DNA of 64,000 bases, taken from positions 28,852 through 92,851 of the forward strand of contig JBKUJR010000002.1 in assembly GCA_046952735.1 (NCBI GenBank), given 5' to 3'. The notes beneath the pieces are model-generated. The model ran no database searches, was not told the DNA's origin, and saw only the letters and a list, made by a program, of their open reading frames with translations. The DNA comes from Clostridia bacterium (lineage in GTDB: Bacteria; Bacillota; Clostridia; UBA1212; UBA1255). Both the position numbers and the translations under genes were made by a program. Below are positions 1-64,000 of this stretch, in pieces. Positions within the stretch are counted from its first letter, which is position 1. Each line of letters opens with the position of its first letter.

Positions 1-769
1 CCGTTACCATTTTACCGGTAGGACGGGATCCGATCGGCATGCCGAACGCTTCGCCGATGGAAACGCGCACTGCCGGCGCCGTCTGGAAAATGACGTATTT
101 TTCCGGATCGGCGATTGCATCCCATACTTCTTTGATTTCGCTCTTCTCCTGCAGCGCGCCGGTCGGGCAAACTGCGATACATTGTCCGCAATTTACGCAC
201 GGCGTCTCTGCAAGGGGCTTTCCGAACGCACATCCGATCACGGTCCGGAATCCGCGCTCCATCGTGTCGATGACGCCTACGGTCTGCACGTTCTTACAGA
301 CGCTGACGCATCTGCGGCACAAGATACATTTATTCGGATTTCTGATGATGGAAGGAGACATATCGTCGATCGGCAGAACTTCTTTCCCTCCGATGGCGTC
401 GAAGCGGATATCCGTAACGTTCAGTTCTTTTGCCAGCCGCTGCAATTCGCAGTTTTCCGAGCGAACGCACGTCAGACATTGTCTGTCATGGTTCGAAAGG
501 ATCAGCTCGAGGGTGATCTTCCTGGCTTTTCTGACTTTTTCGGAATTGGTGATGACTTCCAGCCCTTCCGATACCGGATAGACGCATGCCGCCTGAAGCG
601 CTCTGGCTCCTTTGATCTCCACAACGCACATTCTGCAGGCGCCGATTTCATTGATGCCCTTCAGATAGCAAAGCGTCGGGATTTTTATGTTTGCGTTCCT
701 TGCCGCTTCGAGTATGGTGGTGCCCTCGGGAACCTGCATCGAAACGCCGTCTATTTTAATATTGACCAT
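1..769 (-). CDS. hydA: [FeFe] hydrogenase catalytic subunit HydA, N-terminal 256 aa; the gene continues past the window start
   Basis: Reverse-strand translation starting at ATG 767-769 gives MVNIKIDGVSMQVPEGTTILEAARNANIKIPTLCYLKGINEIGACRMCVVEI..., a plant-type 2Fe-2S ferredoxin domain, followed by CxxCxxC / CPTGAL 4Fe-4S motifs. This is the typical N-terminus of trimeric/tetrameric HydA. The frame stays open to position 1. It starts 20 nt after the nuoF-like stop. Confidence 0.85.
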   Translation of the reverse strand, partial: MVNIKIDGVSMQVPEGTTILEAARNANIKIPTLCYLKGINEIGACRMCVVEIKGARALQAACVYPVSEGLEVITNSEKVRKARKITLELILSNHDRQCLTCVRSENCELQRLAKELNVTDIRFDAIGGKEVLPIDDMSPSIIRNPNKCILCRRCVSVCKNVQTVGVIDTMERGFRTVIGCAFGKPLAETPCVNCGQCIAVCPTGALQEKSEIKEVWDAIADPEKYVIFQTAPAVRVSIGEAFGMPIGSRPTGKMVT

Positions 770-790
770 ATCTGTAAAACCTCCGTTCCT

Positions 791-2581
791 TTATTCCTTC
801 ACGATTGCGCCGAATTTGCACTTTTCCATACATGCTCCGCATTTTACGCACTTAGAACTGTCGATGACGTACGGAGAACGAATCTCGCCGTGGATACAAC
901 CCACGGGGCAGTTTTTCGCGCATACGCTGCAGCCTTTACATTTCGATGCGATGATTTTATATTGGAGAAGATCTTTGCAGACGCCTGCGGGACATTTTTT
1001 ATCCACGACATGCGCTACATACTCATCTTTAAAATAGCGGAGCGTGCTGAGTACCGGATTCGGCGCCGTCTGGCCAAGTCCGCAGAGAGCCGAAGCCTTG
1101 ATTGCGGCAGCAAGCTCATAAAGGTCGTCGATATCTTTGAGCTCGCCTTTGCCTTTGGTGATTTTATCCAGTATATCATACATCCGCTTTGTTCCGATCC
1201 GGCACGGCGGGCATTTTCCGCACGATTCCTCAACGGTAAACGCAAGGAAAAATTTCGCGATATCGACCATACAGGTATCTTCATCCATGACGATCAATCC
1301 GCCGGAACCCATCATGGATCCGATTTCGATCAGCGTATCATATTCGATCGGCGTATCGATCAGACTGGCCGGAATACAGCCGCCGGATGGACCGCCTGTC
1401 TGCGCCGCTTTGAACTTTTTGCCGTTTGGAATCCCTCCGCCGATGTCATAAATGATATCGCGCAGCGGCGTACCCATCGGGATTTCGACAAGACCCGTAT
1501 TTTTAATCTTGCCGCCCACTGCAAAAACCTTCGTACCTTTGCTTCTTTCAGAGCCTATGGTAGAGAACCAGTCCGCGCCTTTGAGGATAATCTGCGGAAT
1601 GTTGGCATATGTTTCCACATTGTTCAATATGGTAGGCTTTTGGAACAGCCCTTTCACTGCCGGGAACGGAGGCCGCGGCCGCGGTTCGCCCCTATGCCCT
1701 TCGATACTCGTCATCAGCGCCGTTTCTTCCCCGCAAACGAAAGCCCCGGCTCCCAGGCGGATTTCGATGTCAAAGGAGAAATCCGTCCCGAATATATTAT
1801 TTCCCAAGAGTCCGTAAGATTTGGCCTGCTCAATTGCGATCTGGAGACGCGATACCGCAATCGGATATTCCGCTCTTACATAGATGTAACCCTGATCCGA
1901 GCCGATCGCATATCCGGCGATCGCCATCGCTTCTAATACGACGTGCGGATCGCCTTCGAGTACGCTCCGGTCCATAAATGCGCCGGGATCGCCTTCATCC
2001 GCGTTACAGCACACATATTTCTTGTCAGAAACGCTTTTGCGCGCAAAATCCCATTTTCTTCCCGTTGGGAAACCGGCGCCGCCGCGCCCTCTGAGTCCCG
2101 ATTTCAATATGGTATCGATCACTTCTTCCGGCGTCATTTCCGTAACGACTTTTCCAAGCGCCGCATATCCGTCGTAGGCTATGTACTCATCTATATTTTC
2201 CGGGTTGATCCTGCCGCAGTTGCGAAGCGCTACGCGCATTTGCTTTTTAAAGAATTCGCTTTCCTGGACATCGGTTTCTTCCGCCGTTTTCTCCGTCTGT
2301 TCTAAGAGGCGTTTCACGATTCTGCCTTTCACCAGGTGTTCCGTTACGATTTCCTGCACGTCTGCTTTCGTAACGCGGCAATACATTGCGCCTTCGGGGT
2401 AAACCACGACGATCGGCCCTTCCGCACACAAACCGAAGCATCCCGTTTTGACGATTTTCACTTCATTTTCTATTCCCGCTTCCTGCAGGCGCTGTTCGAA
2501 TTCATCGAATAAAACTGCCGATCCGGACGATGTGCAGCCGGTTCCCGCACACACCAGCACGTGTGATCTGTAAAATTGCAT
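791..2581 (-). CDS. NADH-binding NuoF-like subunit of the bifurcating [FeFe] hydrogenase (HndC/HydB type), 596 aa
   Basis: N-terminal thioredoxin-like 2Fe-2S segment (HVLVCAGTGC), a NuoF 51-kDa core (GLRGRGGAGFPTGRKW, FMN/NAD binding) and C-terminal 2x[4Fe-4S] Cys clusters. A GGAGG RBS precedes the ATG at 2581. Confidence 0.9.
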   Translation of the reverse strand: MQFYRSHVLVCAGTGCTSSGSAVLFDEFEQRLQEAGIENEVKIVKTGCFGLCAEGPIVVVYPEGAMYCRVTKADVQEIVTEHLVKGRIVKRLLEQTEKTAEETDVQESEFFKKQMRVALRNCGRINPENIDEYIAYDGYAALGKVVTEMTPEEVIDTILKSGLRGRGGAGFPTGRKWDFARKSVSDKKYVCCNADEGDPGAFMDRSVLEGDPHVVLEAMAIAGYAIGSDQGYIYVRAEYPIAVSRLQIAIEQAKSYGLLGNNIFGTDFSFDIEIRLGAGAFVCGEETALMTSIEGHRGEPRPRPPFPAVKGLFQKPTILNNVETYANIPQIILKGADWFSTIGSERSKGTKVFAVGGKIKNTGLVEIPMGTPLRDIIYDIGGGIPNGKKFKAAQTGGPSGGCIPASLIDTPIEYDTLIEIGSMMGSGGLIVMDEDTCMVDIAKFFLAFTVEESCGKCPPCRIGTKRMYDILDKITKGKGELKDIDDLYELAAAIKASALCGLGQTAPNPVLSTLRYFKDEYVAHVVDKKCPAGVCKDLLQYKIIASKCKGCSVCAKNCPVGCIHGEIRSPYVIDSSKCVKCGACMEKCKFGAIVKE

Positions 2582-2602
2582 ATATTATGTCCTCCTTTGC
2601 CG

Positions 2603-2971
2603 TCAGTCTTCCACTGCGCCTATGGTATATTCGCTGACTACCTTACCATTCACAATATGATCCGTAACGACGCGCACAGCTTTCTCCGCCGTCATTTTTA
2701 CGTAAGTAACTTTTGTTCCGTCTTTGTCGATGACTTCCACGATAGGCTCTAAACGGCACATTCCGATACAGCCCGTCATTGCCACAGTGGCATTTGTGAT
2801 ATTTCTTTTGCGGATTTCGTCGACAAACGCGTTCATAACCGGTCTGGCGCCCGCTGCGATCCCGCAGGTAGCCATGCCCACGATGATCCGCATCCCCTCG
2901 GTCCCGTTTCTCATGGAAATTTCATTCTGCGTTTTTTCTTTAATTGCTTTTAATTCAGCTAACGATTTCAT
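2603..2971 (-). CDS. thioredoxin-like [2Fe-2S] ferredoxin (HndB-like small hydrogenase subunit), 122 aa
   Basis: Cys spacing in MATCGIAAGA...MTGCIGMC... is typical of NuoE/HndB-like 2Fe-2S proteins. It sits between the HATPase gene and nuoF-like, as in clostridial hnd/hyd operons. Confidence 0.7.
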   Translation of the reverse strand: MKSLAELKAIKEKTQNEISMRNGTEGMRIIVGMATCGIAAGARPVMNAFVDEIRKRNITNATVAMTGCIGMCRLEPIVEVIDKDGTKVTYVKMTAEKAVRVVTDHIVNGKVVSEYTIGAVED

Positions 2972-3518
2972 TCAGAACACCTCCGAAAATAATTTGAACA
3001 TTCTCATTAATATACTCTTTGATCCACTGCAGGATATCATATTCCGTAATCGGCGTATCGCCGAGCTCCGCTTTTACTTCTTCCGTATCGAATGTAAAAT
3101 TTCCTTTGGAAGATCGCAGTTGTAATAAAAACCGCGTATCCGGCGCGCCGGAAATCAAAAATTCCATCGTTTCCCCCAGATCTCCGAGCGGCAGCCTGTC
3201 GATATTGGCAATCTCAAAGCTTCCCGACAGCTTCGTACCCGCGTTCAGCTTCGAACGGATTTCGAAACGGCCTCCGGCCTGTTCGCAGGCCAGTTTGAAA
3301 AACGGGATTCCCATCCCCACTTTCCGCGTTTTACGGCTGGTGGTAAAAGGATCTTCTACCGCCTTTAAAAAATCTTCGCTCATTCCGCAACCGTTATCTT
3401 CGATCTGAACTGCGAGCAGCGCAGCTTCGGCAGAAACGGCAATCCGAATGGAATTTGCGCCCGCGGTAACGGAATTTTGCGTCAGGTCCAGAATATGCAG
3501 TGAAATATCGCGCAGCAT
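2955..3518 (-). CDS. histidine-kinase-like ATPase (HATPase_c) domain protein embedded in the hydrogenase operon, 187 aa
   Basis: Bergerat ATPase motifs: N-box ...SVTAGANSIRI..., G1 EDNGCGM, G2 GMGIPF. It has no DHp or sensor domains. Its position between nuoE-like and the ferredoxin is conserved in Thermoanaerobacter-type hyd operons. Confidence 0.65.
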   Translation of the reverse strand: MLRDISLHILDLTQNSVTAGANSIRIAVSAEAALLAVQIEDNGCGMSEDFLKAVEDPFTTSRKTRKVGMGIPFFKLACEQAGGRFEIRSKLNAGTKLSGSFEIANIDRLPLGDLGETMEFLISGAPDTRFLLQLRSSKGNFTFDTEEVKAELGDTPITEYDILQWIKEYINENVQIIFGGVLNEIVS

Positions 3519-3524
3519 GGGAAA

Positions 3525-4004
3525 TCAGTATTTCTCTAAAATCCCCGGGACATCCTCCGGAACGAGCCTTCCGTATACGTCGTTATTGATCGTAATAACC
3601 GGAGCAAGACCGCAGGCGCCGATGCAGCGGCATGCGTCGAGAGAAAATTTCCCGTCCTCCGTGCAGTCCCCCACCTGGATATCGAGCGCTTCTTTAAATT
3701 TATCTAAAACGAGATCGGCTCCTTTTACATAACACGCGGTGCCCAGACATACGGATATTTTATATTCTCCTTTCGGTTTCAAGGAGAACTGCGCATAAAA
3801 CGTTACGACGCCGTATACTTCGGCCAGCGGTATATCCATACCCTCCGCAATAATTTTCTGAACCTCCATGGGCAGATATCCGTAAATCAGCTGTGCTTCG
3901 TGAAGTACGTGGATCAGGGAACCTTGCTTGTCTTTGTTCGCCTCGATGATTTCCTGTAACTTGACGAGCTTTTCGTCGCAGTTGCAGTCACATGTGTTCG
4001 CCAT
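3525..4004 (-). CDS. NuoE-like [2Fe-2S] subunit of the bifurcating hydrogenase (HndA/HydC), 159 aa
   Basis: Thioredoxin-like 2Fe-2S NuoE family: CLGTACYVKG ... CRCIGACGLAPV. It is the first gene of the structural operon. Confidence 0.9.
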   Translation of the reverse strand: MANTCDCNCDEKLVKLQEIIEANKDKQGSLIHVLHEAQLIYGYLPMEVQKIIAEGMDIPLAEVYGVVTFYAQFSLKPKGEYKISVCLGTACYVKGADLVLDKFKEALDIQVGDCTEDGKFSLDACRCIGACGLAPVITINNDVYGRLVPEDVPGILEKY

Positions 4005-4061
4005 ATAATTTAACCTCCATTTTAGTAAATATTTGTTAAATACATACTTTTCAACCCTACG

Positions 4062-4090
4062 ATTATATCGCAGCTTCCAATAAATATCAA
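4062..4090 (-). promoter_or_regulatory. sigma-A-type promoter for the hydrogenase structural operon (TTGATA-17-TATAAT on the minus strand)
   Basis: The minus strand reads TTGATAtttattggaagctgcgaTATAAT, with the -10 element about 55 nt upstream of the nuoE-like ATG. It lies in the 106-nt gap after the PHP gene. Confidence 0.55.
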
Positions 4091-4110
4091 CAGCAAAATT
4101 CAGACGCTTT

Positions 4111-4851
4111 TTATAATATTCTTCCTTCTTTCAAAGCATCCAGGATCCCCCCGGCGGTTGTCTCCTCTACTGCGAGGAGCGCTCTGCCGTCTTCTTGTAT
4201 TTTATCAAGATAATGCGCATCTGACGATGGCAATAGTTTGTAATTTTCCAATAACGGGTAATTTTGCAATAATATGTCCCTGTCGCAGCCGCTTGAAATT
4301 TCCACGAACGGATTTGCATATCCGTACGGCAGCGCGCCGAGATTCGTAAGCACGCTGTAGGAATCCCGATCTACATGCGCCGGGTAAGCGATCCCCCCCA
4401 GCGAAGCTGCAATTTCAAAGGAATCGTCTATGGTGATTCCCGTAGGGGCAAGGAGCATGTGGGCAAGCTCTCCGCAAATTTCGTCTTCCGCGTTATAAAG
4501 GAATTGTCTTCCGAAAATTTCCGCGCGGTTCGGCGGTATGGCCCCATTGTAAGAAGCCGTTACCCGTTCCTGAAAACATGCCAGACGCTCTAAGTCCGGG
4601 AAAAGGCAAACCACATGGATCTCTTCCGCAGTTTCAAGTTCCATCCCCGGAATGACCGTGATACCGAAGCGCTTTCCCAATATCACGGCAGCTTCCGAAT
4701 TTTGAGACGCATTGTGATCCGTTACGGCAATCGCGGAAAGTCCGTTGAGTTTCGCCATACCGACAATGTTCCCCGGGGTCATCGATTCATCTGCGCACGG
4801 AGAAAGCGCGGAATGGATATGCAGATCAACCGATACGTTTTGATAGCTCAT
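4111..4851 (-). CDS. PHP-domain metal-dependent phosphoesterase, 246 aa
   Basis: N-terminal VDLHIHSALSPC (HxH metal-binding) and DHN motifs of the PHP family. This family is commonly linked to [FeFe]-hydrogenase clusters in Clostridia. Confidence 0.8.
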   Translation of the reverse strand: MSYQNVSVDLHIHSALSPCADESMTPGNIVGMAKLNGLSAIAVTDHNASQNSEAAVILGKRFGITVIPGMELETAEEIHVVCLFPDLERLACFQERVTASYNGAIPPNRAEIFGRQFLYNAEDEICGELAHMLLAPTGITIDDSFEIAASLGGIAYPAHVDRDSYSVLTNLGALPYGYANPFVEISSGCDRDILLQNYPLLENYKLLPSSDAHYLDKIQEDGRALLAVEETTAGGILDALKEGRIL

Positions 4852-5191
4852 ATGCCGTAATAATCAGTTCGGCTGCCTGCAGCGGCGTGGAAAGCAGCGT
4901 TACTTCCCGTTCCCGCGCTTTTTCAGCCAACACGTCGGGAATTTCGATTCCTTCCGGAATGACGATGCAGGCTACCTCTACCAGAGAGGCGACGGCCAGG
5001 ATATTGATATTGTTCATTACCGTCACCCATAAATCGCCCTCTTTTGCATGCGAAATCGCCCAGCTCAGCAAGTCGCACGCATAAAATCCGGAGATTTCCC
5101 GATCCGGATCGCCCGTTACCAATTTTAATTTGCATGGCTCAAGAAGATCACTGATTTTCATCTTCCGCCTCCGTTCCGTCTGTAAAACCAT
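4826..5191 (-). CDS. DRTGG domain protein, about 110-121 aa
   Basis: Small CBS-associated DRTGG-type fold (…VMNNINILAVASLVEVACIVI…). The likely true start is the internal Met near 5161 (MKISDLL). It overlaps its neighbours on both sides. Confidence 0.6.
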   Translation of the reverse strand: MVLQTERRRKMKISDLLEPCKLKLVTGDPDREISGFYACDLLSWAISHAKEGDLWVTVMNNINILAVASLVEVACIVIPEGIEIPDVLAEKAREREVTLLSTPLQAAELIITAYELSKRIG

Positions 5192-6485
5192 TGTCGAACA
5201 TCATCATTTCATTTGCAAGCCGCTTGATTTTTCTGCGCAAAATAAAAATACAGTCGGTCATTCTAGCTTTTCCGCGAACGACGTCTTCCGCCAGTGCCCT
5301 GCAGCTCGGAGAACCGCAGGCCCCGCAGTCCAGCGCCGGCAGTTTTTCATAAATTTCATTCATTTTTTTGAGTTTTTCCATCGCTTTCGTCATATCCGGA
5401 TCAAGAATACTGACGTTGCAATGCACAAGCGGTTTTTCCCATGCGGTATCTTTCAATTCTTCCGGCTCGAGTTCTCTGTAAAGCGCGGGGGTATCCTCCA
5501 GTTGCTGACGGTTCCGGTTCTTGGCGACATACAGATTTTCCACCGTCAGCGGCCCGCCGGTACAGCCACCTGTGCAGGCAGAGGTCTCGATAAAATCGAT
5601 GTCTTTGATTTTATCGTCTTCGAGATCTTCCAGGATTTTGACTACATTCTGGATTCCGTCGACATAAAGGACACGCTTCGTATCGATCGCAAGCGCCTCT
5701 CCCCCGGTAGAGGCCCATCGGACGCCGTATTTCCCCGCCTGGAGCAGAATTTCATCTACATTTTCCGCCCGCATTTTCGCCAGCTGCTTGAGCAGCTTGA
5801 AATAAACCATCTTGATGGGGATGACGCCGTTTACATTCGAATGCGCTACATCGAGCGGTGCTTTTGTACTCGTCATTTTTGCGGCGCATGGGGAAAGGAA
5901 AAAAACGCCGACTTCCTCCGGAGGGACATGGTTCATTGCGCAAAATTCCCGCCGTGCGTTCTGTGCCGCAATCTCCATCGGCGATTTGATCGGGATCAAA
6001 TTCGGGATCAAATTCGGGTATCGGATCTGGATCAGGCGTACCACCGCCGGGCACGCCGAAGAAATCAAAGGGAATTCTCCTAAGTGCGCATATAAATATT
6101 CATTGCTCTGATGCGTGACGATTTCCGCTCCGCGCGCTACTTCATAGATATAATCGAATCCCAGCGCCTTCAGCGCGGCGATGATATGTTTTCTCGTATA
6201 TAGGTTCATGTCGAACTGCATATATAAAGACGGCGCAGGCAGCGCAATCGTATATTTATATTCCGCAAGCTGATCCCAGGAATCCGTATGCGCGACTTTC
6301 GCTTTATACGGACATGTCCGGATGCATTCGCCGCAGTCGATACATTTGTCATTCAGGATTCTCGCTTTCCCGTTTTGCACGCGGATCGCTTCTGTCGGAC
6401 ATTTTTTGATGCAATTGGTGCAGCCTTTGCAGAGCTTCTCATCCAGTAATACCGAATGGCTGTATGCTTCGGACATCCCGAACAC
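5148..6485 (-). CDS. sensory-type [FeFe]-hydrogenase-like protein (HydS-like, no PAS domain), 445 aa
   Basis: N-terminal 2x4Fe-4S ferredoxin motifs (CKGCTNCIKKCP, CIDCGECIRTCP). H-cluster-like motifs L1 SSACPAVV (TSCCP with the second Cys replaced by Ala), L2 SPCAAK, L3 ETSACTGGCTGGP. A C-terminal extra Cys cluster CGACGSPSC. Confidence 0.75.
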   Translation of the reverse strand: MFGMSEAYSHSVLLDEKLCKGCTNCIKKCPTEAIRVQNGKARILNDKCIDCGECIRTCPYKAKVAHTDSWDQLAEYKYTIALPAPSLYMQFDMNLYTRKHIIAALKALGFDYIYEVARGAEIVTHQSNEYLYAHLGEFPLISSACPAVVRLIQIRYPNLIPNLIPIKSPMEIAAQNARREFCAMNHVPPEEVGVFFLSPCAAKMTSTKAPLDVAHSNVNGVIPIKMVYFKLLKQLAKMRAENVDEILLQAGKYGVRWASTGGEALAIDTKRVLYVDGIQNVVKILEDLEDDKIKDIDFIETSACTGGCTGGPLTVENLYVAKNRNRQQLEDTPALYRELEPEELKDTAWEKPLVHCNVSILDPDMTKAMEKLKKMNEIYEKLPALDCGACGSPSCRALAEDVVRGKARMTDCIFILRRKIKRLANEMMMFDNGFTDGTEAEDENQ

Positions 6486-6509
6486 CCCCTTATCATGAAA
6501 AATATGTAT

Positions 6510-6986
6510 TTACGCGATATTTACGATCAGCGTTACAACGGTTCCTTCTCCCACTTTGCTTTCGATTTGCATATCGTCCGTATAACGCTGCATATTTGGA
6601 AGGCCCATTCCGGCGCCGAAGCCAAGTTCCCGGACGGTTTCCGGCGCGGTGGACCATCCAGCGGTCATTGCCTGTGCGATATCCGGGATTCCGGGACCGT
6701 GATCCGATATTTTAACCGTCACTTTCTCAGGGGTAATTTCAATATCCGCTTCTCCGCCGCCAGCGTGTATGACAGCGTTGATTTCCGCTTCATACATGGC
6801 GATCGCTACGCGTTTGACCACCGCCGGATTGACGCCGATCTTGTTGAGCGTCCGTTTGACGCCGCTGGAGGCTTCTCCCGCTGCGGAAAAATCGACCGCA
6901 TCGATATCATAATGTAACGTTAACGCCTGATCGCTCAATCCCAGACACCCTTTCCTATGATTCCGGCGCTGTAAAGCTTTCCGCAT
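6510..6986 (-). CDS. RsbW/SpoIIAB-like anti-sigma-factor-type Ser/Thr protein kinase (HATPase_c), about 140-158 aa
   Basis: GHKL ATPase motifs (…EAEINAVIHAGGG…, DHGPGIPD, GFGAGMGLPNM) with no DHp domain. The start is probably an internal Met. Confidence 0.65.
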   Translation of the reverse strand: MRKALQRRNHRKGCLGLSDQALTLHYDIDAVDFSAAGEASSGVKRTLNKIGVNPAVVKRVAIAMYEAEINAVIHAGGGEADIEITPEKVTVKISDHGPGIPDIAQAMTAGWSTAPETVRELGFGAGMGLPNMQRYTDDMQIESKVGEGTVVTLIVNIA

Positions 6987-7291
6987 GTAATAAACAAGGG
7001 ATGCTTGGTCGTAAGGATCGTGATCCCCATTTCTTTTGCAAGCGATATGATATTTTCACCGGGTATTTTACCCCGTACGAAACAGATGACCTTGATATCC
7101 ATCATTTCACACGTTCTGACTACCTGCGGATTGACCAGGCCCGTACAAAGGATAACGCTTTCCTTCACGAACGCCATCACGTCGCTCATCAGATCCGCTC
7201 CGCAGCCCGAATAAATTTCAAGATCCATATTTTCTTCGCCGGTAAGAATCTCCGCTTCCAAAATTTCGACTATTTCTCTTACTTTCAGCAT
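6935..7291 (-). CDS. DRTGG domain protein (second copy), 118 aa
   Basis: DRTGG-type sequence, paralogous to 4826..5191. Its ATG shares one nucleotide with the valS stop codon (minus strand TGATG). Confidence 0.6.
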   Translation of the reverse strand: MLKVREIVEILEAEILTGEENMDLEIYSGCGADLMSDVMAFVKESVILCTGLVNPQVVRTCEMMDIKVICFVRGKIPGENIISLAKEMGITILTTKHPLFITCGKLYSAGIIGKGVWD

Positions 7292-9951
7292 CAGACATCA
7301 AACCTCTTTCTTAAATTCTCAAGTCGTTCGGCGACATTGTCATACATCTGTTTATATTTTACCAGCTTTGCTTTTTCTTCGTCAACCACTTTCTGAGGTG
7401 CTTTTGAGGTGAAATTTACATTTTCAAGCTTGGCGTTCACACGTCCCAGCTCTTTTTCGAGATTTTCTTTTTCTTTTGACAGGCGTTCCATTTCTTTTTC
7501 AAAATCGATCAGTTCATCCAAAGGTATATATATTTCCGCGCCGGCTACGACGGCTGCCGCGGCGTCTTCGGGAATGCCTGTTTTATTTTCCTGGAGCGAA
7601 ATACCGGAGGCGTATGCAAGGCGCTGGAAAAGCTGCTCCGCATTCCGGATCACGTCCGCTTCCCTGCCGCCTGCTACGAATATAATGCGGGCTTTGCGGG
7701 ACACCGGCACGTTCATCTCCTGACGGATATTCCGTATTGCGCGGATTGCGCTGATGACCAGAGCCATGTCTTTTTCCTCCGTCGGATATTCCTGCGCCGG
7801 ATCGTATTCCGGCCATTTAGAGATCATTATGCTTTGCGCGTCTTTATAAAGGCTCTGATACAGTTCTTCCGTAATAAACGGCATAAACGGGTGGAGGAGC
7901 TTCAGGCATTTTACGAGGACTTCATTGAGCACATACTGCGCTTCCAATCTGGAAGGCGCCGCGTCGTCGAACAAGCGCGGCTTTACGAATTCGATGTACC
8001 AGTCGCAAAAATAATCCCACATAAAATCATATACCTTGGCAAGGGCTACGCCAAGTTCAAATTTTTCCAGATTTTCCGTTACTTCTCTGACCAGCGTATT
8101 GCAGGCGGATAAAATCCACTTGTCCGCCGCAGTGAATTTTTCCGGATCGAGCTGCCTGAAATCCGGTTCATCGTCGAAATTCAGAAGTACGAAGCGCGTA
8201 GCGTTCCAGATCTTGTTGGCAAAATTCCGTGCGGCTTCCACTTTCTCCGGAAGATATCTTTGGTCGTTCCCCGGCGCATTCCCGGAGGTCAGCGCAAAGC
8301 GCAGCGCGTCCGTACCGTATTCGCTGATAACTTCCAGCGGATCGATTCCATTTCCAAGGGATTTCGACATTTTCCTCCCCTGTGAATCCCGTACGAGCCC
8401 ATGGATCAGGACATACTTGAAAGGCGGTTCCCCCATTTGTTCGCAGGCGGAGAAAATCATACGCGCGACCCAGAAAAAGATAATGTCATAGCCCGTAACC
8501 AACACGTCCGTTGGATAAAAATATTGCAAATCCTCCGTCTGCCGGGGCCAGCCTAATGTGGAGAAAGGCCATAATGCAGAGCTGAACCAGGTATCCAGCG
8601 TGTCGGGATCCTGCCGAAGCGCAGAGGCGCCGCAATGCGGGCAGCGCTCCGGTTTTGTTTTTGCAACGATCGTTTCGCCGCACGCATCGCAATAATAAGC
8701 GGGGATGCGATGCCCCCACCAGAGCTGGCGGGAAATGCACCAGTCCTGGATATTTTCCATCCAGTTATAATAAATTTTTGAAAAGCGATCCGGCACGAAT
8801 TTTACCTTGCCCGTTTTTACGGCATCAATGGCCGGTTCCGCCAGAGGCTTCATCTTTACATACCATTGCTTGGAGACCATCGGTTCTACGACCGTACCGC
8901 AGCGCTGGCACGTTCCGACGTTATGCTTATGCGGTTCTGTCTTTACCAGCAGCCCCAGCGCATCAAGATCCGCTATGATCTGTTTCCGCGCTGCGTATCG
9001 CTCCATTCCGCGGTATTTTCCACCGTTTTCATTGATAAAGCCGCGATCGTCCATGATTTTGATCACTTCGAGTTCATGGCGTTTTCCAACCTCAAAGTCG
9101 TTCGGATCGTGTGCCGGCGTAATTTTAACAGCGCCCGTACCGAAGCCGAGCTCGACGTATTCATCTGCAATAATCGGAATTTCTTTATCCATCAAGGGCA
9201 AAATCAACTTTTTCCCGATTAAATGGCGATATTTTTCGTCTTCCGGATTTACTGCGACTGCCGTGTCGCCAAGCATCGTTTCCGGACGCGTCGTTGCGAT
9301 CATCAGGGATCCGCTTCCATCCGCAAACGGATAATCGATGTACCAGAAGCTGCCGTCAAGCTCTTTATACTCCACCTCGATATCGGAAATAGAGGTATTA
9401 CAGTGCGGGCACCAATTCGTAATCCTTTCTCCGCGGTATATGAGCCCTTTTTCATAGAGCTTTATAAATACTGTAAGGACCGCTTCAGACAACCCCTCAT
9501 CCATCGTAAAACGCAGTCTGCTCCAATCGCAGGAGCTTCCCAGACATTTCAGCTGGTTTACGATCCGGTTGCCGTACAATTCTTTCCATTCCCAGGCTCT
9601 TTTCAGAAAGGCTTCTCTGCCGACGTCTTCTTTCGTCAGTCCCTCCTTTGCCATGGCGTCCACGATCTTTGCTTCTGTCGCAATACTTGCGTGGTCGGTG
9701 CCCGGCACCCAGAGCGCGGAAAAGCCCTGCATCCTTTTGAAGCGGATCAGGATATCCTGCAGCGTATTATCGAGCGCATGTCCCATATGCAGCTGTCCCG
9801 TGATATTCGGAGGCGGGATCACGATGGTAAAAGGTTTTTTATCAGGATCTGCTTTTCCCTTAAAATATCCTTTTTCTTCCCAATTCTGATAGATTCTTTG
9901 TTCAACGCAGGCAGGATCGTAAACCTTTGCCATGGTATCAGCCTTTTTCAT
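7291..9951 (-). CDS. valS: valine--tRNA ligase, 886 aa
   Basis: Class I aaRS HIGH motif ([15 protein letters not shown]) and KMSKS ([10 protein letters not shown]), editing domain, and C-terminal coiled coil. A GGGAGG RBS lies upstream. Confidence 0.97.
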
Positions 9952-10136
9952 ATAATCCGTTTCCTCCCAATATATTGATTCATCGTATTATGATACAACT
10001 TTTCGTCTGTTTTTGTCAATTGCGGAATGCCTATTTACATTTTTCTTTTTCTTTTCAAAGTCTTTGCTACTTTTCTTTGTTTTCTCTACCCTATCTGTGA
10101 AACCGGACAAATTGTGTCCGCATAAAAATTTTTTTC

Positions 10137-10145
10137 TGATATAAT
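10137..10145 (+). promoter_or_regulatory. extended -10 promoter element (TGATATAAT) for the downstream EVE-like gene
   Basis: TGnTATAAT about 28-58 nt upstream of the candidate start codons (10173 or 10203). No good -35 element was found. Confidence 0.35.
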
Positions 10146-10172
10146 GGTTTTGGTACATAAAACAGGAAGAAT

Positions 10173-10610
10173 GTGCTGTGTTCTCCAAATTGTAAAGGGG
10201 CGTTTATGATGATGAAAAAAGAAATTGACCGGCGCGGCCAAAAAAACTGGATTGTTCCCGCAAATCCAAAATATTATGATTTAGAAAAAGCTTTTTCTGA
10301 AAGTGAAAGCATTCTTTGGAAACAGAGCAGCCGCATATCTGTCGGAGATACCGTCTATTTATATGTTGCCGCACCTGTTTCCGCAATTTGCTATAAATGC
10401 CAGGCAATTGAAGTCGATATCCCCTATGACTATGACGATGGAAAAATACGCATGCGCCATGTTATGCGGCTGAAGCTGATAGAACGATATGCGCCGACGC
10501 TGTTCCCTTTTGACAAGCTGAAAATTTATGGGATTTTTGCTGTTCGCGGCCCGCGCAGCATGCCAGACAGCCTGCTGTATGTAATAGAGAACAGAAGCCG
10601 GGAGACATAA
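10173..10610 (+). CDS. small PUA-like (EVE/ASCH-type) domain protein, 135-145 aa
   Basis: NWIVPANPKYYDLEKAF ... ISVGDTVYLYVAAPVSAI resembles EVE/ASCH PUA-like beta-barrel proteins. The probable start is MMMKKEID at 10203, behind an AAAGGGG RBS. Confidence 0.45.
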   Translation: MLCSPNCKGAFMMMKKEIDRRGQKNWIVPANPKYYDLEKAFSESESILWKQSSRISVGDTVYLYVAAPVSAICYKCQAIEVDIPYDYDDGKIRMRHVMRLKLIERYAPTLFPFDKLKIYGIFAVRGPRSMPDSLLYVIENRSRET

Positions 10611-10752
10611 TCCGCAGAATCGGCAGCACGGCTGCGCCTCAAGGAAAGCGCGCTTTGCTGCAGTCCCATTCCGATCATATACATCACGGGAATCTCAGGA
10701 TCAAAAGCTCAGTTCGGATATACTCCTGATATTTCAGTTGATCGGCTTTCCT

Positions 10753-11043
10753 CTATGCAAGGAGCATGCTGATGATTGCGGAAATGAGCCCGCCGGCAAG
10801 CGCCGCAATGATCGCCGTAGTAATCTGCTGCATTCGCTGCTTCGGCTGGTTTTCAATCGCATCGATCTTCTGCTCATGTCTTGCAAGATGTTCGTTTGTG
10901 TGTTTGAGTTCTGTTGCGAGCGTAACCAACGCTTCGTTCATGGAACGGATTTCGGCCTGTACCTCACGCAAATCGCGAATATCCCGTTCTAAAATTTTCA
11001 GTCTCTGTTCATAACGCTCCAAAATTACATTGATTTCATTCAT
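10753..11043 (-). CDS. XhlA-family protein (phage-type haemolysin/holin-associated coiled coil with C-terminal TM), 96 aa
   Basis: An N-terminal heptad-rich coiled coil followed by the single C-terminal TM ITTAIIAALAGGLISAIISMLLA. This architecture is typical of XhlA. Confidence 0.65.
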   Translation of the reverse strand: MNEINVILERYEQRLKILERDIRDLREVQAEIRSMNEALVTLATELKHTNEHLARHEQKIDAIENQPKQRMQQITTAIIAALAGGLISAIISMLLA

Positions 11044-11384
11044 ATATTTCTCCTTTCTTCGGCGGCAGCTTTATTGTAGCTGTTAATGTGGTAAGCATCC
11101 GACCGCTTTAGAAAAGTTTTTCCTATATTTTTTCACAAAACAATTTAGCGGTAGTTGATTTCAAGAATCAGCGCGCACAATAACTATCCCCTGTGGCAAT
11201 CGCTGTTTTTCACCGCCGTTCTTAAAATCAATCTTTCCGTTCGTCTAAGATTTCCGTTTTCTCTTCTGGCAGCAAGTGCGTAAAATCGGGGGGGTACTGA
11301 ATTGATATAGGATTACTGTTCGATCGTTCACCTGAAGAAATCCGCCGGCGCGAAGCAAAGAAATTTCACCGATCACACCGGTTT

Positions 11385-11966
11385 TCATGGCATTCCCCAG
11401 AACAGTCTGTTGTATTTTTGCAGCCGTTCGAAAAAGCGTCCCGATTTACTGCCGCCCTTACCGATTCGGTGAATCATCTGGTTCCAATTTTCAAGAAACC
11501 CGATCCGCATCAAAAAAGAAGCAACGTCCTGTAAAAGCTTATTCGCCTCATTTTCTCTTCCCGGCAGATATTCGATCTCGAGTTCAAAATCAACCATGCC
11601 AAGATAGTTGTTTTTATCCAGATAGAAATCGACGCCGTCGCTGTGCAGTTCCGCTCTTTCTGTGACCAGAAAGCCTTTATATGCTGCACGTACGTCTCCA
11701 AACGGAAAAGAATCCGTGACAGAAGATACGGCTGCCGAGAGTTCTTCACTGCTGTCTGAATCCGGTAAATGACTTTTCTTCGTAGCTTGAAACTTTCCGT
11801 CCTTTTCCCGGATCCGGCAGGTAACGCCGCTGCGGTGCAAAGCATAGTCCTCCGTATCGTAGTAATGATTCGTCTGATACGTCCTGCACGCATTTTCAAA
11901 AAAATGTTTGAGCAGCGCCGCATACTCCTTCTGTGTCAGCAAAATTTTCTTTTCTCTTTCAATCAT
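11385..11966 (-). CDS. CYTH-domain (triphosphate tunnel metalloenzyme, CyaB/ThTPase-like) protein, 193 aa
   Basis: N-terminal EREKKILL (the CYTH EXEXK-type signature), later ExE (FELEIEY) and acidic tunnel residues. Its start overlaps the ligase stop by 4 nt. Confidence 0.7.
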   Translation of the reverse strand: MIEREKKILLTQKEYAALLKHFFENACRTYQTNHYYDTEDYALHRSGVTCRIREKDGKFQATKKSHLPDSDSSEELSAAVSSVTDSFPFGDVRAAYKGFLVTERAELHSDGVDFYLDKNNYLGMVDFELEIEYLPGRENEANKLLQDVASFLMRIGFLENWNQMIHRIGKGGSKSGRFFERLQKYNRLFWGMP

Positions 11967-13342
11967 TTTCTCGTCCTCCTTCTGATAAGTTTTCCCGAAC
12001 CGTTTTTCTCCAGTTGATCTGCAAGTTCAATTTTAGATGGAATCTGATAAGGCGGAAGCAGCGCCCTACATAAATCTTTGGCTTCCGCTGCCGATGCAAA
12101 ATCCCCAACAAGCTTCAAGCCGATCTGCGTACCCAGCCTCGGATGTTCAAATCCGAAAGCGATAGCCTCGCGTACTCTTGCATCCGACAGCAATGCAGCT
12201 TCGATCTCCTGCGGATAAATATTCATACCGGCCCGGATGATGAGATCATCGTTGCGCCCTTTGATTCGGAGCAGTCCGTTATCGCTGATTTCCGCTAGAT
12301 CACCGGTGCATAGCCACCCATTCCGAAGTACCTTTGCCGTTTGCTTCGGATTTTTATAATATCCGAGCATAACATTCTCACCTTTTATCCACAAAAGTCC
12401 GGTTTTATTTCCTTCAACAGGCTTTCCGGACTCATCGCAAATCCGGATCGATATCCCGTTCAGCGGTTTCCCGACGAAAGATCCATAATCGGCAAAGAGA
12501 GAAGGATGCAGATAGCTGACTCTCGGGCAGGCTTCCGTTAATCCGTAAACATGATAAATGTCGGCGTCCCGGAAAGCGGAAGCGATTCTTTTACCGACTG
12601 CTGCATTCATACACTCGCCGCTGACGGCGATATGCTTCAACGTGCTTGTCTGTCCCTTTCTCATAAATCGGGACATCGTATCAAGCAGCGTCGGCGTTGC
12701 GCAAAAGACGGTGATCTTTTTATCCCGGATCACTTTAAAAATTTCTGAAGGATTAAACGCCTCCGAGTAAAATTCGATTCCGCTCCCCTTTTCAATCGCG
12801 GTCAGAAACTCGCCGGTCAGCACGGCGCAGTGATAAAGCGGCCTCGCAATCAGTATCCGATCTTTGTCACCGATTCCGAAGTATGCGGAAATAGCCCGTA
12901 CATTTGCAACGATGCTCCATTCGCTGAGCATCGCTCCCTTTGGGACTCCGGTCGTACCGGAGGTACACATAATCACAGCCGGATGCGCTTTCGGTGCTTC
13001 ATAGGAATACTTGCCGTAATGTAGCACCATAAGTTCGCCATACGTATCCGTGATCATACAGCTCGGACTGATGAACTCGAGAATTTTCCGGCAATGCGCC
13101 TCCCCGTACCGCATGGACAGCGGCACTGCAGTGATATCAGCCGCAAAGCAGCTGAGCAGCGCCATAGCCGCCGCCATCTCCGAACGGCACAGAATTGCAC
13201 AACACGTTTCACCCTCTAACCGTTTTGAGAACGATTCGGCAAAAACAACAAGTTCTTCAAAATTCATTTCTGCAGTATGCTCGCTCATTCTCTGCGACGG
13301 ATGCAGAAGCAATGAATTTTTGATGTGATTCCACAGTTCCAC
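11963..13342 (-). CDS. acyl-AMP ligase / adenylate-forming enzyme (ANL superfamily), 459 aa
   Basis: Adenylation core motifs: TSGTTGVPKG, YGLTE, GDLAEISDNGLLRIKGRNDDLIIRAGMNIYPQEIE, and a C-terminal GSGKLIRR Lys. Confidence 0.85.
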   Translation of the reverse strand: MELWNHIKNSLLLHPSQRMSEHTAEMNFEELVVFAESFSKRLEGETCCAILCRSEMAAAMALLSCFAADITAVPLSMRYGEAHCRKILEFISPSCMITDTYGELMVLHYGKYSYEAPKAHPAVIMCTSGTTGVPKGAMLSEWSIVANVRAISAYFGIGDKDRILIARPLYHCAVLTGEFLTAIEKGSGIEFYSEAFNPSEIFKVIRDKKITVFCATPTLLDTMSRFMRKGQTSTLKHIAVSGECMNAAVGKRIASAFRDADIYHVYGLTEACPRVSYLHPSLFADYGSFVGKPLNGISIRICDESGKPVEGNKTGLLWIKGENVMLGYYKNPKQTAKVLRNGWLCTGDLAEISDNGLLRIKGRNDDLIIRAGMNIYPQEIEAALLSDARVREAIAFGFEHPRLGTQIGLKLVGDFASAAEAKDLCRALLPPYQIPSKIELADQLEKNGSGKLIRRRTRK

Positions 13343-13418
13343 TTTTCATTTCCCCCTTTCTCTTTTCTGTAAATTCCTGAGACAGCGTTTTTTCTTTGGA
13401 ATGACCGCCAATGTAAAA

Positions 13419-13670
13419 TCATACCGTTTCATACAAATCACCTGTATACCTTTCCGCCAGCGCAATCACATCTCCGGCAGATATCAGATCATATGGATTC
13501 ATATCCGATTCATCCAGTTCAATTGCAAAAGCATCCTCCAGTTCCAGCAAAAGCGTTACCATGCACAAGCTGTCAAGCCCCAAATCGCCCTGCAAAGCGC
13601 TGCCTTCCGCCACCTCGTCCATGTCGCTGAGTTCTTTCAGAATCTCAATCACGTTTTCTTTAACATCCAT
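13419..13670 (-). CDS. acyl carrier protein (phosphopantetheine-binding), 83 aa
   Basis: The DSL phosphopantetheine attachment motif (LGLDSLCMVTLL) in an acidic four-helix ACP-like sequence. Its start overlaps the upstream kinase gene by 11 nt. Confidence 0.8.
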   Translation of the reverse strand: MDVKENVIEILKELSDMDEVAEGSALQGDLGLDSLCMVTLLLELEDAFAIELDESDMNPYDLISAGDVIALAERYTGDLYETV

Positions 13671-14304
13671 CCTTGAGCGCCACCTCTCTGATTTTCTGTT
13701 TCACAAGCGCATAACTTTCATCCAGTGTCAGTACCGTGGAAATCAAAACGCCGTCATTCGCTCTGCAAATATCCCGATATTCTTTCCGTAATCTGTGCTG
13801 AAGAGCGATATCGATATATCTGTCTTTTTCCGCCGGACGGCTGCGGACGCGGGAGATCGCCTCAGCAACCGGCAAGTCAAAGAAAAACGCAATATCGGGT
13901 TCTATCACTGATTCCGCGATTTCGTAAATCCACTGATCGCTTTCAAAACCTCTGGCTCTGAGATTAGCAAGACAAGAGTAAAAATACCTGTCGCTGAGTA
14001 CGATCTGTCCCTGTTCCATTGCCGGTTCGATGACCTTCTTCCCATGCTGCACCCGGTCGCTTGCCGCAAGCAGAGACAGGCTGCGGTAATCGAATGCATC
14101 ATGGTTCGGGGAATCCATATAGGTGCGGAAAATCGCCGACTGTCTGACGAAATCTGTGGGCTGCCTGGTCAAAAATACCTGATGCGCTCCTTCGAGCTCT
14201 TCCATCAGCCGACGAATTATGGTCGTCTTTCCGCAGCCGTCCAGTCCGCAAAAGGTGATCAGTTTCCCTTTTGTTTGATTTTTACGCATATGCAACCGAT
14301 TCAT
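13660..14304 (-). CDS. thymidylate-kinase-family P-loop kinase (dTMP kinase-like), about 205-214 aa
   Basis: P-loop FCGLDGCGKTT, a DRY motif (LSDRYFYS) and a lid-region Arg, as in Tmk. Its start abuts the NTase stop. Confidence 0.7.
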   Translation of the reverse strand: MNRLHMRKNQTKGKLITFCGLDGCGKTTIIRRLMEELEGAHQVFLTRQPTDFVRQSAIFRTYMDSPNHDAFDYRSLSLLAASDRVQHGKKVIEPAMEQGQIVLSDRYFYSCLANLRARGFESDQWIYEIAESVIEPDIAFFFDLPVAEAISRVRSRPAEKDRYIDIALQHRLRKEYRDICRANDGVLISTVLTLDESYALVKQKIREVALKDGC

Positions 14305-15384
14305 TTACTCCACCTCCTCAAGAAGAACGGTTCTGTCTTTAGAAAAAAATCTTTCCAGAACCGACGGTTCGGTATAGCGCAGAAGCTTTTTATCCTTTGG
14401 AGAGAGAACAATATCTAAAATATCCGTACTTCCGCCAAGCGCTCTTCTTGCCGCTTTTACGGCAGCTTCATTCACACTCTTGAACAATTGCGCCGTTTGC
14501 AGAATTGAAAAAGCACAGATATCTGCCATGTGAAGCTCCTCCGCCCGCGTAAAAATGCGCCCGATCGCATCATCAGACAGATCGTAAAGCAGCATATAGA
14601 TATCGCAGTATTTATAGAGGCTCATATCACGCTTCATCTGTACCCATGGCAGCGTCGCCGCTTCTTTATGCAGGTGCCCGCAGAGATGGAGAAAGAAGTC
14701 TTCCTCACAAAGAGTCTGTACATTCAGGTCCTTTACAGCAATCTCCTTTGCTTTGGCAAGCATTCTTTTCAGCGTTTCAATATCGCCGTTCTTGTAATCC
14801 AGTGAAAAATTCAGATCCACCTCGAGATATTTCAGCATGGGCAGATTGATCTCTAAAATATACGGAACCGTTTCTCCCCGCATCATCCGCGATTCGATGA
14901 TTTCTTTTCTGGTGGCAGGGACAAATTCTCCGCTTTTGATTTCACCCTGGCGGAATCCTGTATTCGATAGTACGCTGCCGATTTCCGTGATATCTTCCGG
15001 CAAAAGCAGCAGATCGATATCATTTGAAGTACGATAACCCTCGGGATACTTTTTACAGAGGACCGCTCCTTTCAGCATTGCATATTTGTCCGCTTTCCCC
15101 CGTAATACGCCTGAAAGATGTTGCACCGCGGCGAAAAAGCTCTTATTTTTCAATCTGTTCTGCTCCCATGCCGCTTTCAGAGAATTGCGGAATTCCCGAT
15201 TTACGTCTCCTAAGAGGTTGTTTTTCAGCAAGACTCCGTATGCGACGCCTTGCATGCGATTGAAGAAAAGCTGTCCTAAAACCGCAGGCGAAGCGCTGTC
15301 TTGCAAGAGAGCGGAAAGCTCATTTTTGTTTTCGTCCATAAAGCTGCATAGCTTTACAAACAATGTTTTTTCTTTGTTCGTCAT
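14305..15384 (-). CDS. pol-beta superfamily nucleotidyltransferase (uncharacterised NTP_transf_5-like family), 359 aa
   Basis: An hG[GS]...DxD-type motif (GYRTSNDIDLLLLPED) with the long alpha-helical C-terminal region typical of the PF14907-type 'uncharacterised nucleotidyltransferase' family. Confidence 0.55.
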   Translation of the reverse strand: MTNKEKTLFVKLCSFMDENKNELSALLQDSASPAVLGQLFFNRMQGVAYGVLLKNNLLGDVNREFRNSLKAAWEQNRLKNKSFFAAVQHLSGVLRGKADKYAMLKGAVLCKKYPEGYRTSNDIDLLLLPEDITEIGSVLSNTGFRQGEIKSGEFVPATRKEIIESRMMRGETVPYILEINLPMLKYLEVDLNFSLDYKNGDIETLKRMLAKAKEIAVKDLNVQTLCEEDFFLHLCGHLHKEAATLPWVQMKRDMSLYKYCDIYMLLYDLSDDAIGRIFTRAEELHMADICAFSILQTAQLFKSVNEAAVKAARRALGGSTDILDIVLSPKDKKLLRYTEPSVLERFFSKDRTVLLEEVE

Positions 15385-15402
15385 ATTCCTTTCCTATTCC
15401 TT

Positions 15403-15759
15403 TCAATGTACTGCTATCGGTTTTGTATATTTACCGATCATATTTTTTAAAAGCCCGGCCTCGGCAGGAGTGAGAAAGCACGGCCTCTTTTCGGAAGCAA
15501 GCCGATCTACTTTTTTCAAAAGTCCGATTTCATCCACCGACAAATACAGCCGGTCTACGGCATATCCGTCCGTCACATAAACGCCTCCGCCATACCGCCC
15601 TGTTTGCGTATAGATCGGCTCGACAGCGCTGAGCGCTTCGATATCCCGCCGGATCGTTCTCTCGGAAACGCCGAATTCAAACGCCATATTTTGTATTGTC
15701 TCATGCCTGCGCCGGCATAATAAAAGCATAATCTGCCGTCTTCTTTCGGCCGTTTCCAT
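15403..15759 (-). CDS. HTH_11/DeoR-N-type helix-turn-helix transcriptional regulator, 118 aa
   Basis: RRRQIMLLL...IQNMAFEFGVSERTIRRDIEAL is a typical HTH_11 winged helix. It is the first gene of the six-gene operon, behind a GGAGGGG RBS. Confidence 0.6.
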   Translation of the reverse strand: METAERRRQIMLLLCRRRHETIQNMAFEFGVSERTIRRDIEALSAVEPIYTQTGRYGGGVYVTDGYAVDRLYLSVDEIGLLKKVDRLASEKRPCFLTPAEAGLLKNMIGKYTKPIAVH

Positions 15760-15792
15760 TTGTTCCTCCCCTCCTTTCGTTTCTTATGGTAT

Positions 15793-15827
15793 CTTTTAAT
15801 CCGGACAGTTCCGGTCCGGATTAAAAG
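15793..15827. promoter_or_regulatory. perfect 14-bp inverted repeat (CTTTTAATCCGGAC-N7-GTCCGGATTAAAAG), a candidate operator
   Basis: Read directly from the sequence. The 3' arm ends 33 bp upstream of the HTH regulator ATG and overlaps the only plausible promoter region for the operon. Confidence 0.4.
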
Positions 15828-15981
15828 AGAGTGCTGAGATTTTTTAGGAAGAACCCCCGCGGGTCGTATCATGCAAAAAGGACCCGGCAAAATTGCAGAA
15901 AATCACCACGCAGGTGCTGCAGTTTTGCCAGGTCCTTCTTGATTTCTTAACAAGTCCGACTACTCTCTTCGGCTTAAAACG

Positions 15982-16179
15982 CTATTCTTTTATCAACAAA
16001 CCTCGATATGTTCTCTCTCTTGCGTCAACCTTTACGGTGACGCCGTCTCCTAAAAATGAAATTTTTAAGAGTTTCTTACATTTCGGACAATACGCATCGA
16101 TCTTTGAACCGCTGCTGCCCCGGAACAGGTTTCTTCCGCAAACAGGGCAGCTCGCCTTATACGCAACCTCATCTTCCAT
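15982..16179 (-). CDS. small Cys4 zinc-ribbon protein, Mu Com-like, 65 aa
   Basis: Two CxxC pairs (CPVCGRNLF ... CPKCKKLLKI) with the spacing and basic character of the Com translational-regulator family. Confidence 0.45.
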   Translation of the reverse strand: MEDEVAYKASCPVCGRNLFRGSSGSKIDAYCPKCKKLLKISFLGDGVTVKVDARERTYRGLLIKE

Positions 16180-16255
16180 ACCAGTTCTCCTTTCCGCGGC
16201 CGGCGTATCATTGTCACGCGGCGGCTAATAATTCCATACTTCTGATTCTTTGTTC

Positions 16256-16284
16256 TTGACAGAAGTTTATTTCTGTATTACAAT
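16256..16284 (+). promoter_or_regulatory. sigma-A promoter TTGACA-17-TACAAT upstream of the XRE repressor gene
   Basis: TTGACAgaagtttatttctgtatTACAAT, read directly. It lies 100 nt upstream of the XRE ATG. Confidence 0.55.
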
Positions 16285-16286
16285 CT

Positions 16287-16355
16287 TTATCGGAAGTTAT
16301 TTGCAGAATACTATATACCGTAATCGGAAGTTTGTCAACCAATAATCGGAAGTTT
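16287..16355 (+). promoter_or_regulatory. three direct repeats of TAATCGGAAGTTT (two perfect 13-mers and one 11/13), operator-like, between the promoter and the XRE gene
   Basis: Copies at 16287-16299 (tTATCGGAAGTTa), 16321-16333 and 16343-16355 (both TAATCGGAAGTTT). The last two are spaced 22 bp apart. GAAGTTT also occurs in the promoter spacer. Confidence 0.45.
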
Positions 16356-16383
16356 CTGCAAAATTTTATGGAGAGGTACTGTT

Positions 16384-16830
16384 ATGACATTCGGTGAAAA
16401 AATAAAACGGCTCAGACTGGCGCAGAATCTGTCTCAAATCAATCTGGCGGCAAAAACGGGGATTTCCGAACGCTCCATCTATACCTATGAACAAATGGGA
16501 ATCATGCCGAGAAGCGGCAATGTCCGCAAAATTGCCGAGGCGCTGAACGTATCCGTAAGTTATCTTTTAGATGAAGAAGAAACGGATCCGCGAAAAAATA
16601 TTGATCACGATATTTTTATTGCGAATGCGAAAAATGAATATGGCTATAAAGGCGCCAGGGAAGCTACGGATATTTTATCCCGCGCTTCCGCTTTGTTTGC
16701 CGGAGGAGAGCTCGACGACGCTGCAAAAGACTTGTTTTTTCAGTCTATCATGGAAGTCTATCTTGAATCCAAAGAGGAAGCGCGTGCAAAATTCACGCCG
16801 AAGCGCGTACAAAAGAAAAGAAACGACTGA
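16384..16830 (+). CDS. XRE-family HTH transcriptional repressor (phage cI/Cro-like), 148 aa
   Basis: N-terminal HTH_3 (IKRLRLAQNLSQINLAAKTGISERSIYTYEQ) and a C-terminal helical domain. A GGAGAGG RBS lies upstream. Confidence 0.85.
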   Translation: MTFGEKIKRLRLAQNLSQINLAAKTGISERSIYTYEQMGIMPRSGNVRKIAEALNVSVSYLLDEEETDPRKNIDHDIFIANAKNEYGYKGAREATDILSRASALFAGGELDDAAKDLFFQSIMEVYLESKEEARAKFTPKRVQKKRND

Positions 16831-16898
16831 TCCCGATGTTTTATCGTTATGTCTTGCGACGCTACCCTTCCATATAAGCGCATACAGGAGGATATGGA

Positions 16899-17501
16899 AT
16901 GCCACCGATTGAATACATTTCTCAAAAGGTCAACTCCCTGATTCAAAAATACGACACACGCAATCCTTTTGAGCTCTGCAAAAAACTGAATATAAAGGTT
17001 CATTACAAGGATCTCGGTTCCTCGATGAAAGCATTTTACTTTTATCAGTCGAGAATAAAGAACATCGTCATAAACTCCCGCTCCGAAAGAAGCGTTCACA
17101 AAATTCTTTGCGGGCATGAGCTTGGCCATGCCATTTTACATAACGAGATCGCGACTATGCGCGGGTTTCAGGAGTTTGAATTATTTGACTACACGCAGCC
17201 TGCCGAATATGAGGCGAACCTATTTGACGCCGAGCTTCTGATTGCAGACGAAGAATTGTTCGAACTTCTGAAGGATAAAGACAAGAGCTTTTATAACATT
17301 GCCAAAGAGTTATATGTTCCCGCCGAACTTTTGGACTTCAAATTCAGGATTTTAAAAGACAAAGGCTATCGCCTCGAAGCGCCTGATACCGCACATGCGG
17401 ATTTCTTAAAAAATGATATTGAAAACTATTGGAGCCTTCAGCCGGGATCGAACCGGCGACCTCATCCTTACCATGGATGCGCTCTACCTACTGAGCTATG
17501 A
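16899..17501 (+). CDS. ImmA/IrrE-family zinc metallopeptidase (anti-repressor protease), 200 aa
   Basis: HEXXH (HELGHAILH) within an M78/DUF955-type fold. It is the cognate partner of the upstream XRE repressor. The last roughly 24 codons run antisense through tRNA-Thr. Confidence 0.8.
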   Translation: MPPIEYISQKVNSLIQKYDTRNPFELCKKLNIKVHYKDLGSSMKAFYFYQSRIKNIVINSRSERSVHKILCGHELGHAILHNEIATMRGFQEFELFDYTQPAEYEANLFDAELLIADEELFELLKDKDKSFYNIAKELYVPAELLDFKFRILKDKGYRLEAPDTAHADFLKNDIENYWSLQPGSNRRPHPYHGCALPTEL

Positions 17502-17505
17502 AGGC
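17429..17505 (-). tRNA. tRNA-Thr (anticodon GGU), 77 nt with encoded CCA
   Basis: Folded by hand: acceptor stem GCCTTCA/TGAAGGC, D arm GCTC...GAGC, anticodon stem CATCC/GGATG with loop AUGGUAA (GGU), T arm GCCGG-TTCGATC-CCGGC, then discriminator and CCA. A TTGAAT-17-TATATT promoter-like sequence lies just upstream on the minus strand. Confidence 0.88.
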
Positions 17506-17581
17506 GTAGCTCTGATAATATAGCATATATAAATATAAAATTCAAGACCTATTTTTAAAGATCTCGGCAGAGATCACGATT

Positions 17582-18325
17582 TCATTCCGGCGGCTGGAAT
17601 TCCAGCTCCGGTTCATATTTTACCGTATCGTTAAAGTGCCACCATTCGTTATAATATCCCTGAAATCCGCAGGATTGCATGATATCCTCAAGCATGCGGG
17701 CGTTTTCTGCCGCTGTTTTACCAACATCGCTATAGTCGCGGTCCGCCTCCGGTGTAAAATTATCAAACGGCGTCGGCATTTCGATTTCATTGCCGGCCGG
17801 ATCGACGAGCGTCAGATCCAGGGCGCAGCCGCGCGTATGATTGGAATATCCTATGTTGGGATTCGAGACAAAATTACCGTCGGGGCATATCTCCCATAGC
17901 TTTCGTTGTGCGGCAACAGGCCGGTAGGCATCCCAAATTTTGATGCGATACCCTTTTTCTGACAAAAGTTTCTGCGCCTGCGCCAGCTTTGCAACCGTTC
18001 CGTAACGCGCATACGCTTCCGTAAAATCGTAGATGATCTGCCCGGTAAAATTCTCTGTCGTGGCGTATTTCAAATCGATGAATGCTTCTGGTACGTAATC
18101 TATAATACGAACAAAATCGTGCGCTTCCGGGGTTGGCGCTGCGGTAGGAGACGGCGGTTCTGTGGGCGGGTGCGGCGTCTGCGTTACAGAAGCCGGGGTA
18201 TGAAACAGAACCATCGGCGTATTGCCCCCATTCTCCGTCTGTTTTTTGCTCGCGCAGGATCCCGTAGTAATGAATATCGCAGATAGAAAAGAAAAAAAAG
18301 AAAAAATTTTATTTTTAAATTTCAT
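17582..18325 (-). CDS. M15-family D-Ala-D-Ala dipeptidase (VanX-like) lipoprotein, 247 aa
   Basis: Signal peptide with lipobox (ITTGSC). Zn-binding SNHTRGCALDL ... WWHF motifs typical of the VanX/DdpX M15D family. A hairpin plus T-tract follows the gene at 17551-17575. Confidence 0.8.
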   Translation of the reverse strand: MKFKNKIFSFFSFLSAIFITTGSCASKKQTENGGNTPMVLFHTPASVTQTPHPPTEPPSPTAAPTPEAHDFVRIIDYVPEAFIDLKYATTENFTGQIIYDFTEAYARYGTVAKLAQAQKLLSEKGYRIKIWDAYRPVAAQRKLWEICPDGNFVSNPNIGYSNHTRGCALDLTLVDPAGNEIEMPTPFDNFTPEADRDYSDVGKTAAENARMLEDIMQSCGFQGYYNEWWHFNDTVKYEPELEFQPPE

Positions 18326-18353
18326 TTACAAGCACCTCAAAATATGGTATTAT
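18325..18353 (+). promoter_or_regulatory. promoter TTTACA-17-TATTAT for tRNA-Gly
   Basis: Read directly. It overlaps the 5' end of the divergent dipeptidase gene and sits 27 nt upstream of the tRNA 5' end. Confidence 0.35.
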
Positions 18354-18380
18354 AACTCCGTTGTTCTTCAACACAGGCGA

Positions 18381-18454
18381 GCGGGTGTAGTTCAATGGTA
18401 GAATTCCAGCTTCCCAAGCTGACTACGGGGGTTCGATTCCCCTCACCCGCTCCA
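18381..18454 (+). tRNA. tRNA-Gly (anticodon CCC), 74 nt with encoded CCA
   Basis: Folded by hand: acceptor GCGGGTG/CACCCGC, D arm GTTC...GAAT, anticodon loop UUCCCAA (CCC), T arm GGGGG-TTCGATT-CCCCT, then discriminator T and CCA. Confidence 0.88.
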
Positions 18455-18457
18455 TTT

Positions 18458-18865
18458 TTATTGTAAGATACAATGCATAACGACAGCATTTTCTTGTTTT
18501 CCGTAATAATCTTTTCTAATCGAAATTTCCCGAAAGCCTTCCTTTTGATAGAGTCGTCTCGCCGGCAGATTCCTTTCCCGCACCTCAAGGAATAATACGG
18601 TTGCGTCTTCCTCTATAAGCAGTTGTTTTATTTTCCGTAAAATGCATGTTCCGATTCCCATTCTGCGATTTTCTTTCCGTACCGCAAGCCGGAGAAGTTC
18701 GGCTTCACCGCACACGACCTGCATGCAGCAATATCCGACAACCTGTGTCTCCCAAAAAACAAGAAAGCACCGCATCGTTTCGTTGCGCAGCACGGCGGAT
18801 AAAGTTTCCTCCTCCCATGCATCCCGAAAGGATTCCGACTCAACCGCTGCGGCGGCGGAAAGCAA
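18458..18865 (-). CDS. rimI: GNAT N-acetyltransferase, ribosomal-protein-alanine acetyltransferase RimI-like, 135 aa
   Basis: GNAT motif A (RRMGIGTCILRKI) and its position directly downstream of tsaB, the canonical tsaE-tsaB-rimI arrangement. Confidence 0.75.
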   Translation of the reverse strand: MLSAAAAVESESFRDAWEEETLSAVLRNETMRCFLVFWETQVVGYCCMQVVCGEAELLRLAVRKENRRMGIGTCILRKIKQLLIEEDATVLFLEVRERNLPARRLYQKEGFREISIRKDYYGKQENAVVMHCILQ

Positions 18866-18881
18866 TTCTTCCGTTAATTCT

Positions 18882-19577
18882 TTAAATCGAAGCCGTGTAA
18901 TTTTTATAATACTCCACCCTCAGACGTTCCGCAGTACATTCCCCAAGCAAACCGCCGGCGTTTGCGGCGGCATATTTCTTCCGCGCCAGAAGCGAGATCG
19001 CCGCGGGATTCCCCATAGAAAATGCGACCGGAACAGGTTTGTACATCTGGCCGAGCAAGTCCGCCAGCAATCCGGCATTTACAACAGATCCGTCTCCGGT
19101 AAAAAGGATCTCCCGCCCTCCATATTCCTCTTTCAGTTTTTCGCACAGTTCTTTGCAAGAAAGAGCGCTTGTTTTCATAAGGGCTTTGCCGTTCTCATAT
19201 AAAGAAGCATACACGCGTTCGTTTCTCGCATCGATCAGCGGGCAGACGGGTAACGTGCCGCAAACATCGCACGCCGCTGCCAGCGCTTCCAGCGAATTGA
19301 TTCCAATCAGAGGAATTCCAAGCGCATATGCAAATGTTTTAGCCGTGGTTACGCCGATTCTGAGCCCCGTGTAGGAGCCGGGCCCGTTCGTAACGGCAAT
19401 CAGTCCCAGATCGGCCGGAACAACGCCTGCGGAAGACAAAATAGATGCGACGGCAGGCAGCATTTTGACCGAATGTGTTTTTTGATCCAGTATCTGAACG
19501 GAAGCAAGGATCGTATCGTCCTCAGAAACGGCAGCCATCGCCGTTTTACACGACGTATCTATGGAAAGGATTTTCAT
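18882..19577 (-). CDS. tsaB: tRNA threonylcarbamoyladenosine biosynthesis protein TsaB, 231 aa
   Basis: Inactive Kae1/YeaZ paralogue: MKILSIDTSCKTAMAAV..., GPGSYTGLRIG. Confidence 0.9.
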   Translation of the reverse strand: MKILSIDTSCKTAMAAVSEDDTILASVQILDQKTHSVKMLPAVASILSSAGVVPADLGLIAVTNGPGSYTGLRIGVTTAKTFAYALGIPLIGINSLEALAAACDVCGTLPVCPLIDARNERVYASLYENGKALMKTSALSCKELCEKLKEEYGGREILFTGDGSVVNAGLLADLLGQMYKPVPVAFSMGNPAAISLLARKKYAAANAGGLLGECTAERLRVEYYKNYTASI

Positions 19578-20026
19578 GCGCCAAACCTCCTGACCTCGAT
19601 TTCGCGGCGGTTCGGCGAAATATCGTCGCGCCGGATCATTTTGATCTGCGTAATACGATCTTTATAATATGCTTCGATTTCCGGTACGCGATCGGCCCAT
19701 TCGATAAAAGCGACGGCTTGTCTGTTCAAATATTCTTCAAAACCGATTTCCATAAGTTCATCATACGAGGAAATCCGGTACAGATCAAAATGGTAAAAGA
19801 AAAGATTTCCGCTCTTATATTCATTCACGATCGTAAAGGTAGGGCTCGTGATATACTCCGGGATGCCGAGCGCCTTTGCCGCGCCGCACGTAAAACGCGT
19901 TTTCCCCGCCCCCAGATCGCCGTATAACGTTACGATCTCTCCCGGTTTCAATATGCTTCCAATTTTTTCTCCCAACGCGCCGGTTTCTTCCTCGCTGTCA
20001 CTTTGAAATTTTAATAAGAGCTCCAT
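19574..20026 (-). CDS. tsaE: tRNA t6A biosynthesis ATPase TsaE, 150 aa
   Basis: Walker A GDLGAGKT and the YHFDLYR motif. A 4-nt overlap with tsaB. Confidence 0.9.
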   Translation of the reverse strand: MELLLKFQSDSEEETGALGEKIGSILKPGEIVTLYGDLGAGKTRFTCGAAKALGIPEYITSPTFTIVNEYKSGNLFFYHFDLYRISSYDELMEIGFEEYLNRQAVAFIEWADRVPEIEAYYKDRITQIKMIRRDDISPNRREIEVRRFGA

Positions 20027-20121
20027 TCCGGAAATCTCCTCGCTTCCTGTAAAATCGCGTCTATTATACTATATTGCGCTTTATTTTACAAAAGCAAAAA
20101 CAAAAGCTTTATGCGCTTATT

Positions 20122-21321
20122 TTATAAGGTAAATATACCCCCCCCCACCGCATTTTCGAATGCGCGGAGGAGCCGGTCGGAAAAGGCGCCGCAGTCGCCA
20201 TGGAAAATCATTTGCGTTGCTTTTTCCCGGGAATATGCCGGCTTATAGACACGCTCGCTGGTAAGGGCGTCGTATACGTCCGCGATCCCTACGACTTGCG
20301 CGCAAAACGGAATATCCTCTCCCAAAAGTCCTGCGGGATATCCTTTTCCGTCATACCGTTCATGGTGGAAGCGGCAGATTTCATAACTCATTTCTGCATA
20401 TATGGGACCGCCGCTGACATTCGGAATCATTTTAGCAATTTCAGCGCCGAGATTCGTATGCGTCTTCATAATCTCATATTCGGCGGCAGTCAGCCTCCCG
20501 GGTTTTTGTAAAATCGCATCCGAGATGCCGATTTTACCGATATCGTGGAGGGCGGAAAGGTTTACGATGATTTCTTTTTTTCTGTCGTCGAGCTGCTGTT
20601 CCGGATAAAGCGGAGCGGCATAATCCAATATGAGCTTGACGTAACTTTTGATTCTTCTGATATGGCCGCCGCTTTCCAGGGAACGATGCTCCAGAAGCGC
20701 TGCCATCAGATCCACAGTCTTCCAATAGCTGTTGCTGATCAAGTCGTTCTGCCGGCGCAGCATCCGTTCCTGCCGGAACTGGCGCTTCGTTTCGTCATTG
20801 ATGTTGCGCAGCGCCAGGATCAGAATCCGGGGGCCGACTATTTTACGGGAGAGCATCAGCTCCACCCATTCATAATGTTCGTCGTAGAGCCGGCGGTACT
20901 GGATATACCTTCTTTTATATCCGTATTCTTCCGCCGCATTCCGTTCAAAATCGGAAAATTGCAGATGTTTCATCACGGATTGCTTGTCCTGCGGATAAAC
21001 GAAATCGTTGCAGTATCTTTCTATGAATTCTCCATACGCTCCGGATTCGGGTATCTTCTTCATAAAGTTCGTTTCCTGAACATCAACGTACCGGTATGTA
21101 TCCGTATCCAAATCGACACAGATCGTACCAGAATATTGGGAACAGACATTTTTACTGATCGCTTCCTGCATATCAATCTGTTTTCTCAGATTTTGTACTT
21201 CCTCAGAGAACGGCTGCGTTTCTTCCTCCTGTTTCATAATCGATGCTCCATTATATAATGTATTTGAACTGCTGATATTCTGCACTGAATCTATTTTACA
21301 ATAAACGGCGGATAAAATCAA
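20122..21321 (-). CDS. HD-GYP domain phosphodiesterase (probable c-di-GMP hydrolase) with an uncharacterised N-terminal domain
   Basis: HD ...HDIGKIGI..., and HHERYDGKGYP (the GYP signature) in the C-terminal half. The likely start is an internal Met (MKQEEETQ...). A G9 homopolymer encodes the C-terminal GGG. Confidence 0.8.
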   Translation of the reverse strand: MILSAVYCKIDSVQNISSSNTLYNGASIMKQEEETQPFSEEVQNLRKQIDMQEAISKNVCSQYSGTICVDLDTDTYRYVDVQETNFMKKIPESGAYGEFIERYCNDFVYPQDKQSVMKHLQFSDFERNAAEEYGYKRRYIQYRRLYDEHYEWVELMLSRKIVGPRILILALRNINDETKRQFRQERMLRRQNDLISNSYWKTVDLMAALLEHRSLESGGHIRRIKSYVKLILDYAAPLYPEQQLDDRKKEIIVNLSALHDIGKIGISDAILQKPGRLTAAEYEIMKTHTNLGAEIAKMIPNVSGGPIYAEMSYEICRFHHERYDGKGYPAGLLGEDIPFCAQVVGIADVYDALTSERVYKPAYSREKATQMIFHGDCGAFSDRLLRAFENAVGGGIFTL

Positions 21322-21339
21322 CGGAATTTCTATATATAA

Positions 21340-21370
21340 CGAAAAAACCTTCCGAAAATTCCGGAAGGTT
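21340..21370 (-). terminator. intrinsic terminator after rpsI (9-bp stem AAACCTTCCG/CGGAAGGTTT plus T-tract)
   Basis: Minus-strand hairpin aaccttccg-gaatttt-cggaaggtt followed by TTTTTCGTT, read directly. Confidence 0.6.
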
Positions 21371-21382
21371 TCTGTAAAAGAC

Positions 21383-21778
21383 TTAACGTTTTGAGAATTG
21401 CGGCGCTCTTCTCGCTTTTTTGAGTCCGTATTTTTTTCTTTCCTTCATGCGCGGATCGCGTGTCAGGAAGCCTGCCTGTTTCAGAACAGGGCGCAGGTTC
21501 TCATCATATTCTAACAGCGCTCTGGCGAGGCCGTGACGGATCGCGCCCGCCTGGCCTGTGAAGCCGCCGCCCGTCACCTTGCAGATGACATCGAGCTTGC
21601 CGTCCGTACCTGTAATCGTCATGGGCTGACGTACGATAAGCTTAAGCGTTTCCAAACCAAAATATTCATCTATGCTTTTACCGTTGACGGTGATCGCGCC
21701 CGTTCCCGGAACGAGTTCCACGCGTGCAACTGATTTTTTTCTTCTTCCTGTACCGAAATACTGATCTGCCATTCTCAT
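21383..21778 (-). CDS. rpsI: 30S ribosomal protein S9
   Basis: [12 protein letters not shown] ... [17 protein letters not shown], the canonical S9 ends. Confidence 0.96.
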
Positions 21779-21791
21779 TTGCCTCCTTTAA

Positions 21792-22229
21792 TTAAAATTC
21801 ATAAGCTTCGGGCTTCTGCGCCTGATTGACATGCTCAGGACCGGCGTAAACTTTGAGTTTTTTGATCATCGCTCTTCCCAGGGAATTTTTCGGGAGCATC
21901 CCCTTTACGGCAAGCTCCACCGGAGCGGCAGGATGCTTTTTGAGCAGATCCTTATACGGAACTTCTTTGAGTCCTCCGGGATATCCGGTGTGGTGGCGGT
22001 AAAGTTTATCCGTTACTTTCTTTCCGGTGACAACGACTTTTTCTGCGTTGACGACGATCACAAAATCGCCTGTATCGCAGTTCGGCGTGTATATGGGTTT
22101 ATGTTTCCCCATCAAGATTTTTGAAACTTCCGTTGCAAGCCTTCCCAATGTCTTTCCTTCGGCATCAATGATATACCATTTTTTATTGGCGGTATCTATT
22201 GCAGCCGCATTAGGCACATATGTCTTCAT
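21792..22229 (-). CDS. rplM: 50S ribosomal protein L13
   Basis: MKTYVPN...[17 protein letters not shown]...HHTGYPGG, canonical L13. Confidence 0.96.
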
Positions 22230-22278
22230 AATCTAAAAACCTCCTTATATAAAGCCCGTCCGTCGGGCAACGGAAGTG

Positions 22279-22307
22279 ATCATACAACAATTTTGAGAGG
22301 ATGTCAA
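22279..22307 (-). promoter_or_regulatory. rplM-rpsI promoter TTGACA-17-TATGAT, followed by a short structured leader
   Basis: Minus strand TTGACAtcctctcaaaattgttgTATGAT. The leader carries the hairpin GCCCGacggaCGGGC just upstream of a GGAGG RBS. Confidence 0.55.
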
Positions 22308-22344
22308 TCTCAATTTCCGTTATTTTCAATATATATCTCTTTTA

Positions 22345-22387
22345 CTCTCGTTATCTCTTATTTTTTCTTAATTTCTCTCGTTATCTC
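22345..22387. repeat. two copies of a 13-bp direct repeat CTCTCGTTATCTC spaced 30 bp apart
   Basis: Read directly (22345-22357 and 22375-22387). It sits upstream of the rplM -35 element and about 50-100 bp upstream of the divergent glcK extended -10 (TGTGATATAAT at 22437-22447). Confidence 0.4.
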
Positions 22388-22495
22388 ACGCTTCATTTCA
22401 TTCATAAAAAAATTTTAATGCAAATTTTACCGGAAATGTGATATAATGCCCTTGAAAATTTTATTTTTCAAAAACCGTCAGGAGGAAAACGTGAA

Positions 22496-23440
22496 ATGTA
22501 TAGGATAGGTATAGATTTAGGCGGAACCAATATTTCCGCCGGTCTTGTAGGAGACGGGGGAAAATTATTATTTAAATCTTCGATGCCAACGGAAACGGGC
22601 ATTTCCGACGCCGAATTAACGGAATTGATGGCGAAGTTCTGTCTTCGGATCGTAAAACGCTGCGATATTTCCGAGCGCGATATCGAATCGATCGGTATCG
22701 GCTGCCCCGGCGTCTGTGACGATGAAAACGGTATTTTATTGTATACCGTAAACCTTCCCTTCCGGAACACCAATATCGCAGAAATTTTCTCCAAATTTAT
22801 CCATGCGCCAGTTCATCTTGCCAACGATGCCAACTGTGCGGCGCTCGGAGAAGTGGTGGCAGGCGGCGCAAAAGGTTACAAAAGTTCGATTACATTGACG
22901 CTGGGTACGGGAGTCGGCGGCGGGATCATTATCGACGGTAAGATTTATACCGGCTTTAATCACGCTGCGGGAGAGATGGGGCATATCACGATTCACGCAG
23001 GCGGAGAATCGTGCGGCTGCGGCAGAAGAGGCTGCCTGGAATCGTACGCTTCGGCATCTGCTCTGATCCGCGAATCGAAACGCGCTTTTCAGGAGCATCC
23101 CGATTCCATGATTCGTACGCTCTGCGACGGCGACCTAAATAAAATCAACGCAAAAACGCCGTTTGACGCGAAACGCGCCGGGGATAAAATCGGAACGGAA
23201 ATCGTGGACAAGTACATACGCGACCTGGGAGAAGGCATTATCAACTATATCAATATTTTCCAGCCGGAGATCATACTGCTCGGCGGCGGGGTTTCCAAAG
23301 AGGGAGATTATCTGCTGGAACCGCTCAGGGAATATGTGTTCCAGTATTCTTACGGACACGACTTTTTGCCCAGAACCAAAATCGAATGCGCCGTGCTCGG
23401 CAATGATGCGGGAATCATCGGCGCGGCAATGCTCGATTAA
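22496..23440 (+). CDS. glcK: ROK-family glucokinase, 314 aa
   Basis: N-terminal IGIDLGGTNI, and the ROK Zn motif CGCGRRGCLE. An AGGAGG RBS lies upstream. Confidence 0.9.
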   Translation: MYRIGIDLGGTNISAGLVGDGGKLLFKSSMPTETGISDAELTELMAKFCLRIVKRCDISERDIESIGIGCPGVCDDENGILLYTVNLPFRNTNIAEIFSKFIHAPVHLANDANCAALGEVVAGGAKGYKSSITLTLGTGVGGGIIIDGKIYTGFNHAAGEMGHITIHAGGESCGCGRRGCLESYASASALIRESKRAFQEHPDSMIRTLCDGDLNKINAKTPFDAKRAGDKIGTEIVDKYIRDLGEGIINYINIFQPEIILLGGGVSKEGDYLLEPLREYVFQYSYGHDFLPRTKIECAVLGNDAGIIGAAMLD

Positions 23441-24198
23441 TACGAAACCCGATATAGATAAAGGCCGTGCGGGGGTGCCGTCATCCCCGCTTTTTTTCGT
23501 TCCCGGGACCGAATCATTTCCGGGATTTCCTCGGGCCGGAACCTGCCTCTGACCACACCGGCAAGCGTCCCCGCAATAATTCTGACCATATTATATAAGA
23601 AACCATTTCCGCAGATTTCCAAATAAAAAATTTGATCCATATCCTGTTTCACTTCCGCGGAAAATATCGTACGTACCGTTGTCTTTGCAAGGCCGCCGGA
23701 GGCTTTAAATGCCGTAAAATCATGCGTGCCTGTTAAGAAACGGCACGCGCGGTTCGTGACCTGAAGAATTTCCTGCGTGGAAAGCGTCGTTTTTTTCGCG
23801 GCGTTCCACGCTCTGTTTTGCAGCAGCGGATGCTGTATTTCATCAAAATAAAAATAATACCGGTAGGTTTTGCTTTTTGCGGAATATACCGCATGGAATT
23901 CCGGCGGAACCTCCTCCGAAGCTTTAACTTTGATATCGCCCGGCAGAACCGGATTCAAAGCCTGGTACAGATTCTCTGCAGGGATCGTACAAGAGGTGTG
24001 AAAATTCGCAGCATAATGCAGCGCATGTACGCCGGCATCGGTACGGCTGCAGCCGATCATTTCAACCGTTTCCCCCGTCAATTTCCGAACGGCGATTTCC
24101 ATTGCGGACTGGACGGTAGGGATACTTTTGCTTCCCTGCCGCATCCATCCGGAATAATTGGTACCGTCGAATTCAAGGATCAATTTAATGTTCCGCAT
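23437..24198 (-). CDS. truA: tRNA pseudouridine(38-40) synthase TruA
   Basis: MRNIKLILEFDGTNYSGWMRQ... with catalytic Asp in RTDAGVHA. The start was chosen at the internal Met because the ORF is N-extended. Confidence 0.9.
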   Translation of the reverse strand: MRNIKLILEFDGTNYSGWMRQGSKSIPTVQSAMEIAVRKLTGETVEMIGCSRTDAGVHALHYAANFHTSCTIPAENLYQALNPVLPGDIKVKASEEVPPEFHAVYSAKSKTYRYYFYFDEIQHPLLQNRAWNAAKKTTLSTQEILQVTNRACRFLTGTHDFTAFKASGGLAKTTVRTIFSAEVKQDMDQIFYLEICGNGFLYNMVRIIAGTLAGVVRGRFRPEEIPEMIRSRERKKAGMTAPPHGLYLYRVSY

Positions 24199-24907
24199 TT
24201 TCCGAACTCTTTTTTTTCTGTAAAATACTGAGGTCAAATTCGATTTTCGTATGAAAAATATAATCCGATACGTATATATCGATCAGGCACGTCGCAAGCT
24301 CTACGAGCAGGAACAGGAGCACGCCCAAAGCGGCGGCTAAAATCACATTTGGAATTTTACTCTCCAGAAAAGTAATGGAATACGATAAAATGTAGCGGAT
24401 CAATACGGTTCCGAACGCAATCGCAGCTGCTTTTCCTATACTTTTTTTCGTGTAAAGAGAAGACAGGAACAGCGCCTTTCTCCCCCAAAGCCCGCTGCGC
24501 ACCGCCACATATTGGTAAAACGTATATGAAACGAACAAAATCAGTCCCGGGAAGAAGAACAGCATCATGCCGCATGTTACGGAAATGGCATAAAGAAGCG
24601 TCGTCAGCAAAATTTTAGGCCAGAGCCGCACGGAAAAATCCATGAGTTCCGGGATATTGGAAGACTTCTCTTCCAAGGCGTCGTAGGAAAGCTTGATAAC
24701 GGCGATCCGATAGACGTATAAAAACAGGCTGATCAGCCACATACTCATCATATACCAAAGCGTGCGCGCATCGCCTGACTGCAGATCGCCGGGCAAGGCG
24801 GGCGTAATCAGAAATTCCTGTATGAGGTAAACAGGGAGAACGATCATCAGGGAAAGAAGCAGAAGCGTTTTAAAATGATTTTTAAAAATCCGGATCGTGT
24901 TGTTCAT
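24185..24907 (-). CDS. polytopic membrane protein of unknown function (DUF975/YciC-like topology)
   Basis: About 6 predicted TM helices. The start is at MNNTIRIF, abutting the upstream ORF stop. Confidence 0.5.
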   Translation of the reverse strand: MNNTIRIFKNHFKTLLLLSLMIVLPVYLIQEFLITPALPGDLQSGDARTLWYMMSMWLISLFLYVYRIAVIKLSYDALEEKSSNIPELMDFSVRLWPKILLTTLLYAISVTCGMMLFFFPGLILFVSYTFYQYVAVRSGLWGRKALFLSSLYTKKSIGKAAAIAFGTVLIRYILSYSITFLESKIPNVILAAALGVLLFLLVELATCLIDIYVSDYIFHTKIEFDLSILQKKKSSENAEH

Positions 24908-25527
24908 CAGTGGCGCTGCTTCCTTTTTGCATTCTTTTTGCGGCTTGCATAGCTGTAATCCGCATTTTGACCGTGATGTTTCTTCTCCCACGATTTCGTA
25001 GCGAATCGAACGAATGTCCAGGAAAGAAAGAGTCCGATCAGCGCCATAACGGCGCATACGATATGGAACGACAGGATCGAGAGGTCGAAAAATACGGCGG
25101 AAGCTCCATCCGCATAGGAATGTTTATAACTGCTCAAACCGTTTCCCGCGATATTGATCCGATATAGTTCAAATGTTTTTTCTATAAAATTCATGTCGGG
25201 TTCCCGTACCTGCTGTGCATAAAGAATGGCACAGTCTGCAAACACGGCAAGCATGGTAGCCAGAATACAGGCCAGTACGAGCAAAAGCATATGGAAGTTT
25301 CTCTGGTCTTTTCTTTCTACGAAATATTGGTAAAACGCATAAGCGGACATTCCGACGAAGAGATATACGAGCCCTGTGATATTCCCCATAAAATAATCGA
25401 CGATCATACATACCGCCGCCCCGGTTACGGCGCCGAGCAAAGAAAATAAAAAGGCTCTCAGATTTTTTGTTTCTCCTTTTTGCTGCTTTTGGAGCTTTTG
25501 TTCATTTAACGCAGTGGGATCTACCAA
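24907..25527 (-). CDS. membrane protein of unknown function with a Lys-rich C-terminus, 206 aa
   Basis: Four to five hydrophobic helices. No recognisable catalytic motif. Confidence 0.45.
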   Translation of the reverse strand: MVDPTALNEQKLQKQQKGETKNLRAFLFSLLGAVTGAAVCMIVDYFMGNITGLVYLFVGMSAYAFYQYFVERKDQRNFHMLLLVLACILATMLAVFADCAILYAQQVREPDMNFIEKTFELYRINIAGNGLSSYKHSYADGASAVFFDLSILSFHIVCAVMALIGLFLSWTFVRFATKSWEKKHHGQNADYSYASRKKNAKRKQRH

Positions 25528-25542
25528 ATGTGATTCTCCTTT

Positions 25543-26046
25543 TCATGACTCGGTATCTTGTTCCAGAATCCGGAAGATACCGTCGATTTTTTCCGTTAGC
25601 GCTTCTTCGGTAAAATCCGTAGCTAACAGGATTTCGCTGAAGATCGCATTTTTGGAATTTGTCAGCAATTTTTTCTCTCCTGTGGAAAGGCTTCTTTTTT
25701 TCTCCCGCAGGCGCAGATATTTGTATACGTCGGCGGCATCCATGATGTCCCCCGAGCGCAGCTTGTCCAGATTTTCCCGATGCTTTTTATTCCAGTTCAA
25801 CGTGTTGATTTCACAAGGCGTACTGAGATGCGCAAATACCGCCTCGGCTTCTTCTGCCGGCATAACCGGACGCAGCCCGATATTGTCCGCGGAGTCTACA
25901 GGGATATTCAATTCCAGTTTACTGTGCGCAAGCGTCAGCAGATAATACAAATGCGTTTCCCCAAAGCATTCTTTTTCCTCGATCGACGTGATAATACCGG
26001 CTCCGTGGAAGGGATGCACGACCTTATCCCCTATCTCGTATCTCAT
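25543..26046 (-). CDS. CarD/CdnL-family RNA-polymerase-binding transcription factor, 167 aa
   Basis: N-terminal Tudor-like RID domain (MRYEIGDKVVHPFHGAGIITSIEE), the CarD_CdnL_TRCF signature. Confidence 0.8.
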   Translation of the reverse strand: MRYEIGDKVVHPFHGAGIITSIEEKECFGETHLYYLLTLAHSKLELNIPVDSADNIGLRPVMPAEEAEAVFAHLSTPCEINTLNWNKKHRENLDKLRSGDIMDAADVYKYLRLREKKRSLSTGEKKLLTNSKNAIFSEILLATDFTEEALTEKIDGIFRILEQDTES

Positions 26047-26135
26047 AATAAGACCTCTTATTCAAAAGCATTCGGTAAAAAAATGCTGTACTTAAAGTCT
26101 TATCTATTATATACTAATACCCTGTAAAAAACAAG

Positions 26136-27353
26136 ATGGAAAGAGGCGGAGACATGGACGGAAATGGTATAAATATATCTCTTTTAAAAGAACTTTTTGT
26201 AAAGTATTATGGAAAGTCCAGCCATGAAATACGCGTGTTTACTGCGCCGGGACGCGTAAATCTGATCGGCGAACATATCGATTACTGCGGCGGTTTTGTT
26301 TTTCCCGCGGCATTGACGCTATCCTGCGCCGCTGCGGTGCGGCTGAACGGCAGCGATCTGATCCGTTTCCGCGCAGATGATCTGGATACGGAATTTACGC
26401 TCGATTTAAAAGATACTCTGGCGGGAAAATCGCTGAAATGGGGAAGCTATCAGGCCGGCGTGATCCACGGTTTGTTGGAAAAAGGATACCGCGTCCGCGG
26501 CATGGATATGCTGTTTACCGGAAATATTCCTTTTGGCTCCGGTCTTTCTTCTTCCGCCGCCATCGAATTGGTTACGGCGGTCGCCGCTGCGGCGCTCTCT
26601 GACAACATTGCGGAGAAAGGGATCGATCTCGTGCAAATGGCGCTGATCGGCCAGAATGCCGAACATACGTTTTGCGGCGTGAACTGCGGAATTATGGATC
26701 AGTTTGCTTCCGCAATGGGCAAAAAAAATCATGCGCTCCTGCTGGACTGCGCTGCCTTAGAATATAAATATGTGCCTTTGGAGCTTGGCGACTATACGCT
26801 GGTGCTCGCCAATACGCGGAAAAAGCATGCGCTTGGCGCCTCGGCATACAATAAGCGCCGCGAGGAGGTCGCGGAAGGGCTGCTCCGGATCAACAGCGCC
26901 CTCGGGGAACGCCGCGCGCATTTATGCGATTTTAACGAATCGGAATATCGGGCTGCGGAACCGAAACTGGGCGCGGATAAAGTGAAAGACAGAATCGAGC
27001 ATGTGATCTGTGAAAACGAGCGCGTCAAAAAAGCCGTTTCCGTATTGGAAAACGGCGATTTGTGCGCATTCGGCAGAATATTATGCGAGGCAAACGCATC
27101 GATCCGCGACCTTTATGAGGTTACCGGTCCGGAATTGGATGCGATGTTTGAAATCGCAACCCATACGGACGGCTGCATCGGCGCCCGCATGACAGGCGCC
27201 GGATTCGGAGGCTGTACCGTAAATATCGTGCGAAAGGATTTTACAGATTCTTTTATCCGCAGCGTCGGAAACGCCTATACCGCACAAACGGGAATCATAC
27301 CGGAATTTTACGTCTGCACTGCCGGCGACGGCGCAAGAGAAATCTTTTCATAA
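26136..27353 (+). CDS. galK: galactokinase
   Basis: The GalK signature RVNLIGEHIDYCGG, and a GHMP kinase ATP-binding motif (PFGSGLSSSAA). Confidence 0.92.
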   Translation: MERGGDMDGNGINISLLKELFVKYYGKSSHEIRVFTAPGRVNLIGEHIDYCGGFVFPAALTLSCAAAVRLNGSDLIRFRADDLDTEFTLDLKDTLAGKSLKWGSYQAGVIHGLLEKGYRVRGMDMLFTGNIPFGSGLSSSAAIELVTAVAAAALSDNIAEKGIDLVQMALIGQNAEHTFCGVNCGIMDQFASAMGKKNHALLLDCAALEYKYVPLELGDYTLVLANTRKKHALGASAYNKRREEVAEGLLRINSALGERRAHLCDFNESEYRAAEPKLGADKVKDRIEHVICENERVKKAVSVLENGDLCAFGRILCEANASIRDLYEVTGPELDAMFEIATHTDGCIGARMTGAGFGGCTVNIVRKDFTDSFIRSVGNAYTAQTGIIPEFYVCTAGDGAREIFS

Positions 27354-27914
27354 AAGAATCTGTGCGCGCACAGATTCCGCCTCTTCCGAAAGACCTAAGC
27401 CGCGCAGAATTTCCAGGCCGAAATCGATTGCGGTTCCTGCGGAACGGCTCGTGATTACGGTGCCGTCGCGTACCACGCGGTCCTGTGTGTATTCCGCACA
27501 GGAAGCCGGGTCGATACAATCCGGATAGGAGGTCGCCTTTTTTCCTTTAAGAATCCCTGCTTTTTCAAATATGCAGGGAGCGGCGCAGATCGCGGCCGTT
27601 ATTTTACCTTTTTGATAAAATGCTTTTACGATCCGGATGACGCGTTCGTCGTCGCGCAGCGTTCCTGCGTTCGGCTGGCCGCCGGGCAAAATGACGCCGT
27701 CATAAATCTCCGAAATTTTCGCAGCGCCTTCCGAATCTATTGTCTCAGGCAATACGCTGTCGGAGAGGAAGCGAATGCCGCGTGCGCCATTGACGGTATT
27801 CCGTCCCGTAATACTACAGATTTCTACGGATACGCCCGCTCTTCTCAAAAGATCGGCCGGCGCCGCCGCCTCGATTTCTTCAAATCCATCTGATAAAAGC
27901 ATGAACAGTTTCAT
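27348..27914 (-). CDS. DJ-1/PfpI (ThiJ) family protein, 188 aa
   Basis: The nucleophile-elbow Cys in AAICAAP, typical of the DJ-1 fold. Confidence 0.85.
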   Translation of the reverse strand: MKLFMLLSDGFEEIEAAAPADLLRRAGVSVEICSITGRNTVNGARGIRFLSDSVLPETIDSEGAAKISEIYDGVILPGGQPNAGTLRDDERVIRIVKAFYQKGKITAAICAAPCIFEKAGILKGKKATSYPDCIDPASCAEYTQDRVVRDGTVITSRSAGTAIDFGLEILRGLGLSEEAESVRAQILL

Positions 27915-27953
27915 TCTATCAAATCCTTTCTTTCCTATTCTTTCTGTAAAATA

Positions 27954-29372
27954 TTATAAATCCTCCGCTCCGGATGCGTTTTGTCCGAATAAAGGATTCA
28001 ATTCATTGATTCCGGATATGTATTTCACCGTGTGGGCGGGATAGGAACCGCCGGCCAAGAATTTTTGCAGCGCCTCTTGATTGCCCTTCGGCACGACGCA
28101 GCGCCTGAAGCCCATGCGAAATGCCTCCGAAACACGCTTTTCGGCCTGGCTGACGCTGCGGATTTCACCCGTCAGCCCAACTTCTCCAAATATTACCGTG
28201 TCATGCGGAATCGTTTGATTCCGGTACGCAGACATCAGCGCTGCTGCAATGGCGGCATCCGCGGCCGGTTCATCGATCCGCATCCCGCCGATAACGTTGA
28301 CATACGCATCGCAATCGCACATTTTATAGCCTGCTCTTTTTTCCAGAACCGCAATCAGCAGCGAGATTCTGTTATAATCGAGCCCCGTTGTCATTCTGCG
28401 CGGATTGGCAAGCGTCGTATTGGAAACCAGCGCCTGTACTTCCAGAAGCATTGGACGCGTCCCTTCCATCGTACAAACGACTGCGGTTCCCGCAGCATCC
28501 GCCGGTCTGCCTTCCAGCATCACGGCAGAAGGATTCGAAACCTCCGCAAGGCCGTCTTCCCGCATTTCAAATACGCCGATTTCGTTTGTGGAACCGAACC
28601 TGTTTTTCACACATCGTAAGATCCTGTACGCCTGATAGCGTTCTCCTTCAAAATACAAGACGGTGTCCACCATATGTTCCAGCACGCGGGGACCTGCGAT
28701 GCCGCCGTCTTTCGTCACATGACCGATAATAAATATGGATATATTCATGCTTTTGGCAATCCGCAGCAAACGTCCTGTAATTTCCCGAACCTGGCTGACG
28801 CTTCCCGGAGCCGAAGCAATTTCATCGTCATAAATCGTCTGTATGGAATCGATCACGATATAATCCGGCCTGATCCGTTCGATTTCGCTTTCGATATTGC
28901 CGATCAGCGTTTCGGAAAAGAGATATAAATTTTCCGCAGTCACATGGAGCCTGTCTGCGCGCATTTTGATCTGCTGCGCAGATTCTTCGCCGGAAACATA
29001 TAATACGTTCCGTTTCTGCGCCATATTTCCGGAGAGCATCAGCATCATCGTAGATTTTCCAATGCCGGGATCTCCTGCCGCCAGAATCAAAGATCCCTTG
29101 ACGATCCCGCCGCCCAGAACGCGGTCCAATTCCCCGATTTCCGTTGCGTCGCGCTTGCTGACATCTGCGGTGATTTCCCGGATCGGCGCCGCTTTGCTCT
29201 GCACATGGACGCCCTGAAAGCCGAAAGAATTGCCGCCCCCGCTTTTCTTATCCGTCTGGATTTTTTCTTCTGCAAAAGTATTCCAATTCTGGCAGGCGGG
29301 GCACTTTCCGAGCCATCCGCTCGATTCATACCCGCATTCCGTGCAGTAAAATACCGTTTTCGCTTTAGCCAT
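27954..29372 (-). CDS. radA: DNA repair protein RadA/Sms
   Basis: N-terminal C4 zinc finger (CTECGY...CPAC), RecA-like Walker A GDPGIGKST, KNRFG motif, and a Lon-like C-terminal domain. The start is taken at MAKAKT, 8 nt inside the clpC 3' end. Confidence 0.95.
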   Translation of the reverse strand: MAKAKTVFYCTECGYESSGWLGKCPACQNWNTFAEEKIQTDKKSGGGNSFGFQGVHVQSKAAPIREITADVSKRDATEIGELDRVLGGGIVKGSLILAAGDPGIGKSTMMLMLSGNMAQKRNVLYVSGEESAQQIKMRADRLHVTAENLYLFSETLIGNIESEIERIRPDYIVIDSIQTIYDDEIASAPGSVSQVREITGRLLRIAKSMNISIFIIGHVTKDGGIAGPRVLEHMVDTVLYFEGERYQAYRILRCVKNRFGSTNEIGVFEMREDGLAEVSNPSAVMLEGRPADAAGTAVVCTMEGTRPMLLEVQALVSNTTLANPRRMTTGLDYNRISLLIAVLEKRAGYKMCDCDAYVNVIGGMRIDEPAADAAIAAALMSAYRNQTIPHDTVIFGEVGLTGEIRSVSQAEKRVSEAFRMGFRRCVVPKGNQEALQKFLAGGSYPAHTVKYISGINELNPLFGQNASGAEDL

Positions 29373-31851
29373 CGACGACCACCACCGCGCCGTCTTTTGC
29401 AGAGATATGGATTTCCTTCTGCTTCGAAGACAGTACCAGTTCCGCGACTTTATCCTCGATCTCATTTTGCAGGAGCCGTTTGATCGGCCGCGCGCCGTAT
29501 AATGGGCTGTACCCTTTTTCCGCAATATAATTCGCCGCATCATCGTCGATCTTCAATCGAATGCCGTTTGCCGCAGCGCGCGCTTCCAGCTGGGCAATGA
29601 GAATATCCGTGATCCGCCGGATTTCTTCCTTTGTAAGCTGTTTGAATACGAGGATATCGTCGATCCTGTTCAGAAATTCAGGTTTGAACGTCCGTTTCAA
29701 TTCTTCATTTACGCCGGATTTCATCCGCTCATATTTTTCTGCTTCGTTATATTGCGTAAAGCCAAGCGTTTTCGGCTCCGTAATATTTCGCGCGCCTACG
29801 TTGGACGTCATGATGATGACCGTATTTTTAAAGTCGATCTGCCTGCCTTTCGCATCCGTAATCTGTCCCTCGTCCAGGATCTGGAGCAGAATATTGAAAA
29901 TATCCGGATGCGCTTTCTCGATTTCATCGAAAAGGACGACGGAGTACGGCTGATTTCTGACTTTTTGCGAGAGGATCGGCTCGTCGGAAAATCCGACGTA
30001 TCCCGGCGGCGAACCAATCAGCTTTGAAACGCTGTGCGCTTCCATATATTCCGACATATCGAAACGGATAAGCGAATGCTCGTCGCCGAACAACGCTTCG
30101 GCGAGCGCCCGGCATACTTCCGTTTTTCCGACGCCGGTCGGCCCGAGGAAAATGAAAGATCCGACTGGTTTTTTGGGATCTTTCAGCCCTGTTCTGCCCC
30201 GCCGGATGGCTTTTGCGACGGAAGAGACCGCTTCCTCCTGCCCGATCACCCGTTTATGCATCACCGCTTCAATATGCAGGAGGCGCTGCGCTTCATCCAC
30301 GTCCAACTTGGAAAGAGGAATCCCCGTCCATGTGGAAACCACTTCGGAAATGTCATTTTCCGTGACGGCGCTGCGATCTTCCTTTCTCCTGCCGGATCCG
30401 CTTTGCTCCATTTCTTTGCGTAATGCAAGTTCCTGTTTCCTGTAATCGGCAGCTTTGTCAAATTCTCCAAGCAGCATCGCTTCATCGCGTTTTTCCCGTA
30501 ATTCCAGAATTTTTGCTTCTTCGTTTTCGGTTTCGCGGAAGGAGGGCGTATCTTTCACGATGTGCTTTGCGGAAGCCGCCTCGTCGATCAGATCGATTGC
30601 CTTGTCCGGAAGGAAGCGGTCATTGATATATCGCTTCGACAAATGTACGGCCGCCCGGATCGCTTCTTCCGAAATCGTTACGCCGTGATATTTTTCATAA
30701 ACGCCCCTGATGCCCTGCAGGATTTTGACGGCCTGTTCTTCATCCGGCTCCGTGATTTGCAGCGGCTGGAACCGTCTTTCAAGCGCCGGGTCCTTCTCGA
30801 TATATTTTCTGTATTCCCGCAGCGTTGTAGAGCCGATCACCTTGATATATCCTCTTGAAAGCTCCGGTTTTAATATATTGGCCGCATCAAGAGAGCCTTC
30901 GGCGTTGCCTGTGCCGATAATCGTATGGAGTTCATCGAAAAACAACACGATATCTTTGTCTTCTTTTGCTTCCGCAATCACGCGTTTAAAGCGTTCTTCA
31001 AACTCTCCCCTGTATTTCGTACCGGAAACCAGCCCCGACAGGTCGATCGAGATAATCCGTTTGTTTCTGACGCCGTCGGGAACATTTCCCTCTGCGATCA
31101 GCTGCGCCAGGCCTTCCACGATCGCGGTCTTGCCAACGCCGGGCTCGCCTACCAGGCAGGGGTTATTTTTCGTTTTTCTCCCGAGTATCTGCAAAACGCG
31201 TTTCATTTCTTCTTCGCGGCCGATGATCTTATCGTATTTTCCTTCCGCGGCCATCTTTGTCATATCCGTTCCGTATTTTATCAGGAACGGGACCTCCTCG
31301 CCGCCGTTTTTGATATAATCCACCGCAAGCAGCTCCATCGGGGCGATATCGTCCGTCACGCGCTTCTGTTTCTGCAAATCCGCCGTGAATTCGTCTGTCT
31401 GCAGCATCGCCACGATATCCTTGAAGAGTTGCGTCGGTTCTATATTCATATCGATGAGGACGCGCACCGCGATGCTGTCGATTTCCCGGAAAATGGAAAC
31501 GAGCAGATGCTCCGTTCCGACCGTATCGTGCCCGTAATGCAGCGCGGTTTCTTTGCTGCGCTTAATCACCCGCTCACAGGCGATGGTATAGTACATTTCC
31601 CCCGTATACGTGCCGCGGACTGCCGCGGATTGATTGACCAGGCGTAAAATCGACGTCCGGATCCTGTCGGGGCGCAAGTCGTTCTGCTGCAGGACCATCC
31701 CTGCGATGCCGACGGCATCCGTACACAGGCCGAGAAGCAGATGTTCCGTTCCCACTACATTGCTGCCGAGACTCCGCGCCTCTTCTTCCGCGATCACGAT
31801 TGCTTTATTTGCTTTCTCTGTAAAATTGATACCATTAAAATCCTTTAGCAT
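29365..31851 (-). CDS. clpC: ATP-dependent Clp protease ATP-binding subunit ClpC
   Basis: Two Clp_N repeats, a UVR coiled coil, two AAA+ modules (GEPGVGKTA, GPTGVGKTE) and the ClpP-docking loop. The start is taken at MLKDFNGINFTEKA. Confidence 0.95.
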   Translation of the reverse strand: MLKDFNGINFTEKANKAIVIAEEEARSLGSNVVGTEHLLLGLCTDAVGIAGMVLQQNDLRPDRIRTSILRLVNQSAAVRGTYTGEMYYTIACERVIKRSKETALHYGHDTVGTEHLLVSIFREIDSIAVRVLIDMNIEPTQLFKDIVAMLQTDEFTADLQKQKRVTDDIAPMELLAVDYIKNGGEEVPFLIKYGTDMTKMAAEGKYDKIIGREEEMKRVLQILGRKTKNNPCLVGEPGVGKTAIVEGLAQLIAEGNVPDGVRNKRIISIDLSGLVSGTKYRGEFEERFKRVIAEAKEDKDIVLFFDELHTIIGTGNAEGSLDAANILKPELSRGYIKVIGSTTLREYRKYIEKDPALERRFQPLQITEPDEEQAVKILQGIRGVYEKYHGVTISEEAIRAAVHLSKRYINDRFLPDKAIDLIDEAASAKHIVKDTPSFRETENEEAKILELREKRDEAMLLGEFDKAADYRKQELALRKEMEQSGSGRRKEDRSAVTENDISEVVSTWTGIPLSKLDVDEAQRLLHIEAVMHKRVIGQEEAVSSVAKAIRRGRTGLKDPKKPVGSFIFLGPTGVGKTEVCRALAEALFGDEHSLIRFDMSEYMEAHSVSKLIGSPPGYVGFSDEPILSQKVRNQPYSVVLFDEIEKAHPDIFNILLQILDEGQITDAKGRQIDFKNTVIIMTSNVGARNITEPKTLGFTQYNEAEKYERMKSGVNEELKRTFKPEFLNRIDDILVFKQLTKEEIRRITDILIAQLEARAAANGIRLKIDDDAANYIAEKGYSPLYGARPIKRLLQNEIEDKVAELVLSSKQKEIHISAKDGAVVVVDG

Positions 31852-31871
31852 AATACCTCCTGAAGATGGTT

Positions 31872-32846
31872 TCAGCGAACCGTCAAAAGCTCGAGCGCCG
31901 TCGTATCTTTGATCCGTCCGCTCTTGATCGACAAATCCATTTCCTCGCATAATTCGATTTTATCTTTGATTTCTTGCAGCTCCATATGCGCCGCCTGGCG
32001 TGCCAGCTTTCCTGCCGCAAAATCTTTTATCCCAAGAAGCGCGGCGATTTCTGACGTTTTGGCGCCGCTGTCCGCAAGAAGCCTGGCGCTGTACAATTGC
32101 GACCACATTTTACTGAGGATCGCAATGATTTTGACCGGAGGTTCTTTCTCCTCGAGCAAGCTTCTCAGAATAAAATACGATCTGTTCGTATCCCCGGCGG
32201 CGACGGCATCGTTTAAGTCGAACAGGCGCGCGCCTAAACGCATGCTGCATAAAGCATCCACATGCTTTTTTTCGATTTCAGCCCCTTCCGGAACATATAA
32301 GATCAGTTTTTCGACTTCCGACATCAATTTGGAGATGTCGTCTCCGATCCCTTCGATCATATATTGCAGCACGCCGTCCCCGACGGCTCTGCCGGCTGTT
32401 TTCACCGCATGGGCAAGTACCTTTTTGATTTCTCCAGGCGCTTGCCGTTTACAATTGAATACGATTCCAAGTTCGCACGTTTTTTTATAGAATTTATTTC
32501 GTTTGTCCGCCTCTTCTTCTTTAAATACGAGATAAGTATCCCCTGCTTCCGCATTTTCCAGAAAAGAAGGATCTCCTGCCGCTTTGAAAAAGCCGCTTCC
32601 GCTGATGACGGCAAGCTTTCTTTCTCCGAACATCGATACGGATGCGCATAGCGCGCCGATCTCTTTGGGATCAGCTTCCGGTCCAAAAAAGTAACAGTTC
32701 ATACGGTCACAGTCCAGCCTCTTTCGGATCCGCTCCGTATACAGATCTTTCAGATAATTTTCCGGACCGTAAAAGAGATAGACATGTTTCAGTTCCTCTT
32801 GATTCAGGTGATTTTTGATCGATTTGATATCTTCGATTTCTGCCAT
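31872..32846 (-). CDS. holA: DNA polymerase III delta subunit
   Basis: Delta N-terminal domain (HVYLFYGPENYL) and its position directly downstream of comEC. Confidence 0.8.
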   Translation of the reverse strand: MAEIEDIKSIKNHLNQEELKHVYLFYGPENYLKDLYTERIRKRLDCDRMNCYFFGPEADPKEIGALCASVSMFGERKLAVISGSGFFKAAGDPSFLENAEAGDTYLVFKEEEADKRNKFYKKTCELGIVFNCKRQAPGEIKKVLAHAVKTAGRAVGDGVLQYMIEGIGDDISKLMSEVEKLILYVPEGAEIEKKHVDALCSMRLGARLFDLNDAVAAGDTNRSYFILRSLLEEKEPPVKIIAILSKMWSQLYSARLLADSGAKTSEIAALLGIKDFAAGKLARQAAHMELQEIKDKIELCEEMDLSIKSGRIKDTTALELLTVR

Positions 32847-35032
32847 GGATGCAGCTTTCCCTTTCTCATTGTAATTCTGACGGCGCCGCACAGATCGCTT
32901 CTGTACAGTTTCACACCGGCGTTTTCCAATGTCTCCGTCACACGTCCGGAAGGATGGCCGTAACGATTCTTTCTGCCAACACTTATTATAGCATATTCAG
33001 GCGAAATTATCGAAATATTTTTCTCTTCGCTGCCGCTGTCCGAACCATGATGCGCCACCGCCAGCACATCCGTTTTACCAATCCATTTGTTTTCTATAAA
33101 ATGATCTTCCGTTTCCCGTTCGATATCTCCGGTAAAAAGAACGCTCCCGTTGATGTTTCCGGCGGACATGACGAGAGAACTGTTATTCACGTCGCTATTT
33201 TCCGCGGAAATCATGTAATTTTCATTTGCATATAAATTGACGTGTAAATCTCCGAAAAGATATTCCCCCCTTCCGCGGATCCGGATAACTGTTACGTTCC
33301 GGGACGCCGCTTCCCGGCAAAGCGCCGCGGCGCCTGTATCATACGGATTATCCGGCACAAGGATACACTTCACAGTATGCTCTTTTAAAACATCGGATAT
33401 TCCTCCCGCATGATCCGAATGCCCGTGTGTCAGCAAAATAAAATCCAGCGTTCCGATCCCCTGCCGGAACAGCAAGCTGCTGATATCCGTTTTTCCGTCG
33501 CCGCCATCGATCAGACCGCAGATTTCTCTGGTACGGATCAATGCGGAAAATCCCTGCCCAACATCGAAAAACAGGATTTCCGTCCGATCCGCGCGTATCC
33601 ACCAGGAGGTGAAGAAGACGGCGCATCCCAAGATTACTGGCAGCACATGTCTCTTGATAAATGCCGTATATCTTTTGTGCAATACGATCCATAATACGGC
33701 ATAGTATAATATAATCGTCTGTATCTTCATGCCCGGCACGCGAAATGCGCCAAGCGGCGCCGGAATACCGGCTCCCACAGCAGAAACGCAGTCGAGTCCA
33801 TACAGCACCGCCGCAGTAAACGAAGCCGGTATTTTACACAGGATCGTTCCAGCCGGCAGAAAGTACGCAAGCCAGATGGAAAATCCCGACATACAGATCC
33901 AATACGCCAACTTCGAGGCAAAAACGGTTGCCAGTATTCCGATCGGAGAAAGGCTGTTGAAAAAGGTTATCAGAAGCGGCGTCATTCCTAAATTCACCGC
34001 AACGCCGGAAGCGATACATCCCGGTATTTTTCCAAAGAAAAAAATTCGTTTTGTCAGCGCCGGTTTTATCAAAAGGATGGAACCCGCCGCCGCATAACTC
34101 AGCAAGAATCCGCTGTGATGCAGAACGAACGGATTTGCAGCAAGCTGTATCGCGCAGGACGCCAAGAGCGCATTTTTCATTTGATAGGGACGTTTCAGGA
34201 CTTTTGCCACGAGAATATAAGAATTCTGCAGCACCGCCCGCGTTACGGAAGGCGAAAAATCGGCAAGGCAGGCAAACAGCAAAAGGAAAAGGATGCAAGA
34301 AGCCATTCTGGGCGCATAACCGATCTTTTTCCGGGATAACAGACGCAGGATAAAATTCTGTACAAAGCCCACATGCATACCGGAAACCGCCATGACATGT
34401 GCGATCCCCGCATCGCGGTAATTCCGCATGTTTTCCGGGTCGATTCCTCCCGTATCGCCCGTTAATACGGCCATCGCCACAGCCGCATTCTGCGGCCCGA
34501 GCGTTTCTTCGAGCGCAAGAGCAAGGCTTTGCCGCGCCTGCGCCGCTTTGCAGCGGCAGAATGTTTTTATTTTAAAAGACAGCGCGATTTGCGCTTCCGA
34601 TATAAGTTGTATCTGTTCGTTCTTCGGATACGAGATATAGTTTACGTTCCGGCTTGCAAGATACTCTTTCTGATCAAAGCCTCCCGGGTTCGTAGAATGT
34701 TTCGGCAAAGCAACGGAACGCGCAGGAGTTTGCAGGCGCACGTATCTGCCGGTTCGCAGGTTTGTTAAAAGTTCCTCATTCAGCCTGCCGACAGAAAGAA
34801 GGATCCGTTCTCCCTTTTGCGGAATAAAAATCAGCTGATCGCCTTTATTCCAGACAGCACGATATACGAAGCCTTCTATGTATTCCGGGAAATCCGGAAC
34901 GTCTGCAGGAAGCGCTGCGCTTCCGGGGCGGATCCGGAGCAGGGATACGACCAGGAGTAAGCAAAATACGGCCGGAATAAAATAGTTTCCGGCCATTCTG
35001 CCAAAGAAGCGTATCTGATTCTTCAATTTCAT
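32804..35032 (-). CDS. comEC: DNA internalisation competence protein ComEC/Rec2
   Basis: Competence polytopic membrane domain plus a C-terminal metallo-beta-lactamase (LLTHGHSDHAGG). The start is taken at MKLKNQ, sharing 1 nt with the spoVAEB stop. Confidence 0.85.
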   Translation of the reverse strand: MKLKNQIRFFGRMAGNYFIPAVFCLLLVVSLLRIRPGSAALPADVPDFPEYIEGFVYRAVWNKGDQLIFIPQKGERILLSVGRLNEELLTNLRTGRYVRLQTPARSVALPKHSTNPGGFDQKEYLASRNVNYISYPKNEQIQLISEAQIALSFKIKTFCRCKAAQARQSLALALEETLGPQNAAVAMAVLTGDTGGIDPENMRNYRDAGIAHVMAVSGMHVGFVQNFILRLLSRKKIGYAPRMASCILFLLLFACLADFSPSVTRAVLQNSYILVAKVLKRPYQMKNALLASCAIQLAANPFVLHHSGFLLSYAAAGSILLIKPALTKRIFFFGKIPGCIASGVAVNLGMTPLLITFFNSLSPIGILATVFASKLAYWICMSGFSIWLAYFLPAGTILCKIPASFTAAVLYGLDCVSAVGAGIPAPLGAFRVPGMKIQTIILYYAVLWIVLHKRYTAFIKRHVLPVILGCAVFFTSWWIRADRTEILFFDVGQGFSALIRTREICGLIDGGDGKTDISSLLFRQGIGTLDFILLTHGHSDHAGGISDVLKEHTVKCILVPDNPYDTGAAALCREAASRNVTVIRIRGRGEYLFGDLHVNLYANENYMISAENSDVNNSSLVMSAGNINGSVLFTGDIERETEDHFIENKWIGKTDVLAVAHHGSDSGSEEKNISIISPEYAIISVGRKNRYGHPSGRVTETLENAGVKLYRSDLCGAVRITMRKGKLHPWQKSKISNRSKIT

Positions 35033-35403
35033 CAATGCTTCTTGCTTTTTGGTTTCGATATGAGGGCCGCAATCAGCGCCAAAAAAACGGCTGTAATGAT
35101 GCCGGAGGCAACGTCCGCCAGGCCTCCTGTAAAAATCCCTCTGAAACCATATTGATCTACGGCTTTGAATACTCCGTTGCAAAGGGAATATCCAAATCCG
35201 GTAAGCGGAATCGTAGCGCCGAAGTTTCCGAATTTTACGACATATTTATATACGCCGATGGCCGTCAGAAATACGCCTGCTACGACGTATAATACTAAAA
35301 TCCGCGCGGAAGTCAGCTTTGTTTTATCGATCAGAATCTGTGCGATCACGCACAGGAGACCGCCAACTACGAATACACATAAATATTTTAATAGAAAGTC
35401 CAT
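35032..35403 (-). CDS. spoVAEB: stage V sporulation protein AE (SpoVAEB-type), 123 aa
   Basis: SpoVAC/SpoVAEB-family membrane protein downstream of spoVAD. Confidence 0.75.
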   Translation of the reverse strand: MDFLLKYLCVFVVGGLLCVIAQILIDKTKLTSARILVLYVVAGVFLTAIGVYKYVVKFGNFGATIPLTGFGYSLCNGVFKAVDQYGFRGIFTGGLADVASGIITAVFLALIAALISKPKSKKH

Positions 35404-35430
35404 CTCTTATACCTCTCTTTGAACGCCGGT

Positions 35431-36456
35431 TTACTGCGCTTCGACTGCAACCGCATGCGCGATTCCGGAAATACTTTCCGATTGTTTTACGGAAATCGGG
35501 CTCATCAGCGCACCCGTGCCGACAAACAATATTTTTTTGAGAATTCCATATTGCAGCTGCTTGTAAAAATAATTGGCAAAAACCGCCGTGCCGCAGCCGC
35601 AGCCGCTGCCGCCGGAATTCGTATTTTGCTGAACCGGGTCAAAAATCATCGCGCCGCAATCCTGATGGCGAAAGCTGCCTTTTTCCGTATCATACAAACT
35701 GTATCCGTGCATATCCATGATTTCACGCAGCATCCCGCTTCCGGTCAATCCGAGATCGCCGGTGATAATGGCATCGTAATATCCCGGTTCGAGTCCGAGA
35801 TCCGAAAGGTGTGCGATGATGGTATCCGCCGCTGCCGGCGCCATTGCCGCGCCCATATTATTGGAATCGGTTACATTGTAATCCGTTATTTTTCCGATCG
35901 TCACGGAAGTAATCATCGGTCCGCCCGCCTCGGAGGAGAGCAGCATACCCCCGGCTGCGGTTACCGTCCACTGTGCGGTCGGAGGCCGCTGCCCGCCCTG
36001 CTCCACAGGCATCCGGAAAGTTTTCTCTGCCGCGCAGAAATTACTGGACGCCATACAGATGATATTGTTCATCCCGCCGCTGTTGATCAGAAGCGAGGCA
36101 GCCGCCATCCCTTCCGCGATCGTGGAGCACGCGCCGAACAGCCCGAGATACGGAACGCCGGAATCCCGCAGCCCGATGGAGGACGCGATACATTGATTCA
36201 TCAGGTCTCCCGCCAGAACGCAGTCGATATCGTCGCTCTTTTTGTCGATTTTCCCTAAAAGTTTCTGGAAGGCGGCCGTCGCAAATTTTGCTTCTGCTTT
36301 TTCCCACGTTTTTTCATCGTAATCTTCCTGCTGAACTTCATCGAAATATTCTCCCAACGGACCTTCTTTCTCCCGCGGGCCTACGATTGCAGCCGTTTCT
36401 TTGATATAAACTTTCCGATCATTCGTATATGTCTGTTTTCCTTGTTTCGTAGACAT
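35431..36456 (-). CDS. spoVAD: stage V sporulation protein AD
   Basis: Thiolase/FabH-like fold characteristic of SpoVAD (…GLFGACSTIAEGMA…). Confidence 0.9.
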   Translation of the reverse strand: MSTKQGKQTYTNDRKVYIKETAAIVGPREKEGPLGEYFDEVQQEDYDEKTWEKAEAKFATAAFQKLLGKIDKKSDDIDCVLAGDLMNQCIASSIGLRDSGVPYLGLFGACSTIAEGMAAASLLINSGGMNNIICMASSNFCAAEKTFRMPVEQGGQRPPTAQWTVTAAGGMLLSSEAGGPMITSVTIGKITDYNVTDSNNMGAAMAPAAADTIIAHLSDLGLEPGYYDAIITGDLGLTGSGMLREIMDMHGYSLYDTEKGSFRHQDCGAMIFDPVQQNTNSGGSGCGCGTAVFANYFYKQLQYGILKKILFVGTGALMSPISVKQSESISGIAHAVAVEAQ

Positions 36457-36470
36457 ACGTACTCTCCCCC

Positions 36471-36953
36471 TTATTTTATCAGATAATAAATAAAGCCTGC
36501 CACTACGGATGCAGCCGTTCCGTAGACGATGACCGGACCGGCCACCTGAAACATCTGCGCGCCGACGCCTAAAATAAAGCCTTCGCTTTTATATTCCATA
36601 GCAGGCGACGTGATGGAGTTGGCAAAACCGGTGATCGGCACGATGGTTCCCGCGCCTGCAATGCCGCCGATTTCGTCATATACGTTCAAAGCGGTAAGCA
36701 GAACACCGAGAAATACCATGAACATCACCGTAAGCGCTTTCCCGTTTTCTTCGCTGATGCTCCCGAAAACAGAAGCCACGGCTTTGCTCATCAAAATATC
36801 GTAATACGCTTGCGCGATAATACAAATAATTCCTCCGAACAAAAACGCCATGGCGCAGTTTTTAACGATACCGGACTTTTTCGAATATTTATCCGTCATC
36901 TCGGTATACTTTTCTTTTGTAAGTTTGTTGAGATTGTCGCTCATATATTTCAA
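36471..36953 (-). CDS. spoVAC: stage V sporulation protein AC
   Basis: SpoVAC-family 4-TM membrane protein. It is the first gene of the spoVA cluster. Confidence 0.85.
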   Translation of the reverse strand: MKYMSDNLNKLTKEKYTEMTDKYSKKSGIVKNCAMAFLFGGIICIIAQAYYDILMSKAVASVFGSISEENGKALTVMFMVFLGVLLTALNVYDEIGGIAGAGTIVPITGFANSITSPAMEYKSEGFILGVGAQMFQVAGPVIVYGTAASVVAGFIYYLIK

Positions 36954-37016
36954 TACCTCCGTTTATTTGCCATTACGGAGATATTGTTTCATATATGGAT
37001 ATTTTTATGCATAATT

Positions 37017-37778
37017 TTACAGATTACTAAGCTTTTTCCTCATTTTGATCAGTATTTTCTTTTCCATCCTCGATACCTGTACCTGCGAAATACCAAGCCG
37101 TTCCGCGATTTTCGCCTGTGTCAGATCGCTGTAATACCGCAGCTTTATAATCGTCTTTTCCTGTTCCTCCAGCTCTTCCATCGCCTTTTCGATGGAAATT
37201 TTATCCAGGAGTCTTTCATAGCCAGTATTTTCACCGTCTTCTGAACGCGTAAGCTTATCGATGAGATATTCCGGATTCGGAGAACTTTCGTCGATCGCCG
37301 TATAAATGGATTCCGGCATACGCGAGGCTTCCAATGCCATGATGATATCTTCCCGTTCGACATTCAGCGCTTCTGCAATCTCTGAAATCGGCGGTTCCTT
37401 AAAATATTTTCTTTCCGATTCTTCCACGTATGCCTTGATCTTGAAGCCAAGTTCCTTTACGGAACGGGAGACCTTGATCGGCCCCTCATCCCGCAGATGC
37501 CGCCTGATCTCTCCGGCGATCATGGGGACGGCATAAGTTGAAAAACATACGTCATAATTCAAATCGAAATTCCGGATTGCCTTGATCAACCCGATCGAGC
37601 CGATCTGAAACAGATCATCCGCTTCGGTTCCTTTGTTCATATATCTTTTGACGACACTCCATACAAGTCCTATATTATCTTCATATACTTCTTTCTGTGC
37701 TGCATTGCTTTCTGCGTCACTGCCGTTCTGAACCGTTTTGATGAGTTCCTTTACGGCTGTGTCGTCATATTTTCGCAC
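37017..37778 (-). CDS. sigF: sporulation sigma factor sigma-F
   Basis: Sigma-70 regions 2, 3 and 4 (the region 4 HTH LTQAKIAERLGISQVQVSRMEKK). It follows spoIIAA-spoIIAB. Confidence 0.9.
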   Translation of the reverse strand: MRKYDDTAVKELIKTVQNGSDAESNAAQKEVYEDNIGLVWSVVKRYMNKGTEADDLFQIGSIGLIKAIRNFDLNYDVCFSTYAVPMIAGEIRRHLRDEGPIKVSRSVKELGFKIKAYVEESERKYFKEPPISEIAEALNVEREDIIMALEASRMPESIYTAIDESSPNPEYLIDKLTRSEDGENTGYERLLDKISIEKAMEELEEQEKTIIKLRYYSDLTQAKIAERLGISQVQVSRMEKKILIKMRKKLSNL

Positions 37779-38275
37779 AGATTATCACCACCGTCCTCCG
37801 TTGAACCGACAGATTGAAAGATTTTATACAGTTTGATGACCGTACCTTTCCCCACCTCCGATTCTACGCTGAAATGATCCGTAAAAGATTCCATAATCGT
37901 AAATCCCATTCCGGAGCGTTCCATTTCCGGAGAAGAGGTAAACAGCGGCTCTCTTGCTTTCTGGATATCTTCGATTCCGCAGCCCTGGTCCGTAACGATG
38001 ACTTCGATCGCATCCTGGTAAAGAAGGCATTCCATCTGGATCAGGCATTTATCCCTTGCTCTGCCGCTTTTGCCATAGCCGTGAATGATGCTGTTGGTAA
38101 CAGCTTCGCTGACGGCGGTTATAATGTCGGAAAGTTCGTCGAGCGTCGGATCGATCTGCACTGCCATGGCGCTGACGATGGATCTTGCAAGACCTTCGTT
38201 GCACGATTTCGCGCAGAATTCCGCACGAAGCCTGTTGATTTCCGTTTTGTTGTTTTTATATGTGTTTTCGCTCAT
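37751..38275 (-). CDS. spoIIAB: anti-sigma F factor SpoIIAB (Ser kinase)
   Basis: Aligns along its length with B. subtilis SpoIIAB (…IDPTLDELSDIITAVSEAVTNSIIHGY…, GMGFTIME). Confidence 0.9.
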   Translation of the reverse strand: MSENTYKNNKTEINRLRAEFCAKSCNEGLARSIVSAMAVQIDPTLDELSDIITAVSEAVTNSIIHGYGKSGRARDKCLIQMECLLYQDAIEVIVTDQGCGIEDIQKAREPLFTSSPEMERSGMGFTIMESFTDHFSVESEVGKGTVIKLYKIFQSVGSTEDGGDNLCENMTTQP

Positions 38276-38294
38276 GATATCTCAATCCTTTCCG

Positions 38295-38621
38295 TTACAC
38301 AGCGTCATGTATATCGCGGCATTTTTCAATGAATTTAAAAACGCCCGACATTTCCAATATTCTTGTCGCATTCGGATTATTGCATATAATCCAGGCTTTG
38401 CCGCCCAAAGCTTTTATTTTTTTATAGCGCCCCATGATCATTCCGATCCCCGAGCTGTCCATAAACGACAAATTGTTAAAATCAAATAATATATTTTTCA
38501 CCGGTGGCTTCATAATCTCCGCGTCTATTCTCATTCTTATTTCATCCGCAAAATGGTGATCGAGTTCTCCGGCAACCTTGACGATGAGCAGGGCGCCGCT
38601 CTTTACCAGTTCAAATTTCAT
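38295..38621 (-). CDS. spoIIAA: anti-sigma F factor antagonist SpoIIAA (STAS domain)
   Basis: STAS fold with the phosphorylatable Ser in FMDSSGIGM. The start is taken at MKFELVK because the ORF is N-extended. Confidence 0.9.
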   Translation of the reverse strand: MKFELVKSGALLIVKVAGELDHHFADEIRMRIDAEIMKPPVKNILFDFNNLSFMDSSGIGMIMGRYKKIKALGGKAWIICNNPNATRILEMSGVFKFIEKCRDIHDAV

Positions 38622-38688
38622 TGATATGTCCTCCTTCGTTTTATGCGTGATCTTACGCATTCATTGCGTGTACGGGAACATAATACAA

Positions 38689-38706
38689 TTATTTCCCGGG
38701 AAATAA
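38689..38706. promoter_or_regulatory. perfect 18-bp palindrome TTATTTCCCGGGAAATAA with an adjacent partial third half-site, upstream of spoIIAA
   Basis: Read directly. A near-repeat TTCCGGGAAATAA follows at 38711-38723. It lies 68-85 bp upstream of the spoIIAA start. Confidence 0.4.
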
Positions 38707-38750
38707 CCACTTCCGGGAAATAAATCGGCAAAATATTTTTTAAGCATCGT

Positions 38751-39596
38751 TTATTTTACATTATTGGCAATGTCTTCTATTTTTTTCAGCCTGTGCGCCA
38801 CGCCGGATTTACCAAGAACCGGCGTCAGCAGGGCGCCGAGCTCTTTCAGGCTCAGCGAATCGTTTTCTACGCGCAGGCGGGCAATCTCCTTGAGCTGTTC
38901 CGGCAGCGTTTCAAAAGCTGCCGTTTTCATGAATTCCGAAATTAGCGCAGTCTGCCGCATCGCTGCCGTCACGGTCTTGTCGAGATTTGCATTGTCGCAA
39001 TTTGTAACGCGATTGACTTCATTTTTATATTTTTTGAGGATTCTGCTGTTTTCAAATTCCAGCATTGCGCCCACGGCACCGATCCGCACAAGAAAATCCG
39101 ATACGCTTTCTACGCTTTTGATATAAAGTACGTCGTTCCCATTCCGCTTCGTCGTATGACAACGGATCCCGCACAGTTCCAGCGCCCGTTGGCAAAGAAG
39201 CAGGACACGTCTGCTTTTGCATGAGATTTCTGCGCGGGCAGGCCGGTCCGGCGGCGTTATGTAACCGGACCGCAGAAAGCAGCCCCGCAAAAAGGCAGAA
39301 GCACAGCAGGGCTTTTGCAATACGCCGGACGGTTCAGGCGCTTCCTGCCAAAGAATCTGTGCGCCCCACAAAAATGTGCCGCGTTTTTTTCTGAGGTAAA
39401 AGATTCTTTTGCTTAAAGACGGTTCCCGGCTCTTCGACGCCAGCGCATGGATGCGCCGGATATAATTCTTATCCGGCGATAAGAAAATCTCGCCGGCATT
39501 CATCAAAAGCGCCGCGTAAAGTTCCGCCTGCGCGCAGCATTTCATTTTGATTTCCGATGATATCAGCTGATTTTTTACTTCAGAAGAATAGCTCAT
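38751..39596 (-). CDS. whiA: DNA-binding protein WhiA (LAGLIDADG-like domain plus C-terminal HTH)
   Basis: N-terminal MSYSSEVKNQL matches the WhiA start. The C-terminal HTH and overall size fit. Confidence 0.8.
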   Translation of the reverse strand: MSYSSEVKNQLISSEIKMKCCAQAELYAALLMNAGEIFLSPDKNYIRRIHALASKSREPSLSKRIFYLRKKRGTFLWGAQILWQEAPEPSGVLQKPCCASAFLRGCFLRSGYITPPDRPARAEISCKSRRVLLLCQRALELCGIRCHTTKRNGNDVLYIKSVESVSDFLVRIGAVGAMLEFENSRILKKYKNEVNRVTNCDNANLDKTVTAAMRQTALISEFMKTAAFETLPEQLKEIARLRVENDSLSLKELGALLTPVLGKSGVAHRLKKIEDIANNVK

Positions 39597-41584
39597 TCCG
39601 CTTCACGCTTTTTTATCACGAACAATTCATGCATCGCTCTCGTGCAGGCCGTATACATCAATTCGTCCGGGATATCCCACAATATCGCGCAGTCGTATTC
39701 CAGACCCTTCGCAAGGTACAGCGGCAGCACGCGGAAATTGAGTTTGGAGAGGACGGAATATTCCAATCCGATTGCGGCTTCCATCTGAGAAGCTGCCGCC
39801 GCGCTGCGGCAGATGAGCGCGATATTTTCATACCCCTTTTCCAGCATGTGTAAAATATATTCTTTCGCCGCCGCGCCGGCCGCTTCGGGATTGGATACCG
39901 CCGCTTCCGAAGGCGGATTTCCCTCTCGGACGCACCGGATGGAATCCTGTGTTTTCAGGTACTGCGACGCATACTCCACGATTTGTCTCGTAGAACGGTA
40001 ATTCGTATCGAGCTCGTACGTCCGAAACGGACGGCGTCTGATGATCCTTTTGATATCCGCTGCGTAATTTCCTGAATTTCCGAATACTTTTTGATTGATA
40101 TCTCCTACAAACAGCATATTTGCGCCTTTATAGACATGGCGCAGAAGCTCCAGATAAACCGGCGTAAAATCCTGCGCCTCATCAGCAATCAGGTAAAATT
40201 TTCTTCCCGCACTTTCGGGCTCATATAAAGCAAGATACAGAATCGCAACCGCACAGGCATCTTCCCAGGAATCCTGCCCCGGCGCATAATCCGCAATTTC
40301 CGGATACTCCACATACATCATACGATAAAGCGCCGGCGCCGAAAGAGACGCCATCATGTAATTCAATTCCAGCTTTATTTTTTCCAGCGTTTCCGGTTTT
40401 GTAATCGCGTAATGGGATCCGATGTACTTTGCGATTTCCGCAGTCCGCTTCATAACGGCGATATCCGAATACTGCGAATAAAACAAATCTTTCAGGAGCG
40501 ACGCGTCTGCCTTCGTACCCAGATCTTCGTCCAGATACAAATCTTCCGCCTGAAAAATACTGCTCCGCAGATGTTTGATATACTGCATAACAAAATCACG
40601 GAAGCGCATAGTCGCTTTGAAGGAAGCCAGCCGCTCGCACCCTGCGCTTTCACCGGCCCCGGTGCGGATCAGCTCCTGCTGTGACAGACGGTCCGTAAAA
40701 CGGTACCCTTCCACATCTTTCAATACTTCATAAATCACATCCTCCGGCAGGAGGCGTTCCACATTTTCCTCTCCCAGGTCGGGCAGAACAGAGGAAATAT
40801 ATTCGGAAAATACGCTGTTGGGGGATAAAATCGTCATCGCGCTGTCTTTCAATTTATCGCGGAACGCATACAGCACGTACGCCGCCTTATGCAGCGCAAT
40901 CGAAGATTTGCCGCTGCCCGCACATCCCTGGATCACGGAAATCCCTTCAATATAATCCCGTACGATTTTATACTGTTCCTTCTGCAGCGTCTGCAAAATC
41001 GTTTTCATATGCGTATCCGAATTCCGGCGCAGCACCTCGCACAAAACCTCGTCGTCCGAAGGCATTCCGATATCGGAATATTTTACGAGCTTCCCCTCTT
41101 TAAAAATATAGCGTCTTTTATTGACGAGCGTCCCTTCTATTTTACCGGCCGGCGCCGTAAAATACGCGCTGCCCGGTTCCGATTCATAATACAAAGAGGC
41201 GATCGGCGCGCGCCAGTCGGTGGTGATGATCGCGCCCGATTCCGGATCGCGCAGCGTATGGATGCTGAGATAGTATCGTTCCGCTTCTCCCGATTCTTCA
41301 AAAACAAAACCGGCAAAATAAGGTTCTTTCAGCTGTTTTCCCAGCCGGGCCAGGTATTGCAGGGAATAAACGTACGCATTCGTATCCAGCAGCTCGTTAT
41401 CTAAAAGATCTTTTTTTTCATCTTCTTTCAGCTCGTTGAAATAATCATTGAAATACTTCCGCTCTTCCAGAATATTAGCCCGGCGAAATTTCAAGTGCGC
41501 CAACTCTTTTTCGATACATTTATTTACAGCCGCAATCGTTTCATCGGCATGTTTCAATTCATTGCTGTCGTGTTCGGGATTCAC
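39593..41584 (-). CDS. UvrD-like helicase, HelD type (RNA-polymerase-associated helicase IV-like), 663 aa
   Basis: Superfamily-1 Walker A GCAGSGKSSIALHKAAY, a UvrD C-terminal domain, and a long N-terminal coiled/beta domain as in HelD. Confidence 0.75.
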   Translation of the reverse strand: MNPEHDSNELKHADETIAAVNKCIEKELAHLKFRRANILEERKYFNDYFNELKEDEKKDLLDNELLDTNAYVYSLQYLARLGKQLKEPYFAGFVFEESGEAERYYLSIHTLRDPESGAIITTDWRAPIASLYYESEPGSAYFTAPAGKIEGTLVNKRRYIFKEGKLVKYSDIGMPSDDEVLCEVLRRNSDTHMKTILQTLQKEQYKIVRDYIEGISVIQGCAGSGKSSIALHKAAYVLYAFRDKLKDSAMTILSPNSVFSEYISSVLPDLGEENVERLLPEDVIYEVLKDVEGYRFTDRLSQQELIRTGAGESAGCERLASFKATMRFRDFVMQYIKHLRSSIFQAEDLYLDEDLGTKADASLLKDLFYSQYSDIAVMKRTAEIAKYIGSHYAITKPETLEKIKLELNYMMASLSAPALYRMMYVEYPEIADYAPGQDSWEDACAVAILYLALYEPESAGRKFYLIADEAQDFTPVYLELLRHVYKGANMLFVGDINQKVFGNSGNYAADIKRIIRRRPFRTYELDTNYRSTRQIVEYASQYLKTQDSIRCVREGNPPSEAAVSNPEAAGAAAKEYILHMLEKGYENIALICRSAAAASQMEAAIGLEYSVLSKLNFRVLPLYLAKGLEYDCAILWDIPDELMYTACTRAMHELFVIKKREAE

Positions 41585-43959
41585 TTCAATATAACCTCGC
41601 CTTTGCCGTCAGTATCTGCCTTCACGCCGCTGCCTTCTTTGATTTTCCCCAGCAGGAACATCTCGGAAAGTTCATCCTCGATCTTTTTCTGGATGAGATG
41701 GCGAAGCGGACGTGCGCCGTATTTCTCATTATACCCGTTTTCGGCCAGATAATTATAAACAGCGTCCGACACCTCCAGCTCGATTCCCTTGTCGCGGCAT
41801 TCGGCGCAAATATCCTGCATCATGATTTTAGCGATTTTTTTCAGGCTGTCTTTGGACAGACTGTTGAACACGATAATTTCATCCACCCTGTTCAAAAATT
41901 CGGGGCGGAAAATTGCTTTGAGTGCATCTTTTGCATGTTCTTCCGCATTTCGTTTCCCGTCTGCGGTAAAACCGATCCCGTTTGCCCGGATGGAATTTCC
42001 GGCGTTGGAGGTCATAATAATCACCGTATTTTCGAAATTTACGGTGCGTCCCTGGCTGTCGGTGAGCCTGCCGTCGTCCAGGATCTGGAGCAGCATATTG
42101 AACACATCCGGATGCGCCTTTTCGATTTCATCGAACAGAATGACGGAGTACGGCCGCCGCCGGACACGCTCCGTAAGCTGTCCCGCTTCCTCGTATCCGA
42201 TATATCCCGGAGGCGAACCGATCATTTTGGAAACCGTATGTTTTTCCATATATTCGGACATATCGAGCCGTATCAGCGCTTCCTCCGTACCAAACAGTTC
42301 GATTGTGAGCTGTTTCACGAGCTCCGTCTTGCCGACGCCTGTAGGTCCTACGAAAATAAAAGAGGCCGGTTTAAAATGATTCCGAAATCCGGAACGGTTC
42401 CTGCGGATCGCTTTTGAAAGCGTCGAAATCGCTTCGTCCTGCCCGATTACGCGTTCTTTCAAGCGTTCTTCCAGCAGCAGCAATTTTTTGGCTTCGTCTT
42501 CGCTGACGCGCTGCAGCGGAATTCCCGTCCATGTTTCGATGACTCTTGCAATGTCTTCATACGTCAGATCGACGTACTGGTTTTGTTCCAGCTCCGCAAG
42601 CTGCGTCTGTAAAAGCGCCAGCGCGCTTTTTGCTTCCGCAATCTCCTTGAACGCTTCCATTCGCTCTTCATCCGTTTTATATTCCGTGGATTCCAGCTCC
42701 GTTATTTTATCATTCTGCGCCGCGATTTCTTTTTTCTTTGCCGCGATCAGCGGAAGCGTCTCATTCCGCAGATTTGCGCGGGAGGCGGCTTCGTCCACAA
42801 CATCGATCGCTTTATCCGGCAGAAAACGGTCGGTAATATACCGCTCCGACATTTTGACGGCATCTTCAATGACGGAATCGCTCATATGGACTTTATGATA
42901 CACTTCATAATGGACTTTGATTCCCTTTAAAATATCGATCGTCTCCTGGATCGACGGTTCATTTACGAACACCGGCTGGAACCGGCGCTCCAGCGCGCTG
43001 TCCTTCTCGATAAACTTCCTGTATTCCTTCAGCGTCGTTGCGCCGATCACCTGAATTTCACCCCTCGATAACGCAGGCTTTAAAATATTCGCGGCATTCA
43101 TGGAGCCCTCCGCTTCCCCGGCGCCCATGATATTATGGACCTCATCGATCACAAGAATAATATTGCCCGCTTTTTTCACCTCGTCGATCAGACCTTTCAT
43201 CCGGCCTTCGAATTGCCCCCGAAACTGCGTTCCCGCCACCATCGCCGTCAGATCGAGAAGATGGATCCTCTTATCCAAAAGCTTCTCCGGCGCCTCCGCA
43301 CGGCTGATCCGCAGCGCCAGGCCTTCCGCAATCGCAGTTTTTCCGACGCCGGCCTCTCCGATCAGAACAGGATTGTTCTTTGTCCGCCTGTTCAGGATCT
43401 GTATGATCCGTTCGATTTCCCGTTCTCTTCCAACGATATTGTCGATCCCGCCCAGGGCGGCTTTTTCCGTCAGATCCACGCTGTAAAGGGAGAGGAATTT
43501 GAACTGCTGTTTTTCTTTTTTCTGCGCGCTTCCCTTTCCGTTGTTCCGCATCTGTTCCTCCGGGAAGCTCTGCTTTCCGGCAAAGAATTCGTCGGGAGGC
43601 TGCATCGCGCTGCCCATACTTCCAAACAATTTGAAAAGGTTCGGCGTGTTCGTGCCCGACGGTTTTTCTTCCGCATTTTCGAGCGCATCGCCGTTTTCGG
43701 CAGGATTGACGAGATCCGTACTTTCCCCGTCCTGATTCATCTGGTCGATCAGCGACTCCATGCTGTCCGTCATATTTTCCAGATCTTCATCAGAAATCCC
43801 CATTTTATCCAGGAACTGCGTTACCTGCGGAAGCTTCATCTTTTTCGCGCATACCAGGCAAAGCCCTCTGTTGATCTGTTTCCCGGCATTGTCGATCTGC
43901 GTTATAAAAACGGTCGCAAGCCGCTTATGGCAAACGCTGCATAATTCTCCGTTCATTCT
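41581..43959 (-). CDS. clpE: Clp ATPase ClpE (N-terminal zinc ribbon instead of a Clp_N domain)
   Basis: N-terminal CSVCHKR...CLVCAKK zinc finger, two AAA+ modules (GEAGVGKTA, GPTGVGKTE), and a ClpP-binding loop. The start is taken at MNGELCSVC. Confidence 0.8.
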   Translation of the reverse strand, partial: RMNGELCSVCHKRLATVFITQIDNAGKQINRGLCLVCAKKMKLPQVTQFLDKMGISDEDLENMTDSMESLIDQMNQDGESTDLVNPAENGDALENAEEKPSGTNTPNLFKLFGSMGSAMQPPDEFFAGKQSFPEEQMRNNGKGSAQKKEKQQFKFLSLYSVDLTEKAALGGIDNIVGREREIERIIQILNRRTKNNPVLIGEAGVGKTAIAEGLALRISRAEAPEKLLDKRIHLLDLTAMVAGTQFRGQFEGRMKGLIDEVKKAGNIILVIDEVHNIMGAGEAEGSMNAANILKPALSRGEIQVIGATTLKEYRKFIEKDSALERRFQPVFVNEPSIQETIDILKGIKVHYEVYHKVHMSDSVIEDAVKMSERYITDRFLPDKAIDVVDEAASRANLRNETLPLIAAKKKEIAAQNDKITELESTEYKTDEERMEAFKEIAEAKSALALLQTQLAELEQNQYVDLTYEDIARVIETWTGIPLQRVSEDEAKKLLLLEERLKERVIGQDEAISTLSKAIRRNRSGFRNHFKPASFIFVGPTGVGKTELVKQLTIELFGTEEALIRLDMSEYMEKHTVSKMIGSPPGYIGYEEAGQLTERVRRRPYSVILFDEIEKAHPDVFNMLLQILDDGRLTDSQGRTVNFENTVIIMTSNAGNSIRANGIGFTADGKRNAEEHAKDALKAIFRPEFLNRVDEIIVFNSLSKDSLKKIAKIMMQDICAECRDKGIELEVSDAVYNYLAENGYNEKYGARPLRHLIQKKIEDELSEMFLLGKIKEGSGVKADTDGKGEVILK

Positions 43960-46733
43960 ATCAATCCTTTCAAATATCTTCCCGTGTAGGAAGCCTCGCA
44001 TGCAACGATTTCTTCCGGTTTCCCGGCACATACGACGGTGCCTCCTCCGTTTCCGCCTTCCGGCCCCATATCTATAATATAATCTGCGCATTTGATCAGC
44101 TCGAGATTATGTTCTATCACGACTACCGTATTACCGTTATCCGTCAATTTCTGTAAAATTTCGATCAGTTTCTTAACATCGTGCGTATGCAGACCCGTCG
44201 TTGGTTCATCGAGTACGTAAAATGTTTTCCCGGTACTGACTTTGGAAAGTTCCGTCGCTAATTTGACACGCTGGGCTTCCCCGCCCGAAAGCGTCGTAGA
44301 CGGCTGGCCGAGCTTGATATATCCCAGGCCGACATCCTGCAGCGTGTCGATTTTCCGCCGGATCGACGGAAGATCCTTGAAAAATTCCACCGCGTCATCC
44401 ACAGTCATGTCGAGTACATCCGATATGTTTTTACCCTTATATCTTATTTCCAAAGTCTCTCTGTTATACCGCTTTCCTTTGCAAACTTCACAGGGGACGT
44501 ACACGTCGGGCAGAAAATGCATTTCAATCTTTTTGATACCGTCTCCGTCGCAGGCTTCGCATCTGCCGCCTTTTGTGTTGAAACTGAATCTGCCGCTCTT
44601 ATACCCTCTGGCTCTGCTCTCAGGGACCATTGCAAAAAGGTCCCGGATCGCTGTAAAGACGCCGACATACGTCGCGGGATTGGATCGGGGCGTCCTGCCG
44701 ATCGGAGACTGATCGATGCAGATCAGTTTATCGATATTTTCTTTCCCTATGATTGCCCGGTACGTTCCGTCAAGATTATACTCTTCCGTCATGGCTTTGC
44801 ATAGCACCTGATTGATGAGAGAGCTTTTGCCTGATCCGGAAACGCCTGTTACGCACAGGAACGTTCCCAGGGGAAAATCCACATCGATATTTTTTAAATT
44901 ATTGATATTCGCTCCTTTTATCGAAAGGCGCAGCCCGTTTCCATCGCGTCTTTTCCCGGGAACTTCGATTTTCCGCTTTCCGCTGAGATATTGGCCCGTG
45001 ATGGAATCTTCGCAGTTCATAATTTCCTCCGGCGTTCCAGCTGCGATGAGCTCTCCGCCGTGTACCCCGGCGGCAGGACCGATGTCCACGATATAATCAG
45101 ACTGGCGCATCGTATCTTCGTCATGTTCTACGACGAGCAGCGTGTTGCCCAGGTCCCTAAGCCCTTTGAGCGCCGCCAAAAGCTTGTCGTTGTCTCTTTG
45201 ATGCAAACCGATGCTCGGTTCGTCCAAAATATACAGCACGCCCATCAGTCCCGCGCCGATCTGCGTCGCAAGGCGGATCCGCTGCGATTCCCCGCCGGAA
45301 AGCGTGCCGGAAGAGCGCGCAAGCGTCAGATACCCGAGTCCCACATTCGCCAGGAAGCCGAGCCTCCCTTTCAGTTCTTTTAAAATCGACGCCGCAATAA
45401 TCGTTTTTTCTTCCGAGAGCTTCAATCCTTCTACGAACTTGAGCGCGTTTTCAACGGACATCTGCGTAAATTCCGCAATGTTCAGATCACCTACGGTAAA
45501 AGACAGTGCGTTTTCATTCAGACGTTTCCCGCCGCACTGCGGGCAGACGCATTCCGTCATGTAGTATTCCAGCGGATACGTTTCGAAATTGCCCTGCATT
45601 TTACGCGCATACCGTTCTTCGAGCGAAGCGATCAGTCCATGATATTCTCCTCCGTCGCCGGATATGATGATTTCTTTGATATGCTCCGGATATGCCGCAA
45701 ATTCCTGATTCATATCGAATTGATATTTCCGGCTGATCTGTTCGATCAAAGCTACCCGCTGGGCAATGGTATAATCCAAAAGCATCGCCATTCCGAGATC
45801 GTAAAAGGTCCGATGTCCGATCCTGCTTGCGAAATATCCCTTGTCGAACTGCTGGATTCGTCCAAGCCCGGCGCATTTCGGACATGCTCCCATCGGACTG
45901 TTGAAGGAGAAGAGCTTCGGACTGACCTCCGGAAGGCTGATCCCGCATTCGGGGCAGGCGTAATTACTGCTGAACATCAGATCATACGATTCCTTTTTCT
46001 CCGGTTCCGCCACATTTACGAGCGCGATCCCCGAAGCAAGCGCCAGCACGATTTCCAGAGAATCGCTGATCCTGCCCTGCAAGCCGTCGCGCATCACAAT
46101 CCTGTCCACAACGACGTCGATATGGTGGATTTTATACCGGTCCAGCGCAATGTCTTCCTCCAGCCCATAAATTTCCCCGTCGATCCGCACACGCGAATAG
46201 CCTTTCTTGCGGAGCGTTTCGATCAGGCGCGTATATTCGCCTTTCCGCCCTCGGACGACGGGTGCCATCAACTGGATTTTACTTCCTTCCGGCAGATGTA
46301 AAATAAGATCCGTCATCTGGTCGATGGTTTGCGTATAGATCTTCTTTCCGCATTTCGGGCAGTGCGGTTCGCCTGTCCTCGCATAAAGCAGCCTGAGATA
46401 GTCGTAGATCTCCGTCACCGTTCCAACCGTAGAACGCGGATTTTTGGAAGTCGTCTTCTGATCGATCGAAATTGCGGGAGACAAGCCGTCGATGCGGTCG
46501 ACATCAGGTTTTTCCATCTGCCCGATAAACATCCTTGCGTAGGAAGAGAGCGATTCCATATAACGTCTCTGCCCTTCCGCATAAATCGTTTCGAATGCCA
46601 GCGACGATTTTCCCGAGCCGCTGAGCCCCGTCAGGACGACCAGCTTGTCCCGCGGAATTTTCACGTCGATGTTCTTTAAATTATTTTCCCTGGCTCCGTA
46701 TACTGTAATATAATCCTGTTTCATCTTCCCCAC
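43953..46733 (-). CDS. uvrA: excinuclease ABC subunit A
   Basis: Duplicated ABC ATPase modules with zinc fingers, 926 aa. Confidence 0.97.
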
Positions 46734-46738
46734 TTCTT

Positions 46739-48823
46739 TTATTGTATCATTTTCAGCTTTTTGATCGTATCCCGTATTTTAGCGGCATCCTCGTATCGAA
46801 GCTCTCCCGCCGCCTCCGCCATCCGGAGCGTCAATGTCTCGATCAGCGTATCGATCGGCATATTTTGTTCTTCCTCCGTCAGCTCCATGGTCATGTCGAG
46901 CTTCGTCTTCGGCGCTTTGGAAGCGATTCTGCCTCCGTCCTTCGTAATGCCTCCGCTTGCAATCTCGCCGATTATATCTGATGTTCCGGCCTCTTTAATG
47001 CGCGTAGAATCGATAACCTCGCGTACGCTCTTTACGATCGTTTTCGGAACAATATGATGCTGTTCGTTATACGCCCTTTGCAGTTCCCGCCTTCTGTTCG
47101 TTTCACGGATCGCATACTGCATGGACTCCGTAATTTCATCGGCATACATGATGACGCGGCCTTCCACATTTCTTGCGGCCCTTCCAATCGTCTGGATCAG
47201 AGACGTTTCGCTGCGCAGGAATCCGGCTTTGTCGGCATCCAATATTGCGACCAGGGACACCTCCGGAAGATCGAGCCCTTCCCGTAAAAGGTTGATTCCA
47301 ACCAGAACGTCGAATTCCCCTGTCCGCAGGTCCTTGATGATTTCCATCCTTTCGATGGATTTTATATCGGAATGCAGATATCGGACCCGAATTCCCACAT
47401 TCCCCAGATATTCCGTCAGGCTTTCCGCCATTTTCTTCGTTAATGTCGTTACCAGGATTCTTTGCCCTTTTGCCGTAATCTGTCGGATTTCCCCGATCAG
47501 ATCGTCGATCTGGCCTTCTACGGGGCGCACGACGATTTCCGGATCGATCAGGCCAGTAGGCCGTATGACCTGCTCCACGATTTCAGAGGCGCGTTCTCTT
47601 TCGTATTTGGCAGGCGTCGCGCTGACATAAATCACCTGGTGGATTCTGTCTTCAAATTCGTTGAATTTCAACGGACGGTTGTCCATTGCGGAGGGCAGGC
47701 GGAATCCGTATTCCACAAGCGATTCTTTCCGCGCCCGGTCGCCGTTGTACATCGCCCGCACCTGGGGAATCGTCGCATGGGATTCATCGATAAACATCAG
47801 GAAATCCTTTGGAAAATAATCCATCAGCGTATAAGGCGCGCTTCCTGCCGCGCGGCCGCTGATATGGCGGGAATAATTTTCGATCCCGCTGCAAAATTTC
47901 GTCTCCCGCAAAAGCTCCATGTCGTAACGCGTGCGCTGCTCCAGACGGTATGCCTCCAATATTTTCCCCTGCTCCTTAAAATATTGCACCTGCTCTTCCA
48001 TTTCTGCTAAAATGCCGTCGATGGCACGTTCCATTTTTTCATCCGTCGTTGCGTAATGGGAGGCCGGGAAAATGGCGGCGTGCGATAAAACAGCGCGTAT
48101 TTTATAATTGATCGCATCGCATTCCGTTATCCTGTCGATTTCATCGCCAAAAAATTCCACTTTGATGATCGTGTCATTCCGATCCGACGGACGGATACTG
48201 AGCGTGTCGCCGCTCACCCGGAACGCGCCTCTGGAGGAAAAATCACTGTTGTCATTCGAATAATTCATGGAAACGAGCTTCGCGGCCGCCTGGCGGATTT
48301 CCATGTGCATCCCCGGGCGAAGGGAAAGCATCAGATCCGTATAGTCTTCCGGATCTCCCAGGCCATAGATGCAGGATACGCTGGAAACGATGATGACATC
48401 GCGCCGTTCAAATAACGCCGCCGTTGCGGAATGGCGGAGACGGTCGATTTCATCGTTAATGCTGGAGTCTTTTTCGATATAAGTATCCGAAGCCGCAATA
48501 TACGCCTCCGGCTGATAATAATCATAATACGAGATAAAAAATTCCACCGCATTGTGCGGAAAAAATTCTTTGAATTCGCTGCAAAGCTGTGCGGCAAGCG
48601 TTTTGTTATGCGCTAAAACAAGCGCAGGCCGGTTCATTTGCGCAATGATGTTCGCCATCGTAAACGTTTTACCGGAACCCGTCACGCCGAGTAAAATCTG
48701 CTCCCGGAGCCCGCTTTCCAATCCATCGACCAGCTTTGCGATCGCTTCCGGCTGATCCCCTGTCGGGACATATGGCGCTTCCAGTTGAAAAATGCCTTTT
48801 TGATTCCGTATGTTTTCGATCAT
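46739..48823 (-). CDS. uvrB: excinuclease ABC subunit B
   Basis: SF2 helicase motifs (GVTGSGKT), a beta-hairpin, and a C-terminal UVR domain. The start is taken at MIENIRNQ. Confidence 0.97.
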
Positions 48824-48982
48824 ACCGCTCACCCCTTTTTGCAATAAAATAAGGATCCATGATAATACGTGACACAGGCTGCGCTCCTGCAAAACCTGAA
48901 AGTACAGTATACCATGGATCCAAAAAAAACGGAATAGCTGCGTACTGTTTCCAGCCGGAATTTGCCGCTGGAAAATGCTGTA

Positions 48983-50071
48983 TTAATTTTGTACGGTATG
49001 GCATTTGATATATTCCAGCCACTTCATGCAATATTCTTTTCCCATGTGGATTCCGTCGCTTGCCGCGCCGCCGGGCAGATATCCTTCGTCATCGGCCAGA
49101 GCCTCTTGTACGTTTAAGAAACAGACGTTCTCCTGCTCGCACATTTCGTAGATATAGCGATTGAATATTGCGATATTTTCATTGTTTTCATAGGCCGGGT
49201 CCACCCCGGAGCCGCTGATTTTGCGCGCCACAGGGATCACGCACTCCACATAAATCTGCACATCCGGTTGGATGCTTCGGATGAGATCCAGCACCGCCGT
49301 ATAATATTTTACAAACTCGGACGGGTACGGCCATCCTACCTCGTTATAGCCTAACATGATATAGACTTTGGAAAAATCGTCGTATTTCGTCAGCGCTTCT
49401 TCCAGCGTGAGTTTTTCCCCTTCGACGAGGAAACGCGTTCTGCGCTCGGGATCATTCGCAAGGATCTGATTGACGGAAACGCCGACATGCGTGTAAAACC
49501 GGGCGTATTTAGCCATTCCCGTGAAAAGCGCGAAATCCTCCATGCGGGAATCTCCGATAAAGACGGCATCTTCAAAATATTCCCATCCCACAGGCGCGCT
49601 TTCCGCGACCTGATTCGGATAATGATAACCCGTAAACGGCGTCGGACGCGGCGTGGGAGAAGCGGTAACGGGTTCGGCAGTCGCCGCAGACGTCGGCGTC
49701 GGCGCCGCCGTTTTAGGCGCAGTCACGGACGGCGCAGGGGAAACGGTCTCCGATACGACGGACGGCGTAGGATCCGGCGGGATAAATTCTGTTTTTGCCG
49801 GCAACGTCGTCTGCGGCGGCGTAACGATTATGGTTGCAGAGGGAGTATGTTCGATTTGCATCGTAGCTTCAGGCGTCTGTGCCGCAGACGCCGTTTCCGG
49901 GGCGGCTGCATGGACGCCGGCGGTATGATCCGGCCTTCTGTTTAAAAAAACAGCCAGCGAAATCGATAAAACTGCGAGCGCCAATATCAGAATAGAAAAT
50001 AAAATGATTTTTTTGCGTTTTTCATCTGGTGTCACATTGTTTGACGGGTGTTCCGTTTTGTCTTTTGTCAT
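48983..50071 (-). CDS. membrane-anchored SGNH/GDSL hydrolase with a Pro/Thr/Ala-rich linker
   Basis: N-terminal TM anchor, a roughly 110-aa PT-rich low-complexity linker, and an SGNH domain (FIGDSRM ... GYNEVGW). The start is taken at MTKDK. Confidence 0.7.
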   Translation of the reverse strand: MTKDKTEHPSNNVTPDEKRKKIILFSILILALAVLSISLAVFLNRRPDHTAGVHAAAPETASAAQTPEATMQIEHTPSATIIVTPPQTTLPAKTEFIPPDPTPSVVSETVSPAPSVTAPKTAAPTPTSAATAEPVTASPTPRPTPFTGYHYPNQVAESAPVGWEYFEDAVFIGDSRMEDFALFTGMAKYARFYTHVGVSVNQILANDPERRTRFLVEGEKLTLEEALTKYDDFSKVYIMLGYNEVGWPYPSEFVKYYTAVLDLIRSIQPDVQIYVECVIPVARKISGSGVDPAYENNENIAIFNRYIYEMCEQENVCFLNVQEALADDEGYLPGGAASDGIHMGKEYCMKWLEYIKCHTVQN

Positions 50072-50179
50072 ATGATTTCCTCCCATGCCAGAATTTTCTA
50101 ATAAAATTATAAAAGACTGCGGGGAGAAATGCACCACCCGAATTGACAGAAAAAAGGATATGTCCGCATAGCGCCGGGG

Positions 50180-51394
50180 TCATAGAAAATCCGCCAGATT
50201 TTTCCGTTTCCCGACGCCGACTTTCTCCATTGCGCTGCCCAAACGCTGTTTCACGGTATTGACGGAAAGATGCAGCCGGTCTGCGATCTCCTTGTTTGTC
50301 AAACCGTATACCGCCAGCTTCACGACCTCCCGCTCCCGGATCGTCCATACGTTTGTGACATTGCGATGCAGTACGGCATTATGTACGTTCGTCCATCCCT
50401 CGAGCAAACGTTTACTTAATGAAATAACGGCGTCGTACGCAGACCGGTCCGTCTTTCTCAGGCGCCGGAACAACAAAAAGTCCAGCTGCCGGCAATATTC
50501 CGCAAGCACCACATACAGCCGGTCCGGCAGCGTAATCTCAAGGACGCGGTCGATATGGAGCAGCGCCGTTTTATCATCCCCATTGTCGTGATATGCGATC
50601 GCAGCCAAAATCCGCTGATACGCTTCGGAAAGCAGTACGCCTTCCAGCTTTGTCTGAGAGATCAGCGGCTCTGCCGCCGCCGTAAAGTCCTGCCTTGCCC
50701 GCAGAGCATTCTTTTCGATCAGCAAATATTTTAAATAATAAAATCTTGCCAGAGGATACGTCTCACCCGGCAGATCTCCAAAGCTGCCGCGCCGGAACCA
50801 CGCGGGAAAATGCGCTCCGTCGTAAATTGCGCTCTGCATCCCGGCCCGGCACATTGCGAGATAATTTTGATCCGCCGTCGTACCGCATACCATGCGCCGC
50901 ATATTTTCTTCGGCGGCCTTCCACAGCGTTACGTCTCCCAGATACATCGCGCAGCTTGATAAAATTACGGACGTCCCGATTTTCGTGTCAAAGCACGATG
51001 CTGTTGCATATAATGTGCCGGCTTTCTGATAGGCTTTTTGAATTTCCCCGCGGAAATACGAAAGCTGGCAATCGCACAGCAGGGCAAGCTCCGGCTGATC
51101 TTTGAGTTTTCTGATGACCGCATCCGCGCTCCCGGGAACGACGTATAAGCCCGTCATCAGCGGGATCGGCGTCCTGTAAGGCAAGTAAGAAAAATGCTGC
51201 CGCACGTCGTCTTTTTTCACTTTCCGGAGATCCTCCGGTTTTTCCGCATCCACAGGAATCATCCAGGAGCGCTGGTATTTTTTTGCACCCGGTATTCTCC
51301 CTTCTGAAAGCAAACGCTGCGTATACCGAAGAGAAATTCCCCATCGTTCCGCCGCTTCCCTTGCGGACAAATACTGCATTGGCTCCACCCCCAA
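50180..51394 (-). CDS. two-HTH regulator: N-terminal excisionase/MerR-type HTH and a C-terminal LuxR-type HTH around a helical repeat core, 404 aa
   Basis: N-terminal YLSAREAAERWGISLRYTQRLLSEGRIP (HTH_17-like). The C-terminal LuxR HTH is LTIREREVVKLAVYGLTNKEIADRLHLSVNTVKQRL. Confidence 0.7.
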   Translation of the reverse strand: MGVEPMQYLSAREAAERWGISLRYTQRLLSEGRIPGAKKYQRSWMIPVDAEKPEDLRKVKKDDVRQHFSYLPYRTPIPLMTGLYVVPGSADAVIRKLKDQPELALLCDCQLSYFRGEIQKAYQKAGTLYATASCFDTKIGTSVILSSCAMYLGDVTLWKAAEENMRRMVCGTTADQNYLAMCRAGMQSAIYDGAHFPAWFRRGSFGDLPGETYPLARFYYLKYLLIEKNALRARQDFTAAAEPLISQTKLEGVLLSEAYQRILAAIAYHDNGDDKTALLHIDRVLEITLPDRLYVVLAEYCRQLDFLLFRRLRKTDRSAYDAVISLSKRLLEGWTNVHNAVLHRNVTNVWTIREREVVKLAVYGLTNKEIADRLHLSVNTVKQRLGSAMEKVGVGKRKNLADFL

Positions 51395-51551
51395 AAACAG
51401 AAATAGCTAAGAATAGTTTAGCCGTTATAACGTATCATTTCAATAGATTCCTTCAAAAAATTTTAAGGGAAATCAGAAACGGAAAAGCGTCTCCCCACCG
51501 CCTGAAAAGACGGAAGGAGACGCTCTGATCTTGTCTGTCCCGAGATCCCTA

Positions 51552-52031
51552 TTACAGCGTTACATTCCAGTTTTTGCAGACGTCGACCCATTTCCGGCAA
51601 CCGGAGAATTTTTCCAGTTCCGGGATCGTAAGCCTGACGGCGCTGTTTGCGCTTCCCGCAGCAGGATATACCGTTTCGAAACGTTTCAGGGAGATATCGA
51701 GATAAACCGCAACCGCTTCTCTGACTGCGAACGGGCACACGCCGCCGGGCGCATGGCCCACCAGTTCCTCCACACACTCTGCCGGGATCATTTTCGCTTT
51801 CGTCTGAAATTCGGCGCGGTATTTCTGATTATCGATCCGCGCATCGCCTGCGACGACGATCAGAACAGGCTGTTCCGATACAAGAAAAGACAGGGTTTTC
51901 GCGATATGCTCCGGCGGACAGCCAACCGCCTTTGCAGCAAGCTCCACCGTGGCGCTGGATTCCGTAAATTCCAAGATCCGGTCCCCGGCTCCTGCCGCAT
52001 GAAAATATGCTTTCACCTGTTCTATCGGCAT
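51552..52031 (-). CDS. YbaK/ProX-family aminoacyl-tRNA deacylase (Cys-tRNA(Pro) deacylase-like), 159 aa
   Basis: YbaK fold motifs (…KTLSFLV…, …GGVCPF…). A hairpin plus T-tract follows the gene at about 51497-51540. Confidence 0.75.
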   Translation of the reverse strand: MPIEQVKAYFHAAGAGDRILEFTESSATVELAAKAVGCPPEHIAKTLSFLVSEQPVLIVVAGDARIDNQKYRAEFQTKAKMIPAECVEELVGHAPGGVCPFAVREAVAVYLDISLKRFETVYPAAGSANSAVRLTIPELEKFSGCRKWVDVCKNWNVTL

Positions 52032-52053
52032 ATCTGATTTCTCCTTCCCCGTA

Positions 52054-53085
52054 TTACCGATCTTTCCGTCTCACGGAAGAAACGATTCCGCCCGCCGCAA
52101 AAATCAGCGCTGCAGCAATGCAGGCAAGCAGTACGATTACTATAACATTACCGTCAAGCAAATCCAAGTCCCAGTTTTTCAGATCGAAACGCGGTAAGGC
52201 AACCGCCTCTTTATTGATGAGAGCTTTGAGTACGCTGTTGCAGAAAAAGGTGTAAACGCCGGCAGCCGCAAGACAGATCGACGTTTTGAAAAAAACGCCG
52301 CATCGGATGTAACGCAGAACCGCCAGATAAACCCAGGGAAGGACGATGGCAAAGGCCGCGACAGGGAACGCCGTCTTTAAAATATAATCCATTGCGTACC
52401 CGGTATGCAGACAGCCGGCCAGAACGAGCGCAAATAAAAGGACCGTATCCAGCAAAAAGCATAGCAGAGATTTATGTCTGCCCAGAGCGCCCGGCAGACG
52501 GACCGCCCGCAGCGCAAACGGCAGAAAGACAACGGTAAAACCAAACAGCAGCGCGATAAACGTGATTCCGAACCACGCTCCCCCTGTATAGATATTACAC
52601 GTCAGCAAAAGCAGATTCAGAGAAACGTAAAAAGAAAGCAGGGTCGTCAGGCCTTTCTGTTTTTTAACAAGAACCGGCACGTTCGTCAGGGAAAAAGCCG
52701 CCATTTCCGCCGTCAAAACGATAAAAAACCACGATAGCGTATGGGATACGGCAAGATTGCAGATCAGGCACGTCAGCAGCGAAACGGCATAGAGCGCGTA
52801 AAACACCCAAGAATATCCTTTTACGAGACGGCGGAATCGTTCCGCCTGGCGTTCCGTTTCTTTTTGTCTGTGATCATCCGTTGCCGTAATCAGCTCGTGT
52901 TCGCTGATCTGCAGAATTTCGCAGAGCGAGGCGACAAGCGTAATATCCGGATAGGAAATGCCGCGCTCCCATTTACTCACTGCCGACTCCGTTACAAATA
53001 AGCGGTCGGCAAGCATCTTCTGTGACAGCCCCGCTTCCTTTCTCTTTTTCAGAATATATTTTCCAAACGATTCTTTTCCTTCCAT
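52054..53085 (-). CDS. XRE-family HTH fused to a roughly 8-TM membrane domain (membrane-tethered regulator), 343 aa
   Basis: N-terminal HTH_3 (ILKKRKEAGLSQKMLADRLFVTESAVSKWERG) followed by multiple hydrophobic helices. Confidence 0.7.
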   Translation of the reverse strand: MEGKESFGKYILKKRKEAGLSQKMLADRLFVTESAVSKWERGISYPDITLVASLCEILQISEHELITATDDHRQKETERQAERFRRLVKGYSWVFYALYAVSLLTCLICNLAVSHTLSWFFIVLTAEMAAFSLTNVPVLVKKQKGLTTLLSFYVSLNLLLLTCNIYTGGAWFGITFIALLFGFTVVFLPFALRAVRLPGALGRHKSLLCFLLDTVLLFALVLAGCLHTGYAMDYILKTAFPVAAFAIVLPWVYLAVLRYIRCGVFFKTSICLAAAGVYTFFCNSVLKALINKEAVALPRFDLKNWDLDLLDGNVIVIVLLACIAAALIFAAGGIVSSVRRKDR

Positions 53086-53280
53086 TCCGGACTCCTCCTA
53101 TATAAAAATTGTTTTGCCTCCGGATCCTGCCAAGGCGATCCCATCGTATCCGTGCCGGCCGGCAAAGTCAACAAAAGACGGGCCTTTTTTCCCTCGACCG
53201 GTAAGCCACCCCTGGAAACAAAGGAAATTTCACAGTTTTTGTGGCTTTGCATGAAGCGCATGCCGACATGGATAAAATTG

Positions 53281-53309
53281 TTGCAGTCTGTTAAAGATAC
53301 TGCTATAAT
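53281..53309 (+). promoter_or_regulatory. promoter TTGCAG-17-TATAAT for the large secreted protein gene
   Basis: TTGCAGtctgttaaagatactgcTATAAT, read directly. It lies 60 nt upstream of the MHLKK start, with a GGAGGG RBS. Confidence 0.5.
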
Positions 53310-53369
53310 ACAAAACATATTGCAGAATCATGTTAAAAAAATATATCATCTTTTATGGAGGGATGCCAT

Positions 53370-56003
53370 ATGCATCTGAAAAAATACATACGGTACGTTC
53401 TGTTCTGTTTGCTGACCTGTATCCTCGCCGCCGGCGCAGGAACGCCTGCCGTCAGAATGCAGGCGCAAAACGGGATCTATGACTGGCTCGGCGCTACGCC
53501 GTATTCTCCGGAATACGATTTTACGAACAGCGACCTTTCGGGTTATGCAAAAGATGATCTTTTATCTTTAAAAAATAAAGGTTTTTTCGTATTTGACGGA
53601 AATACGCTCTCCGTGCGGAAAAATGCTTCCGCCTCCATCGGCGGCGCGCATTATTTGGGAGATTATTACGGCCTTGCAGGCGGCGTCCTCTCCTTCGATG
53701 CGCTGACGGAGAAAGACGGCCGGATCGAGGCCGGCGTGCGCTGTATCAGCCCGAACGCAGATCCATATGAGAAAGGGATCTTTTTTATTCTGACGGACAA
53801 TAAAATTTCCGTCTCGATCCCGACGATCGATTTTACGAAGGAACTTTGCAGCGGCATCGACATGGCGGCAGACCAGAGAATCGAAATCAGGGATACAGTA
53901 GACGAAATTACGCTTTTCATAGAAGGCCGATGCCGCGCTTCGATACTTTACGGCGCAAACGGCGCGTTATCCATCAGAGACGGCGCAGGCAGCTTGTTGG
54001 CGGAGACGGAAGAAACTTTTCTCTATCCGGCCGGATACTGGAATATCAAACTGGAAAGAACGGAAAATGCCGTCTGGATCGACCATTTGAAATTTGATTT
54101 TACAGAAATCGATCAGACCCTGCCGGAGCGCGATCAGCGCCATGTCTCATATCAGAATTGGGTCGCTACGGATGATCTGGGCCGGACGACGAGTATGGGC
54201 AGCCAGACAGGCGGGCCGAAAGAAGATAAGTATGTCGGTATCTTTTATTTTCTGTGCGTCGTAGGCGCGGGGGTCCATGTCCAGGATAATACGAAAATTT
54301 ATTTAGAGAGCGGCGCAGACGGCCTGAAGCAGTATCTGCAGCAGAAAGGCGGAGAAGCGTATTGGTCGGAGCCGTATTTTGGCTATTATAGGAATACGGA
54401 TACCTGGGTTTACCGGAAGCACGCTTATATGCTGGAAGCCGCGGGCGTCGATTTCGTATTCTTGGATATTTCCAACGAGGAGACGTTCGATAAAGCGCAT
54501 CTGGCGCTGTTCGACACGTGGCTGCAAATCCGGAAAGAAGGCGGCCAGACGCCGCAGATCTGTTTCCTGACAGGCGATACCGAAGGCCGTCTCGAATCCC
54601 ATATGAAGCGTCTCTTAAAAACGGTTTATTCCGATAAAAATTATTCTAAATATGAAGAGTTGTTTTTCAAATGGGAAGGAAAGCCTCTCATTTTCGGAAA
54701 CAGCGCCAATTTATCGGATGAAATGAAAAATACGCTCAATAATTTTACCGTCAGGGGCTGCTGGGCCTGGGAGAACAGGGACGGATATTGGAACTGGCTC
54801 CAGGAAATACGCTACGATGAAAATAGCGGCGAATATTTTATGTATAAAGGCAGGGATCCGTTCGGGAATTTCGAACAGCTGGCCGTTGCAATGGGACATC
54901 ATCCCTCTACCAGTAAGGGCCGCAGCTATGTGAAGGGCGTGCAGCCCAATAACGGAAAGAACGATTTTGAATTTTCCTCCGAAACGTCCGGCCTGGGCCT
55001 CGGTTTTGCGTCGCAGTTTGAAATGGCGATCGAACTGGATCCCCAGGTGATTATGATTACCGGCTGGAACGAGTGGATCGCCGGCCTTCCGCGGGATTCC
55101 TCCTTCACCCATTTTGCGAATACGGACGTAAACGGATATATGTATATCGACCAGTTCAATCCGGAATTCAGCAGGGACGGCGAACCGATGAAGCTGCGTG
55201 ACGGCGTTGGATTCGGGGATAATTATTATTACCAAATGGTGGATTATATCCGAAAATTCAAAGGCATGGAGGCGGAGGCGCTTGCGGCGGGACAGGACAC
55301 CATCGATCTTTATGGCGACGTATCGCAATGGGAAAACGTATCGCCTGAATTCAGGGATACCATCGGCGACGTTGCTTTTCGAAACGAGCCGTCGTACGAC
55401 ATGGAGTTCCGATATATCAACAATACCGGCAGAAACGATTTTGAGTACGCAAAAATTTCCCAGGACGACGACGCGCTTTATTTCTTTGTCAAAACCGTCC
55501 ACGATATCGTTCGGGATGACGGCGCGGACTGGATGAACCTTTACATCGACCTCGATAAAAATCATGAAACCGGTTGGGAGGGCTACGATTACGTGATCAA
55601 CCGCAAGCGCGGCGAAACGCATATGTCCATAGAAAAATTCAACGGTAATACGTGGGAAGGGAGCGAAACCGGAGAGGCGGAATACACCCTCGGCACAGAT
55701 TATTTGATCCTGAAAGTGGAGAAAAAGCTTTTGGGCGTCGAATCCGGCGGAAGGATCAACTTTGATTTTAAATGGAGCGACCATTCCGCCGCCGGCGGCA
55801 ATATTATGGAATTCATGGATCTTGGGGATACGGCTCCGAACGACAGATTCAATTTCAGATATCTCGTTGAAGGAGGCAAAGACCTTGGAAGCGGAGGCGG
55901 CCTCTCCACTGCCGCAATCATCGGCCTGATCGCAGGCGGCGCGGCAATCGTGCTTGCCGCAGCGGTCGTACTTATATTTAAAATCGTAGGGAAAAAGGGT
56001 TAA
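53370..56003 (+). CDS. large secreted glycoside-hydrolase-like protein with a C-terminal Gly-rich linker and TM anchor, about 877 aa
   Basis: Signal peptide (MHLKKYIRYVLFCLLTCILAAGAG). A central TIM-barrel-like region (…VDFVFLDISNE…, …ITGWNEWIAG…). A C-terminal GSGGGLS linker plus the TM IIGLIAGGAAIVLAAAVVLIF and KIVGKKG. The family assignment is uncertain. Confidence 0.55.
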   Translation: MHLKKYIRYVLFCLLTCILAAGAGTPAVRMQAQNGIYDWLGATPYSPEYDFTNSDLSGYAKDDLLSLKNKGFFVFDGNTLSVRKNASASIGGAHYLGDYYGLAGGVLSFDALTEKDGRIEAGVRCISPNADPYEKGIFFILTDNKISVSIPTIDFTKELCSGIDMAADQRIEIRDTVDEITLFIEGRCRASILYGANGALSIRDGAGSLLAETEETFLYPAGYWNIKLERTENAVWIDHLKFDFTEIDQTLPERDQRHVSYQNWVATDDLGRTTSMGSQTGGPKEDKYVGIFYFLCVVGAGVHVQDNTKIYLESGADGLKQYLQQKGGEAYWSEPYFGYYRNTDTWVYRKHAYMLEAAGVDFVFLDISNEETFDKAHLALFDTWLQIRKEGGQTPQICFLTGDTEGRLESHMKRLLKTVYSDKNYSKYEELFFKWEGKPLIFGNSANLSDEMKNTLNNFTVRGCWAWENRDGYWNWLQEIRYDENSGEYFMYKGRDPFGNFEQLAVAMGHHPSTSKGRSYVKGVQPNNGKNDFEFSSETSGLGLGFASQFEMAIELDPQVIMITGWNEWIAGLPRDSSFTHFANTDVNGYMYIDQFNPEFSRDGEPMKLRDGVGFGDNYYYQMVDYIRKFKGMEAEALAAGQDTIDLYGDVSQWENVSPEFRDTIGDVAFRNEPSYDMEFRYINNTGRNDFEYAKISQDDDALYFFVKTVHDIVRDDGADWMNLYIDLDKNHETGWEGYDYVINRKRGETHMSIEKFNGNTWEGSETGEAEYTLGTDYLILKVEKKLLGVESGGRINFDFKWSDHSAAGGNIMEFMDLGDTAPNDRFNFRYLVEGGKDLGSGGGLSTAAIIGLIAGGAAIVLAAAVVLIFKIVGKKG

Positions 56004-56059
56004 TCATCGTGCCGCACGCAGGCATGATTTTTAATAAATCTTTTTAGGAAGGTGTTTGT

Positions 56060-57187
56060 ATGAAAAAATTTGTCAGTATCTTTACAATCGTATGCCTCCT
56101 GTTCTGTATGAACTGCTTCTCCCCTCTGTTCGCGTCAGCAGTTGATTATACGATCAACTTCGACGAAGAGGTAGAAGGAGACAGCTTTGAGAACACGGCG
56201 CTCAGCGAGGAGTTTCTGCTGGAAGCCGGTACGCCGGACAGCGGCGCGACCATTGAAGAAGATGAGGCCGGCGGCAATTTGATGACGCTCAAAGGCTATA
56301 CGGATATCAAATCCATCACTTATTTTGAGAAGGCTTATACGTTTTCCGTCGATTTTATTTCCAATGCGGATAATACGGCTGTTTTTGTGCGCGGCGTCGA
56401 GCCGTCGGAATATATCCAGGTGGAGAATCCCAAAAACCAGAACGTGCTTCAGGCCTTCAATTATTACGAATGGGACTGGTATCAAGAAAACGGCGGCAGC
56501 ACGGGCTCCAGCATAGGCGGCAGCGGAATCTACATCATGCCAGCCGCCAATATCATTAAAATCGGACTGAAGCTGTATCAGGAAGACGGGCTCGGCGTTT
56601 CTACGAAAGTATTCGACCTGCCTGCGCCGGAGGGATATCAGCGAGGGGAAAAATGTACCATCAAAGTAGAAGATACCACCTCCTCCGTGACGGTATCTGT
56701 AAACGGTACAAAGCTGGCCGTAGTAGAACTCAGCGAGCCCGATACGAAATATAGTACGGACGACCCGAGCTACGGCTTTTATAAAAAAGCTGCCGTTAAA
56801 AATGCCGCAGGCGAAGAGCTCGGCGCCGTAGAAAACACCCGGATCTGTTCCGAGTATTCCCAGATTGCGATCACGACGCGAAATGCGACATTCAGCATAG
56901 ATAATCTCTCCCTGCAATACGAAGGCTCCGCTTCGGAACCGACGCCGTCCGACCCTTCCGCAACACCGGAAGATGATGCTACGGGATCGCCGGCAACTGC
57001 AAGCCCGAAGGCTACTGCAACGGCAACTGCGAAAGCGACAAAAACGCCTGTAAAAGCGACGAACGCGCCTTCCTCTCAGGATAGCGGCAATACGCCGATC
57101 ATCATTGCGGTCGTTTCCGCCTGCGTCGTAGTCGCCGCCGGCATTATCATCGCAATCATTGTTGCAAAGAAGAAGAAAAAATCATAA
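56060..57187 (+). CDS. secreted cell-surface protein with a C-terminal PT/A-rich linker and TM anchor, 375 aa
   Basis: Signal peptide, a beta-rich lectin/LamG-like body, a linker (PTPSDPSATPEDDATGSPATASPKATATATAKATKTPVKATNAPSS), and a TM plus a KKKKKS stop-transfer tail. Confidence 0.55.
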   Translation: MKKFVSIFTIVCLLFCMNCFSPLFASAVDYTINFDEEVEGDSFENTALSEEFLLEAGTPDSGATIEEDEAGGNLMTLKGYTDIKSITYFEKAYTFSVDFISNADNTAVFVRGVEPSEYIQVENPKNQNVLQAFNYYEWDWYQENGGSTGSSIGGSGIYIMPAANIIKIGLKLYQEDGLGVSTKVFDLPAPEGYQRGEKCTIKVEDTTSSVTVSVNGTKLAVVELSEPDTKYSTDDPSYGFYKKAAVKNAAGEELGAVENTRICSEYSQIAITTRNATFSIDNLSLQYEGSASEPTPSDPSATPEDDATGSPATASPKATATATAKATKTPVKATNAPSSQDSGNTPIIIAVVSACVVVAAGIIIAIIVAKKKKKS

Positions 57188-57276
57188 TGCGTACAAAGTA
57201 CGCAAAAGAAATCCACCGTCTCATGTGAACGGTGGATTTTTTGCCGCTTTCCTGCAAGCGCAGGCTACATCCCGCG

Positions 57277-57960
57277 TCAGATCATTTGACATGATTCCTT
57301 AACAATACATCCATCCTTAATTTCAATATGTTTTGAACAATAATCGGATACGGCTTTATCATGTGTGACGATAATCATCGTAGTCCCTTCCCCGTTAAGC
57401 TCCGCAAGCAGCTCCATGATCTGTTTCGATGTGGCGCTGTCGAGCGCGCCCGTAGGCTCATCCGCCAAAATTACAGAAGGATGGTTGATGATGGCTCTTG
57501 CAATCGCCACGCGCTGGCGCTGTCCGCCTGACAGCTGATTTGCCTTCTTATGGGCCTGATCGACGATGCCGACTTTCTCGAGCGCCTGCATGCCAAGCTT
57601 CTTCATCGCCGCGTAGGACGTCTTGTTAAAAAACAACGGAAGCATCGTATTAAACAGTACGGATTGATGATTTACAAGGCAAAAATCCTGAAACACATAG
57701 CCGATCTTCGAATTTCGCACCGAGGCAAGCTTTGCCTCGGATAGACGGCCTATCTTTTCTCCTTCAAGCAGATACTCGCCTGAATCGAAGCTGTCTATGC
57801 AGCCGATAATATTCAGCAGCGTAGACTTTCCGGCGCCTGATTTTCCCTCGACAGAAAGAAAGTCGCCCTTCTCTATCTGCAAATCGATATCCTTTAACGC
57901 CTGAAAGGAACTCTTCCCTACGGAATAATATTTGTTCAGATTTTTTATCTCTATGAAACT
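57277..57960 (-). CDS. ABC transporter ATP-binding protein (MacB/LolD-type)
   Basis: Walker A GKSGAGKST, the LSGGQRQRVAIARA signature, and Walker B ILADEPTGALD. The start is taken at MSFIEIKNL. Confidence 0.9.
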   Translation of the reverse strand, partial: SFIEIKNLNKYYSVGKSSFQALKDIDLQIEKGDFLSVEGKSGAGKSTLLNIIGCIDSFDSGEYLLEGEKIGRLSEAKLASVRNSKIGYVFQDFCLVNHQSVLFNTMLPLFFNKTSYAAMKKLGMQALEKVGIVDQAHKKANQLSGGQRQRVAIARAIINHPSVILADEPTGALDSATSKQIMELLAELNGEGTTMIIVTHDKAVSDYCSKHIEIKDGCIVKESCQMI

Positions 57961-59156
57961 CATAATTCTACCTTCCTCCTGATCAATGCGCAAGATTTCC
58001 GCCTGTAAATAAGAAATGACGCGAATACAGATAAAAACAGCAACAGCAGCCAATAGCAAATCAAAAATACATATACCGTATAATCCAATAAGAACTGATC
58101 CGTATTTACGATACTCATCAGTACGCTTCCTTTGCGTACTGTCAGGATTATGATGCTTACAAGCGACGCAAGCGCCCCGATGATTCCCAGGGACAAAGCC
58201 ATAATCCCGTAACCGCGCTTTTTAGTGCAGCCGCATAAGTAGAACGTGAGCATCAGATCCATTTTCCCGTGTAAAAACAATATGGAAAAGCACAATGTCA
58301 GGATCGCAGACAGCAATGCCAAATAGATCGGCAGCGGCATCATCTGTTCCAGTGTATCCGCGGTAATTTTATGAGAATTATCCAGAATCGTATCCGCGTC
58401 TGTGCAATGTAAATTGTGTTCCTCAAGGAAATCGTAGACCGCCTGTTTTTCATGTTCCGTACAGTCGTTAAATAGAAGAATAAAGCTTATCCCATAGCGC
58501 GTCATCCGAAATCCTTTATTGCTTAAAAACTCGCGTATTTCCGGAGAATCCTTCAGAATGATGGTATTGCTGCATGGTGCCATTATCTTATATGAAGTCA
58601 TCGCTGTCGACGCTTCCTTAAAAGTTGGAATATAATACGGGCTTACGATATTGCCAAGCAGACGGATCGGAAACGTGCCCTCGCTGCAATCAAACTGTAC
58701 ATTCTGCGCCTCGCCCTTTGTATCTATAAAATCCCCCACGGCGATCCCCTGCGGCATACCGTTCTCAATGCCTGTTTCCGCGTAATACGACTTGCTGTCC
58801 AATAGCTCATAGTCCCGCAGCATCTCCGTATCCGCAAGCAATATTAGGATTGTCCGGCCATGATAGGTTACGCTTCCGCCTGCTTTATACGCGTAAATTT
58901 CTTTCACGGCGCTCATGCCGCCAAGCTTGCTGTAAAATGTCTCATCGGGTCCCTCGATCGTAAAACGGGAAACATATACCGCGTCGTTTCCCTGCACCAG
59001 GCTTTCAAACAATCTGTCCGTTCGCGTATAATAGCGGTACGTGCCAAGCAAGTTCACGAGCAGCAGCTCGGCTATTATCGTGATGATCATAAGAAACGCC
59101 GCCGGGATCAGAATATTTTTGTAAAATGATTTCAGGATTAAAAATTTTTTTCTCAT
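57960..59156 (-). CDS. ABC transporter permease, FtsX-like (4 TM plus a large extracytoplasmic domain), copy 1
   Basis: N-terminal TM, a large periplasmic-type domain, and three C-terminal TMs, typical of the MacB/FtsX family. Confidence 0.75.
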   Translation of the reverse strand: MRKKFLILKSFYKNILIPAAFLMIITIIAELLLVNLLGTYRYYTRTDRLFESLVQGNDAVYVSRFTIEGPDETFYSKLGGMSAVKEIYAYKAGGSVTYHGRTILILLADTEMLRDYELLDSKSYYAETGIENGMPQGIAVGDFIDTKGEAQNVQFDCSEGTFPIRLLGNIVSPYYIPTFKEASTAMTSYKIMAPCSNTIILKDSPEIREFLSNKGFRMTRYGISFILLFNDCTEHEKQAVYDFLEEHNLHCTDADTILDNSHKITADTLEQMMPLPIYLALLSAILTLCFSILFLHGKMDLMLTFYLCGCTKKRGYGIMALSLGIIGALASLVSIIILTVRKGSVLMSIVNTDQFLLDYTVYVFLICYWLLLLFLSVFASFLIYRRKSCALIRRKVEL

Positions 59157-59176
59157 AGGCTCCGCCTCCCTCCGTT

Positions 59177-60256
59177 TTATTTTCTGAGCACTTTCAGCGC
59201 AGACCTGCGCGCGTAGGATATTACAAAAGGAACAGACGCAAGAACAGACGAAAGGATGACGATCGCCGTAATAATGGAGTAATCCCGCCACGCGTAATCG
59301 GTAGACGTCAAATTGAACCTTTCAAAAATACTATTATAAAAGATTTTATGTATCGCTATCGCAAGCACGCTTGCAGCAAGAGCGATAACGAATCGTTCTA
59401 AAAGCAAGAAAAAAGCGATCGTTCCTCTGCGGGCGCCTACAAGCTCCGAAATCGCATCCATTTTCCGGTTTATGGAGGTAATATACTGGATCAAAAACAG
59501 CAAGGCCGTAATGGAAAAAATATATAATATGAAAATCTCCAGTAAGTTGGTTGAAAAATACCGTATGTCATTGGCTACGCCGTATGCCGGTATGACCTGC
59601 TCCGCTCCAGGGATCGCGGATAATTTATTCATAAACGGCTGATGCTCCTCCATCGGCAGCCGTTCCGCCAGTATGATATCGATGTATTGAACAGGCAAAC
59701 GCAACGCTTCAAAAAGAGTGGATGGAATATAATAATCGGAATTGAAGGTCCCCACGCCGACAACATGGAATTCCCCCAGACCTCCGCATGAAATCTCATC
59801 GCCCGGATTTAGGGCGGAAGAACCGCCGCCCTGAGAATACGCAGCGATTACGCAATTTTCCCTGTTCTGAATTTCCGATTCCGTAAAATGGATTCTTCCC
59901 TTTAATTTCTGCCAGGCTAAGCCGGCGTCGTTGTTTTTCGAGGCAGAAATAATCTTGTTGATTTTTTCCTCTTTCCAACGGGAAGAAAAAACGATGTCCT
60001 TTATATCAGTATCCCGCAAAATTTCATCGAGCTCACCGGAAAGCGCGCTGTAATCGCTGTCCTTCAGACTGACTTGATACGTACAGTAGTAGGGGGTATT
60101 TACATGCTTCGTTCTCATATATCTAACCGTATTTCCATATATATATATAATAAGCAAATTCAGCAGAAGACTGCCCATTACGAATATACAGAAAATCGCC
60201 TTGCTCGACTGATAATACTGTTTTATTCTAGAGATCAGAAAAACCGAATACTTCAA
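59177..60256 (-). CDS. ABC transporter permease, FtsX-like, copy 2
   Basis: Same architecture as copy 1. Together they form a split permease. Confidence 0.75.
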   Translation of the reverse strand: MKYSVFLISRIKQYYQSSKAIFCIFVMGSLLLNLLIIYIYGNTVRYMRTKHVNTPYYCTYQVSLKDSDYSALSGELDEILRDTDIKDIVFSSRWKEEKINKIISASKNNDAGLAWQKLKGRIHFTESEIQNRENCVIAAYSQGGGSSALNPGDEISCGGLGEFHVVGVGTFNSDYYIPSTLFEALRLPVQYIDIILAERLPMEEHQPFMNKLSAIPGAEQVIPAYGVANDIRYFSTNLLEIFILYIFSITALLFLIQYITSINRKMDAISELVGARRGTIAFFLLLERFVIALAASVLAIAIHKIFYNSIFERFNLTSTDYAWRDYSIITAIVILSSVLASVPFVISYARRSALKVLRK

Positions 60257-60293
60257 AAGGACATCCTCCCTTTTACGCTATAATAGGACGATT

Positions 60294-60767
60294 TCACGAA
60301 AAGCCGCGAATCGAATCATAAAAATAGTGTCTTGTGTTAATGGCAGTATCATAACTTACTTGAAAGAAGGAGTATTCATACTGAACCATTTGTGGTGCAT
60401 CAATATTGCCCGCATCCGCCCAGCCGGAGTGTCTTTCTATATTTGATGTGTCAGGCGCACCAGAATAACTTGCTTCAAACTTTCCTGATGAAGATTTTAC
60501 GGCTGCAATACAACTGCCATACCAATAAGGGATTGCTTTCGTAGACGATCTGACTTTCGTAGTTTCTCTACCAATTCCAAGGAAACCATTCGAACCTTTG
60601 TAATAATAAATATCACATTCCCCATTAATCGTATAACTTCTATTAGAAGCGAAATTCCAGGCACCACCTTGGGGCGGAGAGGCATATGAATATGCCGCAA
60701 AGCAAGTGAATAATGATCCGACACATAGTAAAACAACTACGATTATAAATAAAAACGATTTTTTCAT
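60294..60767 (-). CDS. small secreted Gly/Tyr/Ser/Trp-rich protein, possible bacteriocin-like (lactococcin-972-like context), 157 aa
   Basis: Sec signal peptide (MKKSFLFIIVVVLLCVGSLFTCFAAYSYA). The mature region is about 128 aa, beta-rich, with 2-3 Cys. It sits immediately upstream of the split-permease ABC transporter. Confidence 0.4.
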   Translation of the reverse strand: MKKSFLFIIVVVLLCVGSLFTCFAAYSYASPPQGGAWNFASNRSYTINGECDIYYYKGSNGFLGIGRETTKVRSSTKAIPYWYGSCIAAVKSSSGKFEASYSGAPDTSNIERHSGWADAGNIDAPQMVQYEYSFFQVSYDTAINTRHYFYDSIRGFS

Positions 60768-61103
60768 AATACGATCCTCCTCTTACAATTTTGAATTTTT
60801 TTGTTTCAATCGGATTTCATAAGAATACCTTAGCCCAATAAAATTGGGCTAATAGTAAGCGCACGCAAATAACGCATCGCTATGAACCTTTACTCGTAAA
60901 TGTCCGGCAAATAACAATTGCATTGGAATTACCTCCTTTCATTTTTATAGTATTAAAATTTTATATTTTTTAATATATTTATATATATCATAAAAATTTA
61001 TATATGTCAATAATGAAATTGAAATTAAATTCAAAATTTATTTTAGTGTATTTATCGTTACAAACGGAATCCTTCAGCGTCAAAGTCTAAGGAAAACGTG
61101 ACG

Positions 61104-61140
61104 CAAAAAAAACCGCGGCACAGCAAAGGTGCGCCGCGGA
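61104..61140 (-). terminator. strong intrinsic terminator after the SGNH hydrolase gene (GC-rich stem plus a T9 run)
   Basis: The minus strand reads CCGCGGCGCACCtttgctGTGCCGCGG followed by TTTTTTTTT. Confidence 0.7.
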
Positions 61141-61179
61141 TTCGTTTGGTTGGGATACTTCTTTTTCAGCAGGAAAGGC

Positions 61180-62286
61180 TCAATAGGGTATCAGCGCGCT
61201 CAGAAAGTTCATCGCATATACGCGAATCAGCCAGTCGTTCGGATGATTGACATTATTGCCGGAAGTGGCGATATAATCCTTCCGCTTTAAAATCTTTTCA
61301 TGTTCCTGAAACATATCTGCGATTGCGACGCCGTTTCCCGCAAGCTTTGCGTAAGCTTCTGAAAATTGCGTCTGCGTGGACAAAAAGCCGGACTGCGCAT
61401 TTGCCGCCATCGGAACCGCCACCAGAAATTCGCAGGCAGGATTTTCCGTTCGTACCGTTTCCAGAACGGAGCGGATATTTTCCGCCGCATCCCGGCCTGT
61501 TTTCCCGCCGTCATTCATGCCGAAGCCCACAAAGACAAAATCCGGCTGCTGCGCGGCAACCAATTCCTGCGCATTTTCTTTTCCCCAGATCGTATCTTTC
61601 CCGCCGACAGACGGATTCAGCACTTCAATCTTCGATCCGTATCTTCTGGAAAGCTCTTTTTCCACCCAATAGGGAAAGCTCGGCTGAAACGGCGGGCGCT
61701 CATGGACCTGGCTCGAATCATAGCCAAAGAAAATACTGTCTCCATAGAACACAATTTTAACGGCTTCCTTGCGATTCAATTTCGCCATAAAATTCGGAAG
61801 GCGGCTCCCCTGGAAAGGCGTGCCGTATCCGGCGGCATCGCGGCACTCATATTCGTACGTCACCGCAATCTGCTTTTCATATAAAAACGGCCCTGCCGTG
61901 AAGAGCGCGTTGTTGAAGCGCGATCTTCCCAAAGAATCCCAGGGGGATTCCTCCGTCCAGCCATGCTCCTTATCGCCCCAGGCAACGATGTAGTTGCCGC
62001 TTTCGTCGCGGCCTTCTATATCATTTTGCGTAAAATACGGAATGGCCGAGCCGGGCAGCCATTTCAGTTCCGCGCTTTTCCCGTCCCAGATATAATCCTT
62101 CCCCTCCTGATAAACCTGATCCAGCGCATAGTTGCGCACCTCTATGATCTTCACCGGCGCAAACAACGTTTTTGCCGTAATTTCGCCGTTTTCCCGCCGG
62201 ATCATAACGGCGCTTTCTCCATACATCACATTCTGCCGCCAAAAAGGCAAAACCATTTTGTCCAATTCATTTCCCATCCGAAACAC
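61180..62286 (-). CDS. SGNH/GDSL-family hydrolase (probable carbohydrate esterase), 368 aa
   Basis: C-terminal SGNH blocks: FYGDSIFFG, GFGMNDG, and NHPND (the DxxH equivalent). Confidence 0.75.
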   Translation of the reverse strand: MFRMGNELDKMVLPFWRQNVMYGESAVMIRRENGEITAKTLFAPVKIIEVRNYALDQVYQEGKDYIWDGKSAELKWLPGSAIPYFTQNDIEGRDESGNYIVAWGDKEHGWTEESPWDSLGRSRFNNALFTAGPFLYEKQIAVTYEYECRDAAGYGTPFQGSRLPNFMAKLNRKEAVKIVFYGDSIFFGYDSSQVHERPPFQPSFPYWVEKELSRRYGSKIEVLNPSVGGKDTIWGKENAQELVAAQQPDFVFVGFGMNDGGKTGRDAAENIRSVLETVRTENPACEFLVAVPMAANAQSGFLSTQTQFSEAYAKLAGNGVAIADMFQEHEKILKRKDYIATSGNNVNHPNDWLIRVYAMNFLSALIPY

Positions 62287-62320
62287 TTCTTTCCGTTATA
62301 TCGTATATATCGTAATCTGC

Positions 62321-64000
62321 TTACAAATCTTTTATCATTCCAAACCGGTCGAACCAATAGAGGACGTGCGAGGCAAACCCGTGGTTGCAGCTCGCATAAT
62401 CGCCGTCGTTTTCCCAAAGCGTGCCCGTTTTTTCCGCCATATAGTAAAAATAATCTTCTATATTTTTAAGAACCTCTTCCCTGCTGCCATACGACGCCAG
62501 AAGATCCATGCGCAGATAATTCCCGATAAAGGCGTTGGCAAAAGCTACGTTCTCCCACTTGTGCGTTTCCCGGCGGTCCCGGCCAAAATCCGCAACCAGC
62601 CGCTGCCAGAGCGCAGGATACAGTTCCGGCGTCGCCGTTTGCGTATGGAATGCGTAATATTGGCAGCTTTCCGTATATTCCCCGGAAAGGAGGAGCTTTC
62701 CGTCTCTGCGATACGCATTGTCGCAGAAAAAGCCCTCCGTGGTATAGGCCATTTCGCGGATCGTGGACTGCAGCCGATCCGCTTCCGCGGCAAGCGAAGC
62801 GTCCCCGTACAGCGCGGAGATCACGCGCTTCATTTTTGCATAGAGCATATTCGAAGGGAAATTGACATCCTGTACGAGCTCGTTCGATTTGCTCCACTCC
62901 AGAAAGACCCAGGATTCCAGCTTTTCCAAAAGCCCGAATTCATTTTCAAAACGGCGGAAATATTGCAGAAGCGCATAGACCTTTTCTTTTGCGCGTGCGA
63001 TAAGCGGCGCGTCCCCCGTGCGCTTCTGATATTCGCCAAGCTCCAGGACAAACCACATCGCCCAGTTCGGAATAAAAACGCCGTCGTAATGGTCCGCAGG
63101 ATAACACATGGGCAGCATCCCTTCCGGAAGGCAGCGGAAACGTTCCGGTAAAATATAATTTTCAATGAAATTCCGCTCCACTTCCGATTTTCCTGTCAGA
63201 ACCCGCTCGACGCGTGCCGTAAAAAAGCTGTCGCAGAGCCATCCGGCGCGTTCCCGGGAGGGGCAATCCATATAAATATCAAAGGTATTCTGCCGATACG
63301 TCTCTACTGCTGCATCGAAGATCGCCTGCAGCTTCGGATTCCCGGAATCCAGTCTTTTGCGCGGCGCCGGCGCTCCGACTCTCCGGAGATGCAGGCCGCG
63401 GATAACGCATCCCGCGCCTTTGCAATAGATCCTGATATACCGGAACGTGTACGGCTCTATGGAAAGAAAAGCCGTTCTTCCGCGGGCGATTTTTAACAGA
63501 ATGACATTCGCCGCCGTAAGACGCGTAAAATTGATCTCTTCCCCCTGGAGGATTTCGTCGAAGACCGCATAAATTTCACATGGAGCATCACACTCGATGG
63601 AAAAACCGATCAGGCCCGTCAGATTCTTCCCCATATCGTATGTAACAAACGAATCTTTTCCAACGGAAACCTCTGCCGCAGGGAAACTGCCGCGTTCCGC
63701 AATGACGGGATCCAGCTTCTGCGCCTCCGTCGTGGAAAGGATCTCCAGCTCTTCCCGCACGAACCCTTTGAGCTGCGGCCCGATCTGCGCAATCGAACGG
63801 TCGTCGTAATACTGCTGTTTTTCGGATACGGAAAACGCGCCCTTCTGGATCACGCTTCTTGCAGATTCCGTTTCGTATTTACCGTAAAATACGCCTCTTG
63901 GCAGGTATTTCTTTGCCTGCGTGCAGGCGAGTTTCACATCGCGGTATTGTTCTCTTGTAAAATCATAAGCCTCGGCAAACGGCCTCTGGAAAGAATATCT
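62321..64000 (-). CDS. GH78 alpha-L-rhamnosidase, C-terminal (alpha/alpha)6 catalytic part; the gene continues past the window end
   Basis: The motif IYMDCPSRERAGWLCDS (the GH78 DCPxRER-GW signature) and the six-hairpin domain. The reading frame stays open to position 64000. Confidence 0.8.
   Translation of the reverse strand, partial: RYSFQRPFAEAYDFTREQYRDVKLACTQAKKYLPRGVFYGKYETESARSVIQKGAFSVSEKQQYYDDRSIAQIGPQLKGFVREELEILSTTEAQKLDPVIAERGSFPAAEVSVGKDSFVTYDMGKNLTGLIGFSIECDAPCEIYAVFDEILQGEEINFTRLTAANVILLKIARGRTAFLSIEPYTFRYIRIYCKGAGCVIRGLHLRRVGAPAPRKRLDSGNPKLQAIFDAAVETYRQNTFDIYMDCPSRERAGWLCDSFFTARVERVLTGKSEVERNFIENYILPERFRCLPEGMLPMCYPADHYDGVFIPNWAMWFVLELGEYQKRTGDAPLIARAKEKVYALLQYFRRFENEFGLLEKLESWVFLEWSKSNELVQDVNFPSNMLYAKMKRVISALYGDASLAAEADRLQSTIREMAYTTEGFFCDNAYRRDGKLLLSGEYTESCQYYAFHTQTATPELYPALWQRLVADFGRDRRETHKWENVAFANAFIGNYLRMDLLASYGSREEVLKNIEDYFYYMAEKTGTLWENDGDYASCNHGFASHVLYWFDRFGMIKDL

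What the first reader, a model, noticed from the sequence alone, without database searches (positions are those of the whole stretch)
4111..7293. A sensory [FeFe]-hydrogenase module translationally fused to the end of valS
Upstream of the structural hydrogenase operon sits the conserved 'regulatory' set: DRTGG, RsbW-like Ser/Thr kinase, HydS-like protein, DRTGG, PHP. The HydS-like protein keeps the H-cluster motifs L2 and L3 but carries SSACP in L1, so the proton-relay Cys is replaced by Ala, as reported for sensory hydrogenases. It has extra N- and C-terminal Fe-S cysteine clusters and lacks the PAS domain usually present in HydS. No PP2C phosphatase or anti-sigma antagonist partner for the kinase is encoded nearby. 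The first gene of the set (DRTGG, start 7291) shares one nucleotide with the valS stop codon (TGATG). This implies co-transcription and translational coupling of an essential aaRS with an H2-sensing module. That is an unusual operon composition.
Basis: partly seen in the sequence, partly recalled or inferred. Interest (0 to 1): 0.55.

Follow-up and report, generated by a model that had tools for sequence, protein, structure and literature searches.

The report
Hydrogen-sensor gene set joined onto valS
A known kind of putative hydrogen-sensing gene set lies in front of a hydrogenase operon and, in one lineage of gut Clostridia only, starts inside the stop codon of the valyl-tRNA synthetase gene; the junction is real and conserved, but it is an ordinary case of operon compaction.

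Summary
On the minus strand, valS (7291..9951) ends in TGA, and its A is the first base of the ATG of a DRTGG gene. Four more overlapping or tightly packed genes follow: a SpoIIAB-like kinase, a 442-aa [FeFe]-hydrogenase homologue, a second DRTGG gene and a PHP phosphoesterase. Next come a near-consensus promoter and hydC-HATPase-2Fe2S-hydB-hydA.

The hydrogenase homologue is a group D (M2e) "putative sensory" enzyme. It scores 51% identity and 404 bits against the characterised TamHydS, versus about 85 bits against group A. It has the Cys-to-Ala change in L1, Met-to-Ser in L2, the C-terminal Cx2Cx4Cx16C motif, the group-D proton-path residues and no PAS domain.

The five-gene set is near-universal around group D genes (kinase in 69 of 73 loci, DRTGG-1 in 67 of 73). 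It has been noted in the literature (C. thermocellum Cthe_0335, Halanaerobium Halsa_1862-1871).

The valS junction is lineage-specific. It is identical in seven assemblies (HydS identity 75% or more) and absent from all 80 more distant loci, where the set has its own terminator and promoter. Synonymous sites in the last ~30 valS codons are the most conserved in the gene. That stretch holds the ribosome-binding site and a promoter-like element. Co-transcription is likely but not obligatory. Interest is modest.

The parts
9990..10019 (-). Promoter-like site of valS (TTGACA-18-TATCAT), about 40 nt upstream of the valS ATG. No T-box leader.
   Evidence: Promoter scan, 11 of 12 matches. Sequence read. 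No Rfam match at the gathering threshold or at E<=1.
7291..9951 (-). valS, valine--tRNA ligase, 886 aa. The TGA stop is at 7293..7291.
   Evidence: NF004349 at 1254.7 bits and TIGR00422 at 1161 bits, both above their cut-offs. Pfam tRNA-synt_1, Anticodon_1 and Val_tRNA-synt_C.
7356..7385 (-). Candidate internal promoter inside the valS 3' coding region (TTGACG-18-TAAAAT, with TG before the -10 hexamer).
   Evidence: Promoter scan, 10 of 12 matches plus TG. The -10 hexamer is invariant and the -35 nearly so in relatives. It is absent from the valS 3' ends of lineages without the junction. Function untested; such matches are common (18 found versus 10.6 expected).
7289..7312 (-). Junction: ribosome-binding stretch AAGAAAGAGG (7312..7303) within the last valS codons, then TGATG, where the valS stop and the DRTGG-1 start share base 7291.
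   Evidence: Sequence. Conserved in seven assemblies. The Arg codons AGA and AGG are invariant here although Arg codons vary elsewhere in valS.
6935..7291 (-). DRTGG-1, 118 aa, a stand-alone DRTGG-domain protein.
   Evidence: PF07085 at E=3.5e-6. AF2 model with pLDDT 90.3. Foldseek top hits are AF1212 (2ioj, TM 0.82), the DRTGG domain of CBS-pyrophosphatase, and the HPrK/P N-terminal domain. The N-terminus MLKVREI is conserved in relatives without valS.
6510..6938 (-). SpoIIAB/RsbW-like GHKL ATPase / Ser-Thr kinase, 142 aa. Its TTG start overlaps the DRTGG-1 stop (TTGA).
   Evidence: PF13581 HATPase_c_2 at E=1e-14. TIGR01925 spIIAB at 62 bits, below its cut-off. Best solved relatives are anti-sigma F factor chains at E~1e-7. 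27% identical to the window's own SpoIIAB.
5148..6476 (-). Group D (M2e) putative sensory [FeFe]-hydrogenase, 442 aa. Features: Fer4 motifs at 6396..6431 and 6309..6344; L1 SSACP at 6048..6062; L2 SPCAAK at 5877..5894; L3 at 5550..5588; C-terminal Cx2Cx4Cx16C at 5250..5327.
   Evidence: Pfam. 51% identity and 404 bits to TamHydS, versus 84-85 bits to group A enzymes. Residue mapping. Literature criteria from PMC8163306 and PMC10407848.
4826..5161 (-). DRTGG-2, 111 aa, a divergent DRTGG paralogue. Its start overlaps the hydrogenase gene's 3' end by 14 nt, behind a GGAGG site.
   Evidence: PF07085 at 24.1 bits (just under the cut-off) and Hpr_kinase_N at 23 bits. Start site read. Present after HydS in 64 of 69 loci.
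4111..4851 (-). PHP-family metal-dependent phosphoesterase, 246 aa.
   Evidence: PF02811. Invariant D9/H11/H13, D45/H46, E71/E73, H79, H159 and D211/H213 across 32 homologues. AF2 pLDDT 96.7. Closest folds are EndoQ, PsfC, RNase AM, pAp phosphatase and the Pol III PHP domain.
4062..4090 (-). Near-consensus promoter of the structural operon (TTGATA-17-TATAAT), in the 106-nt PHP-hydC spacer.
   Evidence: Promoter scan, 11 of 12 matches. Both hexamers and the spacing are conserved in eight relatives.
2..4004 (-). Structural hydrogenase operon: hydC/NuoE-like (3525..4004), HATPase_c protein (2955..3518), 2Fe-2S protein (2603..2971), hydB/NuoF-like (791..2581) and hydA (2..769, cut by the window edge).
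   Evidence: Pfam and NCBIfam. tblastn of the L005 HydA gives 87.5% identity over residues 1-256.

Best explanation
**What it is.** The region is the regulatory half of a ten-gene cassette that is widespread in Clostridia. Five tightly packed genes come first: DRTGG-1, a SpoIIAB-like kinase, a group D (M2e) [FeFe]-hydrogenase, DRTGG-2 and a PHP phosphoesterase. A separately promoted operon for a HydABC-type (NuoE/NuoF-linked) hydrogenase follows.

**How the sensor is thought to work.** The group D protein keeps a complete H-cluster site but lacks the fast group-A proton path. By analogy with the characterised TamHydS, it binds and slowly turns over H2 and reports H2 or redox state rather than carrying flux (inferred from homology). 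The signal is presumably passed through its C-terminal [4Fe-4S] domain to the small GHKL kinase and the DRTGG proteins. The output and the role of the PHP enzyme are unknown (inferred).

**The valS junction.** In this lineage only, the DNA between valS and the module has been lost. valS has no terminator, and the DRTGG-1 start codon overlaps the valS stop. A ribosome-binding stretch is built into the last valS codons (shown). The module is therefore most likely transcribed from the T-box-less sigma-70-type valS promoter, and DRTGG-1 is translated by termination-reinitiation. A conserved promoter-like element inside the valS 3' end may add to this (inferred).

**Consequence.** The likely effect is a steady, housekeeping-level supply of sensor proteins, while the enzyme operon keeps its own strong promoter. 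No specific link to valine charging is needed.
For: **Identity.**
- Domain content.
- 51% identity and 404 bits to TamHydS, versus 84-85 bits to group A enzymes.
- In 442-aa numbering: A141 equals A137 of TamHydS and C299 of CpI; S195 replaces M353; E260, D273 and E297 equal Tam E252, D265 and E289.
- Cx2Cx4Cx16C motif at C384..C409. All four H-cluster cysteines are present.
- These criteria are taken from PMC8163306 and PMC10407848.

**Cassette conservation.**
- In 80 metagenome loci: kinase 69/73, DRTGG-1 67/73, DRTGG-2 64/69, PHP 55/69.
- Same order in C. thermosuccinogenes.
- Literature: Cthe_0335 versus Cthe_0340-0342 (PMC3561251) and Halsa_1862-1871 (PMC4237134).

**Junction.**
- Sequence.
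- Same one-base overlap in L001, L002, L003, L005, L006 and L011.
- No terminator-like site on the minus strand between 7200 and 7500.
- The last ~12 informative valS codons are the top-ranked of 626 windows for synonymous conservation: 50% have all six codons identical versus 11% overall.

**Lineage restriction.**
- L007, L009 and L012 have other upstream genes. L007 and L009 show a terminator followed by a TATACT -10 hexamer before the DRTGG start.
- None of the 80 distant loci has valS abutting the module.
- In L092, valS has its own terminator and folC follows. In L038 and L043, valS has a T-box.

**Separate promoter for hydC.**
Against: - No transcript data exist, so co-transcription is inferred only from the lack of space and of a terminator.
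- The ribosome-binding core GAGG is 11 nt from the ATG, longer than the 9 nt seen in relatives with a free-standing module. Coupling efficiency is therefore uncertain.
- The internal promoter-like element could make valS read-through irrelevant.
- A sensory role for group D enzymes is still only 'putative' in the literature; TamHydS does catalyse H2 turnover at a low rate.
- No DNA-binding output protein is encoded in the module.
- The DRTGG fold is not STAS-like, and the PHP fold resembles nucleotide or nucleic-acid phosphodiesterases rather than protein phosphatases. The assumed kinase/phosphatase logic therefore has no direct support.
Confidence: 0.65

Rival explanations
1. The overlap is only genome compaction. 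The module is expressed mainly from its own promoter, embedded in the last ~100 nt of valS (7385..7356), and valS read-through contributes little. The nucleotide conservation at the valS 3' end reflects this promoter and the ribosome-binding site, not coupling to valS.
For: - A promoter-like site with extended -10 lies about 65 nt upstream of the DRTGG ATG.
- Its -10 codons GTA-AAA-TAT are essentially invariant in six sequences, while the same amino acids use varied codons elsewhere in valS.
- The element is missing from the valS 3' ends of lineages without the junction.
- Free-standing modules in relatives have their own promoter at a similar distance.
Against: - Promoter-like matches are frequent in this AT-rich coding DNA: 18 found versus 10.6 +/- 3.3 expected in 8 kb.
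- In L005 the -35 hexamer is weakened to TTGATG and the TG is lost.
- With no terminator, valS transcripts must still run into the module.
- The strict conservation of TGATG itself is not explained by a promoter.
Confidence: 0.25
2. The linkage to valS is functional. Expression or activity of the H2-sensing module is deliberately tied to valyl-tRNA synthetase or to translation status, as the first reader's 'unusual operon composition' suggests.
For: - The junction has been kept across a clade with 85-90% ValS identity.
- Class-Ia synthetase genes turn up near group D modules in 5 of 43 HydS clusters: valS in three arrangements, ileS, and leuS+argS. My rough chance expectation is below one.
Against: - The arrangements differ: upstream abutting, upstream behind folC, or downstream behind a T-box. 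In those other cases the synthetase has its own terminator or leader.
- Most lineages have no synthetase nearby.
- The enrichment estimate ignores shared ancestry of gene order, and the window clade itself is the ascertainment case.
- No protein in the module has a recognisable tRNA- or amino-acid-binding domain.
Confidence: 0.07
3. The 442-aa protein is not a sensor. It is a slow catalytic or electron-transfer hydrogenase that works with HydABC, for example as an alternative H2-oxidising entry point. The kinase, DRTGG and PHP genes would then serve maturation or another process.
For: - All H-cluster ligands and two ferredoxin-type clusters are intact.
- TamHydS does catalyse both H2 oxidation and H+ reduction at low rates (PMC8163306).
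- No transcription factor is encoded in the module.
- The PHP fold points to nucleotide or nucleic-acid chemistry.
Against: - The group-A proton path is lost and the substitute residues are conserved.
- The protein is constantly associated with a SpoIIAB-like kinase (69/73).
- Reported TamHydS activity is very low and its H2 affinity is increased.
- It lies phylogenetically next to the PAS-bearing group C.
Confidence: 0.12

Closest known systems
TamHydS of Thermoanaerobacter mathranii (group D / M2e putative sensory [FeFe]-hydrogenase; PMC8163306, PMC10407848, PMC13104023)
   Same: - Same architecture: 2x[4Fe-4S] N-domain, H-domain and C-terminal Cx2Cx4Cx16C, with no PAS domain.
- Ala at the CpI-C299 position and Ser at M353.
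- The Glu/Asp alternative proton path is conserved.
- Encoded upstream of a bifurcating-type HydABC next to a histidine-kinase-like ATPase.
- 51% identity over 425 residues.
   Different: - M497 is replaced by Ser here and by Leu in TamHydS.
- K126 of TamHydS is Ala here.
- The TamHydS paper mentions a flanking AraC-type regulator. None is present in this window's module.
- No valS linkage is reported for TamHydS.
Group C (M2f) HydS: Thermotoga maritima TmHydS, Ruminococcus albus HydS, Thermoanaerobacterium HfsB
   Same: - Sensory-type H-domain with the proton-relay Cys replaced by Ala.
- Extra C-terminal [4Fe-4S] cluster.
- Located beside kinase genes and hydrogenase operons.
- Genetic evidence of a regulatory role exists for hfsB.
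   Different: - Group C proteins carry a C-terminal PAS domain and have Gly at M353.
- They are reported beside Ser/Thr protein kinase genes and are listed as two-gene entries; that they pair with PP2C-type phosphatases is from my own knowledge, not from a paper read here.
- Here there is no PAS domain, M353 is Ser, and the partners are two DRTGG proteins and a PHP enzyme.
SpoIIAB/SpoIIAA/SpoIIE and RsbW/RsbV/RsbU partner-switching modules
   Same: The module's kinase is a small GHKL protein of the HATPase_c_2 family. Its closest solved relatives are SpoIIAB chains, and it is 27% identical to the SpoIIAB encoded in the same window.
   Different: - No STAS antagonist, PP2C phosphatase or sigma factor is encoded with it.
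- The conserved companions have a DRTGG fold, not STAS, and a PHP fold, not PP2C.
Regulatory [NiFe]-hydrogenase HoxBC with HoxJ/HoxA of Ralstonia eutropha
   Same: The logic is the same: a low-activity hydrogenase paralogue senses H2 and controls an enzyme operon through a kinase (as summarised in PMC5707799).
   Different: It is an unrelated metal centre and protein family. The output there is a known two-component system with a DNA-binding response regulator, and nothing comparable is encoded here.
Usual valS contexts in Clostridia and other Firmicutes (T-box leader; valS followed by folC)
   Same: It is the same enzyme. Relatives L092 (valS-terminator-ORF-folC-module) and L038/L043 (T-box-valS) show the usual features next to the same hydrogenase module.
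   Different: Here valS has a short leader with no T-box. No folC is present in the window. There is no terminator, and the C-terminal tail (..LRKRFDV) carries the downstream ribosome-binding site.

Membership tests
Group D (M2e) [FeFe]-hydrogenase | H-domain with the four H-cluster cysteines (CpI C300, C355, C499, C503) | tested here: met
   C142, C197, C301 and C305 are invariant in alignment A2. Fe_hyd_lg_C scores E=3e-37.
Group D (M2e) [FeFe]-hydrogenase | Proton-relay Cys (CpI C299) replaced, mostly by Ala (A137 in TamHydS) | tested here: met
   SSACP; A141 aligns with TamHydS A137. Criterion from PMC10407848.
Group D (M2e) [FeFe]-hydrogenase | M353 replaced by a hydroxyl residue (Ser/Thr) | tested here: met
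   S195-P-C197 (L2 = SPCAAK). Criterion from PMC8163306.
Group D (M2e) [FeFe]-hydrogenase | Group-D-specific alternative proton path (Tam E252, E289, D265 and S/T249) | tested here: met
   E260, E297 and D273 are invariant in A2, and S/T lies just before GGEA. The TamHydS sequence was read from a PDF and is one residue short, so numbering after residue ~140 is offset by one.
Group D (M2e) [FeFe]-hydrogenase | N-terminal 2x[4Fe-4S] domain and C-terminal Cx2Cx4Cx16C motif, with no PAS domain | tested here: met
   Fer4 motifs at residues 16-27 and 45-56. C384-x2-C387-x4-C392-x16-C409 with PF04060 at E=2e-13. No PAS hit.
Group D (M2e) [FeFe]-hydrogenase | Closer to a characterised group D enzyme than to group A; phylogenetic placement against group C | tested here: inconclusive
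   404 bits to TamHydS versus 84-85 bits to two group A enzymes. No group C sequence was available, so no tree was built and the exclusion of group C rests on motifs alone.
Group D (M2e) [FeFe]-hydrogenase | H2 binding with low turnover (sensor-like biochemistry) | not testable with these tools
   Requires purified protein.
Group C (M2f) HydS | C-terminal PAS domain after the extra [4Fe-4S] cluster | tested here: not met
   The protein ends 33 residues after the last Cys. No PAS family appears in Pfam or NCBIfam.
Group A catalytic [FeFe]-hydrogenase | TSCCP motif with the proton-relay Cys, and the E279/E282/R286 proton path | tested here: not met
   SSACP. Only the E282 equivalent (aligned with TamHydS E122) is kept, and the R286 equivalent (TamHydS K126) is Ala. 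All group A NCBIfam models score far below their cut-offs.
SpoIIAB/RsbW partner-switching module | Small GHKL kinase with N, G1 and G2 ATP-binding boxes | tested here: met
   HATPase_c_2 at E=1e-14. The sequence shows EAEINAVIHA, DHGPGI and GFGAGMGL (box definitions are from general knowledge of GHKL ATPases). PDB hits are SpoIIAB.
SpoIIAB/RsbW partner-switching module | Adjacent STAS-domain antagonist that is the kinase substrate | tested here: not met
   No STAS gene in 1..18.3 kb. The DRTGG-1 model matches DRTGG and HPrK-N folds, not STAS. The only STAS gene in the window belongs to the spoIIA operon.
SpoIIAB/RsbW partner-switching module | PP2C phosphatase and a cognate sigma factor | tested here: not met
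   None in the module or in the 80 related loci screened with the window's genes. The conserved fifth gene is PHP.
DRTGG domain family (PF07085) | DRTGG fold | tested here: met
   DRTGG-1 scores 27.2 bits against a cut-off of 25.2. The AF2 model has TM 0.82 to AF1212 (2ioj). DRTGG-2 scores 24.1 bits, just under the cut-off.
PHP phosphoesterase superfamily | His/Asp/Glu metal-ligand motifs and a PHP barrel | tested here: met
   Invariant HxH, DH, E, H, H and DxH motifs in 32 homologues. The fold matches EndoQ, RNase AM, pAp phosphatase and Pol III PHP.
Translationally coupled operon (valS with the module) | Stop/start overlap, no intervening terminator, and conservation of the junction | tested here: met
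Translationally coupled operon (valS with the module) | A single transcript spanning both genes, with downstream translation dependent on upstream translation | not testable with these tools
   Needs RNA and reporter experiments.

The most novel reading that the evidence does not exclude
The five-gene set (DRTGG, SpoIIAB-like kinase, group D HydS, DRTGG, EndoQ-like PHP phosphodiesterase) may be an undescribed kind of H2-responsive signalling device. It would work without STAS, PP2C, PAS or a DNA-binding output, perhaps through a nucleotide or RNA-directed step carried out by the PHP enzyme with the DRTGG proteins as adaptors. Its repeated placement beside class-I aminoacyl-tRNA synthetase genes (here welded onto valS) would then reflect a real link between H2/redox state and the translation apparatus.
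Probability: 0.08. Interest if true: 0.65.

Novelty: new member of a known kind. Interest (0 to 1): 0.27.

Why it matters
**Value for the field.** Group D [FeFe]-hydrogenases are under active biochemical study as putative H2 sensors, but how they pass on a signal is unknown. This locus adds no new principle. The comparison made here does show three things:
- The sensor almost always travels with the same four partners.
- DRTGG-1 is the best-conserved of the regulatory genes in nearer relatives. For example, in C. thermosuccinogenes it is 71% identical against 65% for the kinase and 55% for HydS. Over the 80 distant loci, however, the kinase has the slightly higher median identity (55% against 52%).
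- The partners are neither STAS-like nor PP2C-like.

That narrows where to look for the signalling mechanism.

**The valS junction.** This is a tidy example of how a regulatory module can lose its own upstream region and come to ride on a housekeeping gene. Its signals are then written into the coding sequence of that gene. It matters mainly for annotation and for anyone planning transcript or knockout work in these gut Clostridia.

Tried and rejected
1. **T-box or other leader upstream of valS.** Nothing found in Rfam at the gathering threshold or at E<=1. valS has a short leader behind a sigma-70-like promoter.
2. **Rex-type operator in the PHP-hydC spacer.** Only an imperfect AT-rich half-palindrome (TTAACAAATATTTACTAA) is present. 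It is poorly conserved beyond close relatives, so I did not pursue it.
3. **DRTGG proteins as disguised STAS antagonists.** Rejected; the model matches DRTGG and HPr-kinase N-terminal folds.
4. **PHP as a CpsB/YwqE-type protein phosphatase partner for the kinase.** Not supported. The nearest folds are nucleic-acid or nucleotide phosphodiesterases, and sequence hits to solved structures are marginal.
5. **Protein fusion by frameshift at the junction.** I saw no slippery heptamer in the sequence, and the DRTGG-1 N-terminus is the same in free-standing homologues.
6. **Domain fusions that would tie DRTGG-1 to a partner.** The best 120 of 7329 homologues are all about 117 aa single-domain proteins.
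8. **Full A/B/C/D tree.** Not built, because no group C sequence could be obtained.

Full report
**What is in the sequence.**

Every gene in 1..10 kb lies on the minus strand.

valS (7291..9951, 886 aa) is an unambiguous valine--tRNA ligase: NF004349 at 1254.7 bits against a cut-off of 704. Its last codons read AGA AAG AGG TTT GAT GTC TGA. The A of that TGA is the first base of ATG CTG AAA GTA..., which is the start of a 118-aa DRTGG-domain protein.

Four further genes follow with overlaps or very short gaps:
- A 142-aa HATPase_c_2 protein. Its most plausible start, TTG 6938, overlaps the DRTGG stop as TTGA.
- A 442-aa protein with two ferredoxin-type [4Fe-4S] motifs, the [FeFe]-hydrogenase large-subunit domain and a C-terminal PF04060 Fe-S motif. 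It starts at ATG 6476 behind GGGGG.
- A second, divergent DRTGG protein starting at ATG 5161 behind GGAGG, 14 nt inside the hydrogenase gene.
- A 246-aa PHP-family protein.

A 106-nt spacer carrying TTGATA-17-TATAAT precedes the structural genes. These are hydC (NuoE-like), a 187-aa HATPase_c protein, a small 2Fe-2S protein, hydB (NuoF-like) and the first 256 codons of hydA, which runs off the window.

**What the hydrogenase homologue is.**

The literature defines a group D (subclass M2e) of [FeFe]-hydrogenases by the following features (PMC8163306 and PMC10407848):
- an N-terminal 2x[4Fe-4S] domain;
- an H-domain in which the proton-relay Cys299 (CpI numbering) is replaced, mostly by Ala;
- Met353 replaced by Ser or Thr;
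- a C-terminal Cx2Cx4Cx16C motif;
- no PAS domain;
- a group-specific alternative proton path (TamHydS E252, E289, D265 and S/T249);
- a position upstream of a trimeric bifurcating hydrogenase.

I recovered the TamHydS sequence from the supplement of PMC6984386 and aligned it. Identity is 51% over 425 residues at 404 bits. Two group A enzymes give 84-85 bits.

In 442-aa numbering, the following are invariant or nearly so across 13 homologues spanning 50-80% identity:
- A141-C142-P143;
- S195-P-C197;
- E260, D273 and E297;
- C301 and C305;
- C384-x2-C387-x4-C392-x16-C409.

No group C or D enzyme has a solved structure. I could not obtain a group C sequence, so there is no tree. Group C is excluded on the missing PAS domain, the Ser at M353 and the group-D-only proton-path residues.

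**How general the gene set is.**

Exact-protein look-ups and two collection scans gave 92 related loci. I screened them with the window's ten proteins. In the 80 metagenome loci (HydS identity 44-65%) the counts were:

| Gene and position | Loci with it / loci with enough flank |
|---|---|
| Kinase just upstream of HydS | 69 / 73 |
| DRTGG-1 before the kinase | 67 / 73 |
| DRTGG-2 after HydS | 64 / 69 |
| PHP after DRTGG-2 | 55 / 69 |
| hydC downstream (same strand) | 23 / 45 |
| hydB on the opposite strand upstream | 7 / 46 |

The cassette is present in Clostridium thermosuccinogenes.

The literature already records its essentials. Carere et al. list group D M2e 'sensory' hydrogenases five genes upstream of trimeric bifurcating enzymes and near protein kinases, for example Cthe_0335 versus Cthe_0340-0342 (PMC3561251). 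The Halanaerobium hydrogeniformans operon Halsa_1862-1871 has the same order, including the PHP and anti-sigma-kinase genes (PMC4237134). The module is therefore a new member of a known kind.

What I did not find in the searchable literature is any mention of the two DRTGG proteins as constant partners.

**The junction with valS.**

The one-base overlap is present, with the same surrounding bases, in six other assemblies:
- three species-level genomes from human and chicken gut (L001-L003);
- two JGI metagenome contigs (L005, L006);
- one ENA contig (L011).

Their HydS identity to the window is 75-92% and their ValS identity is 85-90%. The stretch TAAGAAAGAGGTTTGATG(T/C)CTGATGCT is invariant apart from that one position.

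In a codon-aligned comparison of the six distinct valS genes, only 11% of amino-acid-invariant degenerate columns use one codon in all six. In the last dozen such columns the figure is 50%, and these are the top-ranked of 626 sliding windows. The two Arg codons that form the ribosome-binding stretch (AGA, AGG) never vary, although Arg codons vary freely elsewhere in valS.

No terminator-like hairpin lies between the genes. Co-transcription and termination-reinitiation are therefore the most economical reading.

Two cautions apply:
- The GAGG core is 11 nt from the ATG, against 9 nt in free-standing modules.
- A promoter-like element, TTGACG-18-TGgTAAAAT, sits at 7385..7356, about 65 nt upstream of the start. 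Its -10 codons are essentially invariant and the surrounding codons show raised synonymous conservation. It is absent from valS genes of lineages that lack the junction. However, such matches are common in this DNA (18 observed against 10.6 expected), so its activity is unproven.

**The junction is lineage-specific.**

Other arrangements were found in relatives:

| Locus | HydS identity | What lies next to the module |
|---|---|---|
| L007 | 67% | PHO4-PhoU upstream, then a terminator and a TATACT -10 hexamer |
| L009 | 63% | Unrelated genes upstream, then a terminator and TTGCTG-17-TATACT |
| L012 | 55% | Upstream gene is on the opposite strand |

None of the 80 distant loci has valS abutting the module.

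Elsewhere valS keeps its usual features. In L092 it has a hairpin terminator and is followed by a small ORF and folC before the module. In L038 and L043 it lies downstream of the module behind a T-box leader at 114.5 bits.

The window's valS has neither a T-box nor folC nearby. Its promoter is TTGACA-18-TATCAT, about 40 nt upstream.

The simplest history is a single loss of the intervening DNA in the ancestor of this clade. After that, the signals for the module were maintained inside the valS coding sequence.

**How it probably works.**

*Shown:*
- The sensor-type hydrogenase has an intact H-cluster site and the group D substitutions.
- A SpoIIAB-like GHKL kinase with intact ATP-binding boxes is present. 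It is 27% identical to the true SpoIIAB encoded 31 kb away in a canonical spoIIAA-spoIIAB-sigF operon.
- There are two DRTGG proteins. The first gives a confident model (pLDDT 90). It matches AF1212 (TM 0.82), the DRTGG domain of CBS-pyrophosphatase and the N-terminal domain of HPr kinase, not STAS.
- The PHP enzyme has every metal-ligand motif invariant. Its model (pLDDT 96.7) is closest to EndoQ, PsfC, RNase AM, a pAp phosphatase and the Pol III PHP domain.
- The enzyme operon has a separate near-consensus promoter, conserved in eight relatives.

*Inferred:*
- H2 or redox state is read at the H-cluster, as proposed for TamHydS.
- The signal passes via the C-terminal cluster domain to the kinase and DRTGG proteins.
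- Riding on the valS transcript gives the sensor set a steady, housekeeping-level expression in this lineage.

*Unknown:*
- The output. No DNA-binding protein is encoded in the module.
- The substrate of the kinase.
- The role of the PHP enzyme. Its fold argues against the idea that it is simply the protein phosphatase opposing the kinase.

**Verdict.**

The 'sensory module' is a textbook-position group D cassette. The 'fusion' to valS is a genuine, conserved and selectively maintained stop/start overlap, but it is confined to one clade. Nothing in the evidence ties H2 sensing to valine charging.

A loose end deserves a proper synteny analysis. Class-Ia synthetase genes appear within a few kilobases of the module in 5 of 43 HydS clusters:
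- valS abutting upstream;
- valS upstream behind folC;
- valS downstream;
- a type-2 ileS;
- leuS plus argS.

My rough expectation by chance is below one. Shared ancestry of gene order and the ascertainment of the window clade itself could account for much of this.

Noticed in passing
Related loci L092 (valS 12..2387), L038/L043/L049 (valS about 9250..11950), L025-L033 (ileS, e.g. L026 8262..11342), L009/L010 (leuS 93..2516, argS 2534..4225): Class-Ia aminoacyl-tRNA synthetase genes recur within a few kb of group D sensor modules in 5 of 43 HydS 70%-identity clusters, in different arrangements. This is more than a rough chance estimate (below one), but it could be inherited gene order.
   Followed up: partly
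window 35431..38660 (-): A canonical sporulation cluster: spoIIAA (STAS, 38295..38660), spoIIAB (37751..38275), a sigF-like sigma factor (37017..37778), then spoVAC and spoVAD. It holds the only STAS protein in the window and has its own kinase.
   Followed up: yes
window about 10000..17500: A stretch of lower G+C (0.44 against about 0.49). It carries an XhlA-like gene, CYTH, an AMP-binding enzyme, a thymidylate/deoxynucleoside-kinase-like gene, NTP_transf_5 and HTH genes. It is bounded by tRNA genes at 17433..17505 (-) and 18381..18451 (+). Relatives L005 and L011 have tsaB-rimI much closer to valS, so this looks like an inserted island.
   Followed up: partly
window 4111..4851 (-): The PHP protein's confident model is closest to EndoQ, RNase AM, pAp phosphatase and Pol III PHP domains, that is, to nucleotide or nucleic-acid phosphodiesterases, not protein phosphatases. 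Its role beside an H2 sensor is unexplained. An invariant S17-P18-C19 follows the HxH motif.
   Followed up: partly
window 6935..7291 (-): DRTGG-1 is the best-conserved regulatory gene in nearer relatives. In C. thermosuccinogenes it is 71% identical, against 65% for the kinase and 55% for HydS. Across the 80 distant loci, though, the kinase median (55%) slightly exceeds that of DRTGG-1 (52%). An invariant loop GADLMSD (residues 31-37) is the least confident part of the model. This marks it as a candidate interaction or modification site.
   Followed up: partly
window 2955..3518 (-): A second, different GHKL ATPase (HATPase_c, 187 aa) sits inside the structural operon between hydC and the 2Fe-2S gene. 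It is conserved in that position in most related loci. Its function is unknown.
   Followed up: no
window 4005..4061 (-): The hydC 5' leader contains an AT-rich stretch, GTATGTATTTAACAAATATTTACT. It is conserved among close relatives and partly among more distant ones. It could be an operator or an RNA element and is not a canonical Rex box.
   Followed up: partly
window 9952..10060 (-), compared with L038 8985..9194: valS here has no T-box leader, whereas valS next to the same module in L038 and L043 has a clear one (114.5 bits). T-box control of valS has therefore been lost or replaced in this lineage.
   Followed up: yes
window 29365..31950 and 41581..44091 (-): There are two ClpB/ClpC-type double-AAA+ genes within 12 kb. 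The first, with Clp_N repeats, lies next to a radA-like gene. The second lies upstream of uvrA/uvrB-like genes.
   Followed up: no

Follow-up and report, generated by a model that had tools for sequence, protein, structure and literature searches.

A conserved gene cassette of gut Clostridia combines a free-standing acyl ligase and carrier protein with nucleotidyltransferase- and thymidylate-kinase-family enzymes

The nearest described stand-alone thiotemplated acyl-transfer systems are AsbC-AsbD-AsbE (petrobactin), BtrJ-BtrI-BtrH (butirosin), CtaI/CtaH/CtaG (closthioamide) and CcbD (lincosamides), found among siderophore, aminoglycoside or polythioamide genes. In AbiE and MenAT, an HTH antitoxin is encoded upstream of a DUF1814 nucleotidyltransferase toxin, while the CapH/CapP-type pair is reported to regulate many immune operons upon DNA damage (10.1101/2022.04.27.489752; PMC13228613). 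In PsmK/PsmN, from the lasso peptide pseudomycoidin, a P-loop kinase accompanies a nucleotidyltransferase-fold enzyme of an uncharacterised family that acts on a phosphorylated substrate only, and in the phosphonate family GCF 540 a thymidylate kinase and a PF14907 protein flank PEP mutase.

Here, we describe a minus-strand operon of six intact genes, spanning 11385-15759 of a 64-kb stretch of Clostridia DNA analysed as a whole (the window), which encodes an HTH regulator, a nucleotidyltransferase (NTase), a kinase, an acyl carrier protein (ACP), a ligase and a CYTH enzyme. We tentatively assign it to a conserved cytosolic cassette of seven genes, of which it would be the six-gene variant and which might make an acylated, nucleotide- or phosphodiester-linked product under stress control, for use in microbial conflict, an account that we hold possible rather than probable. 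The conflict role is suggested by neighbourhood association.

Layout and conservation of the operon

A first-pass annotation had described six packed minus-strand genes, and all six ORFs were found at the positions that it gave; its family calls were upheld by a Pfam profile search, in which all six families scored above gathering.

15403..15759, minus strand: HTH_11/DeoR-type winged-helix regulator, 118 aa, operon gene 1 (Pfam HTH_11 2.1e-9, HTH_DeoR 8.8e-8)
14305..15384, minus strand: NTP_transf_5 (PF14907) pol-beta-fold NTase, 359 aa (Pfam 8e-30)
13660..14304, minus strand: thymidylate-kinase-family P-loop kinase, 214 aa (Pfam Thymidylate_kin 1.1e-25)
13419..13670, minus strand: ACP, 83 aa (Pfam PP-binding 2.2e-6)
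13343..13418, minus strand: 76-nt ACP/ligase spacer, the slot of a transacylase gene, here deleted with only an RBS left (window sequence against relatives)
11963..13342, minus strand: ANL-superfamily acyl/aryl-AMP ligase, 459 aa, GTG start (Pfam AMP-binding 1.2e-53 and AMP-binding_C)
11385..11966, minus strand: CYTH triphosphate-tunnel enzyme, YjbK-like, 193 aa, last gene (Pfam CYTH 9.6e-14)
11341..11382, minus strand: two weak terminator-like hairpins right past the CYTH stop (consensus scan only)

The HTH and NTase genes are 18 nt apart, the kinase start abuts the NTase stop (0 nt), kinase and ACP overlap by 11 nt, a 76-nt gap precedes the ligase gene, and ligase and CYTH overlap by 4 nt.

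This gene order is common to about 145 species of uncultured gut Clostridia and is invariant in 80 species-representative loci, all from gut or rumen Clostridia MAGs, so that the neighbourhood survey bears out the earlier view of one co-conserved unit. The ligase is present in 68/68 related loci, Tmk in 76/78, the ACP in 75/78, the HTH regulator in 64/75 and CYTH in 56/67, and the NTase-kinase-ACP-ligase core is kept even where CYTH or X330, the gene that relatives carry in the ACP/ligase gap, has been lost. Three more samples of the same species show the identical intact layout as far as their contigs extend, and dN/dS is 0.07-0.18 between sister species that have an X330 deletion in common; these comparisons indicate that the six-gene form is under purifying selection. 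Searches of PADLOC, NCBIfam and PHROGs with the cassette proteins returned generic matches only, a full-text literature search for the domain combination returned nothing, and no phage, plasmid, PADLOC or literature counterpart of the cassette was found, in agreement with the initial statement that its composition fits no characterised pathway or defence system.

Catalytic motifs and the transacylase slot

The ACP carries its phosphopantetheine site, Ser34, within an LDSL motif whose conservation is 90% or more across 60 sequences, and has sub-threshold NCBIfam matches to DltC (best, 4e-9), AmcB and AsbD. The ligase retains the motifs A3 (TSGTTGxPKG), A5 (YGLTEA), A7 (GWLCTGD), A8 and A10 (GSGK451), its nearest solved structures being a feruloyl/fatty-acyl-CoA synthetase (1.3e-47), MenE, and oxalyl- and malonyl-CoA synthetases; it would load the ACP, as far as its sequence indicates.

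In 67 of 72 relatives, the gap between these two genes holds X330 (about 335 aa), whose product has a BtrH/CtaG/CcbD-type transacylase fold, papain-like at the N-terminus with Cys, His and Asp and helical at the C-terminus. Sequence likeness to BtrH, CtaG or CcbD was not detected (no Pfam BtrH_N, no PDB sequence match). X330 has been cleanly deleted from the window operon, with no homologue anywhere in the 64 kb, and at least five independent losses of it have left the other cassette genes in place; since the rest is under selection, acyl transfer to a free acceptor cannot be the essential output. The ligase and ACP had been described as partnerless, which holds for this genome only, and the transacylase gene of the relatives lends real support to the earlier suggestion of an acyl-nucleotide or carrier-bound conjugate.

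The kinase is the best-conserved cassette protein (58-82% identity), with a P-loop GLDGCGKTT (K26) and a DRY motif (D105-R106-Y107), a score of 95 bits against TIGR00041, over the cut-off, and a match to the PDB Tmk 5x7j at 7.5e-19. Its base-stacking Phe is replaced by A80 and its AYQG motif by A113-N114-L115-R116, both changes being fixed across the cassette family. Because the thymine-contact residues are missing, a substrate other than thymidylate is likely; the first-pass label of a Tmk-like kinase thus stands for the family, by HMM, and not for the substrate, and the public PGAP annotation as dTMP kinase is probably wrong.

The NTase fold is nearest to the MenT/AbiEii toxins, the solved folds being tRNA-modifying toxins and not biosynthetic enzymes. 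The CYTH protein, which matches BH2851 (1.5e-10) and GBAA_1210 in the PDB, conserves ExExK (E3, E5, K6) and ELEIEY; it is fast-evolving (49% identical in a comparison where the NTase is 96% identical) and a peripheral, dispensable member, missing from 11/67 loci.

Operator, switch and neighbouring genes

The island around the operon contains the following features:

17430..17505, minus strand: tRNA-Thr(GGT), island boundary
16899..17501, plus strand: ImmA/IrrE-type Zn-metallopeptidase, 200 aa, HELGH motif, CapP-like (Pfam Peptidase_M78 1.1e-16)
16384..16830, plus strand: XRE-family repressor, 148 aa, CapH-like (Pfam HTH_3 1.5e-12)
16256..16355, unstranded: divergent promoter region, TAATCGGAAGTTT boxes in repeated copies (near-consensus promoter-like sites on either strand, 11/12 matches)
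15982..16179, minus strand: zinc-ribbon protein, 65 aa, divergent from XRE (weak Zn-ribbon Pfam matches)
15874..15941, minus strand: long terminator-like hairpin with 25-nt arms, separating the HTH operon from the Zn-ribbon gene (inverted-repeat arms)
15792..15828, unstranded: palindromic operator TCTTTTAATCCGGAC-N7-GTCCGGATTAAAAGA (perfect arms, conserved motif)
10753..11043, minus strand: XhlA-like coiled-coil/TM protein, 96 aa, downstream of the operon (Pfam XhlA 1.4e-4, below cut-off)
10643..10737, minus strand: phage holin gene remnant, about the first 30 codons (tblastn of the relatives' holins against the window)

A perfect inverted repeat had been noted upstream of the HTH gene, and it exists with arms of 15 nt, not 14 (15792-15806 and 15814-15828, 7-nt spacer), ending 33 nt ahead of the ATG. 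Of 64 related loci, 58 have a TTTAA-N4-GAC-N7-GTC-N4-TTAA palindrome 41-45 nt upstream of the HTH gene, its inner N4 positions co-varying between the arms, and arm complementarity reaches at least 10/12 in 37/64 loci compared with 16/1280 control segments. The repeat is therefore no chance feature, and arm mismatches without wobble bias favour a DNA operator over an RNA hairpin. The HTH protein, which matches the N-terminal wHTH part of a PADLOC WYL-regulator model (2e-13), is presumed to autoregulate the operon. Around the long terminator-like hairpin, the stretch 15760-15990 folds as RNA with z = -6.07.

The accessory segment described at first, with an XRE/ImmA module and a tRNA, was confirmed by locating all three. 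The XRE repressor matches PADLOC RmrA (5.6e-11) and capH (2e-10), and its presumed operators are the TAATCGGAAGTTT direct repeats at 16321-16333 and 16343-16355, a third copy being degenerate. The best PADLOC match of the peptidase is capP (2.6e-12), over profile positions 5-131 of 242 only (the peptidase half), and the 3' end of its gene extends antisense into tRNA-Thr. XRE and ImmA homologues adjoin the cassette in 12 loci each, and homologues of the Zn-ribbon protein, which has a weak PHROG "translational regulator" match, accompany the pair in about 13. The XhlA-like protein has homologues in 12 related loci, where a Hol44 holin and an Amidase_2 lysin come next to form a recurrent lysis module; the holin gene that follows XhlA in relatives encodes Phage_holin_5_2 (8e-26). 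Surface and wall-active proteins also recur downstream of the cassette (Big_2, LRR, RHS and wall-hydrolase genes), and the island holds no integrase or att repeat.

Proposed route, rival readings and described systems

Judging from family and fold, the cassette would join two arms, one for NRPS-independent, thiotemplated acyl transfer and one for nucleotide/phosphate handling. The XRE repressor would occupy the TAATCGGAAGTTT boxes of the divergent promoter until the CapP-like peptidase removes it upon DNA damage, and the HTH_11 protein would act through the palindrome upstream of its own gene. The ligase, from its family and intact motifs, would adenylate a carboxylic acid (an aryl or short acyl one rather than an amino acid) and place it as a thioester on Ser34-phosphopantetheine of an ACP primed by a host PPTase. 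By analogy with PsmK preceding PsmN and with the GCF 540 pair, the kinase may phosphorylate a phosphate-bearing, non-thymidylate substrate, and the NTP_transf_5 enzyme may then transfer a nucleotidyl or phospho-linked group, creating a phosphodiester or pyrophosphate link. In relatives, the papain-like transacylase would take the acyl group off the ACP and pass it to a free nucleophile of the intermediate so formed; because its gene is deleted in the window, acyl-ACP must there be discharged another way, perhaps by direct attack of the acceptor or through the action of the ligase or NTase, and the product would be unchanged or simpler. CYTH could hydrolyse a triphosphate by-product or trim the product.

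Against this biosynthetic reading stand the missing exporter, self-resistance gene and PPTase, unusual for a natural-product cluster, the repeated transacylase losses under selection on the rest together with the dispensability of CYTH, and the toxin-like NTase fold. Of the alternative raised in the first-pass annotation, a conflict or signalling system, the conflict part may draw on this fold and on the CapH/CapP-like regulators, while a nucleotide signal made or cleaved by NTase and CYTH is conjecture. In an anti-phage, abortive-infection or elaborated toxin-antitoxin system, the MenT/AbiEii-like NTase would act as effector and shut down translation through modification of tRNA acceptor ends or of some other macromolecule. 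The HTH protein encoded upstream would serve as regulator or antitoxin in the manner of AbiEi; kinase, ACP, ligase and CYTH would either adjust or license the toxin or produce a modified nucleotide poisonous to phage replication, and a CapH/CapP-like switch would turn on expression upon DNA damage or infection. We consider this fairly unlikely: an ACP, ANL ligase and BtrH-like transacylase are absent from every known defence system, these three as well as the NTase and CYTH match no PADLOC model, the window NTase misses PF08843 at E <= 0.01 in the Pfam search, the HTH protein matches no AbiEi family, five conserved enzymes far exceed the needs of such a module, and the neighbours are RHS and lysis genes, not recognised defence systems.

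With CitX and MdcG, an ACP serine receives a group from a triphosphate donor, and the substrate of PsmN-type enzymes is a phosphorylated serine. The cassette might likewise be dedicated to priming and loading a carrier protein, as in citrate lyase or malonate decarboxylase (CitG/CitX/CitD/CitC). Its NTase-fold enzyme would then equip the ACP serine with a prosthetic group derived from a nucleotide, using a triphosphate-bearing donor prepared by kinase and CYTH, and the ligase would then acylate that group. Translational coupling of the NTase, kinase and ACP genes, the missing PPTase and the survival of the four-gene core fit this scheme; we nevertheless judge it decidedly unlikely, given a standard PF00550 ACP with a canonical LDSL, a normal AcpS/Sfp-type PPTase substrate, no likeness to the CitD, CitX, CitG or MdcG families in Pfam and NCBIfam, and no encoded lyase or decarboxylase partner. 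Dlt-type tailoring of the cell envelope, in which a wall polymer or else a protein, surface-bound or secreted, is acylated or esterified, would account for the recurrent surface and wall-active genes, and agrees with the DltC match of the ACP and the DltA structure 7r27 among the ligase matches (2.8e-23). It is very improbable, since neither a DltD-like protein nor a membrane acyltransferase of the DltB/MBOAT kind occurs among the recurrent neighbours, the annotated domains give no sign of secretion or membrane insertion, the ligase is nearer to aryl/short-acyl CoA ligases than to DltA, and the nucleotide enzymes are left without a role. That the window operon is a non-functional remnant, cargo of an eroded phage-derived island, is already disfavoured and hardly credible: the X330 deletion, the adjoining truncated holin, the missing integrase and att repeat and the shortened ligase and CYTH of one other X330-less locus (L035) speak for decay, whereas six full-length ORFs with intact catalytic motifs, the layout kept in the same-species samples, the low dN/dS and the recurrent X330 losses with the rest retained speak against it.

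Compared with the Asb, Btr, Cta and Ccb arms, with which it has the free-standing adenylating enzyme and carrier protein in common, the cassette pairs the acyl arm with an NTP_transf_5 NTase, a Tmk-like kinase and CYTH, lies apart from siderophore, aminoglycoside or polythioamide genes, has no exporter, and can do without the transacylase, in the window and in several lineages. Relative to AbiE/MenAT toxins, its NTase is longer by about 160 residues, has additional helical domains at both termini, belongs to PF14907 instead of PF08843, and is invariably linked to four more enzymes, and the regulator is HTH_11/DeoR-type, not AbiEi. Like CapH/CapP, the XRE and ImmA/IrrE-type genes are a divergently oriented pair upstream of a regulated operon, but they are found in only about 13 of about 80 cassette loci, are separated from the operon by the Zn-ribbon gene and a terminator-like hairpin, and resemble generic phage and ICE lysogeny switches as well. 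The kinase shares fold, HMM family, P-loop, DRY motif and Arg-rich LID with bona fide Tmk, from which it differs in Ala80 for the base-stacking Phe, in Asn114-Leu115 for the AYQG Tyr-Gln, and in a gene always embedded in the cassette. The Psm and GCF 540 precedents work without ACP, ligase or CYTH, PsmK is HprK-like, and neither a lasso-peptide nor a PEP-mutase gene lies near the cassette; yet the kinase and NTase-fold pairing of Psm recurs here, and the Tmk/PF14907 pair of GCF 540 is exactly that of the cassette.

Architecture of the cassette and its upstream region

The window comes from a metagenome-assembled genome (MAG) labelled "Clostridia bacterium" at NCBI, where the six cassette proteins (MFR1517317 to MFR1517322) bear generic names, the kinase being recorded as "dTMP kinase". 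The first-pass annotation had placed six minus-strand genes here and assigned each to a family; ORF calling reproduced all six coordinates exactly, and Pfam puts each of the six proteins above its gathering score. From HTH to CYTH, the HTH and NTase genes stand 18 nt apart, NTase and kinase abut (0 nt), kinase and ACP overlap by 11 nt, ACP and ligase are separated by 76 nt, and ligase and CYTH overlap by 4 nt.

Features of the cassette and its surroundings, in window coordinates
about 10643-10737, minus strand: remnant of a Hol44-type holin gene, roughly the first 30 codons in two frames; in relatives this gene follows the XhlA-like gene
11385-11966, minus strand: CYTH protein
11963-13342, minus strand: ANL ligase, GTG start
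13419-13670, minus strand: acyl carrier protein (ACP)
13660-14304, minus strand: Tmk-like kinase
14305-15384, minus strand: nucleotidyltransferase (NTase)
15403-15759, minus strand: HTH regulator
15792-15806 / 15814-15828: palindrome upstream of the HTH gene, both 15-nt arms perfect, 7-nt spacer, ending 33 nt before the HTH start codon
15874-15941: terminator-like hairpin upstream of the palindrome, fold z = -6.1
16290-16355: TAATCGGAAGTTT boxes, two exact copies and one degenerate, overlapping the divergent promoters between the XRE and Zn-ribbon genes

The inverted repeat described earlier ahead of the HTH start is indeed present and perfect, its arms measuring 15 nt rather than the 14 bp first given. 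In 58 of 64 loci, the pattern TTTAA-N4-GAC-N7-GTC-N4-TTAA lies 41-45 nt ahead of the HTH start codon. The inner four positions of the palindrome change together in both arms, and only 16/1280 control segments are highly complementary. G-U pairs are not favoured among the mismatches, which makes a dimeric protein operator likelier than an RNA hairpin, without being decisive. The palindrome is thus more likely a putative DNA operator, most simply of the HTH_11 protein itself. An Rfam E-value scan of the island detected the tRNA alone and no riboswitch or other regulatory RNA.

Upstream of the terminator-like hairpin lie a 65-aa Zn-ribbon gene, a divergent near-consensus promoter pair, and then the XRE and ImmA/Peptidase_M78 genes; the TAATCGGAAGTTT repeats are likely candidate operators of the XRE protein. 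The XRE-HTH and Peptidase_M78 genes are adjacent and divergent from the operon, as in CapH/CapP pairs, which have been reported to control many immune operons upon DNA damage (10.1101/2022.04.27.489752; PMC13228613). In PADLOC, the best model for ImmA is capP, matched over positions 5-131 of the 242-position profile, with the native C-terminus replaced by read-through into the tRNA, while for XRE capH ranks second, just after RmrA, an XRE-peptidase fusion model. Homologues of the ImmA, XRE and Zn-ribbon trio adjoin the cassette in about 13 other species.

Conservation and natural variants

Relatives of the NTase number more than 1,100 in a collection of 5.8 billion proteins, and among 185,579 species, each scanned through a single genome, 145 genomes encode one. 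The best 80 of these 145 loci belong without exception to gut or rumen Clostridia MAGs, assigned to Acutalibacteraceae, Oscillospiraceae, Ruminococcaceae, Christensenellaceae and unclassified Eubacteriales. All cassette carriers are uncultured MAGs, and the cassette is widespread in uncultured Clostridia of the human, livestock and poultry gut. Among loci whose contig extends far enough, the kinase accompanies the NTase in 76/78, the ACP in 75/78, the ligase in 68/68, CYTH in 56/67 and the HTH gene in 64/75; the full six-gene set occurs in 46/64, with identical gene order in all 46. The earlier proposal of one unit would have fallen had the six genes failed to recur together in other genomes; the partner counts and constant order across species clearly show that they do recur. 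Beyond the island, flanks vary by locus and include arginine biosynthesis genes, relaxase/ParB/serine recombinase genes, and LRR and Big_2 surface proteins.

Four related loci (L028, L042, L058 and L061) hold a second copy of cassette parts, more divergent or rearranged: at L028 an NTase-ACP-ligase-CYTH set stands apart, at 27-42% identity, and L042 contains two copies of X330, the transacylase gene that most relatives carry between ACP and ligase. Two single-contig homologues, P0010 (453 aa) and P0041 (567 aa), have the NTase fused to an HTH_11 domain or to an Amidase_2 domain; these fusions may be genuine, or they may be assembly or frameshift artefacts.

X330 is absent from the window and from loci L005, L022, L031/L033, L035 and L080. 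In a tree built from the NTase, kinase and ligase, these loci are scattered, each next to X330-bearing sisters, a distribution implying that X330 was lost independently at least five times. L031 and L033 are sister species with an identical 20-nt ACP-ligase junction, and their pairwise dN/dS (NTase 0.18, kinase 0.08, ACP 0.07, ligase 0.13, CYTH 0.18) indicates purifying selection on ACP and ligase once the transacylase had gone. This pair was used in place of the window's own species, where divergence of ~0.8% leaves too few substitutions. Within that species, three metagenomic samples (L090, L091 and L092) are 99.2% identical at the nucleotide level and keep their ORFs intact up to the contig ends; the 76-nt spacer is retained in L091 and L092, and L091 occupies the same chromosomal site as the window.

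CYTH is dispensable, being missing from 11/67 loci, where we found no enzymatic replacement, only surface or lysis genes. It also changes and recombines much faster than the other cassette genes (for example, 49% identity where the NTase retains 96%), and neighbouring genes differ several-fold in dS (kinase 0.13 vs 0.8 for ACP and CYTH; L005 vs L018, L031 vs L033). Together, these disparities indicate that recombination exchanges the 3' end of the cassette. With X330 and CYTH each lost while the rest is kept, the invariant core is NTase-kinase-ACP-ligase, usually with the HTH regulator. The naturally transacylase-less, six-gene form and the CYTH-less variants constitute ready-made genetic dissections.

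Island borders and neighbouring modules

As first described, the operon is set beside an XRE/ImmA module and a tRNA, here tRNA-Thr at the island edge. The ImmA ORF (16899-17501, plus strand) runs ~24 codons beyond the C-terminus of its homologues (flanking-ORF cluster c12), antisense through tRNA-Thr (17430-17505, minus strand), so the island directly abuts the tRNA 3' end. This edge looks like that of a tRNA-targeted insertion; a search across 9900-17700 found the tRNA-Thr 3' end repeated nowhere in direct orientation and no att-like repeats, and the island contains no integrase.

Neighbourhoods were counted by clustering every flanking ORF from 82 cassette loci. Very often the cassette is followed by one of four kinds of module: a DNRLRE-like protein (c7, 36 loci) with giant RHS-repeat toxins (c9/c15, 26 loci); an Rv2525c/GH25-like wall-hydrolase-type protein (c8, 21 loci); a lysis module of XhlA, a Hol44 holin and an Amidase_2-SH3 lysin; or a different pair, holin_4_1 with an M23-SLH lysin. 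The RHS giants (e.g. L002 16085-19579; L018 16420-21065) contain DUF6531 and weak DNRLRE domains, stand directly downstream in ~26 species and are preceded by c7 (376 aa) or by c8; no obvious signal peptide begins c9 in L018, the sole representative inspected. In the window, the lysis module is reduced to an XhlA-like gene (10753-11043) and the holin remnant, and is thus eroded. Large serine recombinases lie close by in 7 loci.

That toxin and lysis modules of unrelated sequence adjoin the cassette again and again, as counted at cassette loci only, suggests that the cassette is functionally tied to antagonism or lysis-mediated release. With RHS toxins, lysis cassettes and a putative DNA-damage switch as its neighbours, the cassette may yield a new antimicrobial, signal or immunity factor of nucleotide type that shapes competition in gut communities.

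Three further observations concern the surroundings. A 145-aa ORF in the interval between valS and the island (10173-10610, plus strand) matches nothing in Pfam, NCBIfam or PADLOC, and no homologue of it recurs at related loci. At L005 (5508-9361), and also at L006 and L007, a 1002-aa protein with a weak RdRP match (PF05183) and a 281-aa partner lie immediately upstream of the cassette, adjoining relaxase, ParB and serine recombinase genes; this pair may represent a further conflict system, carried by a conjugative element. Elsewhere in the window (57277-60767, minus strand), a 157-aa signal-peptide protein precedes two FtsX-like permeases and an ABC ATPase, with a GC dip to 36% at 60-61 kb, and these genes, which have no connection with the cassette, may form a unit for a secreted peptide and a transporter.

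Enzymes, proposed pathway and known systems

The NTase shows a MenT-like catalytic core fold with the G[SA]...RxSxDxD motif. Its sole match at E <= 0.01 is PF14907 (NTP_transf_5), so that it falls outside PF08843 / DUF1814, a family for which two close homologues have an extra precomputed match. The kinase matches PF02223 (1.1e-25) and TIGR00041 (95.3 bits, cut-off 83.25), retains the P-loop and DRY motif, and matches the Tmk structure 5x7j (7.5e-19); its fold is a true Tmk fold. In established Tmk structures, thymine is contacted by a stacking Phe and by the Tyr and Gln of the S-x-A-Y-Q-G motif. Aligned with the Tmk enzymes of T. thermophilus and E. coli, the cassette kinase has A80, N114 and L115 at these Phe, Tyr and Gln positions, respectively, and the substitutions are fixed in 76 cassette kinases, from which we infer that the substrate is a phosphate-bearing compound other than dTMP. 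The PGAP name "dTMP kinase" (MFR1517320.1) follows from passing the TIGR00041 cut-off and, with the thymine contacts replaced, is probably wrong, a probable systematic mis-annotation of the whole cassette family. The ligase (AMP-binding, 1.2e-53) has intact, conserved A3-A10 motifs and lies closer to feruloyl/fatty-acyl-, o-succinylbenzoyl-, oxalyl- and malonyl-CoA ligases than to enzymes that activate amino acids. The ACP (PP-binding, 2.2e-6) has a canonical LDSL motif with phosphopantetheine Ser34, at least 90% conserved, and CYTH (9.6e-14) is a YjbK-like small triphosphate-tunnel metalloenzyme with conserved ExExK (E3-x-E5-K6), TCRIR and ELEIEY motifs.

On these folds and motifs, together with gene structure, conservation, selection, operator and neighbours, we infer every substrate and biological role in the following scheme, which we put forward tentatively and rate somewhat below an even chance as a whole. 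The ligase would load a carboxylic acid onto the ACP; the Tmk-like kinase and then the NTP_transf_5 enzyme would act on a phosphate-bearing intermediate, creating a nucleotidyl or phosphodiester linkage; the papain-like transacylase, where encoded, would couple the acyl group to that intermediate; and CYTH would remove a triphosphate by-product. The HTH protein would autoregulate the cassette, with a DNA-damage switch added in some genomes, including that of the window. The order of kinase and NTase is argued from two precedents, a reported Tmk and PF14907 pair in phosphonate family GCF 540 and pseudomycoidin, in which PsmN, of "a family of uncharacterized nucleotidyltransferases", modifies the peptide only once PsmK has phosphorylated its terminal serine (PMC6993621); PsmN is likened to the cassette NTase by that description. 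The scheme is weakest in two respects: the transacylase is dispensable, and the cassette holds neither exporter nor resistance gene. If correct, this scheme would give the first functional handle on PF14907, still an "uncharacterised nucleotidyltransferase", and would reveal that an enzyme of thymidylate-kinase fold has taken on a substrate other than thymidylate while being misnamed by public pipelines. The 412-member X330 family, which has no detectable sequence similarity to known papain-like transacylases, would enlarge the papain-like, carrier-dependent class, whose structural definition reportedly dates only from 2026.

A defence or toxin-antitoxin system of MenT/AbiE type would account for the fold of the NTase, its pairing with an HTH gene, the CapH/CapP-like switch and a distribution that is patchy and mosaic. 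We nevertheless find it doubtful, as it leaves the ACP line unexplained and gains no PADLOC support; moreover, AbiEii/MenT systems have a cognate AbiEi/MenA antitoxin, whereas the window's upstream protein is of HTH_11/DeoR type with no AbiEi family match in Pfam. Rather unlikely, too, is a conflict system of gut Clostridia that is induced by stress and belongs to a class not recognised before, in which a carrier-based acyl-transfer line and a MenT-like NTase, helped by a re-purposed Tmk-fold kinase, would make a toxic or signalling acyl-nucleotide, or acylate and extend tRNA acceptor ends. The acyl-nucleotide would serve as a chemical defence or weapon released together with the lysis and RHS modules nearby. 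On this reading the NTP_transf_5 family would gain its first assigned function, and an ACP would appear in a defence or toxin system for the first time. ACP priming of the CitX/CitG kind fits the tight NTase-kinase-ACP coupling but is improbable, since citrate-lyase-type systems (CitC/D/G/X) use a CitD-type carrier, whereas the cassette carrier is a canonical PF00550 protein, and no cassette protein matched CitX, CitG or MdcG in Pfam or NCBIfam. Still less credible is a Dlt-like envelope pathway: the cassette ACP and ligase resemble DltC and DltA below the curated cut-offs, but DltB (MBOAT) and DltD, its membrane partners, have no recurrent counterpart among the 82 loci. That the operon is a decaying remnant is the least probable reading, being contradicted by the selection data.

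Searches for a known defence system and for mobile carriage were likewise unproductive. PADLOC v2, run on the six proteins, X330, c7, c8, the Zn-ribbon protein and the flanks, returned generic kinase (PDC-M51B, VakA) and HTH matches, the capH/capP matches, and no model for the NTase, ACP, ligase, CYTH or X330, so we reject membership in any system catalogued there; a literature search on PDC-M51/VakA yielded nothing relevant. The cassette was found in no sequenced phage or plasmid and in none of the IMG/VR viral contigs: tblastn of the NTase gave a single weak partial match among 50,697 phage records and distant (24-30%) relatives among 72,556 plasmids, a scan of 2.9 M IMG/VR contigs gave none, and PHROGs has no family for the NTase, CYTH, X330 or c7. 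Two Bacillus cereus-group plasmids (L088, NZ_CP043831.1; L089, CP016196.1) carry a distant NTP_transf_5 gene (26-30% identity) among genes for a class I adenylate-forming enzyme, a decarboxylase, a PP-binding protein, an acyl-CoA dehydrogenase and ABC transporters, with HAD hydrolase, NUDIX, radical-SAM and aminotransferase genes in addition in L088; this looks like an uncharacterised biosynthetic cluster.

The original view that the composition matches no characterised pathway or defence system therefore stands for the profile libraries (Pfam, NCBIfam, PADLOC, PHROGs) and literature searched. Queries on PF14907/NTP_transf_5, on the four-domain combination and on CYTH with thymidylate kinase and anti-phage terms found no description of the cluster, and nothing in those sources matches a ligase-ACP-transacylase arm joined obligatorily to a PF14907 NTase, a Tmk-fold kinase of presumably shifted substrate and, in most loci, CYTH. 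A close comparison is with thiotemplated acyl-transfer systems of the BtrH/AsbE/CtaG type. Their stand-alone adenylate-forming enzyme and stand-alone carrier protein are both present in the window, whereas their papain-fold transacylase, with its Cys-His-Asp triad, is absent from the window operon. None of the domain families is new, and pathways with such a ligase-ACP-transacylase arm are already recognised; we classify the cassette as a stand-alone thiotemplated small-molecule pathway.

Follow-up and report, generated by a model that had tools for sequence, protein, structure and literature searches.

The window, by which we mean the whole 64,000-nucleotide stretch of DNA analysed, contains four genes on the minus strand that form one transcription unit (61010-57209). 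We observed all four open reading frames where they had been predicted, in the order promoter, leader ORF with hairpin, small gene, permease A, permease B, ATPase and terminator. The genes encode a small secreted protein with a 157-aa precursor (60294-60767), a 359-aa permease with a TTG start (permease A, 59177-60256), a 398-aa permease counted from its ATG (permease B, 57960-59156) and a 228-aa ABC ATPase of the MacB/LolD/FtsE subfamily (57277-57963). The upstream GDSL-hydrolase gene ends in an intrinsic terminator (61113-61139, minus strand; 10-bp GC-rich stem, then T8), which sets the cassette apart as its own transcription unit. A terminator-like hairpin with a 12-bp stem 3′ of the ATPase gene (57209-57239, minus strand) marks the operon end.

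The expected AT-rich upstream region was present, with a GC content of 0.27-0.31 across 60700-61150 compared to 0.49 for the window. It contains a predicted sigma-A-type promoter (60982-61010, minus strand; TTGACA, 17 nt, TATATA, with TG 5′ of the −10), which we read from the sequence and from alignments showing it to be kept in two related loci, L021 and L002. A consensus scanner missed this promoter because its −10 hexamer ends in A. A 24-codon leader ORF (MQLLFAGHLRVKVHSDALFACAYY; 60849-60923, minus strand) has a strong ribosome-binding site (RBS; GAAAGGAGG). A leader ORF occupies the equivalent position in L021, where 20 of the 24 residues are identical, and in L002, where it has 25 codons and the peptide sequence is unconserved. 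A conserved hairpin (TTAGCCCAAT-TTT-ATTGGGCTAA; 60830-60852, minus strand) overlaps the leader stop codon and might serve in attenuation or in stabilising the mRNA. The sole match in an Rfam scan of the operon was a chance-level Thr_leader over the terminator region.

The small protein was predicted to be Sec-secreted and beta-rich, and both features were recovered. The precursor opens with an MKK n-region, followed by a hydrophobic core spanning residues 5-23 and a ...CFA↓AY cleavage site, giving a predicted signal peptide of ~24 aa and a 133-aa mature domain. A lipoprotein was considered and rejected: the Cys in the signal core is unconserved, the lipobox fits badly, and it is the FA↓AY motif that the family conserves. 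AlphaFold modelled the mature domain as all-beta, with no helices (15-sequence alignment, pLDDT 83); a model from a 6-sequence alignment (pLDDT 43) was discarded. Ser and Thr make up 19.5% of the mature protein. The original prediction had called it Gly/Tyr/Trp-rich, which holds for Tyr (10.5%), with Gly at 9.8%, and fails for Trp (merely 2.3%, three residues). The mature proteins of the family are neutral to acidic (pI 4.4-8.3), compared to a pI of 9.7 for the cationic lactococcin 972 (Lcn972).

We found no match to the small protein in Pfam, NCBIfam, PHROG, PADLOC or PDB. This agrees with the claim that it has no recognisable enzyme motif, as Pfam and NCBIfam revealed neither an enzyme nor a known domain. 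The suspected distinct, undescribed family proved to be tiny and unannotated (~16 clusters among 5.8 billion proteins), and all its members come from uncultured gut or rumen Clostridia. Among the GTDB species representatives, the A5 subfamily profile retrieved one cassette-bearing MAG and the A2 profile, that of the window's own subfamily, retrieved none. A Foldseek search of the pLDDT-83 model against PDB gave nothing significant (best TM-score 0.42). Comparison of homologues showed purifying selection on the small protein (dN/dS 0.15) and on the transporter (dN/dS 0.03-0.4), which indicates that the genes are real.

A hydropathy scan upheld the assignment of two FtsX-like permeases, each with one transmembrane helix (TM), an extracytoplasmic domain of ~200-240 aa (~200 aa in permease A) and three further TMs. 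Permease A is an FtsX/MacB-type module and permease B its divergent paralogue; their profiles aligned over the full length (hhalign 95%, E=3e-8, 340 columns), and the two would pair as a heterodimer. Both window permeases scored below the Pfam cut-off of 25.5 bits for FtsX (PF02687): permease A reached 22.7 bits (E=1e-4) and permease B 14.4 bits (E=0.04). The domain was detected at the family level, as the permease A orthologue in L019 passed (36.5 bits) and PF02687 is precomputed on several cluster representatives. In the L007 orthologue MacB_PCD reached 25.9 bits, close to the cut-off of 27. The ATPase (ABC_tran, E=1.6e-30) is of the predicted MacB type; its start was reassigned from the first TTG of the ORF (58059) to the ATG at 57963. 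At this ATG the gene overlaps the stop of permease B (ATGA), an arrangement suggestive of translational coupling. The top NCBIfam matches of the ATPase were TIGR03608 (Lcn972-ABC), DarD, LolD, MacB and FtsE (E=1e-61 to 1e-67), with TIGR03608 first at 223.9 bits, below its cut-off of 254.85 and tied with DarD and LolD. Searches of defence-system and phage families returned generic ATPase matches only.

It had been asked whether homologues of the small protein always neighbour split-FtsX/ABC genes. We observed these genes beside every intact homologue with readable flanks. The small gene stands next to two permeases and an ATPase in the window and in L001-6, L007-9, L010, L018, L020 and L031. 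In L019 the linkage is kept in a permuted order (permease, permease, ATPase, small gene), and L012 shows no more than the start of permease A, at a contig end. The small gene and the transporter co-occur across ~70% sequence divergence and after permutation of the gene order. The sole small gene without the transporter (L016) was rejected as a counter-example: it is frameshifted at codon 4, and the adjoining transporter is internally deleted. An apparent second cassette downstream in L020 was also dismissed, its genes being GcvH and 2-hydroxyacyl-CoA dehydratase genes. Strict linkage of this kind fits equally well if the small protein and the transporter are obligate partners in any function.

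The reverse does not hold: four locus types (L021/22/25/26, L023, L024 and L032/33) have the transporter by itself and gave no small gene in tblastn. These orphan transporters are under purifying selection (dN/dS 0.03-0.15, window compared to L023). A 511-bp segment (60263-60780, minus strand) is precisely missing from L021, L022, L025 and L026, with the promoter and leader retained. In the window it is bounded by a 7-nt direct repeat, GGAGGAT, whose copies (60780-60774 and 60269-60263) are the two ribosome-binding sites. A related species cleanly lacks the small gene between two RBS repeats. For the same genome pair, cassette dS was 0.15-0.24 compared to 1.70 for the adjacent uvrB. The cassette is therefore much younger than uvrB and has been laterally exchanged. 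Its GC content was 0.43 versus 0.49, and GC3 of the small gene was 0.30 compared to ~0.60 in the flanks. Carriage by a phage or plasmid was rejected: neither the small protein nor permease A had a match in a plasmid collection, and the small-protein profiles had none in viral contigs.

The small protein probably represents a new family of Sec-secreted protein bacteriocins with an Lcn972-like organisation. The toxicity of the small protein is inferred, as are immunity through the transporter and mechanotransmission as its mechanism. That the cassette is a self-contained toxin-plus-immunity (bacteriocin-type) operon seems to us evenly balanced. The full proposal is more tentative and falls a little short of an even call: the small protein would found an undescribed bacteriocin family with a beta fold for which no structural relative was detected, and immunity would come from a LolCDE-like heterodimeric mechanotransmission ABC machine. 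The 157-aa precursor would be exported via Sec and cut after ...CFA, and the released 133-aa, all-beta, Tyr-rich protein would act on competing Gram-positive cells from outside, on a target that by analogy may lie at the cell envelope. The downstream genes would form a heterodimeric type VII (MacB/LolCDE/FtsEX-like) ABC machine, PermA-PermB-(ATPase)2, which is not needed for export since the small protein already has a Sec signal. Most likely the ATPase would drive movements of the two large extracytoplasmic domains. Such movements could strip the small protein from the producer's membrane or target, or keep it off, and so confer self-immunity. Expression would start from the dedicated AT-rich promoter, tuned perhaps by the short leader ORF and hairpin.

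We favour this toxin-plus-immunity reading because linkage of the intact small gene to the transporter is strict and asymmetric, with the transporter alone in four locus types as in the pneumococcal scb loci. The clean 511-bp indel that spares promoter and leader, and the lateral exchange seen in the dS, GC and GC3 contrasts, point the same way, as do the gene order and membrane topology shared with verified Lcn972-family loci and the first place of TIGR03608, though below cut-off, among the NCBIfam matches of the ATPase. The Sec-type signal, the lack of an enzyme or known domain and the extremely patchy, rare distribution also fit, and protection against peptide toxins, endogenous or exogenous, is a known role of type VII ABC systems (such as YknXYZ/SDP, BceAB and AS-48EFGH; PMC5985334). 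Some observations count against a toxin: the small protein shows no sequence or fold similarity to known bacteriocins or toxins, no regulator or quorum-sensing gene dedicated to the cassette adjoins it in the window, and the mature proteins are neutral to acidic, unlike cationic Lcn972. The fraction that was active after strong anion exchange contained mediterrocin, of the Lcn972 family (PMC12345188), which suggests that cationic charge may not be required.

The original prediction had likened the locus to that of Lcn972. The likeness stood for the order secreted protein, membrane protein, ATPase and did not extend to a relationship with Lcn972 itself. None of 13 members matched PF09683 at E<=10, and TIGR01653 was also unmatched; in the family HMM test Lcn972, the positive control, scored 55.5 bits. 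The proposed comparison with the Lcn972 beta-sandwich likewise came out negative, as the PDB searched by Foldseek includes 2LGN and 9HKJ. We therefore regard it as quite improbable that the small protein is an extremely diverged, enlarged, lipid II-binding member of the Lcn972 family with the permeases as a split DUF1430. The operons agree fully in gene order and overall membrane topology, and the ATPase, with TIGR03608 as its top match, is 38% identical to that of pBL1; it remains below cut-off and tied with DarD and LolD. A faint N-terminal likeness (...PP..GxW.F versus GGxW.YG) appeared in hhalign against a 6-member Lcn972-family alignment (probability 6.7%, E=0.005), and against Lcn972 alone the probability was 0.1%. 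Long family precursors exist (for example a 164-aa Streptomyces member), and the predicted fold of mediterrocin resembles that of Lcn972 despite an identity of only 18% (PMC12345188). A fused Lcn972 dimer (133 aa, ~2 x 66) was rejected, as there is no internal repeat and the halves gave 0.1-0.5% against Lcn972. The permeases matched neither DUF1430 nor TIGR01654 (hhalign with DUF1430, 15% and 0.7%). The hydropathy pattern of Lcn972-associated DUF1430 proteins, (1 TM + loop + 3 TM) x2, looks like two FtsX modules fused, which bears out the split-FtsX description in that both permease modules appear to lie in one chain there. The operon has a Sec signal and no modification genes, as is typical of the Lcn972 family, and lacks the DUF1430/TIGR01654 plus TIGR03608 genes found downstream in that family; only topology and gene order correspond. 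These data suggest that the small protein is an analogue of the Lcn972 system and not a member.

Two further explanations take the transporter as their starting point. The small protein might lack toxicity and serve the type VII ABC machine outside the cell as its partner or cargo, either as a soluble carrier for membrane-extracted material, as LolA is for LolCDE, or as an effector activated by an FtsX-like complex, as PcsB, CwlO or EnvC is by FtsEX. A secreted beta protein with two FtsX paralogues and an ATPase mirrors LolA with LolC/LolE/LolD (PMC5985334), and the neutral-to-acidic mature proteins and a linkage that survives permuted gene order would suit such a partner. We nevertheless judge it rather unlikely: the structural model had no significant PDB match and is all-beta without a coiled coil, no Pfam domain points to a hydrolase, and codon composition differs between the small gene and the transporter genes. 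The four locus types with an intact, selected transporter and no small gene indicate that the machine does not need the small protein. Clostridia, moreover, are presumably monoderm. The selected, common orphan transporters could instead speak for a general antimicrobial-peptide resistance pump (BceAB/YknXYZ-like) against exogenous compounds, with the small protein as an accessory sensor or decoy, or as an unrelated passenger. The L021-type orphan adjoins a module of ABC ATPase, 886-aa FtsX permease, response regulator and histidine kinase, and control by leader ORF and hairpin recalls inducible resistance genes. This we hold to be improbable, as the intact small gene is never away from this transporter family, even across ~70% divergence and permuted gene order, is itself under purifying selection and comes first in a unit that one predicted promoter co-transcribes.

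If the small protein is toxic, as the toxin-plus-immunity reading holds, it would define a bacteriocin family that is new and comes from uncultured Clostridia of the gut and rumen, a niche with, to our knowledge, few known protein antimicrobials (mediterrocin is one). Its fold would be unrelated, and its target or mode of binding would probably be new. Natural loss of the toxin gene through deletion between the RBS repeats would then yield immune 'cheater' strains, making the locus a driver of producer/immune/sensitive dynamics in the gut, and a leader-peptide attenuator might also control the cassette. Toxin-plus-immunity and immunity-only loci at a syntenic site in related species would constitute a natural experiment, and with the paired locus types one could study the way in which type VII ABC transporters bring about immunity. 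The HMMs in standard use for genome mining would not pick up this family; a search for the architecture (secreted protein, two FtsX permeases, MacB-type ATPase) could uncover more such families.

Among known systems, lcn972-orf2-orf3 (pBL1), scbABC and mdc likewise combine a Sec-secreted, unmodified, beta-structured protein with permease module(s) and a MacB-type ATPase. They also have natural variants that lack the bacteriocin gene yet retain the downstream genes: the scbABC operon is incomplete in 27.5% of pneumococcal genomes, and pneumococci such as D39 keep the immunity/transport genes but have no functional bacteriocin (PMC11796350). In Lcn972 loci the immunity role of the permease and ATPase genes is without experimental verification (PMC11796350). 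A gut Clostridia host is shared with mediterrocin (mdc, Mediterraneibacter gnavus; PMC12345188). Unlike these systems, whose mature proteins have 66-89 aa, the small protein has 133 aa and is not cationic; its permease is encoded by two separate genes with no DUF1430 match, and its ATPase falls below the TIGR03608 cut-off.

LolCDE likewise has two paralogous 4-TM FtsX/MacB-type permeases and a separate LolD-like ATPase, and type VII ABC systems are thought to work by mechanotransmission without transmembrane passage of the substrate (PMC5985334). The cassette differs from LolCDE in being rare, laterally exchanged and dispensable in a presumably monoderm host, and the small protein had no significant structural match to LolA (Foldseek against PDB, LolA-type folds included). 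In YknXYZ, BceAB and AS-48EFGH the permease is of one type only (YknX brings in an adaptor, BceB is a 10-TM fusion), and none of these systems is paired with a homologue of the small protein. They nonetheless resemble the proposed immunity machine in that an FtsX-type permease and an ATPase protect a producer or bystander cell against an extracellular peptide toxin, SDP in the case of YknXYZ (PMC5985334).

The four open reading frames (ORFs) of the original prediction were all found on the minus strand: the small secreted protein (60767-60294, 157 aa), permease A (60256-59177, 359 aa, beginning at a TTG that follows GGGAGGA), permease B (59156-57960, 398 aa) and the ATPase (57963-57277). The start codon of the ATPase is an ATG (57963) overlapping the permease B stop (ATGA), which gives a protein of 228 aa rather than the 260 aa of the maximal ORF. 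The AT-rich stretch reported upstream was also recovered (27-31% GC), downstream of the strong terminator of the upstream GDSL-hydrolase gene (61139-61113, minus strand). It contains a promoter-like TTGACA-17-TATATA, as read from the sequence (61010-60982, minus strand). A 24-codon leader ORF with a strong ribosome-binding site (RBS) precedes the small gene (60923-60849, minus strand), and a 10-bp hairpin (60852-60830, minus strand; TAGCCCAAT...ATTGGGC) encloses its stop codon. A terminator-like hairpin closes the operon (57239-57209, minus strand). With its own terminator-bounded promoter, leader and closing hairpin, the cassette is an autonomous transcription unit.

Counterparts of the leader ORF (24-25 codons) and hairpin were present in an orphan-transporter locus of a related genome (L021, 5844-5940) and in a distant cassette (L002, about 7850-7945). 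Leader position and hairpin were therefore kept across cassettes about 70% divergent and in an orphan locus, whereas the leader peptide sequence was not conserved in L002. No Rfam match was found for the leader or hairpin, which may act as a translation-coupled attenuator or an mRNA-stability element.

The small protein had no match in Pfam, NCBIfam, PHROG or PADLOC, or in a PDB sequence search. Its family is extremely small, comprising 6 clusters in a single-sequence search, 8 true representatives when 1.84 billion proteins were searched exhaustively with HMMER, and 16 clusters among 5.8 billion proteins in a profile search. All members were 150-172 aa long, and full-length proteins carried a ~24-aa signal peptide followed by a conserved mature N-terminus, AYNYxxPP...W.F. 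Named sources were uncultured Clostridia metagenome-assembled genomes, one a RUG (rumen) genome; most other contigs came from unlabelled metagenome assemblies, and the family was absent from the plasmid and viral collections searched. A confident AlphaFold2 model (15-sequence alignment) was all-beta with eight strands (pLDDT 83, pTM 0.77), and Foldseek against PDB and BFVD returned nothing at E ≤ 1e-3 (best TM-score 0.42). Mature proteins were Tyr-rich (7-14%). A dN/dS of 0.15 between the window and L002 indicates that the small gene is functional. Its GC3 was 0.30, compared to 0.50-0.55 in the transporter genes and about 0.60 in the flanks; a separate origin, expression-linked codon use or mutational bias are possible explanations.

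As an ABC protein, the ATPase is typical of the MacB/LolD/FtsE subfamily. Its best NCBIfam model was TIGR03608, the lactococcin 972 (Lcn972)-type ABC model (223.9 bits, under the cut-off of 254.85, in a near-tie with DarD and LolD). In each permease, ~200-240 extracytoplasmic residues separate a single N-terminal transmembrane segment (TM) from three TMs at the C-terminus. Pfam FtsX matches were sub-threshold in the window (E = 1e-4 for A, 0.04 for B) and above threshold in the L019 orthologue, and MacB_PCD was near threshold in L007. The permease A and B family profiles aligned with each other over 340 columns (hhalign 95%, E = 3e-8), so the transporter has two paralogous type VII half-permeases, paired in LolC/LolE style.

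We observed the intact order small gene, permease A, permease B, ATPase in the window and in loci L001-6, L007-9, L010, L018, L020 and L031. In L012 the contig ends within permease A, downstream of the small gene, and in L019 the order is permuted (permease, permease, ATPase, small gene) with the association kept. The expectation that homologues of the small protein neighbour split FtsX/ABC genes thus held for intact genes with readable flanks. In several independent assemblies of the P0005-type loci (L001-L006) the contig ends inside the cassette or shortly past it, 0.4-3.3 kb beyond the small gene, which hints at strain-level variability or an adjacent repeat. The sole small gene not adjoining the transporter (L016, 1-6635) carries a 1-nt deletion in an A-run at codon 4, a frameshift that removes the signal-peptide start. 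In the adjacent remnant, the N-terminus of permease A runs directly into the C-terminus of the ATPase (signature/Walker B region); this cassette has decayed as a whole. It is followed immediately by a gene for a >1800-aa protein with RHS repeats and a CBM96 domain, which suggests a competition-gene neighbourhood.

The transporter also occurred alone. Four locus types (L021/22/25/26, L023, L024 and L032/33) had the three transporter genes, and the small gene was not found anywhere in these loci (tblastn, E ≤ 1). Comparison with the window gave a dN/dS of 0.03-0.15 for the L023 transporter genes, which are thus maintained. Two of the loci have altered permeases, A being split in L021 (260 + 94 aa) and B shortened in L026 (332 aa); these changes could be real decay or assembly errors. 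In these closest relatives (L021/L022/L025/L026, 1-5184), a BceAB-BceRS-like module (ABC ATPase, 886-aa FtsX permease, response regulator, histidine kinase) lies directly upstream of the orphan transporter.

L021-type genomes are syntenic with the window, with the cassette beside uvrBA. Compared to L021 and L025, the window has roughly 7.5 kb of additional DNA separating uvrB from the cassette (49483-57036). This segment includes genes for a GDSL-type hydrolase, LuxR/HTH and HTH_3 regulators, a tRNA-editing-domain protein and two large proteins that lack Pfam matches and carry a signal at the N-terminus and a TM anchor at the C-terminus (53355-56003, 882 aa; 56060-57187, 375 aa). In L021-type loci the promoter, leader ORF, hairpin and spacer are retained, about 83% identical to those of the window, and the transporter begins exactly at the position of the small gene's RBS. 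The indel is 511 bp, and its junction is a 7-nt GGAGGAT repeat common to both RBSs. Leader, hairpin and small gene are all present in distant cassettes such as L002, so a deletion is the simplest account of the orphan state. When the window was compared with L025, dS was 0.15-0.24 in the transporter genes (57277-60256), about 7-10 times below the 1.70 of adjacent uvrB (46739-48892), which indicates that the cassette recently underwent lateral exchange or recombination at a syntenic site. GC content was 0.43 in the cassette and 0.49 in the rest of the window.

Taken together, every intact toxin-candidate gene comes with the transporter, transporters often occur alone and under selection, clean loss of the toxin gene is possible, and lateral exchange has shaped a patchy distribution. 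Toxin-immunity cassettes show this pattern, which favours a bacteriocin/immunity model. Pneumococcal Lcn972-like scb loci resemble the new cassette in losing the bacteriocin gene while downstream genes stay: the scbABC operon is incomplete in 27.5% of genomes, and D39-like pneumococci without a functional scb bacteriocin retain immunity/transport genes (PMC11796350). Type VII ABC transporters work by mechanotransmission at the external surface of the membrane, and several, among them YknXYZ, BceAB and AS-48EFGH, protect against peptide toxins (PMC5985334). The cassette may pair a secreted protein bacteriocin with an ATP-driven PermA/PermB immunity machine, a reading to which we give about an even chance. 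The small protein would leave through its own Sec signal, so that the ABC system is not needed for export, and the machine would clear the toxin from the producer's envelope; we infer toxicity, target and immunity mechanism alike.

The main rival reading, under which the small protein serves the transporter as a non-toxic partner or as its cargo (LolA-like or FtsEX-effector-like), appears unlikely. It is weakened by the orphan transporters, by the lack of a significant structural match, LolA-type folds included, and by a model that is all-beta, helix-free and domain-less.

We compared the cassette with Lcn972-family loci retrieved from Lactococcus, Streptococcus, Bacillus, Enterococcus, Macrococcus and Streptomyces plasmids, using an Lcn972 query checked against 2LGN and a PF09683 match as control. 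None of 13 new-family members matched PF09683, even at E ≤ 10. By hhalign, the small protein scored 0.1% against Lcn972; with a six-member family alignment it reached 6.7%, over a short stretch spanning the signal-peptide end and a GxW motif. A fused Lcn972 dimer was rejected, as the small protein has no internal repeat. The permeases scored 15% and 0.7% against DUF1430, the Lcn972-associated membrane protein, with no match by HMM search, and the ATPase was 38% identical to the Lcn972-locus ATPase, which is ordinary within the subfamily. These tests leave Lcn972 family membership unsupported. Lcn972 has a pI of 9.7, whereas mature proteins of the new family are neutral to acidic (pI 4.4-8.3). 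Of the Lcn972-type organisation originally predicted, the analogy in gene order and topology is strong, but homology is not upheld.

Genuine Lcn972 loci run from the bacteriocin to a 648-739-aa DUF1430 protein and an ATPase. DUF1430 proteins are usually quoted with seven TMs. Simple hydropathy scans of four DUF1430 or "bacteriocin-associated integral membrane" proteins (L014, 3571-5517; L027, 3960-6179; L028, 3877-6006; L030, 1300-3258) gave eight hydrophobic segments, arranged twice as one TM, a loop and three TMs, with a weak FtsX match in the C-terminal module. This fused double FtsX topology looks like a fusion of the two permease modules that are separate genes in the cassette. In a genuine Lcn972-family locus of S. 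salivarius pSsal-YU10 (L015, 4460-6431), the annotation divides the membrane protein between two overlapping ORFs (253 aa and a 416-aa DUF1430 protein), which points to a frameshift or to a natural split similar to the two-gene arrangement of the window. The Lcn972 locus of a Macrococcus plasmid has a YxeA-family gene between the DUF1430 and ATPase genes (L030, 3260-3574), another function-unassigned small protein embedded in an FtsX-type ABC cassette.

The cassette is a testable lead for gut-Clostridia bacteriocin discovery and type VII ABC immunity. Conceptually it is unsurprising, and systems that combine an unmodified, Sec-secreted bacteriocin with FtsX-type ABC genes are a known kind. New here are a toxin-candidate family without detectable sequence or structural relatives, in line with the distinct family first proposed, a split, heterodimeric permease family not matching DUF1430, and a conserved leader ORF and hairpin.
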